This document shows, in pieces, positions 1 to 64,000 of a stretch of DNA of 64,000 nucleotides (positions within the stretch are counted from its first letter, which is position 1; the number at the start of each line of letters is the position of its first letter). The DNA is from Schmidtea polychroa. Lineage: Eukaryota. The notes below the pieces were generated by a model. The model was not told where the DNA came from. It made no database searches and was given only the letters and a program-made list of their open reading frames with translations. Location of the stretch: assembly GCA_044892525.1 (NCBI GenBank), contig CM097885.1, forward strand, positions 26,848,001 to 26,912,000. The letters are read 5' to 3'. The position numbers and the translations under genes were made by a program.

Positions 1-2
1 AA

Positions 3-1084
3 CAAGCTATTAGTTCAATAGAAATTAATAGAGATATGAAACCATACATTATTGACAACACAGAACCTAATAAAAATTTGACTGTACAAACAATTAAACT
101 AACTTTTTCTATTGAGAATGGATTTCAATTTATCACAATTAATAAAAAAAAATTTCTATTGTATGATAATAATTGTGAACCATATATTCGTTCTAAAAAT
201 AGTTTTGAAGACCAACGTATAAATATAAAATACACAAAAGATTTGGATGAATTAATTAAAGCAGGGGTTTCAAACTCGGTTTATACAGAGGGCCACATTT
301 ACTATAATTGCACATCATGTGGGCCGCATAATATATTTTTCTGATACACATATTTCTGATATATATATATATATATATTTCGTATCCTGTTTTTCTGTAC
401 CACCGGACACTCTTTGTTTACTTTTCTTTGCTTTAAAAACATGATTATATGCTAAAGAATTATAATAATTATCCATGTGTAAAACATGATATTTGTTTGC
501 ATAATGTTTTAACATTCTAGTTATCATGTTATTCAATGTTTCTTTTTCTCCACAAATTTGAAAATCAAGCAAATAGGATGATTCAGAATCGCACAAAGAA
601 TAAAATTTTAAGACAAATTTGTTTGGTTTATCTCTACAATACACGCTATTTGGAGTTCTTCCTTTAAATTTTATTTTTAAGTTTTGTTTTGTTTTTTTGT
701 ACTGATATATCAAGTGGGCCGCAAGTTTGACATATCTGAATTAAAGGATATTCTTCAGATGATAAAAATAAAATTAAAATATATTTAGATTTAATAAAAA
801 TGGTGGGAGGTAGATCAAATGCAAAACATATACAGACTTTAAAGAATTATATAAATCAAAATGAAATGGGCTATATTGTTAAAGAAGGAAAAGGAACTTT
901 TATTACTAAAACAAGTTTTACTAATAAAAGAAATTTTATTAATCTTTTTATTCAACTAAGAAAATTATTAGCAGCAAAGAAAGCAGGTCATTATAATTTG
1001 AATGGTGATATTTTAAACATGCCTAAAAAATTATTAAAACATGGAATAATTTCACAAGATAAATTTAATAAATATACTCGTTAA
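3..1084 (+). pseudogene. Polinton uncharacterised gene split by the 262-738 insertion (ORFs 36..344 and 800..1084 are one gene)
   Basis: Removing 262-746 (insert plus one TSD copy) joins ...DELIK-G-YSSDDKNKIKIYLDLIK-MVGGRS... in frame; frame is open from base 3; C-terminal LRKLLAAKKAGH...LLKHGII resembles a motif common in Polinton ORFs. Confidence 0.7.
262..738. mobile_element. Non-autonomous element with hAT-type ends carrying a piggyBac transposase fragment
   Basis: Ends CAGGGGTTTCAAACT / AGTTTGACATATCTG; exact 8-bp TSD AATTAAAG (254-261, 739-746); internal - strand peptide KFKGR..DKPNKF..KFYSLCD..YLLDF..MDNYYNS is piggyBac-like. Confidence 0.8.
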
Positions 1085-1127
1085 TAAATGATTATATTTA
1101 ATAATATACACTTTAAGTTTTGAAGTT

Positions 1128-1604
1128 ATGAGAGTAAAAGAATTCAAATCTGAAAAACTTCATTTAGAAGATTTATTAAAACATAAAAAAATTAAAAGTA
1201 GATGGAATAGAGCCGATACTTGTTTAAAGATTGCTGGTTCTTCTTTGGGATTTGCAACAACAATATTAACAATTATATTATCTGCAACTTTACCAGTTTT
1301 AACACTTGTACCAATAATTCTTGGGAGTATTTCAGCTGGAGATTTATTCTTGACTGAAGTTGTTTCTGTATCATGCACTGCAAAAAAGAAAAGTTTATAT
1401 CGTGAAGTATGTTCAACAATAGATATTGGAATTGCAAAATTATTTTTATTTCAATTAAAAGCCTTGGAAGATGATGAAATTTTAAAATTCAATAAAATAA
1501 TTGAAGAGATAAAAGATGAAATTATCAAATTAAAAAATGCAAATCAAATATCCCGAGGATATTCAAAAAAAGATAATCGAGAGAAATGGTTAAAAAATAA
1601 TTAA
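1128..1604 (+). CDS. Polinton-associated 158-aa protein with a central hydrophobic hairpin
   Basis: Intact ORF; hydrophobic stretch IAGSSLGFATTILTIILSATLPVLTLVPIILGSI; abuts the pPolB 3' end. Confidence 0.5.
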   Translation: MRVKEFKSEKLHLEDLLKHKKIKSRWNRADTCLKIAGSSLGFATTILTIILSATLPVLTLVPIILGSISAGDLFLTEVVSVSCTAKKKSLYREVCSTIDIGIAKLFLFQLKALEDDEILKFNKIIEEIKDEIIKLKNANQISRGYSKKDNREKWLKNN

Positions 1605-1626
1605 AACTTTTATATTTTATATATAT

Positions 1627-4600
1627 CTAATAATATCTAATTTTAATTTTACTCATTTCAACATCTGTTATATTAACCCTATATTTCCTATTATATTTTT
1701 TTAATTTTTTAATGTGTGGAATTATATCACTTCCAAATGGAATTGTATGAATTCCATCAGATAAAACATACCTTTTATCATCATAATTATCCAGCGAGGT
1801 TTTTAAAGATTCCTGTAGAAAGATGTCATGTTTAATAGATTTAATTTGATGAACTCTTACTATTTGTTTCTCAGAATTTGGTTTTAAGACATCAACATAA
1901 TCTTGATGTTTAATTGGTTTGGTTACACATTTTTGAATTCCTTTATTTTTATTTTCTTGTATCATTGGAACATTTGAGTTACTTGCCTCCATTAAAAGAG
2001 AATATTGTTTTGGACGAATAAATATTCCTTCAGATATTGGATTCTTTGGTTTCTCATCTTTAAAAGTAAATAATGCCACACTTGAATTTATTAATTTATT
2101 CAAGTTTTCATTTTCAGATATTTCCTCGTATATATCACGAGTATAAATTCTTAAAAACATACTATCTGTATCCATTGCATGCATTGATATTCTATCTTGG
2201 AAATGTGGTTGTAATACATCATAATATGTTTCATACATTTGCAGTTTCGATAATTCTAAAATACTATATCCAATAAACATTGGCTTGTTGTATATTTTTT
2301 CATAATTTCCTATTTCAATTGCAACTAATTCTCTTGAAAATATTTCTGCATTTTTAAATGTTGGTTTTGATGTCATTCTATTATATTTTGCAAAATCTTT
2401 TTGACTGTTTGTTAATAATTGAATCTTTGTATACTTGTCAATATTTTCCATTGTTTTTCCAAATACAGAATTATTTAATAATTTATACATGGTGTCTTCA
2501 AATGCATCACCTGCTTGTTTAGATACATTTCTAATTTTGATATTATTCTCGATATATTTTTTCATGAATGATTTTTGTACAAATTTTATAATATTATGAA
2601 CCCGTCTAATCTCCATTCCATGTCTAACATAGAATTGTAACATTCTATAATGTATGAGATAAATCTTTTTATTTGTTTGATCACATATTAATTTTGTAGT
2701 GGTATGTTCATTTCTCTCGTTCTGCCATGGGGATAATTCATCTTCACTTATTTTTCTTTTTATTGGGGCAAATGGAAAATATTTTGTTTTGAATTTTATA
2801 CTGTTTGGATATTTTAAATCAACTTCTAGAAAATATCCAATATCTGAATCCCTGGGAGTATTTAATATATTGTTTATTAATTCATTGGTTACTTCTTGCC
2901 ATTCAAATGAGGAAATTGGTAAATATTGTGTCATAATTCCCGAATACAAAGCAGTTGCATCAATATATAATATTTCACATGGATTATTTATACATTCCAT
3001 TATCATTTCATATTCTTGTTCTGTTTTTATTTCAACATATGGTTCATCTGTATCTTTGAACAAAGTTCTATAAAGATATATATAATTCAATGCAATTATA
3101 TGTCTTTCACCCATTATGGAACTAATTCCACCACGAATATTATTTTTTATCATGTTGAACATGTTGACATCTGATAATAATTCTATGGATTTACTTGTTT
3201 CATTTGTTTCCACTTCAGAAATCATACCATATAATAATATATCCCAAGCTAATGATGGTAGGGTTATATTATAAGAAACCCAATTATAAGGTTTCAATGG
3301 AAATGTTTTTATAAACTTTTCAAAAACAATCTGCGAGAATATAAACATCTAGACTTAGATATACATCTGTATAATCACCCATGGTTTGACAATTAAATAA
3401 TTCCCACATTTTTCTAGCCCGGGCATCTTCTTGTTTAGTTGTAGTTGTTTGGTTTAATATTGAATAAAAATTTTCATCTGGGGGTAATTCTGTTTCTTGA
3501 TATCTATCAAATGAATCCATTTTTTGATAAACATGTTTTATATTGTTGTGTTGGAATATCATGTTTTATCAAAACATTTTCTGTTGTATATTTAAAATCA
3601 TTTATTAAAGGGGTTGGAACAACTCCTTCAATAAAATCAACTTGTTCAACTTGTTCAAATTTCAATGTTTTTGCTATTGAGTCTAAACTTGTTCCAAAGA
3701 AATTTAATGAATCTATGAATTTTAAACATCCATATTCTACACATTTATATTTTTCTTTTGTTAAACCAATAACTTTAAAACTATTCTTTGCGTTAATTGC
3801 TAAATGTTTTATGAACAAATGTATATCATATCCAAATAGATTATGAAATATAACTGGTATAAATTTTGGTTTTTTACAATTTAAATTACAATTATTATGA
3901 ACCGCCCCTCGGTAATTATTTATTTCTTTTAAATGATCATGATCTATAACTTTTGGATTATTAACATTTTCACCCAAATCTTGATTCTCTCCCAAATCTT
4001 GTTTACACATCCAACAAATTGTAGAATTTTCATATTCTATAAATTGTTCTGGTGAAATATTTATTGGAAAATCAGTTTTTAATTTTTTATACAAGAATGA
4101 TTCCAAGGAATTTATACTTGCAACAAAATGATCTAGAGTATCCCATGGAGAAGTTCCTCGATATGCTATTTCATATGATTCAATTATTTCTGGATAATTA
4201 CTTTTGATGAATAAATTATATGCTGATGGAAGTTGTTTAGTTAATTTTACCGTAAAAGATTTTTTGTTTAGTTTAAGAAAGTTTTTCATTTTTTCTATTT
4301 GGTTTGGTTGAGAATTTGTTTGTGTTCTTGTTCCTAAATCATATTCATGCCAAGATTCTAATTATTTATTTTTTTTTATAATATTTATGTATTTTTGTTC
4401 TAAATTTTGTGGTATATTAATTGCTTCAAAATCTCCATAAATTGTAACAAGAGATTCTAATAAATTTGAATAATTTTTAAATTTCATTTCAAGATTCTCT
4501 GGCATTTTAATTAATGTCGGTTCATTATATCGACATAATGTTTCATGTTTTATTCTGACAGCATCAGAAGTTGAATAATAAGTACATATTTCACAAGTAT

Positions 4601-5783
4601 ATCCTTGTACTCGATGAGAGGATGATGATCAAGATCTCATAAAGCTTTGAAATTTTTTATCCAAACATAATGAGAAATTAAATCATTTGTATCAGATGAA
4701 ATCTTTTCTAATATTAATAAACTTATTGTATCAAAAGTTACGGTTGAAGAATTCACATCTTGATATGAAATATAAATTGGTATAACCTCGGCACCATCTA
4801 ATTCATAAATATTAGTTCTAAGTTGATTCAATCTTTCAAATTTTGACATGTGTTCTATTTTCATTGGGTGCTCAAAACCATCCCAGAATAAAATTTGATA
4901 TTCATATTGTCGATATTTAGATACTCGATAAGAATGTTGTTCTCGAGGATGTAAAGCTGATAGTATTGCCCATAGGAAACATTTATTATCTTTATTTTGA
5001 ACATTTATTATGTGTTTAGAAATAAAAGGTGTTGGAATATATGGTTTGGGAACTGCGGGATTTCCTTTCCAATTTTTTATTTGAATATTTTCAAAGGAAT
5101 GGAAAATTAAATTTGATTCTCCTAATTCCTGTTCAGATTGTTCTTGGGATTCTTGCAACTCTCGAATAACTTCTTTGATTGCTTTTTTAAATCCTTTCAT
5201 TGAATATAAATATTTATAATCAATTTGAATTCTAAATTTTAAAAAATTTTCGGATTTGTCTGTGGATTGGTCAATCTGTCGACAATATTTTGCGTTTATT
5301 CCTATTTTATATTTTATAATATTAAACCTTGCACCTTTGAAACTTTTTATAGCTTTTTCCATTGATTCTTTTGTTTCATCTGAATTTTTTTTTATTATAT
5401 GAAGAAATTGTGGATGCTCCAATTTCTTCACTACCAAATTCATCAACATGATTAAATTCATCCCAACCTTCATCTTCATCTTCACATTCTTTAGAGTGTT
5501 CCTTTAAATCAAATTTACTTTTGAAGACTTCATGATACTTGAGACATGAAAATGATTCTCTTATTTTTTTTATTCCAATACAATTTCTAAAATGTTTTTC
5601 AAACCCTAAAAATAAATATCTTTCTTTACACTTGGTACAAATTTTAGAGTTGTTATCATCTAATAAACTTGATTTCCTTAAATGATCTTTTGATTTTTTA
5701 TGTGAAATTAATCCTGTTTTTGATTTGAAACTCCTATTACATGAATCACAAAATAATCTTGGGAAGTTTTCTGAAGTAGCCAT
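1627..5783 (-). pseudogene. Protein-primed family B DNA polymerase (pPolB, endonuclease VII-domain type), broken by several frameshifts
   Basis: Successive ORF pieces carry an N-terminal C2H2 finger, NKDNKCFLWAIL, IYGDFEAI, CWMC..DHDH..GAVHNNCN, FHNLFGYD, YIDATALY, KLLNNSVFGK and MDTDS motifs. Confidence 0.9.
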
Positions 5784-6099
5784 TTTTATTTTTAGAAAAT
5801 TTTTTTAGTGGTTTATTTTTATAATATAAAATTTGACAACTTCATATTTTACATTGTTGGGTATTAGTAAATTTACTAATTCCCATAATTATTGAAATTT
5901 TCAAGAGGTAATATATATATTATATAATCATATTTATTATATAATCATTGCATGTGTATCATATATATGAACAAAAACCTTATATTTTTTTTATTCTTGG
6001 GTACCCAACATTATTAAAATTATTTTTATTTTAAAATTATTAAATCATTGTATACATGTATATTTAAATTATTATTATTTTAATATACATAGATTTGTA

Positions 6100-6850
6100 G
6101 TAGTGTCTAAAATGGGATTCTTGAATTCTTTGTTTTTGTTGTCGTGGTTGGTTGATTTTTTGAATGGTTCCATAGCCGCAATCTCTTCATTTCTGTATTA
6201 ATATCTTTATTAATATAATGATCTCCTTATTCTCCTTTACATTAGAAATATTTCTCATATTGATTTCTCTTTTTATATCTTTATTGTCTATTGTAATTTG
6301 CAATAAAAAGGCAGTTAATTTCTCTTTCAATAAATCGTGTCTTAAGACATTTTCTTACAATCGATCAATGGTCCTAAAATGTCTTGAATTGATTCATTAC
6401 TTTTTTTGTAACGGATAGATTCATTCAAATCTTTTCTAAATTTGAAGGTTCTTCGCATGCTTTTCTGAATTTTTTTTATAACTGTCATTTTCTTCATTGA
6501 CTCCATATAATTTTGCCGCTTTAGTTGACATGAATGCTCTTATGAACGTTTTTGTAATTGAATTTGAGTTAAATCATAAAATCTTCTTATTTCTTCTAAG
6601 AAAATTTTCAGTCTGTGTTCAATGCGGCGTTGGAATAAAAGCATTTAATGGGCTATCTACCGCGAGTTCTGGCGTGGTCGCCATGTTAGAGTACTTTGGA
6701 GACACATAATTTATTAATATCAGAAACTGATTATCCTTTCGGGGAAAGTAATTATAATATAAGTATCGTGAGCAATATGCACCTAGGCATCAATAATACA
6801 AAAACACCTTTGATCAGACATACAAATTCAACATGCAATAATATTATTTC
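6100..6850 (-). mobile_element. Probable LTR-retrotransposon 5' fragment (LTR end, primer-binding site, decayed gag-like region)
   Basis: On the - strand ...TAACA is followed directly by TGGCGACCACGCCAG (6683-6669), a tRNA-3'-complementary PBS pattern; related sequence TTCCCCGAAAGGA-AATCAG recurs near 31035. Confidence 0.4.
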
Positions 6851-7835
6851 AAATAGGTATTATTTATAGTTATCCCACAGTATTATAGGACACTAAATCA
6901 AAAGTCTTCTTTTGTTAAATAATTATCTTTTAAAATTTAATAAAAATTAGTTTTTCTCGCAATTCTCGAGAACGAACCTTGGCTTAATTTAGTCATTATT
7001 AATTATTAAATGATTTAAAATACAAATTCAAAATAAAATTTTATAGGTTGTTTTTTTCTGATAGCATGACCTTGAATTTTATTGATGTTAATTCATCACA
7101 AACGTTAATTTTTTAATTTTATTATGACAAAGGATAACGAAATAATACGTATTAAATAATTATGTTAAAATAAAAACCATGAACATTAAAGCTTCTTTTC
7201 AAATATTGCTATAGTAGAGCTTATCTATACATAAAAAATTATAACTTTTATACACAAATTATGCCATACAACTTGATTTTCCAGAATTATTTTTCCATGA
7301 GTTTTTCCAAATATCTTAGTTGTGTTAATACAGTTTTTACCATTTTTATTGCCATGAGTTATCACTTATGTTTAAGTATGACGTTATAATTGTAATTTGG
7401 CAGTGTTAATTTCCTGCAGCGTGAAGCAAAATCATTTTTTTCTCAATGGAATAATAACTCTTGCTTGTATAAATTAAAAAAAATATTAATAAACAAACAA
7501 TTAGCCTTATTAAATTTCAAGATCACACTAATAGATGAAATTCCTAATAAAAATATCAGAAAACCTTAAGAAAGTATTTCCCAAGTCCTGCTGATCATGA
7601 TGACATTATTTGACATCATTCACTCATTCAAAATATTATCAACTGCTACATAAAAAGTTGAAACATTTTGTAAAAAACAATTAATAATATATGGAAATTC
7701 GTAAAAAGCTATTATTGTAGATCGCCTGATTTCTTATTAGATTGTGTTGTATTTGTTGATATTTTATAATATTTTATAATATTTTATCTCAATTGAATTT
7801 TCTACAATGGTTAACTGAAAATGTTTTTTCACTAG

Positions 7836-8104
7836 GTGATACCGGGAATTGGGAAAATGCATTTGCTGACTCATCCACAAATCCAGGAGACTATGCTATG
7901 GCCTTTTATGCTGGCCTTTTTGCTTATAACGGATGGAATTATCTGAATTGCTTGATAGAGGAAATGAAAAATCCTCGGAGAGACTTGCCATTGTCTATAT
8001 TGATATCTATGATTCTCATTATATTCATTTATGTATTGACAAATATGGCTTATTTTACAATTTTGATTCCTTCGGAGATTCTCAATACCAAAGCCGTTGC
8101 TGTA
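7836..8104 (+). CDS. SLC7 (LAT/y+LAT-type) amino acid transporter light chain, internal exon; upstream exons appear to lie outside the window
   Basis: AG/GT bounded; encodes AMAFYAGLFAYNGWNYLN..EEMKNPRRDLPLSI, the SLC7 TM6-7 signature. Confidence 0.92.
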
Positions 8105-8281
8105 GTAAGACATTGTTATGATACTATTTAGTAGCTACTATATAAGTTGATTAAAAATATGCTTGTTGCTATGATTCTCTCAATTTATCGGAAATTTTGC
8201 ATAAAAACATCTTGCCCGAAATATACTAAACATTCTGTATATACTCACTCCGAAATCGACTAATATTAGTAACATTTTCCA

Positions 8282-8790
8282 CAGGGCCGGGTCTTCTTTA
8301 TTGCAAAATCGGCATTTGCCAAAGAGTTGCGGGCACTCGCTTTGCGCTCAATATTCGAAAGAAATTGTTACAAAATAATTTTTTTAAAGTTAATTTTATT
8401 TTATGGATTTTTATTTTTTGCTTTCTAAAATTTTTTTTTAATATTAAATTCATTACAAAATTAATGTATGCATTTCTTTTCATTTTATGATATATGTATA
8501 CTCATATCTTGTTGAAACTATATAAATAAGAACACGAGAAAAGTAGGTTAGAATTTTTATTAACTGTTAAAAGATTTACTAGGAAAAACAGCATTTTAAA
8601 ATCCTAATTTGTAAAAAAATTATATGTCCATTACTTTTATTTTGAATCGCAAATACAACAGTTTGTACATGGCGTCTTAATCTGTTAGATATGCAAATCA
8701 AATTCACTGGTATTTTTATATATGAAATTATAAACAGTACAAAAAGGGCGCTTCATTACTTCTATGCCAAGGGCATTAAGTGACATCATA
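8282..8790. mobile_element. hAT-type MITE fragment, same family as 45574-45898 in the opposite orientation
   Basis: Starts CAGGGCCGG; reverse complement aligns with 45600-45898. Confidence 0.55.
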
Positions 8791-8984
8791 ATTAACTAAG
8801 ACATTTTATTAGAGGATTTATTTAACAAAACATGGTTTTATCACAAATTACCTTCTTATATTGTTTATTTTTTGTTATCGCAATTATCGCTATATATATC
8901 CATTGACTTTTATTCTCCAACACCAAGTTTATTTTATCATCAGCGTTTATCAATGTAACTTTTGATTTCTTGAAATTAATAATA

Positions 8985-9137
<153 letters not shown>

Positions 9138-9968
9138 AAACTTCTTAAAGCACCGTGTCTAACACAATGTGTCATTCGATGGTACTTGAATAAATCTGAA
9201 TTAATGCATAAGTAATGGTAAGTAAATTCAATTTCCGTACGGAAACGTACTAAAGTACGGAAACTGAATTTTTAATTTTTTATAAATGTGTTTATTTAAT
9301 AATAATTTAAAAAATCGAATTTTTTTCTGACCTTTTTTATGATATAGGGCATTTCTTTTCTAAAAACTTGAACATCAATATTATTGCACGAAATATTTTT
9401 GGCAGGAGTTTTATGCTCAAGTGGTGCTTATGTTTCTTCATTAGATTTTGTTGCTAATTTCGTTATCATTCGTTGCGTTTCTCCCTTGGTCAAGTTGTTA
9501 TTGTAGTTCTTAGTAATTACCCATTAATAATTTTAGCTCACATCGAAACTTCCTGGTTCGTTTATTTATGAAATAAAAAATATTTCCCAGTTTACTAATC
9601 AATTGAAACACTTCTTTAATTAAATATGAAGTGATGATAAGAAACTTTTCGTTAGCTTCAGTTTTTTAAATTGATAATATCTAGAGCTAACCCAATGATT
9701 TCATACTTACCAAGGGACGTATTCATACATATTGTATTTTTAATTTCAAAATATTACGAATTTCATATTACTTGGTTTAAATTGAGTAGCACCTTATATG
9801 TAATTTTGTAAGTATTTATGATAAGTTTTGATATGGCATGAAGTAATTAAAAATTTTTTTATTTTCAATGATATATTTAACTTATACCTAAATATTCCAA
9901 TCAACTCTGTTAGTTCTAGTGTTAAAATTTAATTCAAATTGAAATGTATAGTTATTGTTTCAATTCAG

Positions 9969-10169
9969 ACTGTTGCTATTCGTCTTTATGGAGTTATGTG
10001 GTGGATTATGCCAATCTTTGTGGCAATGTCGACTTTTGGAGGGGTAAATGGCAATTTACTTGCTACATCTCGCATATTCTTTGTAGCTGCTCAAGAAAAT
10101 CAAATGCCAATGATATTAGAAACTATCAATATCAAATATTATACACCAGTTCCATCAGTCTTGTTTGTG
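9969..10169 (+). CDS. SLC7 transporter exon
   Basis: CAG/GT bounded, phase 0; WIMPIFVAMSTFGGVNG..TSRIFFVAAQENQMP..YTPVPSV. Confidence 0.92.
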
Positions 10170-11008
10170 GTATGAAACTATTGTTGTTTATTTAGTTCTT
10201 TTACAATTCTTGATACTATGGTTTTTATTTTCATTAGAAAATATCCCGGGGAATTTTGAAATTGAGCTAAAATCCATGGACTCCAGATTTGACGAAGTCC
10301 TAAGTCGTAATGCAGCGTATTTATTGTTTAGCGGGCGTTCCAAAGAATATTTTATAAAAAATAAATATGGGACTGACATAAGGAACGATAGATTGATTGG
10401 TTTCTTAATAGTATCTATAGAAAAGGACTTAACAAGATCGCAGAAATTAAAACGTTATTGTTAATTGCACTCTTATAGACAGAAAAAAATTTAATTAACC
10501 TCTTGGGCTGGCAATTAATCAATTGGCACATAGCGAACCCGTTCAAAGGATTCACCACTAGTTATATAAGTAAGTCGGGCGCTATACAATATACTTGAAA
10601 AAGATAGTGCAGAAAAACCGTGAGTATCAAAAAATATCGATATATTACTGATTTATAGTTTTCAAGCTCTCTATTTAATAAATTCAATGGAAAAAATAAT
10701 CAGTGGTGAAATTGGAAAAAAAGTGCTTATAATATATATATCTTGTTGATAAAAATGCCTACTTAGCAAAGTGATATGCATGAATTATCCATATTTAATA
10801 CAAATAGCAGTCAATGTGCATAACTTGCATACGATTATCCAGCGTAAATAGTGAACAATTAATTATAAAATTATTGTCTTATATTACAGGGATTTAATCC
10901 CGAATTTGACAATATAGTCTTTTATTGACAATATAAACTAATACTTTGACAATGTAAAATATTTAATGACAGAATAAATACAATTTTTGACAAAAAAATA
11001 TAACCTAT

Positions 11009-11723
11009 TTAATCAACTATAACTTCTCCATTAATACATCTTGGTATATAAATCCACATATTTCTTAAATATTCAGCACAATCGTTTGCAGTCACAAGAG
11101 TACTTCCATTAGCAATATCATCCATTAACTCTGTTTCATTCTGTGAATTGGCCCTTTTTGTTATCTCCTTCCACTTGCTAAACATATCCTCAGTAGGGTT
11201 GAGAAAAGCCGAGTACGGTGGTAAATACATTAGTTCTGTTGACTCATCAATGATAATGTTGACAACTTCTGGAGTTCTGTGGAACTTTACATTATCCATA
11301 ATAAAACATGGTCGAAAAATTTCCTTATCAATTAAAATCTGCTTAAGCTCATTAATTTATTCAATTAATAACTCCTTATTAATTGCGCGATTATGATACT
11401 TTAGAAAATTAAACCACGTTTATTCATTGCGCAAATTATCGATATATTACGCGATCGAATGTTCAGTACGTTTTGAGTAGCGGGGTGTCTACGCGTGAAC
11501 AGCCCAGTGTTATCCGCATTGAAACATTAAATCCCTCCTCATCAATAAATATGGGTTCTTCCTCAGAATATAAACTTAAATCGGAACTAAAATTAAGTGC
11601 GTAGTTGCTTCTTGCGGAAATTACATCAGTTGAATTTTGTCTTTCGGGAATTAAGTGAAGTCTTTTCAATGAATAGTGAAAGGAAGTTAATAAATTGTGA
11701 ACATAAGTATTGGAAACCAGCAC
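11009..11723 (-). pseudogene. IS630/Tc1-mariner (DDE_3-type) transposase remnant
   Basis: IFIDEEGFN, MDNVKFH and YLPPYSAFLNPTEDMFSKWK motifs in frameshifted pieces. Confidence 0.8.
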
Positions 11724-12274
11724 ACCATATTCATTAAATACCTCTCAAATCTTCAGATGATTGATCTGGACTGTATGATAAACGACTGGCATGACATCTT
11801 CAAACATTCATTGATAAAACAATGCAAAAGAAATAATTATCTTTCATCTTTTTCTTCCTTTTATATTTGTTAACAATAATATTGAAAAAAAGTCTAAATA
11901 TCCATTTTTCACGGAAAGGGTTAAATGTTTTAAGAAATTTACTTATTTTTATACATCTAGTTTAATTAATTTCAAATTACTAAAAACGTATTCTAAGTAG
12001 TGTACCCCATAGGTCTGGCGCTAAAACCTTCTCTCAAACTTCAAATGTTACTTGAAATTACAGATTGAAAATATAAGACTGAAAACAATCGTATTAAAAT
12101 TCATTATTTTATTTTTTGTTTACTAGTTCTAAATTATAAATATTATATTTTTAATATTCGGAAACTTATTAAGACTCAATTATCAGTTTCCACCAAATAT
12201 GAAGGAAAATATTATTTAATTTATGATAATATTGCCGTTACAACCATCATTTTTGGATATTTCTATTGTTTATA

Positions 12275-12325
12275 AGTAGGTAGTTATGTGCACTCTAGAT
12301 CCATGTGCACTCTAGATCCAGATAC

Positions 12326-12371
<46 letters not shown>

Positions 12372-13712
12372 AAACCCCCCCCTACTTTTTTTTTTTTTTT
12401 TTTTTTTTTTAATTTTTTAAAAGACCCCCCCCCCATATTTTTTTTTTTTAAATTTAAATTTTTGTTTTAATTATCGATTACGTAATAATTTTATTTTTTG
12501 TTTTAATCATCGATTACGTAATAATTTAAAATTTTTTTAAAACATCGATTACGTCATTGATTTTAATTTTTTATAAGAATTTTTTATGTCATTATACTTG
12601 AAATTTAATTCTCTGTTAAATGAGACTATGATGTAATCAAAAATCTGAAATTTCATTTTTAGTACACCATTTTTAAATTTACACATCTTTTTAAACAAAT
12701 TGAGATATTTTCACTCAAACAATATATAGATAGAATTTTAATCTCTATAAAATGACATCAATATTTACTTCAAATTCATAATCATAACACCTTAAACAAT
12801 GTATTTTTCAGCCAACTTTTACATACACACATATTTTCAACTTTTAAAAAATACAAATTATTCATCTATACTTAACTCATAGTAAATAATTATATTAAAA
12901 GACATATTAAAAGATGTATTAAAAACTAAACATTTATTAAAATCCTAGAGAAATTCGAGCACTATCTAATTTCCAAATCGGTGATATGACATCTTTCTCA
13001 TCCATTTTATATCCCTGTATTGAAATATTTACAAACCAGCTTTCACCATCTTTATATTCAATTTCTTCAAAGGCATCATGAAAACGAGAATTTCGATTGT
13101 TGATGATTATATTTCCATTGCAACTTAGATTCTTATTGATTTTCCCCAACACTTTATTTACTGCAACAACATCTTCTTTTGTTATATGAGCAATGAAACT
13201 TGAATATTGCGACTTGATCAATTTGACTGCATTTGAGAATTTATATGGAATTTCGTCTACCAAGAAATATATCTTATGGTTATGATACATTTGTACTGGT
13301 TTCACATCATTCTTGGCATGCTTCGTCTCAGTTATTTTCTTAATTGGGCTTGTTTCTTTCAATAAATTAGAAAATGTTTTCTCACCAAAAACGTTCTTCT
13401 TGGATTGCATTTTTTAAAAATAATGACTATGATGTCATTTTATCTCTCTTTTATACTTGTGTATAACCAATCAAATGAATGCATTTGTATTGCAAACAAC
13501 ATGCATGTGTCATTGACCTTCGTGTGTGACCTTTGTATGTGACCTTTACATTTGTGACCTTTGTATGTGAGTCATACATGGTTTGCATATGTATTGCAGA
13601 TGTATTGCAAATTAGTTAATTAAAACGTGTACTAATTAGTGTGATATTAAAAATATTATACTAATACATGTAACATAAAAATAGTGTACTATCACAAGTA
13701 ACAATATAAAAT
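12275..13712. repeat. Left terminal inverted repeat (~1.44 kb)
   Basis: Reverse complement of 25857-27305 apart from a few substitutions, homopolymer length differences and a ~19-bp indel. Confidence 0.95.
12937..13410 (-). CDS. TIR-encoded 157-aa protein, copy 1 (function unknown; possibly an OB-fold ssDNA-binding protein)
   Basis: Intact ORF; protein identical to 26179-26652; CCAAT and TATAAAAG upstream; AATAAA overlaps the stop. Confidence 0.8.
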   Translation of the reverse strand: MQSKKNVFGEKTFSNLLKETSPIKKITETKHAKNDVKPVQMYHNHKIYFLVDEIPYKFSNAVKLIKSQYSSFIAHITKEDVVAVNKVLGKINKNLSCNGNIIINNRNSRFHDAFEEIEYKDGESWFVNISIQGYKMDEKDVISPIWKLDSARISLGF

Positions 13713-13746
13713 TAGAAAACACTGTATTATAATAACTAAACATTTA

Positions 13747-14124
13747 TTAGTGATCTACAATTAATGAAAAGTGAGCTTTTCTCAACTCTTTCCTTAATAT
13801 CCATATATTATACTTCTTCTCTCTATCAATACATCCTTCGCATTTGTATGGGCATACTGATGGCTTGCTGCTGTCAACAGGGCCAAGATCGTCTTCTAAC
13901 GTCCTCAAGTGATCAAACAAAACCACATTCAAATCTATTCCGGTAGACATCCATATTCTGAATGGAATAATCTCTGGTGCCCAATAGATTAGATCCTTTA
14001 AAATATTCGGATATAATTCCCCCATTTTCCCCATCAGAATCTGTATCATTTTTTCTAAAACATTTAAAATTATAAATATAAAAAGCAATAATCAAAATAT
14101 ACCATTTACAGTTAAATTTGACAT
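13747..14124 (-). CDS. Polinton hypothetical protein, ~109 aa, two exons (14124-14103, 14054-13747)
   Basis: ATG at 14124; a 48-bp GT-AG intron (14102-14055) joins MSNLTVN-E-KMIQILMG.. in frame; CPYKCEGC motif; AATAAA at the stop. Confidence 0.65.
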
Positions 14125-14233
14125 TCTCAACTAGTACTTAATAAATGATTAAAGTGTTATTGTATATATATATATATACTTATTTCGATACACACCATCA
14201 ACCAATTGGATTCATGCATGGACGATTGCAACT

Positions 14234-14698
14234 TTAGTTTAGGAAAAAATTTAAAAATTCCATGTCATCAATTACTGATTTAATATCTTTAATAATTTTA
14301 TAAACAAGTAAATGATAATCCAATGTCTTTATACCGAGTATAACTACTTTACCACTATTGAATATGTTAACACACATTGGATTGTATTTTATATATCTTA
14401 ATGCCGGAAATATTTCTGGTTCGTAAATACATTTCATATACTTTGATAAATCATTTAAAATAACATTTGATTCAATATCAGCAGTAACTGTAATCGATTG
14501 AATTTGTAAATCCTTGATTTCATATTTTAAATCTTCAACTTTGATCGATTTTTTACATCCCATTATTCGACATTTACCTGACTTGAAAAATATTATTGAA
14601 TGTTTACCGCTTCTGTCAACAATTTGTTGTGGTTTACCTTTTGGAAATTCCATATGAGATACATCAAATCTACCTTTATAATTTATATTACTAATCAT
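14234..14698 (-). CDS. TATA-binding protein (TBP)-like protein encoded by the Polinton
   Basis: Two TBP repeats: IIFFKSGKCRIMGCK and YEPEIFPALRY..PMCVNIFNSGKVVILGIK (canonical TBP: LIFSSGKMVCTGAK and YEPELFPGLIY..PRIVLLIFVSGKVVLTGAK); also ISNI and IQSI strand starts. Confidence 0.88.
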   Translation of the reverse strand: MISNINYKGRFDVSHMEFPKGKPQQIVDRSGKHSIIFFKSGKCRIMGCKKSIKVEDLKYEIKDLQIQSITVTADIESNVILNDLSKYMKCIYEPEIFPALRYIKYNPMCVNIFNSGKVVILGIKTLDYHLLVYKIIKDIKSVIDDMEFLNFFLN

Positions 14699-14746
14699 AT
14701 TTTTTCAAATAATTTTTCATCAAGTAAACTGATGAATTAAAACAAA

Positions 14747-14753
14747 TATAAAC
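14747..14753 (+). promoter_or_regulatory. TATAAAC box, candidate late promoter (also at 15393, 15598, 18432, 20140; variants at 15963 and 19730)
   Basis: The same heptamer recurs 37-42 nt upstream of start codons in the capsid/packaging cluster. Confidence 0.6.
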
Positions 14754-14783
14754 AATATTAATATATATAACTAATTTTTTAAA

Positions 14784-15407
14784 ATGGAATTAAGAAATGA
14801 TGCTGTTTATCAAATTGTAGGTCCAAGCGGTAGTGGTAAAACTTTATTTGTTTGTAAATTATTACAATCAAAAATGTTCAAGTCAAAATTCAATAAAATA
14901 TATTGGCATAGGGGTGCTGATGACGAACATGGTTTGACGCAAGAACAATTCTGTAAATTAAAAATGACAATAATAAAAGGATTTGATAAAAACTGGTCAT
15001 CTAGATTACAACAGGGTGATGTAATTATTATTGATGATTTATATCAAGAAGCTAACAAAGAAAAAGATTTTAATAATTTATTTACAAAAATATCTCGACA
15101 TCATGGTGTAACAGTTATTTTTATAACACAAAATCTGTTTCATCAGGGTGGGAGTCATCGAACTCGGAACTTGAATGTTCAATATCTTGTTATTTTCAAA
15201 AATCCGAGGGATGCAACTGTTATTGATTTCATTGCAAGACAAGCATATCCAAACAATCGTAACTTTCTAATTGAATCATTTCAAGATGCAACCAAAATAC
15301 CCCATGGATATTTATTCTTTGATTTTACTCAGCAATGCATGGATGATGTACGTATTAGGACAGATATTTTTAATAAAGATGGTGTAACAGTTTATAAACA
15401 AAATTAA
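14784..15407 (+). CDS. FtsK/HerA-superfamily (A32-like) DNA packaging ATPase
   Basis: Walker A GPSGSGKT, Walker B IIIDD, SRHHGVTVIFITQN, RTRNLNVQY. Confidence 0.93.
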   Translation: MELRNDAVYQIVGPSGSGKTLFVCKLLQSKMFKSKFNKIYWHRGADDEHGLTQEQFCKLKMTIIKGFDKNWSSRLQQGDVIIIDDLYQEANKEKDFNNLFTKISRHHGVTVIFITQNLFHQGGSHRTRNLNVQYLVIFKNPRDATVIDFIARQAYPNNRNFLIESFQDATKIPHGYLFFDFTQQCMDDVRIRTDIFNKDGVTVYKQN

Positions 15408-15431
15408 ATTATGAATCTATTATAATAAAAA

Positions 15432-15602
15432 ATAGGGTTCAAGAAAGTTTTAATTAAACATGATAATCAATTAGTCAAAGTGAAGAAGAAACGTGTAAAG
15501 AAACATGTAAAGAAATCTATAAAAAAGATAGTAAAGAAATCTGTAAAGAAAACGTTGAAGAAAAGATCAATCAAAACACCTAAAAAATGGATTAAATTAT
15601 AA
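15432..15602 (+). CDS. 56-codon lysine-rich peptide, candidate DNA-condensing core protein; start codon is ATA (mutated ATG or splice-in)
   Basis: IGFKKVLIKHDNQLVKVKKKRVKKHVKKSIKKIVKKSVKKTLKKRSIKTPKKWIKL; fills the gap after the ATPase; TATAAAC 39 nt upstream. Confidence 0.55.
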   Translation: MGFKKVLIKHDNQLVKVKKKRVKKHVKKSIKKIVKKSVKKTLKKRSIKTPKKWIKL

Positions 15603-15635
15603 ACAAAGTTAAACGATAAAAAATAAATTTCAATA

Positions 15636-15967
15636 ATGAAATTACAACGTAGTATACCATATTTTAATGCATTGATAAAAGCACCACTCATGAAAAGAAC
15701 AAGTATTTTACAATCATTCCCACAATTTGTTGTGGACGATTTGCTTGAAATTATTGTTAATGTTGTGCGTGGCAATGTTGACATTAGTAAAGCGAAAAAA
15801 CTTGTATTGCAAAACCATAAAAAATCACTTTTATCGTTAGTAAATACAAAAAATAAACGTATAATGCGAAAAATTATATACAAACAGAAAGGGGGTTTAT
15901 ATCAGCTTTGATACCAATCGCATTATCTTTATTAGGTGGATCTGGTTTATTAGGTGAGCCTTCATAA
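15636..15967 (+). CDS. Small basic virion-type protein; hydrophobic C-terminal tail lies in the -1 frame after QKGG
   Basis: ORF 15636-15911 ends KQKGGLYQL; the -1 frame from 15896 reads FISALIPIALSLLGGSGLLGEPS* (stop 15967). Confidence 0.65.
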
Positions 15968-16001
15968 ACGTTGAATTATTTTAATATCATCATCATAAAC
16001 A

Positions 16002-16235
16002 ATGGGTCAATTACCTATGGGACATTTACCAAACCTTATTCTAAATTTTAAATCATCGTGTTGTAATGGAGAAGATATGGACAAACCCAAAAGATCCAGC
16101 CGGTTTCGGTGGAGTCGAAAAGTTAAAGAAAAAAGTACCCAAATCAAAAAAGGAGACTCAAAAATGGTTGTCGAGTCAACTGGCATACAATTTAAACAAG
16201 CCAATGTTGAAACGGTTTCCCACAAGAGCATATAA
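16002..16235 (+). CDS. 77-aa ORF overlapping the integrase start, with N-terminal MG and SSCC (possible lipidation)
   Basis: ATG in AACAATGG context; CATAAAC 39 nt upstream; overlaps the integrase in another frame. Confidence 0.4.
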   Translation: MGQLPMGHLPNLILNFKSSCCNGEDMDKPKRSSRFRWSRKVKEKSTQIKKGDSKMVVESTGIQFKQANVETVSHKSI

Positions 16236-17085
16236 AACATATGGTATTAATGATTTATGGCAAATGGACTTAATGGAAATGATTCCATTTTCTAAAATTA
16301 ATAAGGGTTACAAATATATTTTGACATGTATTGATGTCTTTAGTAGATTTGCTCGAGCTATACCATTGAAAACCAAATCTGCTAGTGAAATGGCTGTTGC
16401 AATAAAAACAATGTTTAAAAATGGTAAACCAGATAATTTACAAACTGATTTGGGTAAAGAATTTTATAATAGCAAAGTTAAAGAAAATCTAAAGGGAATA
16501 AATCATTACTCTGTTTTTTCACAATTCAAAGCTGCTCATGTGGAAAGGTTTAATAGAACATTAAGAGATCGATTGAAAAAATATTTTGTACATCAAGGTA
16601 ACAAAACTTGGATAAATGTTTTACCGAAAATAATTCATAGTTACAATCATTCCGAACATGGAGGTCTAAAGGGTATGAGACCGATTGATGTAACATCTAA
16701 AAATAGTATGAAAATATTATTATCACAACAAGATGTAACAAAAATTAAGAAACCTAAATATAAAGTTGGTGATCATGTTAGAATAAGTAAAATATCGGCT
16801 TCACCATTCATTAAAAATTTTGACAACAACTGGAGTGACGAAGTCTTTCAAATATCGAAGATTAATACGAAACAGAGTCCCGTTATGTATGTTATTAAAG
16901 ATATTGATAATAATGAAATCCAGGGTAAATTTTACGAACAGGAACTGCAAGTTATTCCGACACCATCTGTCTTTAGAATTGAAAAAATTCTTAAATCAAA
17001 ATATAAAGGTAAGGATAAACAATATTACGTCAAATGGCATGGATATCAAAACCCAACTTGGATATCAGCATCTCAAATTGAATGA
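16066..17085 (+). CDS. Retroviral-type (rve) DDE integrase with C-terminal chromodomain
   Basis: WQMDL, LQTDLGKEF and VERFNRTL catalytic motifs; FRIEKIL..YYVKWHGY..TWI chromodomain. Confidence 0.96.
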   Translation: MEKIWTNPKDPAGFGGVEKLKKKVPKSKKETQKWLSSQLAYNLNKPMLKRFPTRAYKTYGINDLWQMDLMEMIPFSKINKGYKYILTCIDVFSRFARAIPLKTKSASEMAVAIKTMFKNGKPDNLQTDLGKEFYNSKVKENLKGINHYSVFSQFKAAHVERFNRTLRDRLKKYFVHQGNKTWINVLPKIIHSYNHSEHGGLKGMRPIDVTSKNSMKILLSQQDVTKIKKPKYKVGDHVRISKISASPFIKNFDNNWSDEVFQISKINTKQSPVMYVIKDIDNNEIQGKFYEQELQVIPTPSVFRIEKILKSKYKGKDKQYYVKWHGYQNPTWISASQIE

Positions 17086-18098
17086 ATAGAAACAATTTTT
17101 TCACTATTTTACCAAGCAATAGCTGTCCATTAATTCATCCGAATAATGAGGCTAGTAAATTTATCGTTGAGTTACAAAATCCCATTTACCTGCATGACAT
17201 GTGGGAAGTTGCTTTGCTTGATTACACATTTGTGTACAATACATTTCCATTTTACAGTAATTCTAAGATTGAATATAAAGAAATTGCATCGAAATCAGTT
17301 AGCAGCTTTTATGTTATTGAACCCGAAGATGATGAAACGACAATAAAAGAATTAAATAATGATTGTTACATGTATATTACCAAGGGAGTTTTAAATATTT
17401 GTTGCGATTACCATCCATTCGAGATAACATTTGAAGATGCAAGCGTAAAAAGATTAGGAGTTCCTGAACCAACAATTATAAGTCACACTGATACATTTCA
17501 AATTGTAATTCCGCCGTATGTTGATGGCATTATGAATAATGTAATTAGAATGAAGTTAACGTACAATTGTTTACAAGATTCAGTTTTCACATTTACTGAT
17601 GATTTATACATAAAGAAGCTTGAAGATTTAACCAACTATTTAACAAGTAATTGCCCCCATATTTTCAAGTCTGTTGAACTGAATGAAAATGTCTTCAAAT
17701 TCAGTCTCGGTGAAAACATTAAAGAAGTTATATTTGATAAAAACTTGGTCAACACATTTGGATTACAAAAACAATTATATAATGACAAACAATTTGGTGG
17801 AGTTCGTAAAGGAAAAATATTTAATCATCATCAACAAATGTTCATCTATAGCGATATTATTGATCCGATAAATGTTGGTGATTCACTGGTACCTCTTCTG
17901 AAAGCGGTGTGGATTAAGAAATATGAGCAAGATGAAGTTGTGCAAATACAAATAGAAAATCCTATGTATTTACCAGTTGGGAGAACATGTATAAACAATA
18001 TAGAAATTAATATACGCGATGATAGCGGAAATTTAATCCGATTTGCAAACGATTCAAAAACACACGTAACTTTACATTTTAGAAAACAAGATGTCTAA
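17082..18098 (+). CDS. Minor capsid protein (penton, Polinton PX-like)
   Basis: N-terminal FFTILPSNS..NEASKF..L.NPIYL..WEVAL and C-terminal IYSDII..VGD..PLL..PMYLPV..IEINIRD..G..TLHFR. Confidence 0.85.
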   Translation: MNRNNFFTILPSNSCPLIHPNNEASKFIVELQNPIYLHDMWEVALLDYTFVYNTFPFYSNSKIEYKEIASKSVSSFYVIEPEDDETTIKELNNDCYMYITKGVLNICCDYHPFEITFEDASVKRLGVPEPTIISHTDTFQIVIPPYVDGIMNNVIRMKLTYNCLQDSVFTFTDDLYIKKLEDLTNYLTSNCPHIFKSVELNENVFKFSLGENIKEVIFDKNLVNTFGLQKQLYNDKQFGGVRKGKIFNHHQQMFIYSDIIDPINVGDSLVPLLKAVWIKKYEQDEVVQIQIENPMYLPVGRTCINNIEINIRDDSGNLIRFANDSKTHVTLHFRKQDV

Positions 18099-18477
18099 TC
18101 CTGATATAGTTTCTCTTTATGCCAATAGTCAAACTGGTGGCGAATTACCATATTTTGTTGGCAAACAATATGGATCCGGATGGTTAAAAACTATTGGTCG
18201 GTTTGCTCTTCCTATTCTTAAACGTATAGGAAATTTTGGTATGAAAACAGCTAAAGATGTAATAATGAATAATGCAAAAATATTACCATCTTTAAAATCC
18301 AATGCCATATCTGAATTCAAAGAGGCATTACCAGATGTGATTTCTTCATTACCAAATGTAATGGGATCAAATGAAGCATCAGAATCTGAAGAGTCTGAAC
18401 CACAGCCTAAGCGAAGAAAACATCGAAGGTATATAAACAAACGAATGACAGGACGTGGAACTATATTCGAAAAATGA
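18091..18477 (+). CDS. Small virion protein with amphipathic helix (adenovirus pVI-like membrane-lytic candidate)
   Basis: QTGG and QYGSG motifs followed by amphipathic WLKTIGRFALPILKRIG; basic tail PKRRKHRR; lies between the penton and major capsid genes. Confidence 0.7.
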   Translation: MSNPDIVSLYANSQTGGELPYFVGKQYGSGWLKTIGRFALPILKRIGNFGMKTAKDVIMNNAKILPSLKSNAISEFKEALPDVISSLPNVMGSNEASESEESEPQPKRRKHRRYINKRMTGRGTIFEK

Positions 18478-19697
18478 TTTGTGGAAAAACTGAATTATGT
18501 ATTTTTGATCGACCGACTCCTCAGGCGGTTATAGAATATGCGACATTTGAAGACGTATTCCCCTTTAATTCAATTGTTGATAATAAAAGCGATATTGAAT
18601 TCAAAATAACTGGTTCTCATACTGAATATCTCGATTTGAATGATACATTACTCTACATTAAATTAAAGGTTACAAATAATAATGGAAAGGAATTACCGGT
18701 TACTTCAGATGCAAAAGCTAACAATTACTTGTTCCATACACTTTTTAGTGATGTTATTGTTGGACTCAATAGTCAAAAGATTGAAGGTGGAAACGGAAGA
18801 TATACACAAAAAGCTTTAATTGAAACTATTTTAAATTATAATGGAGATAGTAAAAACATTTGTCTGGCTCCTATGGGTTACATTCCATCTGATAAGGAAA
18901 GAACAGCATTAATTGCCGGTTCTAAATTAGTTTCCCTATGTTCGTCATTGCAAATAGATTTTATGGATCAACCAAAATATTTACTTCCAGGAGTTAATGT
19001 TAATGTAACACTGAAAAGAAACCCATCATCATTCAGTATACATTCGCTAACAGATGAACCAAAGATAAAGGTATTGGAAGCAAAATTAATGATTCGCAGA
19101 GTTCGAGTTGAACCATCAGTTTTAGCAGGGCATCAAATAGGGTTAAATTCTAAAAATGCTATATATCCAATTAGAAGTAAAGAAACTGTCGACTTTACAA
19201 TCAGTAAAGGTTCATCGTCATTTTACAAGGAACAATTATTTATTGACAAAAGATTACCAAATTTCGTTTTAGTGGCATTTCAAACTGAATCTCAATTTAA
19301 GGGAACATATAAGGAATCCAGCTCAATCTTTAAACATTTGGATATTACATCAATCACTTTAGCCAAAAATAATGACTATCGAGAAACATATACACAAAAC
19401 TTTGACACAAATGATTATACTACAACGTATATGCAAAGTATTGTGAGAAATCTGGGGTATTTGGATAAAAACATGAACTGTGGGATTACACTTGAAGATT
19501 TTAAAGATAAATATCCATTCTTTACATTTGTTTTGTCTCCAGATTTTGATTTGAATCAAAGTCAATTACCACAACAAGGAAATTTAAAATTGAGTGTAAA
19601 GTTTAATAAATCACTCGAGGAATCGGTTTATGTAATAGTATACGGAGTTTTCGAAAGAGAATTACAAATTACTGCAAGTCGATCAGTATTGGTTTGA
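18474..19697 (+). CDS. Major capsid protein (double jelly-roll, Polinton PY-like)
   Basis: KTELCIFDRPTPQAVIE, YLDLNDTLLYIKLK, NNYLFHTLFSDV, QPKYLLPGV; size and position fit a Polinton MCP. Confidence 0.88.
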   Translation: MICGKTELCIFDRPTPQAVIEYATFEDVFPFNSIVDNKSDIEFKITGSHTEYLDLNDTLLYIKLKVTNNNGKELPVTSDAKANNYLFHTLFSDVIVGLNSQKIEGGNGRYTQKALIETILNYNGDSKNICLAPMGYIPSDKERTALIAGSKLVSLCSSLQIDFMDQPKYLLPGVNVNVTLKRNPSSFSIHSLTDEPKIKVLEAKLMIRRVRVEPSVLAGHQIGLNSKNAIYPIRSKETVDFTISKGSSSFYKEQLFIDKRLPNFVLVAFQTESQFKGTYKESSSIFKHLDITSITLAKNNDYRETYTQNFDTNDYTTTYMQSIVRNLGYLDKNMNCGITLEDFKDKYPFFTFVLSPDFDLNQSQLPQQGNLKLSVKFNKSLEESVYVIVYGVFERELQITASRSVLV

Positions 19698-19762
19698 AAG
19701 TATTTCAAACTGTATTGGTTTAAACGTAGTATAAATGAATTAAACAATGGAAACAATTTATT

Positions 19763-20144
19763 ATGGAGTAAGTTTTTAATTAATAATTAATTTTATTTGA
19801 TTAGTTCTATTCAGGTTAATCGAATTGGAAAAATGTTGTTGGGGAATCAGTTTACTGGAGTATTCCCATTAGATAAAATCCCCTATCTGAACGCAAACCA
19901 AGCTATAGTCGTCAATACTCAATCATCAAATCTTGAAGGAGAACATTGGATTGCAATATATGTGAAACCTGATAAAATACATGTTTTTGATCCGATGGGA
20001 TATTATTATCCAGATATAATGATAACAAAACTACAAACAGTTGGTAAACCCCTTCTGTATAATAAAATTCGTTATCAAAATCCAATGACTCAAACATGTG
20101 GTCAACATTGCCTTGCATGGCTAAATTCAATGTTATATGTATAA
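19763..20144 (+). CDS. Adenain-like cysteine maturation protease; start probably supplied by a short spliced 5' exon
   Basis: NTQ..GEHW, FDPMG and Q..TQTCGQHC give a His-Asp-Cys triad; donor GTAAGT at 19768 with in-frame acceptors at 19804 (ATG 19763, MDSIQVNR..) or 19814 (ATG 19747). Confidence 0.88.
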
Positions 20145-20176
20145 ACGATGTAGTTTAATAAATCTTATTAATAAAA

Positions 20177-20596
20177 ATGTCTTGTTATTTTATTGACTTT
20201 GTAGGTTATAATGATTATGCTGGTGGAATAATTATTAAAGAATTATGTATTATGAATGTAAATAATATTTTACGCCCAAAGTATTGGTTATTTAATGATT
20301 TACCATTTTGGGCTGGACGTGAAAATTCAGATCGATTGGAATGGTATGAAGGTGAAGATTCGTTTTGTCCAACATGTATATTGAGAGATGTAGAAGATAC
20401 AAGTGGAATTTTCTATGTCACTGATCAAGATAAACTTACAGTTTTGAAAAATTATTTCCCAAATTTAAGATTAATAAAATATTCAATCCAATTATCAGAA
20501 TATTTTCCTGATAATATCTTGTGTCCTTACCGTGATCATTCTAATTGTGCTTACAAAAATTGTTTAATTGCTGTGTTAGATTATTTAAAAAATTAA
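20177..20596 (+). CDS. DEDD/DnaQ-like small protein with C-terminal Cys/His cluster, probably nuclease-inactive
   Basis: FIDFVGY..IIKEL, LEWYEG and CPYRDH.NCA pattern; the DxE glutamate position is V. Confidence 0.5.
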   Translation: MSCYFIDFVGYNDYAGGIIIKELCIMNVNNILRPKYWLFNDLPFWAGRENSDRLEWYEGEDSFCPTCILRDVEDTSGIFYVTDQDKLTVLKNYFPNLRLIKYSIQLSEYFPDNILCPYRDHSNCAYKNCLIAVLDYLKN

Positions 20597-20916
20597 TAAA
20601 GTTTTTGATTAAAAATTATATTATTATTAATTTTGTTATTATTACTCATATGCATTAAGATTGCAGTTTAAATGCATGATTAATCATGTTCTCTTAGTTT
20701 GTGTTAAATTTTTATTTTGTAATGTGTGTAAGTTTTGCTTCCTAATGTGTGAAAAGTATTTCACATTGTGTGTAAATTATATTTCATAGTGCGTGTGCAT
20801 GTAATACTCTCAATTTCTATTGGGTGAATACATATTACACAATTTATGATATATAAAGCAATGTTTAAAAATATACCATCACTTTTTTATATACCTAAAA
20901 TTTTAAACTCAACAAA

Positions 20917-21652
20917 ATGTCAAGAAATAATCAAGGAAGCCAAAGCGGAAACAGTGTCAAGAATGGTAAGATTTATTTATTTATTTATTTGTCATTATTA
21001 TTGATATAATTTATAGGTCTTAATCGTAATTTCAACAAAAGATCTAACAATAACAGTGAAAACATGCCAAATGGTATTTCGTTATTATTATTAAATTTAT
21101 AATTATTTATTCTTTTTAGATTTTATTATAAACAACATGAATGGATGCATTATAAATGGACGAAATATGAACGAGTCAAGTACAAATAACAATAATAATG
21201 GTAACAATTTGATTGCGCGCAGTACTGCATATGGAAAAAATGATTGCAAAATATCAAAAAGAAAAGTTACATGTAAGATTTTCATTTTTATTTAAAGATT
21301 TTTAATGAATTTTTATAAGGTTTTATTAAAAGATTTATTAATGTTTTTATTTTAATAATAATTAATACTTTAAATACAATAATTATAATATAGTACTTTG
21401 AATAATAATAATAATAATGAAATATTATGTAACAAGTTAAATTTATTTTTATCAATAATTTATTTTGATTGAAAATATATTTAACCTATTATATAATAGG
21501 TTAAATATATTTTGTATTGATTATGTTTAAACTATTACGTAATAGGGTAAATATATTTTGCATTAAGTATGTTTAAACTATTATGTAATAGGTTAAATAT
21601 ATTTAAGTAAAATTACCTTTTTGATAAAAATATATTTATATTATTTATTGAA

Positions 21653-21719
<67 letters not shown>

Positions 21720-21778
21720 GAATAAGAATAAGAATAATAAGAATAATAAGAATAATAAGAATAATAATAATAATATTA

Positions 21779-21835
<57 letters not shown>

Positions 21836-22272
21836 TCTTTCAGGTTCAAAATATCAAAATTATTGTAATAGTTCATTACATGATGATTGTGATTTCATAA
21901 TGGAAAAATATTACAAACATAGCCATAATCATACCATCTTTTTTATTTGCCCTGTTTGTATGAACCCCGAGACTGTAACATACATGGAGTTTTATCATCA
22001 ACATAGGGATCATTTAACTCAGTATAATTTAAAGAAAAAAGACCTTATTAATTTATTAAAAAATAATATTTCCAATACCTATAATCCCGCTATAAATCAT
22101 AATAATGATACTACAAGTACTAATAATAATAATAATAAGCCTAATGTAAATAATAAAAGAAAAATTAATTTACCTAATCTAAAACCCTCTAAATTTGTTA
22201 AAAAAGATCTTATCGTTATTTCAGACTCTGATGATGAGGTCATGCCTTTGATAGTTAACTCTTATTCACTTT

Positions 22273-22341
<69 letters not shown>

Positions 22342-25300
22342 TTACATCAACTTCTACAGAAGTCATTATTAATCAACAAGGTGGTTCACTTGAACCTGAA
22401 ACCATATTCGATTTAAATAAAACACACGCAGAAGTTAAAATGGATGTTTCATCCTTAAATTTAAAAACAGTTTCGATCCCTACTCAGTTAATAAATGAAT
22501 TAAATAAAGTTTCATCCGAGATGGGTTCAATAAAAATTCAATTTTGTTTGAAAGTGGAATTTGTAAAAGATGACGAATTTCAATCATTCGTTATTTCAAA
22601 TTCTGCTAGACCCATGAGTGATACCTTCTTAGAAGATGGTATTGATTTATTAAATGAAAAAAAATTTAAAGTTAACGAAAAGGGAAGCAACTGGGTTATA
22701 CATAAAATTGAATATATTAGTTTTATAATAACAAAATATTCGCAAATATCCAGATTAACTGGCCGTGGATATATTCCTACACCAGAAACATTATTAAATA
22801 AAAAATGTACTGTTAATGTTAAAAATACAAATGATGAATGCTTCCTATATAGTATTTTATCTATTTTGAAATATAATAGTATTAGTACCAATAGATCTAA
22901 GCCATATAATTATAATACTTCGGAATTAAAATTCGATCCTGCAGATCTCCCTATGCGCCTTTGTAATATTTCTAAATTTGAATCCCAAAACCCTGGTTTA
23001 TCGATAAATGTTTTAACTTATAACGAAAATATATTAAATGATGTTAAGAATACTGAAGAAGTTATGAAACATCCTTATGTTGACATAATTTATCGATCTA
23101 AAGTTATTGGGGGGACAACAATTAATTTAATTTTGTTAGAAGATTTTGACACATATCATTACATAGGTGTTACTAATCTTGATAGACTTTTGAATTGTAA
23201 CGATTCTAGTGTAACTGCTGTTAGGATTTGTAGTAAATGGTGTTCGAGATGCTTAAATGGTTTTCGAAATCCTAATTCTTTCATGAGACACAAGGGTTTG
23301 TGTGATAAAAATCAGTTAGGGACCACTCTCTTTACATTACCCGAAGATAAATATCTTAGTTTTACAAATTGGTCAAAGATTGTCACTCCTCCATTTGTTA
23401 TTTATGCCGACTTTGAGGCAATTTTACCTAAAGATAATAAATACTATCAAAAACATTTACCAATCTCAGCTGGTTTTGTTTTTATAAATAATTTTACAGG
23501 GGATAAATTTTATAAAAGTTTTATAGGATTGGATTGTGTTGAACAGTTTCTTCATGAACTTGAAGAAATTGGTAAGCAAATAGTGGCTCCATATTTTGAA
23601 ACACGATATAGGAAAATGATGTTTTTTAGTAGTATTGACAAAATAAACTTTTCTTCGGCTGTAAATTGTCATTTGTGTAAGAAAACTTTAGTAAATCCAG
23701 TAAGAGATCTTGACCATTTTTCGGGTAAATATTTAGGTGCAGCTTGCTCAACTTGTAATCTTTCTCGAAGAATTAGACCGGTTTTACCAGTTATTTTTCA
23801 TAATTTGAGAGGATATGATCTCCATCATATTCTCAAATTTGGCTTAGGTAAATTTAAATCATGGAATATTAATTGTATTCCTATAACTAGTGAAAAATTT
23901 TTAAGTTTATATGCAAGAATTGATGGATTAACTATAAAATTTATCGATTCTTGTCAATTTATTAACGATTCCTTAAAAAATGCTGTACAAACATTAACTA
24001 CATTTCCATTGACTAATTCTGAATTTAACGGAGTAATTGTTAATAGTAAAGGCATATTCCCATATGATTTTGCAACTAGTTTAGAAGTGCTTCAGGGAAC
24101 TCCCCAATTACCTCCAATTTGGGATGGTGTTACTGAAGTAGAATATGATATGGCTCAGCGCATTTGGGATGACCATAATTGTAATTCACTTTTGGATTAC
24201 ATGATGATATATTTAAAATTAGATGTCTTTTTACTTGCGGACTATTTCCAACAGTTTAGAGCAAAATCAATAGCTCATAACAGATTGGAACCCTTAAACT
24301 TTTTAGGCATTCCCGGTATGTCATGGAACTCTGCACTCATGACTTTAGATCATCCAATTGAGTTGATCCAAGACATGGAGATTTATAATTTCTTTGAGGG
24401 TGGGATTCGAGGGGGATTAACATTTGTTAATAAACATTACGTAAAATCAGATGAAAACACAGAGTTGCTCTATATAGATATTAACAACCTATATGGTTGG
24501 GCACTTAGCCAGAAACTACCAGATGGTAATTTTAAGTGGATTAACGATGAAATAAAATTAAATAAGATTTTGGATGATTGTATGAATGTTGACTTGGAAT
24601 TACTCACATTCGGTTATACTGTTGAAGTCGATTTGGAAATTCCAGAATCGATTCATGATAAGCTTGACGATTTCCCTGTTGCAGCTGAAAAGATCTGTGC
24701 ACCAGGATCCAAAGTGGAGAAGTTGATGCTTATCCACTATCCTAAAAAGAATTATGTAGTTCATTGGAGACTTCTCCAGCTTTATCTAAATATTGGGGTA
24801 AAGGTCACTAAAATTCATCGCGCTATACAATTTGAACAGTCATCAATATTTAAAAATTATATAGATACTAACACACAACTTAGGGCATCATCAACAAACA
24901 CATTAGATAAAAATTATTTTAAACTATTAAACAACAGTCTATACGGTAAGACTGTCGAAAACCTAAAGAAACGAATTAATTTAAGACTTTGCAATTCAGC
25001 CCAAAAGGTATTAACATATTGTTCTAAACCTAATTTCAAAAGGACTACTAAAATCGATGACGACTTAATATCTGTTCTATTAAGAAAAGATTTAATATGT
25101 TTAAATAGACCAAGTTATATTGGTCAATCAGTTTTGGATTTATCAAAACTTCGTATGTACCAACTTCAGTACATTGATTTAGAAAAATATCGTATAGAAT
25201 TTAATTGTAAAATTAATATAGTTGCTGGGGATACAGATTCGTTCTTTTTGGAAATTAAAAATTGCAAATTAAATTCTCTTTTACCCGCAATGATAAGGGA

Positions 25301-25820
25301 TAATTTATTAGATACCTCTAATTACGAGCCAACACATTCATTATATTCAAAAAACCTTGACTCTGTAATAGGGAAATTTAAAGATGAAAGCAAAGGTCTT
25401 GGATATGATGAATGGATATTTTTAAGACCAAAATGTTATAGCATGAAGGGTAGTAAGGGATGTATGAAAGCGAAGGGGGTCACAATGAAAGATACTGGAC
25501 TAACTCATCAGTCGTATCTGAATTGTTATAATAATAATGAGATTTATACAGTACCACAATTTAGGATAACGAGTAAAAACCATCAACTTTTCAGTATTAA
25601 AAATAATAAGAGGGCTTTAACTAATGCTGACGATAAGCGCAATTGGGTACTTAAAAATAAAAGTTATGCGTATGGTCATTATAGGGGGGGTGGTATGGTT
25701 ATGGCTGATGATTCTGATGAAGAAATGTTGCTGCCCATAGTTGATCCAGATGAAGATTTGCAATATCATCCTCATTTTCCAAATGATGATGGTTGTCAAT
25801 TAATAAATTTTATGATATAA
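20917..25820 (+). CDS. Protein-primed DNA polymerase B (pPolB); predicted exons 20917-20965, 21017-21073, 21120-21272, 21844-25820 (~1411 aa)
   Basis: 1306-aa ORF with IYADFEA, FHNLRGYD, YIDINNLYG, KLLNNSLYGK, GDTDS, RPKCY and an EndoVII-like CxxC..CxxC region; three phase-1 GT-AG introns add 105 in-frame codons. Confidence 0.95.
21472..21513. repeat. Perfect 42-bp palindrome in the predicted pPolB intron 3
   Basis: AAAATATATTTAACCTATTAT followed by its exact reverse complement. Confidence 0.9.
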
Positions 25821-26014
25821 AAAATTTGTTTTCATTCTATTTTTAATCGTTACAAAATTTTTATATTGTTACTTGTGATAGTACACTATTTTTATGTTGT
25901 TATAGTATTTTTATGTTACATGTATTAGTATAATATTTTTAATATCACACTAATTAGTACACGTTTTAATTAACTAATTTGCAATACATCTGCAATACAT
26001 ATGCAAACCATGTA

Positions 26015-26141
26015 TGACTCACATACAAAGGTCACAAATGTAAAGGTCACATACAAAGGTCACACACGAAGGTCAATGACACATGCATGTTGTTTGCAAT
26101 ACAAATGCATTCATTTGATTGGTTATACACAAGTATAAAAG
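26015..26141 (+). promoter_or_regulatory. Promoter/enhancer of the TIR gene: TGACTCA, four AGGTCA half-sites, ATTGG, TATAAAAG
   Basis: TGACTCA 26015; AGGTCA at 26029, 26044, 26057, 26070; ATTGG 26118; TATAAAAG 26134, 45 nt before the ATG; mirrored in the left TIR. Confidence 0.6.
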
Positions 26142-26178
26142 AGAGATAAAATGACATCATAGTCATTATTTTTAAAAA

Positions 26179-26652
26179 ATGCAATCCAAGAAGAACGTTT
26201 TTGGTGAGAAAACATTTTCTAATTTATTGAAAGAAACAAGCCCAATTAAGAAAATAACTGAGACGAAGCATGCCAAGAATGATGTGAAACCAGTACAAAT
26301 GTATCATAACCATAAGATATATTTCTTGGTAGACGAAATTCCATATAAATTCTCAAATGCAGTCAAATTGATCAAGTCGCAATATTCAAGTTTCATTGCT
26401 CATATAACAAAAGAAGATGTTGTTGCAGTAAATAAAGTGTTGGGGAAAATCAATAAGAATCTAAGTTGCAATGGAAATATAATCATCAACAATCGAAATT
26501 CTCGTTTTCATGATGCCTTTGAAGAAATTGAATATAAAGATGGTGAAAGCTGGTTTGTAAATATTTCAATACAGGGATATAAAATGGATGAGAAAGATGT
26601 CATATCACCGATTTGGAAATTAGATAGTGCTCGAATTTCTCTGGGATTTTAA
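26179..26652 (+). CDS. TIR-encoded 157-aa protein, copy 2
   Basis: Protein identical to copy 1; one synonymous CTA/CTG difference seen near the 3' end. Confidence 0.8.
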   Translation: MQSKKNVFGEKTFSNLLKETSPIKKITETKHAKNDVKPVQMYHNHKIYFLVDEIPYKFSNAVKLIKSQYSSFIAHITKEDVVAVNKVLGKINKNLSCNGNIIINNRNSRFHDAFEEIEYKDGESWFVNISIQGYKMDEKDVISPIWKLDSARISLGF

Positions 26653-27352
26653 TAAATGTTTAGTTTTTAATACATCTTTTAATATGTCTTTTAATATAAT
26701 TATTTACTATGAGTTAAGTATAGATGATTAATTTGTATTTTTTAAAAGTTGAAAATATGTGTGTATGTAAAAGTTGGCTGAAAAATACATTGTTTAAGGT
26801 GTTATGATTATGAATTTGAAGTAAATATTGATGTCATTTTATAGAGATTAAAATTCTATCTATATATTGTTTGAGTGAAAATATCTCAATTTGTTTAAAA
26901 AGATGTGTAAATTTAAAAATCGTGTACTAAAAATGAAATTTCAGAATTTTGATTACATCATAGTCTCATTTAACAGAGAATTAAATTTCAAGTATAATGA
27001 CATAAAAAATTCTTATAAAAAATTAAAATCAATGACGTAATCGATGTTTTAAAAAAATTTTAAATTATTACGTAATCGATGATTAAAACAAAAAATGAAA
27101 TTATTACGTAATCGATAATTAAAACAAAAATTTAAATTTAAAAAAAAAAATATGGGGGGGGGGTCTTTTAAAAAATTAAAAAAAAAAAAAAAAAAAAGTA
27201 GGGGGGGGGGGTTTAAAAATTTTAAAAAAAAAAAAAAAAAAAAAAGGGGGGGGGGTATCTGGATCTAGAGTGCACATGGATCTAGAGTGCACATAACTAC
27301 CTACTTTTATATTCTTAATTTTCTTATTTATTTTATGTCATTTTGTTTTTAG

Positions 27353-27502
27353 AGTCTCGTATCGTTGGTATATTTGTGTTTTTCGGACATAAATATTTTG
27401 ATAAATTATATGGGTTTTGTCAATTGGTTAGCTATTGGAGTAGCTGTATTTACTGTGATCTGGTTTCGATACAAAAATCCTGACAAACCGAGACCAATTC
27501 GA
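27353..27502 (+). CDS. SLC7 transporter exon
   Basis: TAG/GT bounded, phase 0; DINILINYMGFVNWL..WFRYKNPDKPRPIR. Confidence 0.92.
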
Positions 27503-27504
27503 GT

Positions 27505-27883
<379 letters not shown>

Positions 27884-28486
27884 TATAATTATTAATAATA
27901 ATTAAAATAAATAGATAAAAATTATACATTGAAAACAAGCTGAATGAAAAATTGATATTCTTAAATCAACAAATACAATCAAGTGATGTTTTTTTTATCC
28001 AATGACTCTAATTAATTTAATTGAAATTAACTATTTTTTCAAAAATGGTTTCAGCAATATTAATCATATATAAATCTAATTATCCCATATACAAGTTTTC
28101 CTATTAAATAGAATTTCCCAAGTTAAAATATCTTTCAATTATTTCATTCGACTTCAGAGAAATATAATTCAAACATAAAGAGGACTCAAATTAGATAAAC
28201 ACGTGCAACCTCGCTATACGTGGTCTACTCTTGGCCGTCTACAATTCATATGTTCAAGTGTAGAAATCATTTTATGTTAGTATTAAGTATTGTTTCTCTA
28301 CTTAAGAGTGAAAAACTACGTTAGAAACTTCATTAAGCAAGATGGTTGAATAATTAAGTTTTGATCTAGACTGAATTTATGGAAATAAAGGCAAACTTTA
28401 ATTAACAAATTGATAGTTTTTTTAGGATCAAATTCAGAAAGAAAGTTCTGTAGTATGTAATAATTAGAGGATGATAAAAACCGATC

Positions 28487-28527
<41 letters not shown>

Positions 28528-28559
28528 CATTATTATTATTATAAGATAACGCCAACCAA

Positions 28560-29600
28560 ACATTCTTTTAATAAAATTTTAAAGTCAGACATACATATTT
28601 TACTCTTACAGCTCTTATTGTTCTCACCAATATGGGCCAAAGCCTTCAGTCTACAATGTTCTCCTGCTCGAATACAGAAATGACAGGAAGTCTCTCCAAT
28701 TTATGTGGCATTACACCCATTACATGTAAACTGATAAATGAGATCAGAATACAATTCAACCGGATTTTTAGACTTACTAATGAACATATTCCATGAAGTT
28801 GACACTATCTTATAGTTTAAATTACCTAACTGTTTTCTTATCTTCACTTTATAATCCTTAAAACCTGCTGAGTACGGCAATACTAACACAAATTAAGGCT
28901 CATCATCCTTGCTCACACTATTTAATTTATTTAACTCATCAGACACACACACCTCAACAAAATCACACCCAGATTTTAACTCATCAGAATCACACTCCTC
29001 AATAACATCACACCCAGATTTTCTGAAACATGGATCCTTAGGATTTTTAATAAATTTGTCAACAGTCTCTTTTACCATAATTAATAAAAAAGATTTTGAA
29101 TAACCGTTCTTCATTAACCATTCAACTAATTTGTCAACAATTTTTACTGAATTTTCAAAAGTAGAAGACAAAGACCATGAACGATAAATCAACCCCTTCA
29201 CCATATTTCTTTTATACTTGAATTCACAAAAACTTCCGGATGAAGTATAGAGACCAGTATCAGATGGTTTTCTATAAATCTCTGTCTCATAGTGTTTGTC
29301 TTTGCTTTGTATTAACAGATCCAAGAAAGCAAGTGATGATTTTTTCTCCGTTTCACATGTGAATACAATGTTTTTATGTAGACTATTCATATAATGCAAA
29401 AACGGATCAACATGCCTCTGATTTTCAAATATAAGAAAAATATCATCCATATACCGTTTATAAACAGTGGATTCATACATTGGAAAGATACAATTTTCTT
29501 TTCTAAGCTTGCTAAAAAATTGAAGCCATTATTGGTGCTAAAGGAGAACCCATAGCAACTCCATCTATTTGTTGATACCATTCATTATTGAAAAGAAAAT
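28560..29600 (-). mobile_element. Penelope-like retroelement fragment (RT and GIY-YIG endonuclease), 5'-truncated and decayed
   Basis: GVAMGSPLAP, YKRYMDDIF, LAFLDL, YRKPSDT and IYQFTCNGCNAT..GET motifs. Confidence 0.88.
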
Positions 29601-29709
29601 TGATTTTTGAAGTAGCAAATGAAATGAAATTTTTTTATTAAATAATATAAAATTTTTTTAAAATAAATAAATTTGTTTAAAATCCTTAATTTATATAGTT
29701 ATCATATCC

Positions 29710-29748
29710 CACCTGATGATGACAGGAAAACTGTCGAAATATATCGTG
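29710..29748 (+). ncRNA. Minimal type I hammerhead ribozyme motif (Penelope-type)
   Basis: CAC-CTGATGA-T-GACAG(GAAAA)CTGTC-GAAA-TATA-TC-GTG: core boxes, stem II, palindromic stem III, 3-bp stem I. Confidence 0.7.
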
Positions 29749-29824
29749 AAAAGAATGTTTGATTGGCGTTATATTATAATTAAATCATTGCAATGTATGT
29801 TTAACTATTTATTTAATAATAATG

Positions 29825-29912
<88 letters not shown>

Positions 29913-29918
29913 GTTTAG

Positions 29919-30003
29919 GTTCATTTAGCATTCCCAATCATTTATTGCGTTGCAACAGTCATTTTGTTGATTTTATCGTTCGTTGGTGGTCCCTATGAAA
30001 GTC
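29919..30003 (+). CDS. SLC7 transporter exon
   Basis: TAG/GTAAGT bounded; VHLAFPIIYCVATVILLILSFVGGPYES. Confidence 0.88.
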
Positions 30004-30226
30004 GTAAGTTTGATATATGTTCATTAAAGACAATTTATGAAAAGTTTACTACAAGTTTATAAATTATTTGAAGTTAAGATAAATAATTATTGCTACATTT
30101 ACATTATTACTCATATTTGACATTATTGAGATTTATTGTGAAATTCACGATTTGGATGTGGGTTCATTTGCAAGCGAATAAGTGAATAAGCAAACCTGTT
30201 CAAATTAGCGGATTTAAACAATAAAA

Positions 30227-30598
30227 GGTACTTCCGTGTTATCTTACCCCCAAAAATTAAATTAAAAAATAACACATAATTATTATATTTATTTTCTAAA
30301 TCAGTTACAAACTCAGCAAATGTTTGTAAAGAGTTTGTAAATGGTCATCCAGGTGTCCAGAAAACCACAATGTCGTTGAGAATAGTGTCGAACACATCAG
30401 CACTGTTGCTTAGAACACGTTTGCGCCACATAAACTCACATAATATCACATAATCACATAAATCACAGATAGCCTTAATAAATTCATGTTCAATAATGTT
30501 CAATAACGTCATCAATAATGTATTCTCTCATTTTTTATAATGTTATTTTAAATGTATTTATAATTTAATTTTTGGGGGTAAGATAACACGGAAGTACC
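30227..30598. mobile_element. Merlin (IS1595/IS1016-like) non-autonomous element
   Basis: ~38-bp TIR GGTACTTCCGTGTTATCTTACCCCCAAAAATTAAATTA; 8-bp TSD CAATAAAA; internal - strand LCEFMWRKR..DVFDTILNDI resembles a Merlin transposase C-terminus. Confidence 0.8.
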
Positions 30599-32091
30599 CA
30601 ATAAAATAAATAGATAAAATATTCTTTTAATTCATAGATGAGTTTCCTGTCGGAACTTTAATAACGTATTATATTAATTTATTGGTGCTTATAATAATAT
30701 CATTTTGGGATTGTCCAATTTAGAAAAGAATTCATTTCTTTAATAATGGCTAAATTATAAAGGAAATATACTGAAAATTGTATATAAACTAAAGGAAGGT
30801 TTGATTTATCAGGTTTGATCTGTGTTTATGATCCAATTTGATCAAAAGTTGATTAACTATTTAAATATCTAATATTATTTATTCGATAAAGAACTATAAT
30901 TATGGTGGTGAGTGACATAAGGCTACTTTATATTTCCTTATATATTCACTGAAAATATTAAATATTTATTACGTTTCCTACCAATATTTCATTATTCCAC
31001 GAGTCTCGCACTTTCTAGAGAATCTAAAGACGATTCCCCCGAAAGGAAAATCAGATCAATTGAGCTGTAATTAATTATCGCTGATTATGAATTTTATTTT
31101 TGTCGCAAATTTTTCTTTTAAATGGCATTTTAGTGAGATAATTTGAAATCCTACGCGCAATTCCTTAAATGACAAATTTGATATTTTGGGCAAAATATTC
31201 GCATTGGTTATGGTGTACGAGTCATTTATTTAAGGCATCTCCTTGCAGACTAGTCATAGAGAATCGCCAGCATTACCTTCTTGTGCTTCGTGTCCATTGT
31301 AGAAAGGAAAATTATAGAAAGAAAAACAATTCCATACAAAAGATGATGAGAATTAAATAAATTTCATTTAAATGTTGAAGCTAACGTGAGAAACCATAAT
31401 TTAATTGCTGTTTAAATATTATTTATAAAAAAGTATTTACCTATTTGGATGCATTCTTGCATTGACTAGAATGCCTTAACAATCTCCTTCCTTTTATTTC
31501 TTTATTTTTTTGTTTTTCTCTATTTCTAATCTATAACTTCTTCGATTCTAATTTCCCGAAAATTCTATGTTTCGTCTTTTGTCCGATTCAATTCATTTTT
31601 CTGCCTTTTATAAATTGTCATTTGATGGCATTTAGAGATTGTCTAATGTTGTTTTCATTTTTGTTTTTTCGAGCAATCTCCGATTTTTTCACTCATTCCT
31701 CTGTTATCTTAGGCAGCTGTCGAGATATGCAATTTTATTTTTATTTCTTATTTTTATTTTTCCGACTTCCCCGGTGGTCCATTCGTTATCTTGGCCAAGA
31801 TAATGTAATTCCATTTTCCAATTTGTTTTTTGTTTTGGTTTTTCCTTTTCTATTTGTACTTGTTAAGTAAGAACAATTTTGTTGTATTTCATTGTTTAAT
31901 TTTATTGATTTTGTTATTTTCTTTATTTCAATTATTTTTCTTACTCTTTAACAGAATTTTGGATCGATACATCCTCCATTTCATACATTACCCTCCCCGA
32001 TTATTTTATTCATTCATTTATTATTTATTAGCTTAGCATTAATTCTATTGATAAAATTGTCTTACACTGTAATTAAAGTTTTATGAAAAGT

Positions 32092-32302
<211 letters not shown>

Positions 32303-33069
32303 GTGATTATTGCTAGTAATGGTAATTAAATTAAATGTAAATTATAAAATTTGAACAAAATTCATTCTAAAAATAAAAATGTAATTATAATATGGATCTG
32401 CCGAAAATTTTTATTGCATTTACAAATCAAAAATTAAATGAGATTTATTTATTTAAATGCAAATTTTTTATTATTTTTTGTAATCGAAATATTATATTAA
32501 ATTTCAAAATTCCACCAAATGAAGAAAAAAGCGAGTTGAAAATAATAAATGAGATTATATTTAATATTGAAATGATTCAGTTGTTTGTTGTTGATAGGAT
32601 TATTATTAATAGCGTGAAGGAATAAGGAGCTAGGAAATCTACGACTACGTGATTGATAGTAGGAGTAGGTAGAAATTATATTTTACATCGGTTACCATAG
32701 AAACAATGTAAACATTTATGAAATTATTTAAATAAATTTACTGCAAGAACATTTCATCAATAACATTGTGAAATATAGAAAGATTTATTATAACCTTCAA
32801 ATAATATCATTTATATAACAGAAAGAAACTATTTAAATTAATTAATTGAAAAAAAGGTATTATATAATAAACATGGTAAACCAGTTCTGTCAAGTTTTAT
32901 TTATTGGAAAATTTCAGAGTAGACATTTCATTGCATTTCATTGTAGCCTTAATGACAATAATTAAGATCTTTTGTAGTAACAATTGAACCAACCGATAAT
33001 AGAAGTCATTTGCAAAATTAGCATTAAATAAGAGCAAATAATATTCAGTCAAATGGCGCACTTTTTATC

Positions 33070-33782
33070 GGTTCACCGACAAAACCGCGCCGACAAAATC
33101 GCGAAGTATGTTTTCCGACAAAATCGCGTTGACAAAATGGCGCCGACAAAATCGCGATAAAAAATACAATATCAATTAATTAAAATCTTGTGTTGTGTTT
33201 TTTACATTTATATTTTAAACGTTTAAAATTTTAATAAATATAGATAACAAATTTAATTATAGGACTAACATTTATTTAGAGCTCAATATTATGTGAGATA
33301 GCACGCAGATACTCTTTAAGATCACGTTCTCCGTATGTAGGAAGGATAGCAGATAAACGTCTTGTTAATCTAACGTATTTAGATTTACTGGCCGCCTGAC
33401 TACTAATAATTCCACTTCGTATACGACTTACAGTTTGTTCAGTAAAGTCTTGTTCACGACGGAAATGATCAATCAATGTGCAAATTGAAGGATGGTGACA
33501 AGCAATAGATGACTGAAATGCGTGATGCCACCCCTCGATTGAGTTATTTGTTCGTGGCAAGTTGTTAACAACACGATCCCGCATATTCCACATGGCTATG
33601 GAAAACAACGGGTTGGCTCTTCCATTGCGTCTCCAACGGCCAATATATGTATCCTCCCAATAATCATAAATACTAATTGTAAATGTAAATCGCAGCGCGA
33701 TTTTGTCGGCGCCATTTTGTCAACGCGATTTTGTCGGAAAACATACTTCGCGATTTTGTCGGCGCGGTTTTATCGGGTCACC
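33070..33782 (-). mobile_element. MULE/Mutator deletion derivative
   Basis: ~87-bp TIRs built from GACAAAATCGCG subrepeats; 9-bp TSD CTTTTTATC; internal WN..LPRTNNSIEGWH..HPSI transposase C-terminus (33276-33608). Confidence 0.88.
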
Positions 33783-34729
33783 CTTTTTATCAACCCCCCC
33801 CCCCTCTAGTACTAGTATGCTTTATTTAAATAATATTTAACATAATTTTGAAATATGATTAATTAACGCTTATTTATTATTTTCATTTATTTTAATTAAT
33901 TAATTAATTTTATTAACTGGGTTAAAATTAATAATTTTTTAATTTTGTTTAATTTTTTTATTAATCATTTTGTTTTGGAATGAAATAAATTTGCTTGTTG
34001 CACATTCAACTTCTGGTAAGGATTAAATCGGTGTTTCCACAATCTGTATTGGAATGTTTTAGCATGAACAGATTTGAAGATCATTTATCACTGAAATTGA
34101 AACATTATTTCTCGTTTGCAGATGTAATAAGAACTTCGATTTAAATTCAGAATGACTTAAGGAATGTAAATCTTATATATTAACTATACTGAATTTTTGC
34201 CGAGGTTAAACTGGATACTTTTGAACTTGCAAACTGATTGATTGATTACATTTTTAACTGCTTTCAGAATCTTTATCGATCGGTGAGTTGAGAACAAATT
34301 CATCTTGAATTTGTTAAACATTTTCCTTTGTTTTATTAACTCTCACACGCTTCAGTTTCTAAAAATTCATTCTATGAATCTCTCGCCAATTTCCTTTTGA
34401 CATTATTGGTTTCTTATCAAATTCTTTAACTTTTTTAACCAATTGTTCTTTCTCTCAAATCAACTTCTTTAATATTATAAGAACTTTTTTTCCAATTTCA
34501 CCACTGATTTCTTTTCCATTGTATTTATTAAAATGCTTGAAGACTATGAATCAGTTTGGTTTTTTCTGTTCTCTAATAACTTAATGTCATTAATAGAAAA
34601 GAGGTAATTCCACAATTTTTTCTATTTGAATATGTTTCGACAAAAGAATTACAGACATTTCACATTGCTTTGTTTTTATCCAAGTTAAATTGTGGATAAT
34701 TTAACTTGACAAGAGGTCAGGCATCAGTA

Positions 34730-35660
34730 GAAAAGCTCAGCCACTATCATTTTTGAGATTCATCAAAGATGAAAATTTGTAAACAATTATTTTTTCTGTT
34801 GCGAATAGCATTAAAACCCTGTCGAGGAAAATAGATTTAAATTGATTGATGGCAAAGTCAGAAATTTTGGCTCAAGTAGAAAACTTGTGTGAGTTGCTGT
34901 ACGGATCGAGTACAATCAATGCAAGGTCAAAAAAAGGATTTGTGACTCATACCTCTAGAAAATGAAAATTTAAAAATATTTTACTATATCATAGAGAAGT
35001 CCTCGAAAGCTCTTTCACCTGATATTCCCACTACCCTTGATGAAGTAGTCAATATTTTCAATTACATAAAAACAAATCCTCGGCAATTCCCTATATTTAC
35101 TGTCTTATGTGAAGTCATGGATTCAGATTACAAATTGCTTATCTGTGACACTGAAGTTCGCTGGCTTTCGAAATCTTCACCGCTATGTATTTTTAAAAGT
35201 CGAGATTCTTCCATATTTTAATATAGAATATACGAATTTCCCGTTTCTTTGCAACAACATTTAGTGGTTAAAAGTCTTTTTTTTGAGTGATGTGTTCGAC
35301 AAGCTAGATGTTGTCAAGTTTGTAGGGAGCTCATGAAAATGTCACCATACTCACTGGCATGTTGAAATCGTTTCATGAGAAGGTTATAATTTGAAGAGTG
35401 CGAATAAGGAACTCATAATTCGATTCCTTCCTGACTGTCGATGCCAATATTCTCATATTGAAAATCAAAAGGAAAATCAAACGAACTTTGGAAAGTCTCT
35501 CAGAGTCTTCTGAAATATTTTCCAAACCTGAGTGTTTCAATGCAGGTGGAAATTCAATCAAAAAGACAAATTATTGATGAGGAAGAACGAGTTTGTTTGT
35601 TTGATATTAAGCCTCATATAAAGTTGTTTGCAACAAGTAAAAAGTCTCAGGTCCCGCATT
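34730..35660 (+). pseudogene. hAT (Buster/Charlie-like) transposase remnant
   Basis: Decayed frames with DEVVNIFNYIK and DTEVRWLS motifs; boundaries approximate. Confidence 0.55.
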
Positions 35661-36361
35661 AAAAATAAGTTCTTTTCATATTTTATCTTTTTGTAGTTAT
35701 ATTTGGAAAACATAAATGAAATGATATTTTCCTAAATAAATTTGTCTTTCAGTTGTATATAGGGAAGGATGTCGAGGAGGAAAAAATTGTTTTATTGTAC
35801 CCTTCCGAAAAAGGTTGTTTGGCGATGCAATAGATAATTTTCAATTGCTAGTCTTACCAAATCTATCTTTTAAAGCCTTGACCCCTCTTTTACTAAAATT
35901 CTGTCAGGTCTTTTAGTTCATAAATAGTTAAATTCCATTACATGATGAATTTTCGAGAAATATTTTCTCTGTTGCACCACCTTTTAAATATTCAACTTAA
36001 AATAGCGATGAATGATGATCAAATTGATTTTGAAAAAATAGCCAATAATATTAATGAATGATTTTAATAAAAAATTTGAATTTTTTAAATTGTCACTATT
36101 TATTTAAGAAAATTTTTTTTGGCACTTGTTGAAAATATTGTGGCAATCACTGGTATAGAGTTATTTAGAGAATCGCTAGCATTACCTTATTGTGCTTCGT
36201 GTCCATTGTAGAAAGGAAATTAGATAATGAAAAACAATTCCATACAAAAGATACTGAGAATTAAATAATTTTCATTTAAATTTTGAAGCTAATGTGAGAA
36301 ACAATAATTTAATTGCTATTTAAATATTATTTATAAACTTATTATGTGATATTTAATTTAG

Positions 36362-36451
36362 TGATGGGAATCGTGATCATTCTTACTGCCGCTCCGGTCT
36401 ATTGGATATTTGTTTTGTGGAAAAAACCGAAATCATTCCAAGATAAATTAG
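36362..36451 (+). CDS. SLC7 transporter exon
   Basis: TAG/GT bounded, phase 1; LMGIVIILTAAPVYWIFVLWKKPK (TM12). Confidence 0.88.
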
Positions 36452-39400
36452 GTAATTTAATTATTGGAATGTCTCTAATTTTCAATGCAAAATTTTGATA
36501 AGGATACTATTTTTCAGTGTTTTTTATATTAGTAATTTAGTTGATTTATTTTAATTCAATGAGCACTTTTAAAATTTTAGTGGCGTATATTAGCTACGCT
36601 CCGTTTCATCTAATTGACATGCAGAATTACAAATTATTCTAAAATTTGTCCAAAATATTCTCCTTTCAATTATGTTATTTAAACAAATCTGCACGAGGTC
36701 ATTCTTGTAAGAATTCAACAAATACCATTTACCGTTAGTGTAAAGTGAGTGTGGTCGAACGAGAGTTGAAAATGTGTAAAGGAAAACTAAGAGTTAGTGA
36801 AGACTATATGGGTGAAGTAGTGAATATGAGAGTGGGTGAGAGTGAACATAAATGGAATTTTATATTATCCCAACTTTATGTAAACTATTTATTTCATTAA
36901 TAAAATAATAATTATTACGATTTTCACATCTAAATCGTAGAAACAATAAAAGTCCTTTCAAGACAAAAGAAAAAGATGAAGTGAATGTATTTAATATTGT
37001 CAGTCCTAATGAGAGGTGACAACATGCTTGTGTCTAAAATTCGTTCTTACCTATAATGTCGTCTATCCCACCTCAGAGTGATGTGAAAAGGACCAGGGCA
37101 CCACAGTACTCAATAAGATTATCTTTGATAGTTTTGATAGTTTTATTTTGTTTTGCTGTTTATTATTATTATTAGTATTTTTATTACTAATAGTATTACT
37201 TTTTAATACTGTTGAGTTATTTAACAAAGTCAGTTAGTTTCTGACTCCTCGTGCCGTTTATTGCTGCAATCGAATAACTAAAACCCAGGACAGAACACTT
37301 TAATCAATTTTGATCAAAATTACAGCTTCTCTCGAAATAATCTATAAGTAGGTTGCCCAATGAGCAATCACCTTTTCTGTTAAGATAATTTGTAATTTTC
37401 TTTAATTTCACTGAGATCTTATATTTTGTTTCTCTCGATTCGGTGTACAACCATACCCATTACTCCTGATCAATATTATTTTTTAAATTTTATAAGTTTT
37501 TAATTAATTTTTGCACTTTTCTCATTTCGACATTTTTGTTGATTTTATTTGTTTTTCCATTTTAATTTTGTGCATTTCTACATTATCTTAACAATAGCCT
37601 TAAATGTTGAACCTTGATTGACTTTTTAAATTTTTAACAAACTTTTTGGACCCTTAAAAATCCTAAATCGGCCTTGCCTTTAAAATTTGTTCTTAATATG
37701 ATATTAAACCGACATTTTCAATTATTAAATGGCCCAAAGTCAACCTCAATTACCCTAAAAATGCTCTTTGTTTTCTGAAATTATTTTATAATATAAATAA
37801 ATTAGCTATAGTTAAGAAACAAGATTAGATTTTGGTAATTCAGAATATCATATTTTTTTAATACTTTTATAAGAACTTCTTTCGATTTTCACCTCTAATT
37901 TATTTTTCAATTGACATTGTATTTATTAAAAAATTGGTCAAAATCACTTGAAAAGGGCAGTGTCGAAAATTCGTGAATACCCAAAAAACATCGATATCTT
38001 TATTGGTCAAGCATTTTAATAAATACAATTTTTTAATACTATTAAATACTTTTTCTTGGTTTTATTTTTATTTATGTACTTAATTCAATCCGATTTTAAA
38101 TACAGTTAGGTTTTGATGTCAAAATCGTCACTCGATAAACTCAATATTAAATAGACTTGCTTAAATGAACGGTAATCTGTCCGTGCTAATACAGAAACTG
38201 CCTTATACTATTCGCGAATTGTCAATGAGGTCATCTATATGAGTTTCTGTCGAGAGTTCAAGTCATTCCATATTTTACTTGCTAGTCACCCATAGCCAAC
38301 TGGACATTAGGTATACAAGCTCTTAATCTCTTATTCATAAAATTCTACAGAATTTAATGTAAAGTTTACCTATGCACCATACGTCGTTTAAATAAAAGTT
38401 GCTTGTCACACACGAGCCTAAGTGTTGTAAATACGAAATCTTTTTCTTTTCCAGTTTCTATATTTACCTTTATCGCCATTAATTCGTATTTGTTTAATTT
38501 ATGTTATTTGTCGATGCTAAGTCTATGTTTGTTTTGTGCCGTACTTCTTGCTTTTGTTATTATTTTATTTTCGTGTAATATCATTTATGTGATCTCTCTT
38601 TTATGATGTTTACTTTATGTTTTCATTTGTTTTGATTTTTACTCCACTTAAGCCTAAGTCTGCGTGCTATTTTTATGCATTTCGATCGCAAACCCACGTT
38701 TATCTGGGCAACAAATCAGTTTTTGCCTAACTATATATATATATATATATAAGCGCGATGCCATCTGATGTTCACCCCCTTGCCAACGCCTTTGTTTGGT
38801 CCTGTATATGAAATAATCTTTGACATTTTTTATTAAACTGAATTAGCCTTTCATAACAGAATCCTTATCTTCATTTGAATATATTGGAAAGGTTCCCAGT
38901 ACTTTTTGAATTTCAATAAAAAGCGAATATACTAAGTTATTTAAAAGAGTAATAAACATTTATTGCAATTTTTACTTTGTACTTATGCGAGTTCAGATTT
39001 TCAACTCCTGTTAATATGAAAAATAATGAACAATCGAAATTGAAAAATCTCTCCAACGAACTAATTTCTGTCTGAAATAAGGCCAGGCATAGAAAAAGAG
39101 CAAAACATCATCAATTGCATAATTACCAACATTTATCATTCCATTATAAGAATTCTCCATCTGTATCAAATATTAGTATAATTAAAAGTGTTGAAATAAT
39201 CGCTCGTATTTATTTATTCGAAAATTTAATTTTCTACTACTTTTCATTGGTGCCAGAAATAATTTTTCGGAATATGTAAAAAGATTGAGAAAGATTGTTA
39301 TAAATTAATTTATTAATATCTCTAATTAATTATGATGCATACTATAATGCATAGCATAAGACTCAGTGTGTGCGTGTGCGTGTGTGTGTGGGGGCGTTTT

Positions 39401-39899
39401 AGAAGATTCGACTCTTAGACAAATGCAATCAATGTTTGTCTGTAGGAATAAATAGCAAGTCCTTAAACGATTTAATAAAGGAATTAAAAAGATATATTTG
39501 ATTACATTTTTTTAATGTTTTTTTCTCTAAATTATTGATTTTATATTAAATTAAATCACCAGAAATTTACAACAAATTTATAGAAAAATATTTTATTTGC
39601 TGATTATTTTTTGAGGAAATAAATGTTTCGTTACAGGGAATTTTGTGAAATTTCAGATTAAAAAATTTTGAATTTATTCAATTTATTTTTAACTGTTAAT
39701 TTTGGGACTCTTAAATTGCATATTTATTGCTGACTATTATATTATACAGTTTTTGGGTTTATAGAGATTCTGGTAACAGTGCCTGTTTTTACATAGCTTT
39801 TACATCACCCCGGACAAACAAGTATATATCTGTATTTTAAATAAAAGTCAAACGCTTTTAAATTATAATAAAAGATAGATATAACATAAAATTTGCAAT

Positions 39900-41830
39900 C
39901 AAGTAGTACAAAACACGCGTGCTAGTGCAACGTAAGAAGGTATTAATTAATTTTAATTTAGAAAAACTCCTAAAGTTTGAGGCAATATTTAACAATGTTA
40001 TTAATTTAAGTACATTGCTTAGGCTTTCTTTTTACCCATAAGTGCATAAATCACATAGATTTCCTATGGTAATTCTACCCCATTTATGTCAACAGAATTG
40101 TCATCAATTTAAACCATTTCTAAATCCTTGTCGTATTTCTTTAGACATGGTTCTTAAATCGTATATATTATGTAAAAATTGAAAATAGTTATTATGATGA
40201 CTAAGTTGTTCGAATCTTGTATCAAGTGCGTTTAGTGTTTTATCAATTGTAAAATAAAAAAAGTCTATCTTATATTTTTTTGGAATCTTTGATCGGTTCA
40301 TCTCGTGCTTCGTATGAGAAGTTGGTTTACGTTCTTCTTACGACAATCAACGTCAATTTCGTCAGCTAATTCAATAAACCTGAGACTTCGTCTCTTATTA
40401 AATTATCAATTTCTTGTTTTACATAAATGCATACCAAAGTGTCGTATACATCTCCCATATGAAATCTTAAAGGCTTTTAGGCGTCTATCCTACTCTCCCA
40501 TCTAGTGTCACTCAAGAGTTTCAAAGTTAATTTTTGGATATATTCTAAAAGTATTGCCCATCAAAAAGTAGAAGCTGAAAAAATATATATATTTTTGTTG
40601 AGGTCTGTAAATTAAAATTAAAAATTTAAATAAAATTTAGGATAATAATTCAAATGGAAAGTAAGCGAGGAAAAATGGCAAATAAAAGCGGGATCGTGCA
40701 CAGAATTAATAGTAAAGGAAAGTGCGATGGAAACAGTATTAGAAAATGCAAAAAGCAATTACGAAAGGCGAGAATCCGGAAATCCGAGAAAAATCAATAA
40801 ATGGAAAAATCATCGAAATCGAATGGGAAAAACGGGACAGGTATAGATAAGCTAATGGTCAACAAGATGATGGTTAGGGATTTATCAGAAAAGGGTTAGG
40901 AAGGGTCGAAAAACATTCAAACGTATGAAAACAGAAAACGTTAATTAATTAATTAATTGGCTAATGGAAAACCCGAGCCAATGGAGAACCCGAGAGATAA
41001 AGGAAACCCGAGCTGGGTAAACAAGAAGAAAGGCAAACAAAAGGAAGTTTTGGGCCCATTAGCTTGATACGATGATTAATGGGAAAAGAGTAAGAAGATA
41101 GCGCGCGTAGGAAGACCGGTAGGGTCATTAATTATCTGGATTCGTTGGACCATTATGGATGACAGCCGAAGCAAACACGTAGGAGAAAATGTCAAACGAA
41201 AGATTGGCTCGGCAATAACCATTTGTCATCCTGATTTCGAGGAGTATATAAGCAAAGGGAAAATCAGAGAAAATCGGCATTCTGCCTCAGCTAGGGTTCG
41301 AAGAATTAGACGGTAGGAAAAGTGGTAAACGAATTAGGGAAGTAGGGAAAAGAAGAAATAGAATTAAGAATACGGAAAGGCGAAAAGGGATCAAACCAAA
41401 CCGAAACCGAGGAAAACGAGAGTCAACAGAACTAAAGGATCAAAAGGTGAATATTGTTTGTTTGCAAAGCATCAACGCCGAGCAGAGAATCGCATAAAAC
41501 TTTGATTGGTAATTGTAGCGTGATAATAAATTGTGATCCTGTTGTTTTAATATACGTTGGGTCGTTCATTGTTTTGATTTAAAGAACACAGGAGTCAGAG
41601 AGAACCGACTTGAAATAATCCAAAACCCAACATTTTTAGACCATATTGAAGAAATTAGTGGCTTCCAAAACCTGCTTTTATCATTAACTATTCGATTGAG
41701 ATAGTAGCTATTACACAGAAAGTAGAATCCTCATGGATTTAAATTTTTAATTCTAGATTGCAGTTTTGCTTATCGTCGCTCATATTGGATCAGTTGTAAA
41801 ATCCCTGCCAACTAATATTCTGCAAATTTA
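39900..41830 (-). pseudogene. hAT (ZMYM1-like) transposase remnant interrupted by a solo LTR
   Basis: LNRIVND..ATNFFNMV / IYIFFSAST continues across the LTR; KIDFFYFTIDKTLNALDTRFEQL downstream. Confidence 0.6.
40596..41632 (+). mobile_element. Solo LTR (~1.04 kb)
   Basis: TGTTG...CAACA ends flanked by TTTT; internal TATATAA and AATAAA; interrupts the hAT frame; related inverted partial copy at 43011-43495. Confidence 0.65.
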
Positions 41831-41974
41831 AACCCAAATTATTACGATTTCCAATTAAAATTTCAGGCATTTGTTTCTCTGTTGACCATTCAACTGGAAG
41901 GAAGCCCTAAAAACTGTTGTTGTGGTTGGGGCAGTCCGATCTGGTAATTTGGCAATAGAATTTTCAGTAAGAGC

Positions 41975-42178
41975 ATCGTCTAGATAACCGCCTTTCATAT
42001 CATGACATAAGAGAACTTTATTGCGTTGCGAATTATGATTTTCGACAACTTTCATTCCATTCATTTCTTGGAATATTGGTTTCTGGTAATCAAATATACA
42101 TTTGTTGCTAGTATTAACTGGCTTCCAATTAATTAATTCCTTATATGTATATAATGGTCGCATTTTTCTACAAATTGG
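41975..42178 (-). pseudogene. Fragment of cytosolic endo-beta-N-acetylglucosaminidase (GH85, ENGase-like)
   Basis: PLYTYKELINWKP and KVLLCHDMKGGYLDD match the ENGase N-terminal catalytic region; preceded by a TTTATCAG acceptor; truncated. Confidence 0.75.
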
Positions 42179-42296
42179 CTGATAAAATTGAAAACTTATA
42201 AAATAAATCATAAAGAGTTAATGTCAGCTTTTATTTAAATTACAAAAATTTTTTATTTGAATTACAAAGTTTTCATATATAAGTAAAACAAAAATA

Positions 42297-42551
42297 TATC
42301 TTCAATTTTGCATTATTCATTAAATTAGAATTTTGAATGTGTTTGGCTAATTTTATTTGATTTTCTTTCTTTTTGTAATATTCTTCTATTTTAGTACGTT
42401 GTTCTTGAACAATTTTATTTTTCTCAATTTGAAATTCTTCCTCTGTTTTGGCTTCAATTTCTTCGACTTTTTCATTTGCTTCCAAATCTATAAGAGCAGT
42501 CATGTTTTCAATCTGCTTTTGAACTTAATTTTCATTAACTAGGGTGGACAT
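42297..42551 (-). pseudogene. N-terminal fragment of V-type ATPase subunit E with an in-frame stop
   Basis: [66 protein letters not shown] aligns with the V-ATPase E N-terminus. Confidence 0.85.
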
Positions 42552-43010
42552 AGAAAATATTTAATTTATTATTCCTTATTCGTTGGTGACCGCGCATTTA
42601 TATATAATATAATATAATATTATATTAAATATAATATAGTATAATAGGTATATAGATATTGTTAAGGCCGTGTAACGGCTCACTACAACTGTCACTAATT
42701 TTTATTTCAACCTCAATGGAATCAGATGCATTGATTGAAACATGTTTGTTTTTTTGGATTTCCTTTTCCAGCTCTCGTTTTTTATATTGGTAACCAGTAG
42801 GGATTGTAAATTTACCGATATTTTCATTTACCGGGAAATCGGTAAATGAAAATAAAATTATCGGAAAATTTTTTTTACTAAAAGATAAAATAAAGTTGAC
42901 AAAAAAACAAGTTTAAATTTCCATTTCACGATTTCTATTTCAAAAATATAAAATATGAAAAATATAAAGATTAATGTATTATTATAAATCTAAACAAACT
43001 ATAATAATAT

Positions 43011-43495
43011 TGTTGGGTTTTATTAATTCAAGTGAGTAACCTCTGACTCCACGTGTCCTTTTAATCGCAAATAACAAATCAATAAACTACCCAACGTATA
43101 TTTCAATAACAAATCTCCAACGATACAATCAACGACAGAGTTTTACCAGTTTAATCGGTTCTCCACTCGGCGCTGATGCTTTGTCAAAATCTTTATCAAT
43201 ATTCACCTTTTAATCGAACTTTTCCCATTTGATCTGGTCCGCTTCCAAATCATTTTTCTTCTCACGTCTCTATTATTTCCTAACTCTATCCGTTCGTTTC
43301 CCTAACTTCCTGATTACACTAAGCTCAGTTTCTTCTTGTCCCTAGCTGAGGCAAAATGCCGGTTTGCTCTGATTTTCCCATTCCTTATATACTATTCGAA
43401 ATTGGGATGACAAATGGTTATTGCCGAGCCCATCTCTCTCTTGACATTCGACTGTACATATCTGCTTCAACTGTCACCCAGAATGGTCCAGAATG
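43011..43495 (-). mobile_element. Partial LTR of the same family as 40596-41632
   Basis: Starts TGTTGGGTTTT; reverse complement matches 41150-41300 and the 41590-41632 end. Confidence 0.6.
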
Positions 43496-43846
43496 TGTAA
43501 CGAAACTACCTTTATATAATTAAAAGTTATAAGCAAGCGAGTTCATGAATAAACAAGTCAAATAACTCATTCGGAACAATCGTCTGCTTGTACAGAAGCT
43601 AGTGAGCGACACGCGAGGGCGTAACATTATTACTTATTCTTGTTTAAACAAGTTGTCGCGGCCCTCTGTATGCTGATCCATACGGTACTTGTCGGTACTT
43701 AAATTCCTAGCCTTTTTTGTTATTTAATTAAACATGCCGGTTTTTTATGGTTTTTCTTCAGAAATACAAGGATTTCAAATATCATTTTAGCTTTTAACAC
43801 TAGATTTACGAACTGAGCCAATTTGACTCATTTAAAATTCTATTGC

Positions 43847-43997
<151 letters not shown>

Positions 43998-45573
43998 CTG
44001 ATTTATTATTTTTTGAATCTATATGTTGGTTTTAAGATACGTCATGAAATATAGGTAAATATTAATTACTTTCCTCTACCCACTCCCTCATTTCGCATAT
44101 CGAATTAAGTTTTACGGCTATGTTTAACCGCAAATCTGGTGTTAAGCAACAGTAAATATAAAATGTAACTTTAGACAAGAAAAAAGTATAAATTTCGATT
44201 AATTGGGTATTTAACCTATCAATATTTTGTCACACTAACGAACAAATTACTACCCGGACAAAATGATAATATTACATAAATATTTTTATCGTATGTCTAT
44301 GAATTTCACGAACGAATATTCAAATTCTGGGCAACTGATTTTGAAATAAATTTCTCTCAACGAACCTGGTTGGTCCTCAACGCCTCATTAATTTGTCTTT
44401 GGCCAAAAATGCCCCGTTTATATTATTTTATACTTTCATTGAATTTACATTAAATAAAGATGAATTGTCAAACAGAAGTTAATGGCTTGTAGTAAATGAC
44501 ATAATTATGATTATTTAGAGAAAAGTGCAGTTAAGTGAATGAATGGAACGAAAATGTAGTCTGTATATATTTAATAATATATACATATTTTAATAAAAGT
44601 ACAAAAAGAGACGACTTTGAATCCTTTTGCGCCGCCACCGGTATTTATATTTTTATCTCTATACTATTGCGTTTTCCCAGACTTGACGCGATTAATCAAA
44701 ATTTATGAATTTTATTTTAAAACTTCAAAGTTATTGCATTTGTAAATAGTTTTTACCTTCAAAAATTCGTCAAATTTTGCTCACTATTTTATTCCACCAT
44801 TCTAATTGAAACACAATTTACACACGAAAGTGTCATATAAACAATTTATAACGGCATTTAGCTGTCGATCTTGATTTCTTAAGGTACCCAACTTTCTACA
44901 GGTCTGTGAAAAATTCGAGTTATTTTATGTTTATAATGATAGATTTGTGTGATTGATGCATCCGTTAGCGGACAGCTCAGTAATTTGATTTGTTTATCAC
45001 AGCGAAGGATCGATAGATTTTATTGCATTCTGATTGGTTAATTTTATGGAAAAATAATCAATTTTAGAACATTTATTATAGAAAAATAATAATGAAAATT
45101 AATATTATGAAAATATTATCAAATATAGGTACTTTTTTATATTGATTCTCTAAATCTATAAAGTTATTAAGTTCTTCAAAAGTTGTATTTTTCAAATAGG
45201 GTCTTACTTTTATTTTAAGGAAATTTTTTTAACTGTTCTAGACCAGGAAATTTAGTTGCTAGGTTATTGCTAGGTTGGACATCCTTTCATCTCTCCCTCA
45301 CATATTGATATACTGACGGGAATATTTAACAAAACACGAATTGCAATACTTGTACTAAGACAAAGTTCCAAGCAATGATTGTGTAATAAATATTGAAGAT
45401 TGGGAATTTATAACAATGTGAAGAATGGCGTTAAAATTTGTAGAGTGATAGCAACCTTCAGGATCTTCAATAGGTTCATATTATAGTTTATAGTTAAATA
45501 ATCTCCTTTTCTGATGAATTCTTTAACCCTTTTACAACTGCTTTCAACGCTTTTAAACTGGGACTGAAACATA

Positions 45574-45898
45574 CAGGGCTGTCTCGAGGTCGCTTAACTC
45601 CCTTGGCATAGAAGTAATATAGAGCACCCTATTTGAACTGTCTATATTCTCATATATAACAAGATATACGAGTATACCTAAATCATCAAATGAAAAGAAA
45701 TAAATATAATGATTTTGTAATGAATTTAATATTAAAAAAAAAATTTAGAAAGCAAAACATAAAATCTATAAAATACAATACTTCAAAAAAATTATTCTGT
45801 AACTATTTTTTTCCGAATATTAAGCGCAACGCGAGTGCTAGTAACACTTTAGCGCCCCTGGAAAATGCCGATTTCTCCATAAGGAAGAGCCGACCCTG
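45574..45898. mobile_element. hAT-type MITE
   Basis: CAGGG...CCCTG ends; decayed 8-bp flanks GAAACATA / AGGACATA; homologous to 8282-8790. Confidence 0.65.
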
Positions 45899-47500
45899 AG
45901 GACATAAATGTTCAAGTAGTTGCGAACGAAATTGCTGAACAATCATGGAGAACAACAGATGAAAGAAAAATTGAAGAATTGGCTTAATAATATATATATA
46001 TATATAAATATAATTTAACTTAGAATTCCCCAGATCTGTTCATTTGTCCGTGATTCATTATATTAAATTAAAATCAGCTACCTCTATTGATTAATTCATT
46101 TTTTTTAAATTTATTAAAAATGAAATATTTCAAAAATACATTTTTTTAAATATTTCTTTAATTATTTCAGTTTATAATTTGATAAATTACAACCTGTAAT
46201 ACCAATACCGTCACGGGTCGGATAAATCATCTCGTAATAAATAATAAAATAATAATAATGAAGTTGCTGGCCCCCAAAATTTCACGTCAGACATCGTGCT
46301 TTCAAGTTAATTACCTCAAACTTTTTATAATATATATGTTGAGGATACCTAAATAATTAAATCCAATAAATATTAAAAAAGTAATATAATCGGGAGAAAA
46401 TATATGATGTGAAGGATGAGTTGTTCCAGAATTCTGAGCAACAAAAATTGATTAAAGGAAATTGAAAAAGAGAGAAGAATAACAGAGTCAAGAAAAAACA
46501 AATAGTAAAATACAATAATGTCGTTGTATCGTTATCAATTCAAAAAAGAAGTAGGAAAAACAAAAACAAAATCGAAATTAAATTTACTTATGTCGATAGT
46601 TTATCTCGTGATAAAGAAGGGATCAATGGTGAAGCCGAGATGTGGCGTCTTCTAAAAATTATATATATCGACAGCTTTTGGAGATAATAGAAGAACTGGG
46701 GATAGCCGAAGGGAATGTACGGAAAGAATCTTAAATGAAGTCAATATCAGTAAGTACCATTAGATTGAAGATTATAAAATGAAACACAACTTGAATCAAC
46801 TGACAGAATTTCTAAAAGACACAATTTGTAATGAAAAAAAGAATTTAAACGAAACCCAAGGTGAATTACGAATATATCAAAGAAATGATTTAAAATAAAT
46901 TAAATGTATCGAGTAAATTCAAGTTAAAGCTGAGAAAGCGACTATATCGAATCTACCAATCATTGAAACCAAGAAAGTAGTCGAGTGGTTTTGAATTCCA
47001 AGTTGTACTGTAAGCGTGCCATTCTTCCCGGAGGATTTTAAAAAGCATTCAAGCTATTGTTGTAACATTGAATTATATGTGTCGCTGTAAATTGGTAATC
47101 AATTGTGTTAATCAATAAAAGTTCATACTGCCTTGAGCTCTTTATTGTTATTAAACAAGGCATGCTTTGGAGTCAGATCAATAATTGGTGATATTTAATT
47201 TCACCGATAATTCCAACATATACATTATTTTACATTTTTAATTAAATTTTATGTAATTCTTACTAAAAAAATTGAAAATTTATCAGTAAAGAAAATTTTT
47301 TTACGATAGATTAGAAAATTTATCAGATTTATGTCTATTGTTTTGTGAAGCGTATGACAGTTTTGATACCTAGTTTTATTATTCTTGCTTTGGAAATCCC
47401 GTTATTAGATTAAATGGAATATTTTAATTAAATATTTTTATCTTTACTACTTATACTTTTAGAGTAGAATGTGTTAATTTATATTATTTCATTATTTTAA

Positions 47501-50135
47501 CTCTTTGAGTGCCGAGGAGTGCTATCGCGCTCCTGCATAGCCATCGCGTGACTTTTGGAGGCCCCTTGCCACTTGTCGGTATTGTGGCTCCTAAATTCAA
47601 AGTTTATTTTGGTCAATGTTTACTTAAAAGCTAAAACAAATAAAAATGAAAAGAAGTTTCATTTTTCATGTTATTTAATGTTTCAATCAAAGAGGAATCC
47701 TGCACACTTTGTGCCTTGCGAGAGCATCGATCAATGTTCGATGGATATCATTGCTAATCCACAAAACCAATCCTGTTCTGTAGTTGAGTGAAGATATGGC
47801 TTGATGAGCTTTAATTTAGAGAAACTGCGCTTTCCGATTGCGACACTCACAGGCATCGAAAGGATTATTTGCAAGCGACCACCACTTTCGGAAAAATCTA
47901 TGCGTGGATGGATTTCAAAATACAATCCATCACATCAAGGACTTTCTTGCACTCGGGTGATAGTAAATGCCAAAGTGTCCGAAGCTCTTCCGCCAGCTCT
48001 GTCTTCTTGATGTCCATCATGACAAATTGAACTTAGCCTTCGTGTTGGACATGTAATGTTAGTGCAGTGGATACAACTGTTCAATATTCCAGTAGCTTTT
48101 GATTTTCCCAGTGTTTCAGCGAAGGAATATTGTAAAGGAATGCAAAGGTGTCACTGTACATGTTCAACATTATATCCAAACTGGCGCGACACACGTCGGC
48201 GCCTATCAGCTGGAATCTTGGCTTGTATGTCCAGTTGTTCGATTAACTTATCTGCCGCGTCGAATGCTGATAAGAAAGTGTCGCTTTTGCGATAGCTGCG
48301 TAGTAAGCACTGCGTAGCTCTGATTAGCTGCTGGGCGACGTCGATTTGCATGTTTTCTTCCTGAAGTATTTTGTTGACCTTATTAATATCAACTAGCGGA
48401 TTGTGCCATATTATCAAGCACACTAGGAAGCCGTAACGAAGCAATTTCTTTTGCTAACGGGTTCGCCTCAGAGTTCCATTCGGAATTTTTACCTTTGTAA
48501 GTATCGTGAATGCTTAACAGCGCTGTGTGGATATATTGGGTTTAAAATCAAAGCGCTTTAATACTTGAAATTTTAAAAGTGAAAAAAACCTGACAGTGAC
48601 AGACTAATAACGTGGGTAAGAAGAAAAACATAAAATATCGCCGCGAACAAACAAATTAAACTTCCGGTGACTGAGCAAAAATAAATCTTGAATATCATTA
48701 TTTTAGAGAAATCAAATAAAAGTTAAAACTTCAAAAACTGCACTTTTTTCTTGAAAATTTGTAAAATATTGTAAAAACGGAAAGACGGGAGATTTACATC
48801 TCCCGGGTCAGAGTTAACCGAGAGACGGGAGACGAAAGCCGATTCCGGGAGATTCCCGACAAAAACGGAAGAGTTGGCAAGCCTATGTGTTGCTATGTGG
48901 TCCATTGACTTCTCATGGTTCTCCAAGGTAGAAATCTTGATATATTAGTTTTATTTTTCTTTCACCAACCAACTTGCAGCAGAAACAGTATACGACATCC
49001 TGCTGTTTGTAATACACAAGCCACGTTCGGATTATTGTTTCTCGATTTGGCAGCGTTTTAGAATATAAGTCCGTATTGAATCTTCCATTTTCTTTAGCTG
49101 TGGGTCATTTGGGAAAGTTTTAATGTTTTACCTGTATAACTCCAAGTTTCACAATATCAATATGCAAAGCATCTGATATATTTCTGGCCAAGATGCAAGG
49201 TCAGTATCGAAAGCAGTAACTTCTAGTGGCACGGCTAGCACTTCTTGGGGTATATTTTCAGCCATAGCTTGCTGATAACAATCAACGACACCATCTGAGC
49301 CATCCGCATTTAGTTTTGTTTTGGAAAATGTAGTCACTTCAACTACTTGTTGTGGGTTTTCCTTGCATCAACTAACTTCTTGTTGCGTGTTGCTTCCATC
49401 GGCATCATGGTCTCCTTGAGTGTTATCTGTGGCCGGTGGCCCAATGGAATCCGACTCTTACGGATGTGGATGGTAGCATAAATCGATTCATTGCTCCAGC
49501 CAAGCGTTTGCTCTCATACACTAGTTTGTCTCGATTTTTGCGCTTTTGTGCACCGGATTCATGTTTCCGGAATGACATTTTAGAACTGCAACTGTAACAA
49601 AAAACAAAATGTTTCAATTTGCATCCGTTGAAAACAGTACTCTTTCTGTTATAATCTTGTAACAAACATTTAGCTCACCGTCAAAGCTGAATTCAACTTG
49701 CAATTAACACAATTTTTACAAATAACAAATACTTGTATGACGTAAATCTTTATCAATGAGTCATATGCAGTGCATCGCCAAGAGAGCAACACAACCGATT
49801 ATAATATATCGTGCCTAAAAACTATTTATACAGTAAATACACGGGATTGACGGAGTTACACAATATTTAGTGCTACTTTAGCACAATTAAGCTGTTCGTT
49901 ACTAAGTTTTATTTATTTCTTCATTTTCATTATATTTTTTCACACATTTAACTTTAATGTCCTAGGCCCCTCGCGACGGCCCTGCGCTCCTGTACCTACA
50001 CAACCTAATACAATTTCTATTTGCTTTCTAAATGTTTTGAAATTGTTTAAGAAATATATTTTTAAATTTCTATTTTCCACTAGCACTGTGGCATTTTTAG
50101 GTAATTATCAAAAAATCATGTTGGCCCTCAATGGG
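47501..50135. mobile_element. piggyBac-type MITE (TTAA flanks) split by a hAT insertion
   Basis: TTAA-CTCTTTGAGTGCCGA ... TTGGCCCTCAATGGG-TTAA, 11/15 inverted match. Confidence 0.5.
47536..49984 (-). mobile_element. hAT transposon with decayed ZMYM1-like transposase
   Basis: TIRs CATAGCCATCGCG / CGCGACGGCCCTG; exact 8-bp TSD CGCTCCTG; ESGAQKRK N-terminus and PVSVA..RSFSKLKLIK dimerisation motif. Confidence 0.85.
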
Positions 50136-50534
50136 TTAAATTAATCATTTTTATCAATGGTGTGCTACAAACAGAGCTCTGGAAAATGCTTTTCGTTAAA
50201 ATTCTTCTTTGAAAATCTGTCAAATGATTTTCTTAAATTTACTTATATTATTTATTTAATTTACAATTTGCTATATAAAAAGTGTAACTGATATCACTCA
50301 CTAAGATCACATTGCATTAATAACGCTTTTATATTGTGATTCCCGGTTCTTTTTGTCGAGGCAATTGAAAGAAAATGATCCCTTACATTCCCTCCCATAA
50401 TTCCAAAGTATTATTAGGTGATAAACGGTTGGTTACTTTTAATATAAACAAGTTTTTGACACAGCCCTTATCAAATGTTACTTTATTTAGTTTATAATTT
50501 TTTGTTTTAATTAATTAATTTAATTATTTTGTAG

Positions 50535-50599
50535 ACAATATAACGATAGTATTACAGAAGCTGTTTTACGTTGTCCCTAGTCAAAAGAAAGTCAACTAG
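50535..50599 (+). CDS. SLC7 transporter last coding exon
   Basis: TAG acceptor, phase 1; DNITIVLQKLFYVVPSQKKVN* matches the LAT C-terminal QKL..VVP; AATAAA at 50831. Confidence 0.75.
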
Positions 50600-51618
50600 C
50601 TGCAATATGAAAATGAATTGTGTTTTTTGAATATTGTTGTTTAAATATTTATTGTTTATCTTAAATTTTGTTGTTTTTTATGATTGATTTTTTGTGTTAT
50701 CATTTTAAATTAGTCGAAGATATGATTCTGTGTTTTATAACTTTGTGACCAATTAAAATCTACAAAATTGTTTTTTTTGAAATATAGCTTTAGATTGTCT
50801 CGAAATTAAAGTTTTGTTTATAGTGTAAAAAATAAACAATTTTCAACTTGTAACAAATCGATTTCATTTTATTACAAAAAAAAATTCAAAAAAATTTGGA
50901 ATATTAATAGCAATTTCATTAAAAAATTTTAGGCTTAACCAGGTTCGGTTCCAGATACAGCAATTCCGGGCCCCTAGGCAGATAATTTCATGGGCCCCTA
51001 AACAATTGTTAATCGTACAACGCATAAAATAGCAGATGGCATTTTATTTGACGTTGCGACCTCTGGCCCGTGGGTGTTTTCTATAGTACACAAATGATAC
51101 GCATGGTTTCTGTTTCAGTAATCATGGTTAGTAAATATAACAGTTTTAGTTCCAGCATTAAAAAAACTTTATTTAGTTAATTTTTTTGCAATATTGATAC
51201 CGATGTTGATCTAACTACTTGTTGATTTTCGTTCAATTTATTCTGATGAAATTCAGATGCTTGAACTTTTAACTGATTGTAGTTAAGTCAACTTAAGTGC
51301 CAGTAATTTTTATTTAAATACATAACAAATCCAACCCGGGCCCTATGTAAGAGTAAAATAGGTATGTCTGATTTTAAAATTTTATTAAAAAATTTCGATA
51401 ATTATTGTGAACGTGCAATTTGTAAGGCGTTATTGATAAAGTCATTGAATCCGAATATTAATGTGCAGAATGAAGTGAATACTTGTGTTTTAAATGTTTT
51501 CAAATAATTTTTTGTATATTGTATGTATACTGCTTGTGAAATTAATTAATTAATAAATTTTTTAAAAAATAATATATAATTTTAATATATTAGTTATTCA
51601 TCCGTCGTGAATGTAGGT

Positions 51619-51657
51619 AACCTGATGATGATAGTGATGCTATCGAAATATATAGTG
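51619..51657 (+). ncRNA. Minimal hammerhead ribozyme motif with variant stem II
   Basis: CTGATGA-T-GATAG(TGATG)CTATC-GAAA-TATA-TA-GTG; stem I is weak. Confidence 0.55.
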
Positions 51658-51788
51658 AAAAAGATGTACGAATGGCAATTTTAATTAATGTTTTTAAAAA
51701 ATGAAATATTTTTATTAAATAATATAAAATTTTTTTTAAAAAAAAATAAATTTGTTTAAAATCCTTAATTTAGATAGTTATTATATCC

Positions 51789-51827
51789 CACCTGATGATG
51801 ACAGGAAAACTGTCGAAATATATAGTG
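51789..51827 (+). ncRNA. Minimal hammerhead ribozyme motif
   Basis: CAC-CTGATGA-T-GACAG(GAAAA)CTGTC-GAAA-TATA-TA-GTG; flank 51700-51860 nearly identical to 29622-29780. Confidence 0.7.
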
Positions 51828-52798
51828 AAAAGAATGTTTAATTAGCGTTATTTTATAATATAATAAAATAATTAATAAATAAATTAAAAAATTACTAAAG
51901 TATTAATTAAAATCAAATAATAATAAAATTATATAATAACATGTAATAAATTAAATAGCAGTAATTAAATAAAATTGAAATTAAAAAAAAAGATTCGATT
52001 GGTCTATATTTGATCTTGACATTTCATGAAATTGAACTTGAAAGTGAGTTGGACACCTTACTACATTCTGCGTTAGTTATTAAATTATTTTTTGAAACTT
52101 TATTATTTGTATCAAATTGTATTGTTATTTGTATATGTATCAAAAAGTCTCATGAACAAAATAATTTTTTTTAACAAATCATTTTATAATAAATACAATT
52201 TCCTAACGAACGATTGGATTACATTTTTAAGGCGTGAAAAAGTGTTTTAAGAGTTAATTAGGTACCGATCAATACAATGGCCAAGAATCTCAGTTCTAAA
52301 TGGATCAAATCATTTTTTAACAATCAACCTAGAAAATGCATATTATCAAATTCAATCTTTGAATGATTTAAAAAAACTTTATTTCAAATTTCTGTGATGA
52401 CCTTTTATTTTTTTATCGCGCAAAAAAGCTTCAGTATAAACATTATAAATTCCAAAACAAATTGTTTAATCTATCACATTTAATTCCGATTTATCATGAT
52501 AAATTGAATCAAATAAATTTCACACATTCAGTTAGAACTGTCTCGATAAATATAATCAGATCAATTTTGGCAGTTTCACAGGAAGAAATTATATCAATAA
52601 CTCTCCCAATCTATCGAAATATGAAATTCATTTGGGATTTGGGATCAAAATCATGTTTTATTTCCTAGCAAGTGGTAATCGTATTTATCCGGCATTCCCT
52701 ATCAGATGAAATACATCAAATCAATTATAAGCAGTGATTTGATTGGTGCTCGTGTGCGCCATAAATGGCATTGATCGATCAATCACTGTTGTGGAGAA

Positions 52799-53119
52799 AT
52801 GGAAAAATTATTCAATCAATTCGTTGAAACTTGCGATAAAAAGATTTCTGAAGCTACTAGGGTTTGTTTTCCTGTTTTGAAGATATTAGTCGGTATATTA
52901 AATGGCATTATTGGAATACTGGGAATTACTATGCTATTTGCTACAGTTTTCTTTTACATCATACCACCTTTACATCTATTCATTGATTCTCTAAAGCATA
53001 TTTTTAATTCTCACTCGATTTTTGCATCGTTGATTGTTGTGTCTATCATAATAATAATAATTTCTTTGTGTGGACTTTATTTTCTTTACAGAAACGAATA
53101 CGAAAGACTTGGATTGCAG
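52799..53119 (+). CDS. Tetraspanin exon 1 (TM1, TM2); spliced product ~299 aa
   Basis: ATG, two hydrophobic segments, CAG/GTAAAT donor in phase 0. Confidence 0.82.
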
Positions 53120-53468
53120 GTAAATATTTATAATAATAATTAATGAATCGAAGTTAAAAATACGGGATACCGAAAAATACCGATCTTGTGTCCCGCAACC
53201 TTTATCTATTTAGCTATATGAAGAAACTTTTGCAAGGGAAAATTGATCAAAATGATACAGACTTACAGTAAAACGTGGAACTTTTCTTGAAAAATCAAAG
53301 CCCAAAATTTTCTTCAAAAATGCCTTTTTGAAACTCTTGCATCGCTGAAAGAAGTATGTGGCTCACAATAGGTCTTTCATTGAGAATAAGGCCTACTTAT
53401 CTTTGCTGTTCTTATGTTAAAATATACCCTCCCTGTTGGTTTCCTAAAGCACCTAGTCCGGGTGCTTA

Positions 53469-54046
53469 TTGAACGCACAACGTACAAAACATTTTTCATC
53501 AGTTTATAATATAATGTCTTCTTTTGCGATGTTCGGAAGTACATATTTATGCGAGCAATTATTTTCTAAAATGAAAAACAATAAAACTCTCGAAAGATCA
53601 AGTTTAACTGATAAAAATTTATCGTCAATTTTAAAGATTACATCAGCTCAAAATATTGAACCAAATTATAATGATTTGATTAGTGAAAAACGATGTCAAT
53701 TATCTTCAAAAAATAATATGTTTTAATAGTATATAATACCTCTTTTGTATATTTTATAATAATATGTAATAATGTCCATTGTTTATTATTAAAGCTTTAT
53801 TTACTATAAAAAATATATAATACATTTTTTTGTATATTTTGTTTAATAATATATAATACCTTTTTTGTATATTCTTGAATAAATCGGTTATTTGTATTAT
53901 TTATCTCTATTATTTGTAAAAACGTATTTGAATAAATATGAAATATTTTTAATTTACTATTTTTAAATATTATTAAAAATTTGCGGACCCACGCCATATT
54001 TAGTTAGCTCATGTGGCCCGTGTGCAAATTGAGTTTGACAGGCCTG
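53469..54046 (+). mobile_element. hAT (SPIN/Buster-like) 3' fragment with right TIR
   Basis: FGSTYLCEQLFSKMK..RSSLTD motif; ends AGTTTGACAGGCCTG; the same end appears inverted at 55475. Confidence 0.75.
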
Positions 54047-54428
54047 ATATATAAGAATGTTTCAAATTCAAAGCTGTTTGCATCAATGTTGAGTAGAAAT
54101 TGGAAACTGGTAAAAGTCGTCATACATTTTTATTTTGGAATTTAATGCGCAACTGCATTATAATATTACTGAAATCTCATGTTAAAACTTATAAAGATTG
54201 TTGAAACTTATCTCCAGTTAATTTATTCTTATCTTATTTGTTAATTGCCTTGAAAATTATCAAAAATATCAGATTTTTACAACATTGCTAGCTATATTTG
54301 GGGGAAAACTATCTCCAGATTCCTGTTATCGGAATATGACAGACAGCTTTTTATTTTGATTGCATTTTTTATTAAAATAACTGTTAATTAATGCAGATGA
54401 TGAAATGAAAATGAAAGTGGCATTGAGA

Positions 54429-54523
<95 letters not shown>

Positions 54524-54711
54524 AATAATAATAATAATAACTATATTATAAGAAGTTCTTGCAATTTTCACTTTTGATTTCTTTTCAATTGATTATTAAA
54601 AAATTACTATTGAATCAGTAAAGATATCAATGTTTTTTTTGATATTCATGAATTTTCGGCACTTGAAAAATATCTTTACTGATTCATAGTCAATTTTTTA
54701 ATAAATACAAC

Positions 54712-54822
<111 letters not shown>

Positions 54823-55601
54823 CTATTTGATTTGAGATTTGAGGAATCTAGGTTGCTGAATTTAACTGATTAGAATGAGCCCAAGTTAGAAAGCAAAAAA
54901 ATTGTAATATACATTACCAGTTATGGTCAACACCAGGGACAAATTTCGGTGCTTCAATATATCTAGATTTTCAGTTTTGAATAGTGCTAATGGATTATCC
55001 GATACAATGGAAATTTTTTCAATTGAAATTATATTGAAATTGGTTGTTAATATTTTAAGAATTTGTTGTGAAAATACAAATAAGGTTTTTATTGCGTTGT
55101 GTTCATGGGTGTCTGCATTAGGGGGAAAGTGGTTTCCAATCATCTTATTTGTATAAAAACTTTCAATATTAACTGACGTTCTGGTTTTAAAAAAAGTGTT
55201 CTATTTTGTAAATTAATGAAAAAAAATTTCTATTTAGTAAATAAACAAAAAAAATTCCTATTTTGTATAATGCCCCCAATATTTATTATACACATGCATT
55301 TTTTTTCAACTCTCTTCCCCCCTAAAAAAATTGTCTACTTGGTAAAAAAAATATTTTTGCCCCCCCCCCTCCTTGGGAAATTTCCTGCGGACGCCCATGG
55401 TTGTGTTATTGAATCAAAGACATCATAAAGTGTTCTAATTCTACTGAAATATGGAAAAATCCAACAATATAAACCTGGCCTGTTAAACTCAATTTGCACC
55501 ACGGGCCACATGAGCTAACTAAATATGGTGGGGGTCCGCAAATTTTTAATAATATTTAAAAATAGTAAATTAAAAATATTTCAGATTTATTCAAATACTT
55601 A

Positions 55602-56105
55602 TATATGTTACAGTGAATTCATATCCGAATACGTTCTTACCAGTGGAAATATATTTCTACTGGTGAAAATATAACTTCACTAGCAAGTTTTAGTGAATGT
55701 GTATTCTACCCTAACCTATAATTGAATGTCAGTTTGTTTTTTTGTTTTCATTTAAAATACGCATCTAAGTAGATTAAGATAAGGAAATGGATTCAATTCG
55801 AGTTATTTTACGGTCAAGTTATCAAAATAATTCTTATATTCGATGGAAATGCTCTTTCTGTGTTCTCAAAAGTAGGACCTATCGGTCAACCGCTCCAGTT
55901 ATTTCTAGTCTGTAGACTACCCGAGTTAAAAGTTTAAATTTCACAGGAGATACAACAAGCTCAATATTTCCACGCGGCTTGTCAATGAATACAAATTCAC
56001 TAAATGTAACCAGTGAATTTGTATCTTCATTGTTAGATATACATTCACTGACCGGCTTAGTGAAAATATATTCTCACTGGTCATACAAATTCACTGTAAC
56101 ATATA
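55602..56105. mobile_element. MITE with 18-bp inverted ends inserted in a hAT end
   Basis: TATATGTTACAGTGAATT ... AATTCACTGTAACATATA; internal CAGTGAA subrepeats. Confidence 0.65.
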
Positions 56106-56143
56106 CAAATAACAAAAAATATCGATAAAATTATACTATAGTA

Positions 56144-56707
56144 CAGGCCTGTCAAACTCAATTTACACCATTAATGAAATTGAATAAATGAAATAGAAAT
56201 GAAAATAATTCTCATAAATGGTGAGTCATCCAATGATGAACACACCAACGTGTATTATAGAGACTTTTAACTTTCGGAATTAGGTGTATGATATATCTTT
56301 CAATAAAATAACGATAAAACACGATGTTAAAAATAGACTGAGCAGAGTGGCACTGCGTAGTGGCAACCCTAGGCGTTTTCACAGATGATGGTAACGATTG
56401 ACGATCAATGACTGACAGGAGTAGACAGTGACAGGAAGCAAGACACGTGAAGACTGCATTGTGTTGCCATAATTAAAACCGCAGCACGGTAATCACGCGA
56501 TTAATGTTGCCATATTTTAAATTATTCGAATGATAAATTGTATAAAAATAAAAGTATTAATAATTTGTTAAAAATGCCAAATTCATGTTTTTTTAAAATT
56601 TGATTAAATTAACAAATTAGTGTTTAAAATTTTTAAAAAATCCGAGTTCCACACGAATTATTTTTTACCGAGCCATTTGTCGGCGGGCCACGTGTTTGAC
56701 AGGCCTG
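56144..56707. mobile_element. hAT-type MITE
   Basis: CAGGCCTGTCAAAC ... GTTTGACAGGCCTG; no clean TSD. Confidence 0.6.
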
Positions 56708-57495
56708 TTATATATTAAGAAAATATTATATATGTTAACCATAAAAATTCATTCTCCAAACACGAAGAGATTGAAAAATTATTGGAATTTTCTTTTACGG
56801 ATAAATCTCTTAATGGTTTTTTAGAAAATCTGTAAATAGACGATTTTCTAATAGTAATTTAAATAATAAAATAGAAATATCAACGAATAATAGGATTTTA
56901 TTAATAAAATTTAAAAGTGAAATATTATGATTTGATAATTTTGTACTAATCGCTTTTCGATTTTGTTAATTTTCTAAATTTATTTTATTTAGAAAATCGC
57001 AGTATTATTTCTTTTTGTACTTATTTTTCTTAACCAATAACATGTAAATCGGAATCCCATATTGGATCAAATTATTGGTTCACCGGTATCTTTACCTCTA
57101 CTAACAATTGCTGGTATGGAGTTTAGCTGAATTTGATTGGCTACTCATACGAGTGTGCTCAAATGGACTGAAATACAGAAATTGTGGCGCAACTAGTACG
57201 AATTATCCAATCATAACAATAATGCCATCGCGTTGTAGAGTGAAAAAATCTTTATGAAAAAACTACATAGAAAGTGTCAATATAGTAATTGTTTGTATGC
57301 TTCAGTACCATTTCTATTGTATATGGCTTTCGATTCAAATTTATTTCATTCGAAAATTTAATACTTTTCACTTAACAGAGTCATTAGAATTTCTCATTAT
57401 CTGGATTTAATTCTTAAAATACTCATTAAATGATAAAAACAAAAATAATTAATTAATTTAAAAGATTTAATTTATCATAAATATTATATCATTAG

Positions 57496-57676
57496 GGCGC
57501 AAGTTACCTTATTCTTCTCATAATTATGATAGCTATCATATTCACATTCTGGGTGGAATGGCAAGCAAATGCACATTTTGGTATCTCTTACGCAACTCAG
57601 ATATATGATCCAAGCAAAACGCACAGTAAATATTATGAAATCATTCAAAAATTCCTGCGTTGCTGTGGAGCTAAAG
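57496..57676 (+). CDS. Tetraspanin exon 2 (TM3 and CCG motif)
   Basis: TAG/GTAAAT bounded; ..IQKFLRCCGAK. Confidence 0.88.
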
Positions 57677-57902
57677 GTAAATTTCACATTTTCAATATAC
57701 TCAAAACTATTATTAATAAATATTCATGGTTTCTTGGTAACAGTATATTGCAAATTGCATATATTAATTGAATAACAACAGTAAGCCTATGCTTCAAATT
57801 CTAATTAAAGAGAATTTTCGACTATAAAATAATCCTTTTCAATCTAATTTGAATTTCAGCTACTGCAGCAATCTTTCTAATTTAATTTCTGAATATGACA
57901 AG

Positions 57903-58344
57903 AAGGGCCCTAACAAGGGTGGTGCAAGTGGTGCAGTCGCACAGGGCGCACATTTGAAAGGGGCGTAAAATTGGAATGTAACATTTTTTTTAATGTTATC
58001 AAAAAATAACAAAATATAAATAAAAGAAATTATCAAATGGTCTGCAAGACGACGCCTTAGCTAGCCTATCTTTAACATTGCTGATTGGACTGGTCCATTA
58101 GCGTGCCTTAGTAGGTGTGTATTTTGTAAAATGTTAGTCCACAAAATGGGTTCCTCTCATTTTTTCAATTAGCAACAGAAATTTAAGAGCATTACTACCT
58201 ATTATAATAGCTGGAGATGAATAAATAGTTAACAATCTTAACATGAATATTATAATTATTATAGTAGGCTGTTTTGAATTCGGGTTTTAGGGGCGCCAGA
58301 TATATGAACCACACAGGGCGCAATAATGCCTTGTTACGGCCCTG
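57903..58344. mobile_element. hAT-type MITE
   Basis: AAGGGCCCTAACAAGG / CCTTGTTACGGCCCTG; flanks ATGACAAG / ATAACAAG (7/8 TSD). Confidence 0.7.
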
Positions 58345-58599
58345 ATAACAAGGCTATATCGAATGTATCGAGCGAAAATATTTCAGATGAAATCAGATAT
58401 AAATCTGATAAAGATTCCATTCAGTAAACATCAAACGATTATTCTAATATCGCAAGATGGCCCGAAAATATACCGCCTATAATTTGTTGATGAGGATTTA
58501 TCCTACTCAAATATTAGATCATAAGTTTCCTATAACTATCCAAGATGGTATTAGAGGTAGAAATAGAAAATTTAGCATAACATGAATGGTGAATCATAC

Positions 58600-59400
58600 A
58601 AGCAATAATAAAAAAAATTATCAGCATTATTTTGGAAAAAATATACAAAATGAAATGATTCAAATACTAAGTAAAACCATCAAAGAAAAAATTGAAATCT
58701 AGTAAATATTATTCTATAATTGTTGACTGCACTCCAGACCTTTCGCACACTGAACAAATGACAGTGATACAGTGGTACGTTTTGTTTCAATTTTGTTAGT
58801 CCCAGATAAAGTTAAAAATCAAACGGATATCTGCGAACATTTTTTGGATTTTGTATATATTGACATAGAAAATTCTTGAACTTTTACGGGAAACTGGTCC
58901 CTAATTGCCTGATTTAAGAGAACAATGGTATGAATATGGATCGAAAATGCAAGGGAAACACAGTGGAGTACAAAGCCAAATTTTAGCATTAAATCCAGGG
59001 GCATTTTACGTTCCTTGTTCCTCGCATTCATTAAACTTAGTGGTAAACGATGCAGCCAGATGTTGCGTAGGAGCTCTTACTTTTTTCGATATTTTACAAC
59101 GACTTTATGTGTTTTGTCGTCGTCTACACAACGATGAACATACTTAAACAAAATGTAAGACATTTAAAATTTAAGGGACTTATCGACATATCACTGAAAT
59201 ATCACAAGCCAAGTCCTCTTAGCGGTGAATTTGAATATTCCACAAGCTGTGTCTCTACTTTCAAAATCAGTTAAGTTCCTTAAAAATTACAGATCGGATC
59301 AAAGATTTAACTGCGTCCTAAAAGATGCAAGAAAGTTAGTTTTGGAACTGGAAATTGAACCTGAATTTCAGCTAATAAGGAATTGCCACCAAAAAATAAT
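58600..59400 (+). pseudogene. hAT (ZMYM1-like) transposase remnant
   Basis: YYSIIVDCTPDLSHTEQMT and GVQSQI..PCSSHSLNLVVNDAA motifs. Confidence 0.75.
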
Positions 59401-59879
59401 ATTTTATAATGAACACGGAGATGAAGGTGAAATGACAGAGAAACAAAATAACAATAAAAATATAGAATTAAAACATCATATTATTTCACAAATAGTACCA
59501 TTTGAAAGCCCATATAAAACTGTGTTGGTATATAAAAGGAGAGGATCCTAAGCATTAGTAGAACAAAATGGTTAAAAAAACAAATTTCTATCTCATCTTT
59601 CCATACTTTTTTGAGTTCCATGAAATCCCTCAAGGGTTCCAATAATTTAAAAGAAATTGCTTCATTTATCACCAAAAAAACATCAATAAAAAATTTTCAT
59701 TTCTCATAAAAAAACAAATATCGTAAAATTATGTGGTGTAAAGCAAGCTCACCCAAATCATTAAATTAATTTTATTACTTTTATATTTTTTATTGTGTAA
59801 ATCGATGTTACATTGAATGTTTTTATTTTTGAAGAAATTTGAATTTATATAAATAAATTTATTACAGATAAGGTTTCCA

Positions 59880-59980
<101 letters not shown>

Positions 59981-60176
59981 ATGTGCATTGTAAAGTATAT
60001 ACACATAGGTTCGTGAAATATTAATAGTCTATAAATTTATAACGATTCATACTGTATATTCAACTTCAATTGTTATTTAATTAAATCGTCTCTCCAAATG
60101 TGCAAAAATAATTTTTTGCCTGGGGCGTTAAGGCAAAGGTTGGCTGGATTCTGTAACCTACCGCGAGCCGGCCATA

Positions 60177-60311
<135 letters not shown>

Positions 60312-60330
60312 AATTTAAAAAATTCCCAAG

Positions 60331-60728
60331 GTCCAACTGATTTTGACATTGGTAATGAATACTTTAAATTTGGAACTGTGCCAATTTCTTGCTGCAACTT
60401 TCAAGAGAATCCACTAGTTTGTTCTCAAATGAAAAGTTTAAAAAACAATGGTAAAGGATCCTTAGCAATAAATGTGAAATATGCTTTTCAAACTGGATGT
60501 TTGACTAGATTAGAAAAGATAGTTTGGCCTTCAATTGTAGTGGTGATTCTCTGTCAATCTTCACTAGCAATCATCTGCATGATATTGACAACAATTCTAT
60601 GCGCTTCCAGTGATTTATATTCTAAAGATTCAACAAAAGGATCCAAAAATGTCAATGATCCACCGTCGATGTATGAAAATGTCTCTGAAAGCAAGAATAT
60701 AAAACTTACCTCAAATCTGGTTGAATGA
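60331..60728 (+). CDS. Tetraspanin exon 3 (PxSCC, GC, TM4, tail)
   Basis: AAG acceptor, phase 1; GPTDF..VPISCC..TGCL..IVVVILCQSSLAIICMILTTILC; AATAAA near 60819. Confidence 0.85.
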
Positions 60729-61088
60729 AAACTGCATTTGAGACGCATGGGTTTAGGTGCACTTTCTATGTCCATAAATATGCTTTGCCATTTCATTAGT
60801 GAATAATTAATATTTACAAATAAAATTTATTTTAATATTTCTTATATACCAATTTGTGATTTCTCTTTTATTTGATTGTTCTTACAAATTGAACCCTGTA
60901 ACGTTCAGTGCTACGTTCAATGAGATTTGTATTTTTTTCATTAAAAACTTTAATATTTTAATTAAATATTTTAATAATTCTATTTTCTGTCAGCTTCTTA
61001 TTAATTTCTCGTATTCTATTTACCAATTATTTCCTTGACATTTTCATTAATTTCAAATTGAATTGGAGGTCCCTAAGAAATATAAACA

Positions 61089-61265
61089 TAAATACAAAAT
61101 ATTCGTTTCACAATATATTTCGACAGTTTTCCTGTCATCATCAAATAGGATATAATAACTATAGAAATTTGTTTAAAAATCCTTAATTTCTATAGTTATT
61201 ATATTCTAGCTGGTGATGACAGGAAACCGGTCGAAATAAATCGTGAAACGAATATTTTGTATTTA
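61089..61265. repeat. Inverted pair of degenerate hammerhead-containing Penelope-type repeats
   Basis: ~80-bp arms (61089-61169, 61185-61265); cores mutated to TTGATGA and CTGGTGA. Confidence 0.65.
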
Positions 61266-61539
61266 TCGATTTTGGAATAAAAATTAATGGTTATTCAAGC
61301 CGATGTAAGGAAACAAAGATCTATCCAACAACAATTGATAACATCCACTTACCTCAGATTCTCAACAAAGATCAAAACATCAAGAGAAATAAAAACATCA
61401 AAGAGTATATTTTAACAAATTTAATTAGAAGTATGTACGGAGAAACTCATCCGGAACAAAAGAATCAAGAAAACATTTTGAAAACGTATTTGAATAACCA
61501 CCCAAAAGAATTGATCTACGAGGTACAAAGACAATCCTT

Positions 61540-63120
61540 CATGACCAAGATCTAAAGAAGAAATGAATTTAGATCCTGATAAGTTATCGAGTAATTGGGA
61601 TATGTGGAGCATATGGAAAGATTCTCTTTCTGTCATCTTATTCAACTTTCGATAATCTACGCACATTCTTATTGAGCCGTCTTTCTTTCTTACTACAACC
61701 AATGGGGAGCTCCATGGACTTTTACAGCGTCTTATAACTCCAGCTTTTGTTAACTCTTTTATCATATCGTCAATTTTCGTTTCTAGATGCATCGGTTGTC
61801 GTCTTGGAAATTTCATTGTTGGATTCCCAGATGTATTAATTTCGTGCTCTACGATTCTTGTGAATCCTAAATCAAATCTGGCTGCCATAAATATTGACCC
61901 GAATTCATCTAATAATTTTCTTCCCAATTCCTTTTTTGCTTTTTGTCTTCTCTCGTCATCAGTATAATTGCTAATCTTTGTCTCGGATTCGATATTGTTA
62001 ATTTCCATCAACTGCACTGCAAATGCTTCCAAAGTATCTATCCCACGAATAAAACCTGGAAACATATTTTTAATAACAATTATTTTGATGGTCCTCATCT
62101 TATTGTGCTAATAAACATTTACTTCTGTACATTTACTTCTGAACATCCCTGTGGTTTTTGAGTTCATGGAAAAACTTCACATATTTTGATTTCACTGCTT
62201 AAACATGGACTGCCAATTTTATTCCATGTTTCCTCATTCATCACTGTAATTGAAGCTCCAGAATCCCACATCTCAATCTCAACATCATTTATCATCATCT
62301 TGCTCCATTCTCTTCTACCTGATGTCGCATACCTCATTCCCTCTGTTCTGTCATTCCGATTTCCTTCCTTCACAACCCCATTGACGAAATGTATGTAATA
62401 GAGTTCCTCGTGTTTTTTTCAGTTTCCACGTCATGAATTGCATAATCATTAATTGATTCTCTTGTTTCTGCATCATCCGAATAATTTCTTCCGTTTTCTT
62501 CGTCATGCACACAAGCTATCATTTTCTTGTTCTCATAGTTCTGTTGTTCTTTCTTTCTTAATAAATAACAATCACGGAAATTATGCCTTCCTTTCTCACA
62601 TATCAAACATTTATCTTTTAGTGAACATTCATATCTTCTGTGCCCATATTCTCCACAGCAAAAACATTGGCCTGACTGTAATTCGCCGTTTCTTGGATCA
62701 GGACGGGCTCTAAATCGATTGTATAATCTCTTGGCAATGTGTTTAAGCGAAACCGTTGTGTCCTTCTCTGCCCATTCCGTTCGACTGTATGATTCATTTC
62801 GTTATTTCTGTTATACGAATTATCTGGTAAATTCTCTCTTCTGTAATTTCCTTGGCTTCTTAATACATTGGTGTTACTTCCATTTGTTTCTCTTGTAAAC
62901 GTTTCTGAATTCCTTCTACTTGTTGCTTCCACGTAACTACTCTTCTTTATTACCATAATTTCTTCCGTCTTTTTTTTTGATTCCACTTTTTCGTAAATTT
63001 TCATATCCAAGAGTTCTTGCGCATGTTTCGGTAGCGCGTCTCTTGCAGACTTTTTCCCTTATCCTCGAGTCGTCATTGTATGAGCATTTTCGGCGTGGTC
63101 ACCAGTTACAACAATTGGTT
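61540..63120 (-). mobile_element. Ty3/gypsy retrotransposon fragment (gag, protease, start of RT), frameshifted
   Basis: C..GRHNFRDC knuckle, WDSGASITVM protease and SPWSSPLVVVRKKDGSIRMCVDYRKLN RT motifs. Confidence 0.88.
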
Positions 63121-63269
63121 CCATCTAAAGATTTATTAATATTAACACAGAGTGATTACTCTTAAATAGTAATGTATATTGCGTAATAACTAACACATTG
63201 TATTGAATTACGCAATATACTCTGAACTGCTTCATATTTGGTCCTTGGCTTCTAATGTAATATCATTAC

Positions 63270-63345
<76 letters not shown>

Positions 63346-64000
63346 ATTATTATTTAAAAACTTAAAAACTTCAAAAACTTTAACAATAAAGAAAAAACAC
63401 TTACATTTTCGTCCTTTCGAAAGAAATTTTCCAGCATCAGATCCAGCAGAAACAACAGAAGTATTTTTTATTACGTTTCCATCTAAAAGCATAATAAAAA
63501 TAATAATGATAATAATAGTAAACGATTACCATTTATTCTATTCAAGTCTACAGCTTGTCCGGCGATATTCATATTAATTCTTTGATTAACACCTAATTAT
63601 CATATTAAAAATAATAAAATGATAAAATAATAAATTTACCATTAATTTCAGTTCCTCCAACGATTTTTCCGTTATTTCTTTGAATTTTGTTAATGTTGTT
63701 CATATTCATGTTGTATATAATAGTTTTGTAAAATTGTTGAAAAAATGAAAGTGTAGACTATATAAGAGAGATATTGCAAGTTTTATTAACCGACCAATGA
63801 AAATAGAGATAGGATAGGAAAACATTCGCACACATACTACATGTTTGTTTAAACAAAGCAGTTAATGATGACCTATAAGTTCATGTCTTTACTACTCAGT
63901 GCTTTGTTACTTTGCACTGTGCATGCACTGAACATGTAATTTATGACATAATAATATTTTGTTAAACATAAAATTAAAATAATGATATTAATAATAATAT

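Follow-up and report, generated by a model that had tools for sequence, protein, structure and literature searches.

The window, that is, the whole stretch of 64,000 nt of Schmidtea polychroa DNA that was analyzed, harbors a complete Polinton/Maverick. Its features are the following, with vTBP denoting the TBP-fold protein and box denoting an ATAAAC-containing motif:

12275-27305, whole Polinton/Maverick, 15,031 bp, ends AGTAG...CTACT
12275-13711, left TIR, about 1.4 kb, 98.6% identity to the right TIR
12937-13410 (-), 157-aa ORF of the TIR, second copy at 26179-26652 (+), canonical TATAAAAG upstream
13747-14049 (-), 100-aa ORF downstream of vTBP, observed only in families of the host genome
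14234-14698 (-), vTBP gene, 154 aa, two repeats, YEPEIF stirrup present, H1/H2 segments short
14747-14754 (+), TATAAACA box, its ATAAAC beginning 36 nt upstream of the ATPase start codon
14784-15407 (+), packaging ATPase, A32-like (Pox_A32, E = 4.8e-6)
15393-15401 (+), TATAAACAA box in the 3' end of the ATPase gene (codons Y-K-Q)
15598-15605 (+), TATAAACA box upstream of the 91-aa ORF
15636-15911 (+), 91-aa ORF, conserved and present in relatives
15963-16001 (+), two CATAAAC boxes upstream of a 77-aa ORF (16002) and the integrase
16066-17085 (+), retroviral-like integrase with a C-terminal chromodomain (rve, E = 1.3e-10; Chromo, E = 8.4e-6)
17082-18098 (+), putative minor capsid protein (penton), from size and position
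18091-18477 (+), 128-aa ORF with a basic tail, containing the box upstream of the capsid gene
18432-18439 (+), that box, TATAAACA
18474-19697 (+), putative major capsid protein, from size and position
19833-20144 (+), adenain-type protease (Peptidase_C5, E = 1.1e-4, passing the cut-off)
20140-20147 (+), TATAAACG box upstream of the 139-aa ORF
20177-20596 (+), 139-aa ORF, conserved among relatives, no Pfam match
21900-25820 (+), family B DNA polymerase (PolB), 1306 aa
25859-27305, right TIR

The region 12275-27305 is a Polinton/Maverick by its TIRs, a 6-bp target-site duplication (TTTATA at 12269-12274 and 27306-27311), PolB, integrase, ATPase and protease. PolB was identified through a BLASTP match (E = 4e-51) to a protein that itself matches DNA_pol_B_2, a direct Pfam match being absent. 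The Pfam search also gave no match for the putative penton and major capsid proteins, which were assigned by position, size and conservation, their labels following the usual Polinton gene layout. The protease gene is possibly spliced, as a short exon-like stretch with GTAAG...TTCAG is located upstream of it at 19746-19833; this may account for the absent box at the listed protease start. A small intron-containing gene lies at 20849-21300, 5' of PolB, and is preceded by a canonical TATATAAAG. In run X1, presumed to be RNA, one contig skips 21073-21119, which nearly coincides with a GT..AG intron at 21074-21119 and is a weak hint of splicing. The 157-aa TIR ORF has a homologue close to vTBP in 21 of 80 metagenome loci and resembles ssDNA-binding proteins of phages weakly in its features (Atlas 0.89, low recognition; a lead only). 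Finally, positions 1-5800 of the window belong to another Polinton family, unrelated to the first, whose PolB is split across several ORFs.

The ORF at 14234-14698 (-) encodes a TBP-fold protein within the Polinton. All 154 codons are open, and 85 nt (14699-14783) separate it from the ATPase start at 14784. A sequence-only reading of this DNA had described an intact ORF with both TBP repeats, and the uninterrupted frame, the profile search and the predicted structure all bear this out. The match with Pfam TBP (PF00352) has an E-value of 2.7e-15 and a score of 56.4 bits (cut-off 22.9), the C-terminal repeat being the single stretch that passes. Sequence matches in the PDB are TBP chains or TBP fusions in 35 of 36 cases (best E = 2.3e-15). 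An AlphaFold model, built from a 74-sequence alignment, reaches a mean pLDDT of 96.1, and the strands of both repeats follow the TBP order. When the model is superposed on TBP, 143-145 residues align (Z 12-12.5, rmsd 2.4-3.1 A), which indicates that both repeats are present, and the next unrelated fold reaches Z 6.1. Among viral structures (BFVD, to E = 1.6e-8), giant-virus TBPs and unnamed entries lead the matches with 9-22% identity. The residues highlighted in the sequence-only reading were recovered as well: the C-terminal repeat retains both Phe and the YEPE motif (F97, F113, YEPEIF), the N-terminal repeat retains F38, and Pro (P23) occupies the yeast F99 position, as in 73/74 family members. 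The claim that H1 and H2 of the N-terminal repeat are mostly lost agrees with the model, in which H1 lacks a helix and H2 is a 3-residue turn; the two segments measure 18 and 19 residues in vTBP compared to 29 and 32 in cellular TBP.

The DNA-facing surface was compared in the same number of family sequences (74, chosen by similarity to the query), using yeast numbering partly taken from Table 1 of PMC12529657. Ten DNA-facing positions are changed relative to cellular TBP, yet they are nearly invariant within the family. These are V71>N (73/74), F99>P (73), A101>Q (60), V122>R (73), T124>M (74), N159>S (73), V161>T (69), I194>R (73), V203>C (74) and L205>N (74). Three Phe are retained (F116 in 73, F190 and F207 in all 74), together with K120 and K211. 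With three of four Phe, vTBP falls outside the canonical TATA-binding TBP face (four Phe; N69/V71/N159/V161). Rows more distant than the 74 still have P, F, R, M and N at positions F99, F116, V122, T124 and L205, while in the vTBP of locus L143, R44 and M46 are replaced by His and Trp, and boxes are present there nonetheless. At the sequence level, the acidic stirrup glutamates are kept in 71/74 (E93) and 73/74 (E95) proteins, and a stirrup conserved in this way would fit the recruitment of a factor from the TFIIB family. Members of that family share this stirrup as their contact, and one host TFIIB-family frame looks BRF1-like. Separately, assembly G000 has clusters (C3:38.2-39.1 Mb and C1:23.8-24.2 Mb) of at least 13 open frames, each about 304 codons long, that match the TFIIB repeat weakly; they could be cyclin-like.

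Escape from host regulators had been inferred for the protein in the sequence-only reading; as a core function based on loss of H1/H2, it is not supported by the comparison with relatives L093 and L094. These keep near-normal H1/H2 lengths and share the same remodelled face and the same upstream box, so the helix loss is secondary. As judged from the alignment and a 56-row tree, it is confined to one subclade, the short-form vTBPs (25 rows, support 100/99), and the family-wide feature is the altered DNA-binding surface combined with the promoter box.

The host genome contains at least 150 vTBP matches; among those listed, 48 have at least 92% identity and contain no stops, and other families lie at about 58-66%. 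All 30 close copies examined have Polinton neighbors. The ATPase adjoins vTBP in 29 of them, and at L014 a capsid gene takes its place. A protein search led to 88 relatives, and a Polinton core gene lies beside vTBP at 45/80 metagenome loci, many of the remaining ones being shorter than 3 kb and L109-L111 matching over a short piece only. TBP genes hence recur in sibling Polintons, in keeping with the initial idea of an element-borne TBP. The head-to-head arrangement with the ATPase at a distance of 85 nt holds for the window locus, but not as a family or functional trait: of 28 metagenome loci bearing both genes, 23 are co-oriented, 4 divergent and 1 convergent, and vTBP can either precede the ATPase or follow the protease or 139-aa ORF. 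One family member, P0165, has an apparently duplicated C-terminal repeat.

Purifying selection on vTBP is supported by a dN/dS of 0.15-0.32 between families (10 pairwise comparisons, partly saturated with dS of 1.0-2.4 in nine of them), which is not near 1, the neutral value raised beforehand; the corresponding ranges are 0.04-0.11 for the ATPase and 0.08-0.22 for the capsid. In addition, 29 close copies differ by 9 synonymous changes over 87 sites versus 8 non-synonymous over 375. In the unrooted 56-row tree, whose rows include no named NCLDV sequences, 45 remodelled-type proteins form a group separate from the TBPs of the host and those with a canonical face (support 100/100), supporting that vTBP is not a recent copy of host TBPs. 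Strong divergence from cellular TBP and stops in some genomic copies might evoke a host gene that was captured recently and is now decaying as a passenger; both the substitution patterns and the tree refute this explanation, which we regard as hardly credible.

Other TBPs were met in the course of these comparisons. A near-canonical TBP (Pfam, E = 1.3e-36) is encoded at 11565-12122 (-) of L145, another Polinton found in a bacterial MAG, where it is probably a binning contaminant. It groups apart from the vTBP family, which suggests that Polintons acquired TBP genes more than once. Several divergent TBP paralogues are located in the host genome (L113, L114, L115, L117, L118), two of them in single frames of more than 200 codons. 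Among viral contigs, scanning with the TBP alignment yielded a single weak locus (L031, E = 7e-4), near which our queries found no Polinton neighbors, and ATPase scans with a single protein and with an alignment gave zero loci; a scan of genome contigs gave three. As the viral-contig scans were nearly empty, no close TBP-less sister clade was obtained.

Many structural genes are preceded by a positioned, one-strand (T/C)ATAAAC(A/G) box. It was counted in the 90 nt upstream of homologous genes in the window, L032-L108 and three loci of the host's own genome, leaving out near-identical copies, L031, L109-L111 and unplaceable starts; deduplication at 70% reduced the ATPase set from 31 to 24 and the vTBP set from 68 to 53. 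ATAAAC is located 31-49 nt upstream of the ATPase start in 24/24 deduplicated loci (shuffle mean 0.97, maximum 5; antisense 0). At a later locus, L143, the ATPase lacks the box (24/25 overall) and three other genes have it. At 25-60 nt upstream, ATAAAC was found for the 91-aa ORF (9/9), capsid (6/8), 139-aa ORF (9/12), integrase (5/13) and penton (5/9), and was rare or absent for the 128-aa ORF (1/7), the protease (0/6) and vTBP (2/53). Shuffle means across genes were 0.2-1.4 and antisense counts 0, except for vTBP (6/53). The box distinguishes ATPase from vTBP genes with a Fisher p of 6e-18; the four-gene "late" set was picked after the motif had been seen. For the vTBP gene of the window, ATAAAC was not found upstream on its own strand. 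Canonical TATAWADR occurs in 23/53 vTBP genes, 10 of which also have an initiator-like TCAYT, versus 1/53 boxed-gene regions; in the other 30/53, including that of the window, canonical TATA was not found in the tested range. The box in the ATPase 3' end allows a further comparison, because its Y-K-Q is written TAT AAA CAA in 18/18 relatives (p = 2.7e-6 against a codon background of 0.71 for TAT and 0.69 for AAA). Conservation of the protein as its cause is rejected by this codon test, and the coding end is, on codon usage, constrained at the nucleotide level.

The identity of the factor reading the box can be approached through its flanks. At 48 sites, the 5' neighbor is T in 38, C in 9 and G in 1, and the 3' neighbor is A in 44 and G in 4. 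TATAAA is thus the box core in 38/48 sites, and ATAAACA, present in 44/53 regions, fits the forkhead pattern RYAAAYA; with several divergent TBP paralogues in the host as well, a protein of the host, be it TBP, one of its paralogues or a forkhead factor, might read the box while vTBP acts otherwise, for instance as a TFIIB decoy damping host transcription, for which a stirrup conserved while one intercalating Phe is lost would be suitable. Yet the other forkhead-type words are practically absent from the 53 regions (GTAAACA 0, GTAAATA 0, ATAAATA 2, reverse orientation 0), which disfavors the forkhead reading, and the box is fixed in strand and distance. Moreover, the invariant C is unexpected from the consensus of host TBP, and a decoy does not need an invariant DNA face. 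We therefore hold a host reader to be unlikely, while granting it some weight. The title of PDB entry 1qn3 names cellular TBP with a C(-25) TATA variant, which we take to be TATAAAC, so that TBP of the host is probably also able to bind this box.

The relationship between the box and the type of TBP was studied by counting boxed ORFs of at least 120 aa per stretch. There were 40/109 in 11 stretches with a remodelled TBP, against 1/53 in six TBP-negative stretches (best TBP E-value 0.14-2.1), which come mainly from a single distant family, represented by four 10-kb stretches that fall short of whole elements, with L136 and the partial L144 in addition, and 1/11 in L145, the one element with a near-canonical TBP face. 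The L145 protein retains F99, V122, T124, N159 and V161, and ordinary TATA-like words lie ahead of several of its genes. The controls are few, non-independent and partly incomplete, so co-inheritance without causation could explain the pairing of box and face. As a correlation at the sequence level, the variant TATA box appears to mark most, not all, structural genes. The TBP-negative relatives of the family at window 1-5800 (L133-L135, L142) present neither a TBP match nor an ATAAAC box, and in three of them 18/30 ORFs have TAAAATG-like start ends, presumably comparable to poxvirus-type late starts. L136 contains two facing PolB genes in a large inverted duplication of about 10 kb, where our queries found no capsid-like neighbors.

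We propose, on correlative evidence and with a probability of roughly 70%, that vTBP is a virus-specific late-promoter recognition factor that works like herpesvirus ORF24. Host machinery would transcribe the vTBP gene early from an ordinary TATA promoter, and vTBP would then bind the YATAAACR box. If the orientation of TBP-DNA structures applies, the N-terminal repeat, which has changed more than the other half, would be turned towards the 3' half of the box and thus towards its non-standard C. The conserved acidic stirrup would recruit host TFIIB and Pol II, and the packaging and capsid genes would be switched on with very short 5' leaders. In the short-form subclade, loss of H1/H2 may also delete host-cofactor binding sites. 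Such a pair of vTBP and box suggests that the element brings along its own switch from early to late genes, as some herpesviruses do. Several points run counter to this: host TBP is probably competent for TATAAAC as well, a start about 30 nt 3' of the box leaves leaders of few bases, the 128-aa ORF and the protease are largely unboxed, and L143 deviates at two face residues.

The short leaders would also fit a vTBP that binds the box to repress or time the promoters, or to reserve them for a different polymerase system, namely Pol III through a BRF-type factor. The use of the same stirrup across TFIIB-family proteins is compatible with this, as is the absence from the short-form subclade of H2, a docking site for activating cofactors. 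The boxed genes are long and AT-rich, and their T runs would presumably stop Pol III; a stirrup is a recruitment surface, and the herpesviral counterparts activate, according to PMC12529657. Repression or Pol III use is accordingly quite improbable in our judgment. A non-transcriptional role in replication, packaging or genome bending, the box being unrelated, might be read from the ATPase or SSB-like ORF adjoining vTBP in many loci; the variable position of vTBP, the kept stirrup and the co-occurrence of the box with the remodelled face make such a role very improbable.

Extending the late-promoter proposal, a widespread Polinton clade may conduct autonomous two-stage transcription in the nucleus with one minimal TBP of altered specificity and host TFIIB, which would be the third time that viruses have independently solved late transcription; to this broader statement we give about even odds. 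If true, elements with vTBP would be helper-independent viruses, and the TBP-negative family of the same genome, with its TAAAATG-type starts, may rely on another system. This bears on how capsid genes of integrated Polintons are switched on and on the autonomy of these elements as viruses. A dedicated factor with a defined box would be a testable system and would provide a sequence marker for late genes. vTBP would also be a natural minimal TBP of altered specificity, informative on TATA recognition, and could possibly be used with its box as an orthogonal promoter-factor pair.

Compared with known systems, vTBP shares with cellular TBP the two-repeat saddle (Z ~12), F116/F190/F207, both lysines and the YEPExFP stirrup. 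It differs in its overall sequence (about 25-29% identity), the F99>P exchange within ten face changes, H1/H2 segments about 11 and 13 residues shorter, and the absence of the N-terminal extension. NCLDV and mirusvirus TBPs are also virus-encoded TBP folds, with the 9-22% identity noted above. NCLDVs mostly bring their own RNA polymerase, whereas the 15-kb Polinton encodes none. Common to Polintons/Mavericks/adintoviruses and the element at 12275-27305 are PolB, integrase, ATPase, protease, putative capsids, TIRs and the 6-bp target-site duplication. TBP is listed for some MELD element in the Fig. 5 legend of Starrett 2021 (PMC8502044), its one mention in the main text; it is absent from the supplement file searched, and in these parts of the source a TBP family, residue analysis or promoter box does not appear. 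A description of the vTBP family and box was not found in the full-text literature, a scope that leaves subscription journals, Repbase, figures and bioRxiv supplements outside. Viral TBP mimics are already known; the remodelled Polinton family and its box appear new, a prior description elsewhere being possible. The closest counterparts in proposed function are the herpesvirus mimics KSHV ORF24, EBV BcRF1 and HCMV UL87, which, like vTBP, combine a polar DNA face with a variant TATA box ahead of structural genes. In ORF24, the residues at V122, T124, V161 and L205 are polar too (PMC12529657, Table 1). It is a protein of 752 aa with an N-terminal domain of its own that binds Pol II, and it lacks the acidic stirrup residues and was modelled as TFIIB-incompatible, according to PMC12529657. 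In contrast to these multidomain mimics, vTBP is a bare 154-aa core with the stirrup present, and its box is YATAAAC compared to the TATT late promoters that the same source describes for herpesviruses. Signs of the remaining herpesviral activators were not noticed in the Polinton. There is no sign of direct descent between vTBP and the herpesvirus proteins, the likeness being one of proposed function only.

Follow-up and report, generated by a model that had tools for sequence, protein, structure and literature searches.

The stretch of Schmidtea polychroa DNA analyzed here (the window, 64,000 nucleotides) contains a Polinton/Maverick element of 15,031 bp (12275..27305). It has both terminal features of this group, terminal inverted repeats (TIRs) of ~1.4 kb, whose arms at 12392-13697 and 25892-27197 are 98% complementary, and a 6-bp TSD (TTTATA), together with genes for a protein-primed DNA polymerase B (pPolB), an rve integrase, an A32-type ATPase and an adenain protease. 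Each TIR carries a copy of one gene (12937..13410 on the − strand and 26179-26652 on the + strand) that probably encodes an ssDNA-binding protein (SSB), as suggested by the AlphaFold model of its product (pLDDT 82.6; Atlas lead 0.89) and the middling structural matches of the latter to Enc34 SSB (Z 7.1, rmsd 3.7, 109 aligned), DUF2815 (Z 7.2) and T7 gp2.5 (Z 6.9). A gene on the − strand for a 154-aa protein resembling the TATA-binding protein (TBP; 14234..14698; PF00352, E 2.7e-15) lies head-to-head with that of the packaging ATPase (14784..15407; PF04665 Pox_A32, E 4.8e-6), which, like the genes following it, is on the + strand. These are a short Lys-rich (basic) ORF (15432..15602), a small conserved core-like ORF (15636..15911) that matches no Pfam family and whose frame is broken near the 3′ end in this copy, a small ORF starting with MG (16002..16235) that overlaps the integrase gene in another frame, and the integrase itself, which has a chromodomain (16066..17085; PF00665, E 1.3e-10, and PF00385).

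The capsid genes come next, a putative penton (minor capsid protein, 17082..18098), a small conserved ORF (18091..18477) that we take from its position to be PZ-like, and what is presumably the major capsid protein (MCP, 18474..19697). The penton and MCP labels derive from a preliminary description of this DNA and from gene order, and when checked by Pfam for a double jelly roll neither ORF had a match. An adenain-like protease follows (19763..20144; PF00770, E 1.1e-4), for which the DNA sequence predicts a 5-nt first exon and a 37-nt GT-AG intron (19768-19804), a layout that is identical, as likewise predicted from DNA, in 8/8 relatives inspected. An ORF previously called DEDD-like (20177..20596) has no Pfam match, and the main exon of pPolB (21900..25820), which has none of its own, is identified by its similarity (E 2e-84 across 1165 aa) to a polymerase positive for PF03175. 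A contig from a run guessed to be RNA skips a GT-AG stretch of the pPolB leader, and another, short contig has terminal A's at the A-rich genomic site 16151; neither has any bearing on the promoter motif considered below.

The preliminary description had noticed the heptamer TATAAAC at a regular distance before several of these genes, and on re-scanning the window all of its motif positions and distances to start codons proved correct. On the + strand, TATAAAC is found in the intergenic region upstream of the ATPase (14747..14753; −37 to the ATG at 14784), within the 3′ end of the ATPase gene (15393..15399; −39 to the basic ORF at 15432), over the stop of the basic ORF (15598..15604; −38 to the ORF at 15636), within ORF 18091 (18432..18438; −42 to the MCP ATG at 18474) and over the protease stop (20140..20146; −37 to the ORF at 20177). 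Two CATAAAC boxes (15963..16000) lie before the integrase, one at 15963, −39 to the ORF at 16002, and the other at 15994, −72 to the integrase ATG and −8 to ORF 16002; the latter box is maintained at −66 in sister families, and ORFs resembling that at 16002 sit 32-35 nt past the box in L046, L054 and L085. The penton and 18091 genes were said to lack the box at this spacing, and so they do, yet farther out there is a GATAAAC variant at −68 to the penton ATG (17014..17020) and a previously overlooked TATAAAC within the penton 3′ end at −101 to ORF 18091 (17990..17996). Two details have to be corrected. The codon at 15432, given as the start of the basic peptide, is not a start in this copy, and 21/23 of the sister loci that contain this stretch start an ORF at the same distance. 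The box before the protease, TATAAATG (19730..19737; −33 to the mini-exon ATG at 19763), matches canonical TATAWAWR and is therefore not a variant of the new box. The + strand of 14700-20600 contains 8 copies of YATAAAC versus a shuffle mean of 1.9 (max 4 in 30 shuffles). Counted over the entire window, the 7-mer shows no enrichment (37 matches versus 29.7 ± 5.1, with 9/100 shuffles reaching 37), and in the flank to the right of the element 11/1205 ATGs have a box at −60..−28.

Positional enrichment against shuffled sequence, a check that had been proposed from the outset, is pronounced in TBP-bearing relatives. Among their ATPase, core-like, DEDD-like, MCP and penton genes, classes that were picked after viewing the data, YATAAAC(R) is present 28-60 nt before the start codon in 60/75 dereplicated genes (shuffle mean 1.6, max 6 in 1000), and in 67/106 when the integrase (5/14 at −60..−28), PZ-like (2/10) and protease (0/7) genes are added. 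The ATPase box is kept in 29/30 sister loci and 20/21 dereplicated ATPase genes, all 11 dereplicated homologues of ORF 15636 have a box at −60..−28, and 12/15 homologues of ORF 20177 have a box; YATAAAC occurs within 120 nt of 10/15 penton genes and at −98 to −107 of the 18091 gene in 8/10 relatives. The top 6-mer found de novo is ATAAAC (64/75). The single orientation (60 versus 0 of 75 by strand for the box before the same genes) and the narrow spacing (mode −37, peak −33 to −42, main-peak minimum −32) are those of a TATA-position element. Position 1 is T42/C18/G4 and C at position 7 (C7) is fixed, TATAAA[AGT] being found in only 4/75. The core is kept and its flanks are low in information across ATPases that are 36-82% identical to that of the window, at loci that span 27-47% GC and come from many metagenomes. 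L126, a further family of the host genome that was fetched as a possible TBP-negative control, had both TBP and the box.

As 4/5 boxes in the window extend over the end of the preceding ORF, one might take the motif for the poly(A) or termination signal of the preceding gene, or for a side effect of coding. We consider this scarcely credible, however, given that the box is also present before ATPase genes whose upstream neighbour has the opposite orientation (in the window, L093 and L116), that a separate AATAAA or ATTAAA follows 3/4 of the overlapping boxes checked, and that residues and frames vary while the DNA motif is constant. Codons compatible with the 15393-type box are found in 17/18 full-length ATPases, including Y/H and Q/R changes, and with the 17990-type box in 8/9 penton ends, the 18432-type box reads xxY ATA AAC in 10/10 homologues with four different preceding residues, and the phase of the 20140-type box relative to the end of the protease frame takes three different values. 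Persisting through such amino-acid and frame changes, the box is conserved at the nucleotide level and not simply via coding. Another reading is that ATAAACA is a forkhead-type site for a tissue-specific activator of the host. The forkhead consensus, RYAAAYA, works in either orientation, and ATAAACA, which fits it, is present in 53/75 genes; yet the antisense form (0/75), GTAAACA (0/75) and ATAAATA (1/75) are absent or nearly so, 11/75 boxes end in G or T and so break the consensus, the spacing is narrow and there is no separate TATA box downstream, making this reading very improbable. Sequence comparison supports the box as a real, selected, oriented and position-fixed promoter-type element of the virion module.

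Replication-type genes have canonical TATA boxes with an initiator-like motif. Canonical boxes with an upstream ATTGG, as previously reported, are found at the TIR gene (TATAAAAG at −45, ATTGG at 26118, plus an initiator-like motif) and in the pPolB leader promoter (20819..20885, + strand), which consists of ATTGG at 20819, TATATAAAG at 20850 and an initiator-like TCACT ~30 nt farther on. The initiator-like motif is downstream of 17/22 canonical boxes versus 8/60 YATAAAC boxes. The TBP genes have YATAAAC in 0/52 cases and canonical TATA in 20/52, compared with 3.7 in shuffled sequence; that of the window lacks a canonical box at the usual spacing. This split between gene groups is not absolute. 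One exception is the protease, which has TATAAAT in this position in each of the four host families and [AG]ATAAAC in L046 and L054, and another is the pPolB leader promoter of one family, where TATAAAC lies inside TATATAAAC together with CCAAT and an initiator.

The box and the TBP gene occur together. In the comparison of TBP-positive with TBP-negative Polintons that the preliminary description had advised, it precedes 60/75 versus 0/57 genes (0/42 from IMG/VR and 0/15 from the same genome), the controls being distant lineages and partial contigs (L132-L137 are 5-12 kb) in whose missing parts a TBP could lie. This tally leaves out L138-L143 and L147, which are not Polintons or have too few genes, and L129 and L131 contribute almost no virion-module genes. 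The TBP-negative IMG/VR Polintons have canonical TATA before 6/6 ATPases. No close TBP-negative relatives were found among viral contigs (scanned with the ATPase and with alignments of ATPase, MCP and pPolB) or genome contigs (scanned with the ATPase alignment). The TBP alignment matched a single viral contig, L042 (E 7e-4), a phage without Polinton genes that was set aside. A third lineage has a different TBP and also TFIIB (matches in L144 and L146), with YATAAAC before 0/23 genes and TATTTAA before 11/23, while TATTTAA occurs at −80..−28 of 4/75 genes in the YATAAAC clade; the same scan gave no TFIIB-like match among the 13 ORFs scanned in the window's element. As judged from these sequences, the association between box and TBP rests on about four lineages.

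The TBP-like protein scores 56.4 bits against PF00352 (cut-off 22.9, residues 64-127) and its model (pLDDT 96) has the two-repeat saddle fold, which matches cellular TBPs at Z 12 and rmsd 2.5-2.8 (archaeal TBP 2z8u, Z 12.5, rmsd 2.5, 143 aligned; human TBP 1cdw, Z 12.2); its best matches in BFVD are TBP-like proteins of large DNA viruses. Residues were counted in 74 homologues at the equivalents of yeast TBP positions. Three of the four intercalating Phe residues (F116, F190 and F207) are kept in 73-74 of 74, and F99 is Pro in 73/74, a change that could weaken DNA binding. On the DNA face, N69 is kept (72/74), but T124 is M (74/74), V71 is N (73/74), V122 is R (73/74), N159 is S (73/74), V161 is T (69/74), L205 is N (74/74) and T215 is L (56/74); the canonical set of central N/T plus hydrophobic residues is not retained. 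The host TBP has canonical residues at all of these sites, and the host genome contains about six cellular TBP-like loci. The acidic C-lobe stirrup, which binds TFIIB in canonical TBP (E186 and E188 equivalents), is E in 71 and 73 of 74. DSSP of the model gives no N-lobe helices, there is no full N-lobe with its basic regulatory patch, and N-lobe anchor distances in most near-clade members are 34-40 versus 47 and 17-22 versus 32 (44 and 27-31 in the distant clade). By alignment and model, the DNA face is rebuilt in both repeats, the N-lobe is shrunken and the stirrup is intact. In a tree with an open backbone, the split between 30 Polinton TBPs and nine cellular-type TBPs receives a support of only 92/93; P0207, which had been labelled canonical, groups with the Polinton proteins, and the tree points to no particular donor.

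The preliminary description held that the N-terminal repeat of TBP reads the 3′ end of the box, which the literature bears out for the 3′ half (PMC1636458), and that the altered N-repeat of the element's TBP matches C7. The latter is supported only in part. The invariant changes are not confined to the N-repeat, the N159, V161 and L205 equivalents of the C-repeat being changed as well (in 69-74 of 74), so that a match of the N-repeat to C7 is just one of several possibilities. Because the protein and the box hardly vary across this clade, the two do not co-vary inside it, and no link is clear between position 1 of the box (T/C) and the P191 equivalent.

In the EPD consensus YWTAWADN, position 7 excludes only C (PMC1935006). 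Wild-type TBP crystallises on a C7 box (PDB 1QN3), binding it via Hoogsteen pairs (PMC4402545). PMC2396422 has nothing on C7 boxes, and a literature search on TATAAAC with TBP and Hoogsteen pairing gave no match. YATAAAC might accordingly be a deliberately weak TATA box for host TBP/TFIID, or for a host TBP paralogue among the six or so loci, which would allow expression only when template number is high, with the element's TBP acting otherwise, for example by titrating host TFIIB or regulators; the loss of F99 and the occurrence of TATATAAAC in a CCAAT plus initiator promoter of one family are also in keeping with this. We regard it as unlikely, in that there are many ways to be weak and yet C7 is fixed, even over so wide a range of GC content and metagenomes, the DNA face of the element's TBP is invariant rather than decayed, and TBP-negative relatives have canonical TATA at the same gene. 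Less likely still is that the box is bound by the element's TBP in the role of a repressor or latency factor, or that the machinery of a helper virus reads it as in virophages, whose promoters are reported to copy late motifs of the helper. The TFIIB-binding acidic residues are retained as expected of an activator, the GT-AG introns of the protease and of the pPolB leader suggest transcription by nuclear Pol II, and where the box occurs the element has a TBP gene of its own.

Our preferred reading is that YATAAAC is probably a late-type promoter of the virion module that is read mainly by the element's own TBP. YATAAAC(R) would serve as the TATA-position core promoter element of virion-module genes in a broad Polinton clade, its chief reader being a TBP of 145-175 aa. 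Host TBP/TFIID would first transcribe the genes with canonical TATA and an initiator, those for the SSB-like protein, pPolB and often TBP, and viral TBP would then bind YATAAAC, which host TBP would bind poorly because of C7. The intact acidic stirrup would recruit host TFIIB and Pol II, giving short-leader mRNAs that begin ~30 nt past the box with no initiator, and the shrunken N-lobe would free the viral TBP from the host regulators that dock there (TAF1, TFIIA, Mot1/BTAF1 and Brf1). We infer from this arrangement that the protein binds the box and recruits TFIIB, as well as where transcription starts and how early and late phases are timed. It is also conceivable, at somewhat less than even odds, that Polintons gained their own TBP more than once, each paired with a private TATA variant, in one case a bare ~150-aa TBP with host TFIIB and YATAAAC, and in the other a different TBP with its own TFIIB and TATTTAA, which fits the herpesvirus late consensus.

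At stake are the control of capsid genes in integrated Polintons and the question of whether these elements go through a genuine viral cycle; for vertebrate Mavericks, particles were not observed according to the available part of PMC8097293. The question becomes testable once it comes down to one particular protein and one particular 8-bp box. If the proposal is correct, the bare-TBP clade would have the smallest known late-transcription switch, a single protein with a DNA specificity orthogonal to that of host TBP and no docking surface for its regulators, and this natural altered-specificity TBP would be of use in studying how TATA boxes are recognized and as an orthogonal part for transcription. 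Our literature search found no paper on a Polinton TBP/YATAAAC system.

The element shares TIRs, 6-bp TSD, pPolB, integrase, ATPase, protease and capsid-like genes with Polintons, Mavericks and adintoviruses, as far as the portions available describe them (PMC8502044, PMC8097293). In those portions neither paper analyzes a TBP or a promoter motif, the word promoter being absent from the text of PMC8502044, and TBP and TATA from that of PMC8097293 and from one part of the PMC8502044 supplement, other parts of which may annotate the TBP gene. With cellular TBP and canonical TATA (PF00352; TATAWAWR/YWTAWADN) the Polinton pair has in common the two-lobed saddle and C-lobe stirrup, and the length, orientation, spacing and Y at position 1 of the box, but it differs by an N-lobe that is 13 + 13 residues shorter (near clade), eight DNA-face substitutions, C7 and little initiator. 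TBP-like proteins of large DNA viruses are also divergent and have lost the N-lobe regulatory surface, but in most of them the stirrup residues are not of the host type and a viral TFIIB accompanies them, unlike the Polinton protein with its host-like stirrup, according to the accessible part of PMC7221094, in which Polintons are unmentioned. The late transcription system of herpesviruses (ORF24/BcRF1/UL87) likewise has, in the part of PMC12529657 available, a viral protein with the TBP fold and a DNA face of increased polarity (the V122, L205 and V161 equivalents are changed in both), a variant TATA (TATTWAA) before structural genes and host Pol II. ORF24, however, has 752 aa and several domains, belongs to a complex of six proteins, keeps all four Phe and lacks the acidic TFIIB-binding residues (PMC12529657), whereas the Polinton TBP is a bare saddle with three Phe, an acidic stirrup and no partner gene found, and no ORFs in the element correspond to a large TBP mimic with a Pol II CTD-binding domain or to its five partners. 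By analogy, the element's system appears to work like the herpesvirus late system without being a member of it, and it would place Polintons next to herpesviruses and giant viruses as users of TBP-based late control, in a much simpler form.

The Polinton/Maverick in the window (12275-27305), within a 781-Mb, AT-rich host genome with four large contigs, has terminal repeats that are 98% complementary and a 6-bp duplication (TTTATA). It contains genes for an integrase, an A32-type ATPase, an adenain-like protease and pPolB, putative capsid genes, and a 154-aa TBP-like ORF (PF00352, E 2.7e-15) head-to-head with the ATPase gene, and, judged by eye, it appears to be intronic to a host gene that resembles those of amino-acid transporters (7898-8131, 9944-10195 and 27410-27500). 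Each motif and distance that the preliminary description had named was found, some corrections aside, among them those of the non-canonical box, here written YATAAAC(R), 5' of the virion-module genes. Taken across the whole window, the 7-mer shows no enrichment (37 versus 29.7 +/- 5.1 expected); the signal is positional, with 8 occurrences of YATAAAC on the cluster's + strand (1.9 expected), and in the right flank a box is at -60..-28 of 11 of 1205 ATGs. A conserved small MG-starting ORF (16002-16235) overprints the integrase and has its own box, and a second box 8 nt 5' of its ATG would yield a transcript omitting that ORF and beginning at the integrase ATG. The protease gene has a predicted first exon of 5 nt and a GT-AG intron (19763-19804), and in the pPolB gene GT-AG introns separate short leader exons (20918-21120); vertebrate Mavericks are reported to be intron-less in excerpts of PMC8097293, where TBP and TATA go unmentioned.

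A scan with a TBP alignment gave 80 metagenome loci, where the neighbouring genes are those of Polintons in several gene orders, and 150 TBP matches were scored in the host genome, in families ~99%, 66%, and 64% identical to the window protein. Together with 7 loci of the host genome and the element in the window, the 80 metagenome loci supplied a pool of ORFs with an aligned N-terminus, from which redundancy was removed at 85% identity. YATAAAC occurs at -60..-28 of 20/21 ATPase genes (ATPases 36-82% identical to that of the window), 11/11 ORF-15636-like, 12/15 DEDD-like, 10/13 MCP and 7/15 penton genes. Pooled, these five classes, which were selected post hoc with the data already seen and come from related elements, so that the counts are not independent events, give 60/75, whereas dinucleotide shuffles average 1.6 and reach 6 at most. 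Without any prior motif, ATAAAC ranks top of all 6-mers (64/75); over 200 shuffles, no 6-mer scored above 18. The fit is weaker in the remaining virion-module classes (integrase 5/14, PZ-like 2/10, protease 0/7), and all classes together have YATAAAC in 67/106 at this spacing and in 90/106 within 120 nt. Box position 1 is T42/C18/G4 and position 8 is A53/G9/T2, with little conservation in the flanks. Stand-alone phospholipase-A2-like ORFs (PF08398; loci L096, L099, L105, and L110) have a box 33-40 nt upstream, as does a RING-finger ORF in locus L085.

Where the box overlaps coding sequence, it is the DNA that is conserved rather than the encoded protein. At the 3' end of the ATPase gene, TAT/CAT AAA CR is found in 17/18 full-length genes, including those with Tyr-to-His and Gln-to-Arg changes, and TAC and AAG make up about one third of the corresponding codons elsewhere; 5' of MCP, xxY ATA AAC is found in 10/10, the preceding residue being of four kinds, and at the protease end the box occurs in three phases. 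An artefact of coding or of 3' ends is extremely improbable; AATAAA is seldom seen at this place (3/75), which speaks against poly(A) signals, and three of four overlapping boxes are followed by separate AATAAA signals. The box is in the sense orientation in 60/75 and antisense in 0/75, and GTAAACA is never seen, which together argue against forkhead sites, making that reading very improbable. The box is a real and strongly conserved feature, and it is very probably a functional promoter element.

A second promoter class is seen at the TBP gene, which has the box at this spacing in 0/52 cases and a canonical TATA in 20/52 (3.7 expected). An initiator-like TCA[GTC][TA] follows 17/22 canonical boxes, with a peak at +32/33, versus 8/60 YATAAAC boxes. 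The gene in the terminal inverted repeats, also with a canonical box, has a predicted fold resembling T7 gp2.5/Enc34 SSBs (Z ~7, middling), so that the canonical class looks like a replication set. There are exceptions: the protease has the canonical-type TATAAAT in four of four host families, the pPolB promoter of one family is TATATAAAC, an overlap of both boxes, and the TBP gene of the window is without a canonical box at the usual distance. TGTTTTA(AT) occurs 5' of TBP genes in 12/52 versus 1.1 expected (e.g., ~14736-14747 of the window, - strand) and TCATAA/TCATTA is enriched immediately 5' of the TBP-gene ATG; these possibly represent a third promoter type.

Against partial and distant controls without a TBP match, the contrast in box counts is 60/75 versus 0/42 and 0/15. 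The 0/42 is from six related IMG/VR Polinton contigs without a TBP match, which have a canonical TATA 40-46 nt upstream of ATPase in 6/6; a close TBP-negative relative was sought and none was found. The 0/15 is from genes of a second Polinton lineage of the same genome (window 1-5800; loci L124, L125, and L130), with no TBP match in the stretches read. This lineage is high-copy, its 143 scored ATPase matches all being identical to the query, and TAAA(A) or TAATAA lies immediately 5' of the ATG in 12/15 genes. Poxvirus late promoters have TAAATG, which these resemble, although they may be stop-start packing in AT-rich DNA. A third, Polinton-like lineage, of three contigs in bacterial MAGs (L144:8684-9906(-), L146:13597-14797(-), and L145), has a different, unrelated-looking TBP-like gene, adjoined in two of three by a TFIIB-like gene (TBP-like/TFIIB-like Pfam E 9e-9/3.5e-5 and 3e-4/1.6e-10). 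YATAAAC is found in 0/23 of its genes and TATTTAA in 11/23, lying 43-72 nt upstream of ATPase, MCP and neighbours, including 1/2 TBP genes. In about four lineages, then, the type of box goes with the type of TBP.

The modelled TBP of the element (pLDDT 96) aligns with TBPs of solved structure across 143-145 residues (Z 12-12.5, rmsd 2.4-2.8). In the model both helices are missing from the N-lobe, which is short by ~26 residues in the near clade and by fewer in the distant clade. A profile alignment of 74 homologues was compared with the yeast contact list of PMC12529657 Table 1. N69, F116, F190, F207, E186, and E188 are kept, and P191 mostly (61/74); changed are F99 to P (73, a less certain mapping in a shortened region), V71 to N (73), V122 to R (73), T124 to M (74), N159 to S (73), V161 to T (69), L205 to N (74), and T215 to L (56). 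The host has about six cellular TBP-like loci, 34-66% identical to a cellular TBP (G000:C1:244962237, C2:182637102, C1:41962680, C2:132285308, C1:42000218, and C1:195751353), the best of which is canonical at all the compared sites. According to excerpts of the literature, the C-lobe reads the TATA box's 5' half and the N-lobe the 3' half (PMC1636458), TFIIA, TAF1, Brf1/2, and Mot1 are bound by a basic patch on the N-lobe and TFIIB by acidic residues of the C-lobe (PMC7221094), and the EPD consensus YWTAWADN allows every base but C at position 7 (PMC1935006). It follows that R44 and P23 sit where they could act on position 7, in keeping with the proposed match between N-repeat and C7; the C-lobe is likewise rebuilt, however, and we doubt that the N-repeat alone accounts for C7. 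A weak box serving host TBP is unlikely, even though a host-type TBP can tolerate C7 by Hoogsteen pairing (PMC4402545, in part; 1QN3), and the box is probably read by the element's protein. Short sequences for comparing it with host TBP are TATAAACA, CATAAACA, TATAAAAG, GTAAACA, and TATTTAAG.

The mechanism that we consider most likely, with some reserve, is that host TFIID would transcribe the canonical-TATA genes, after which the element's TBP would bind YATAAAC and bring in host TFIIB/Pol II to transcribe the virion module. Repression, or a helper virus, is a quite improbable explanation. Neither the box nor the system was found described in the literature covered, which included work on TBP, TFIIB or promoters in Polintons and adintoviruses (Repbase and the bulk of subscription papers lie outside it), and TBP is only a figure label in the portions seen of PMC8502044 and the preprint 10.1101/697771. 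The TATTTAA of the third lineage matches the herpesvirus TATTWAA consensus, and the proposed Polinton system would work similarly to late transcription by herpesvirus TBP mimics without being a member of that system.
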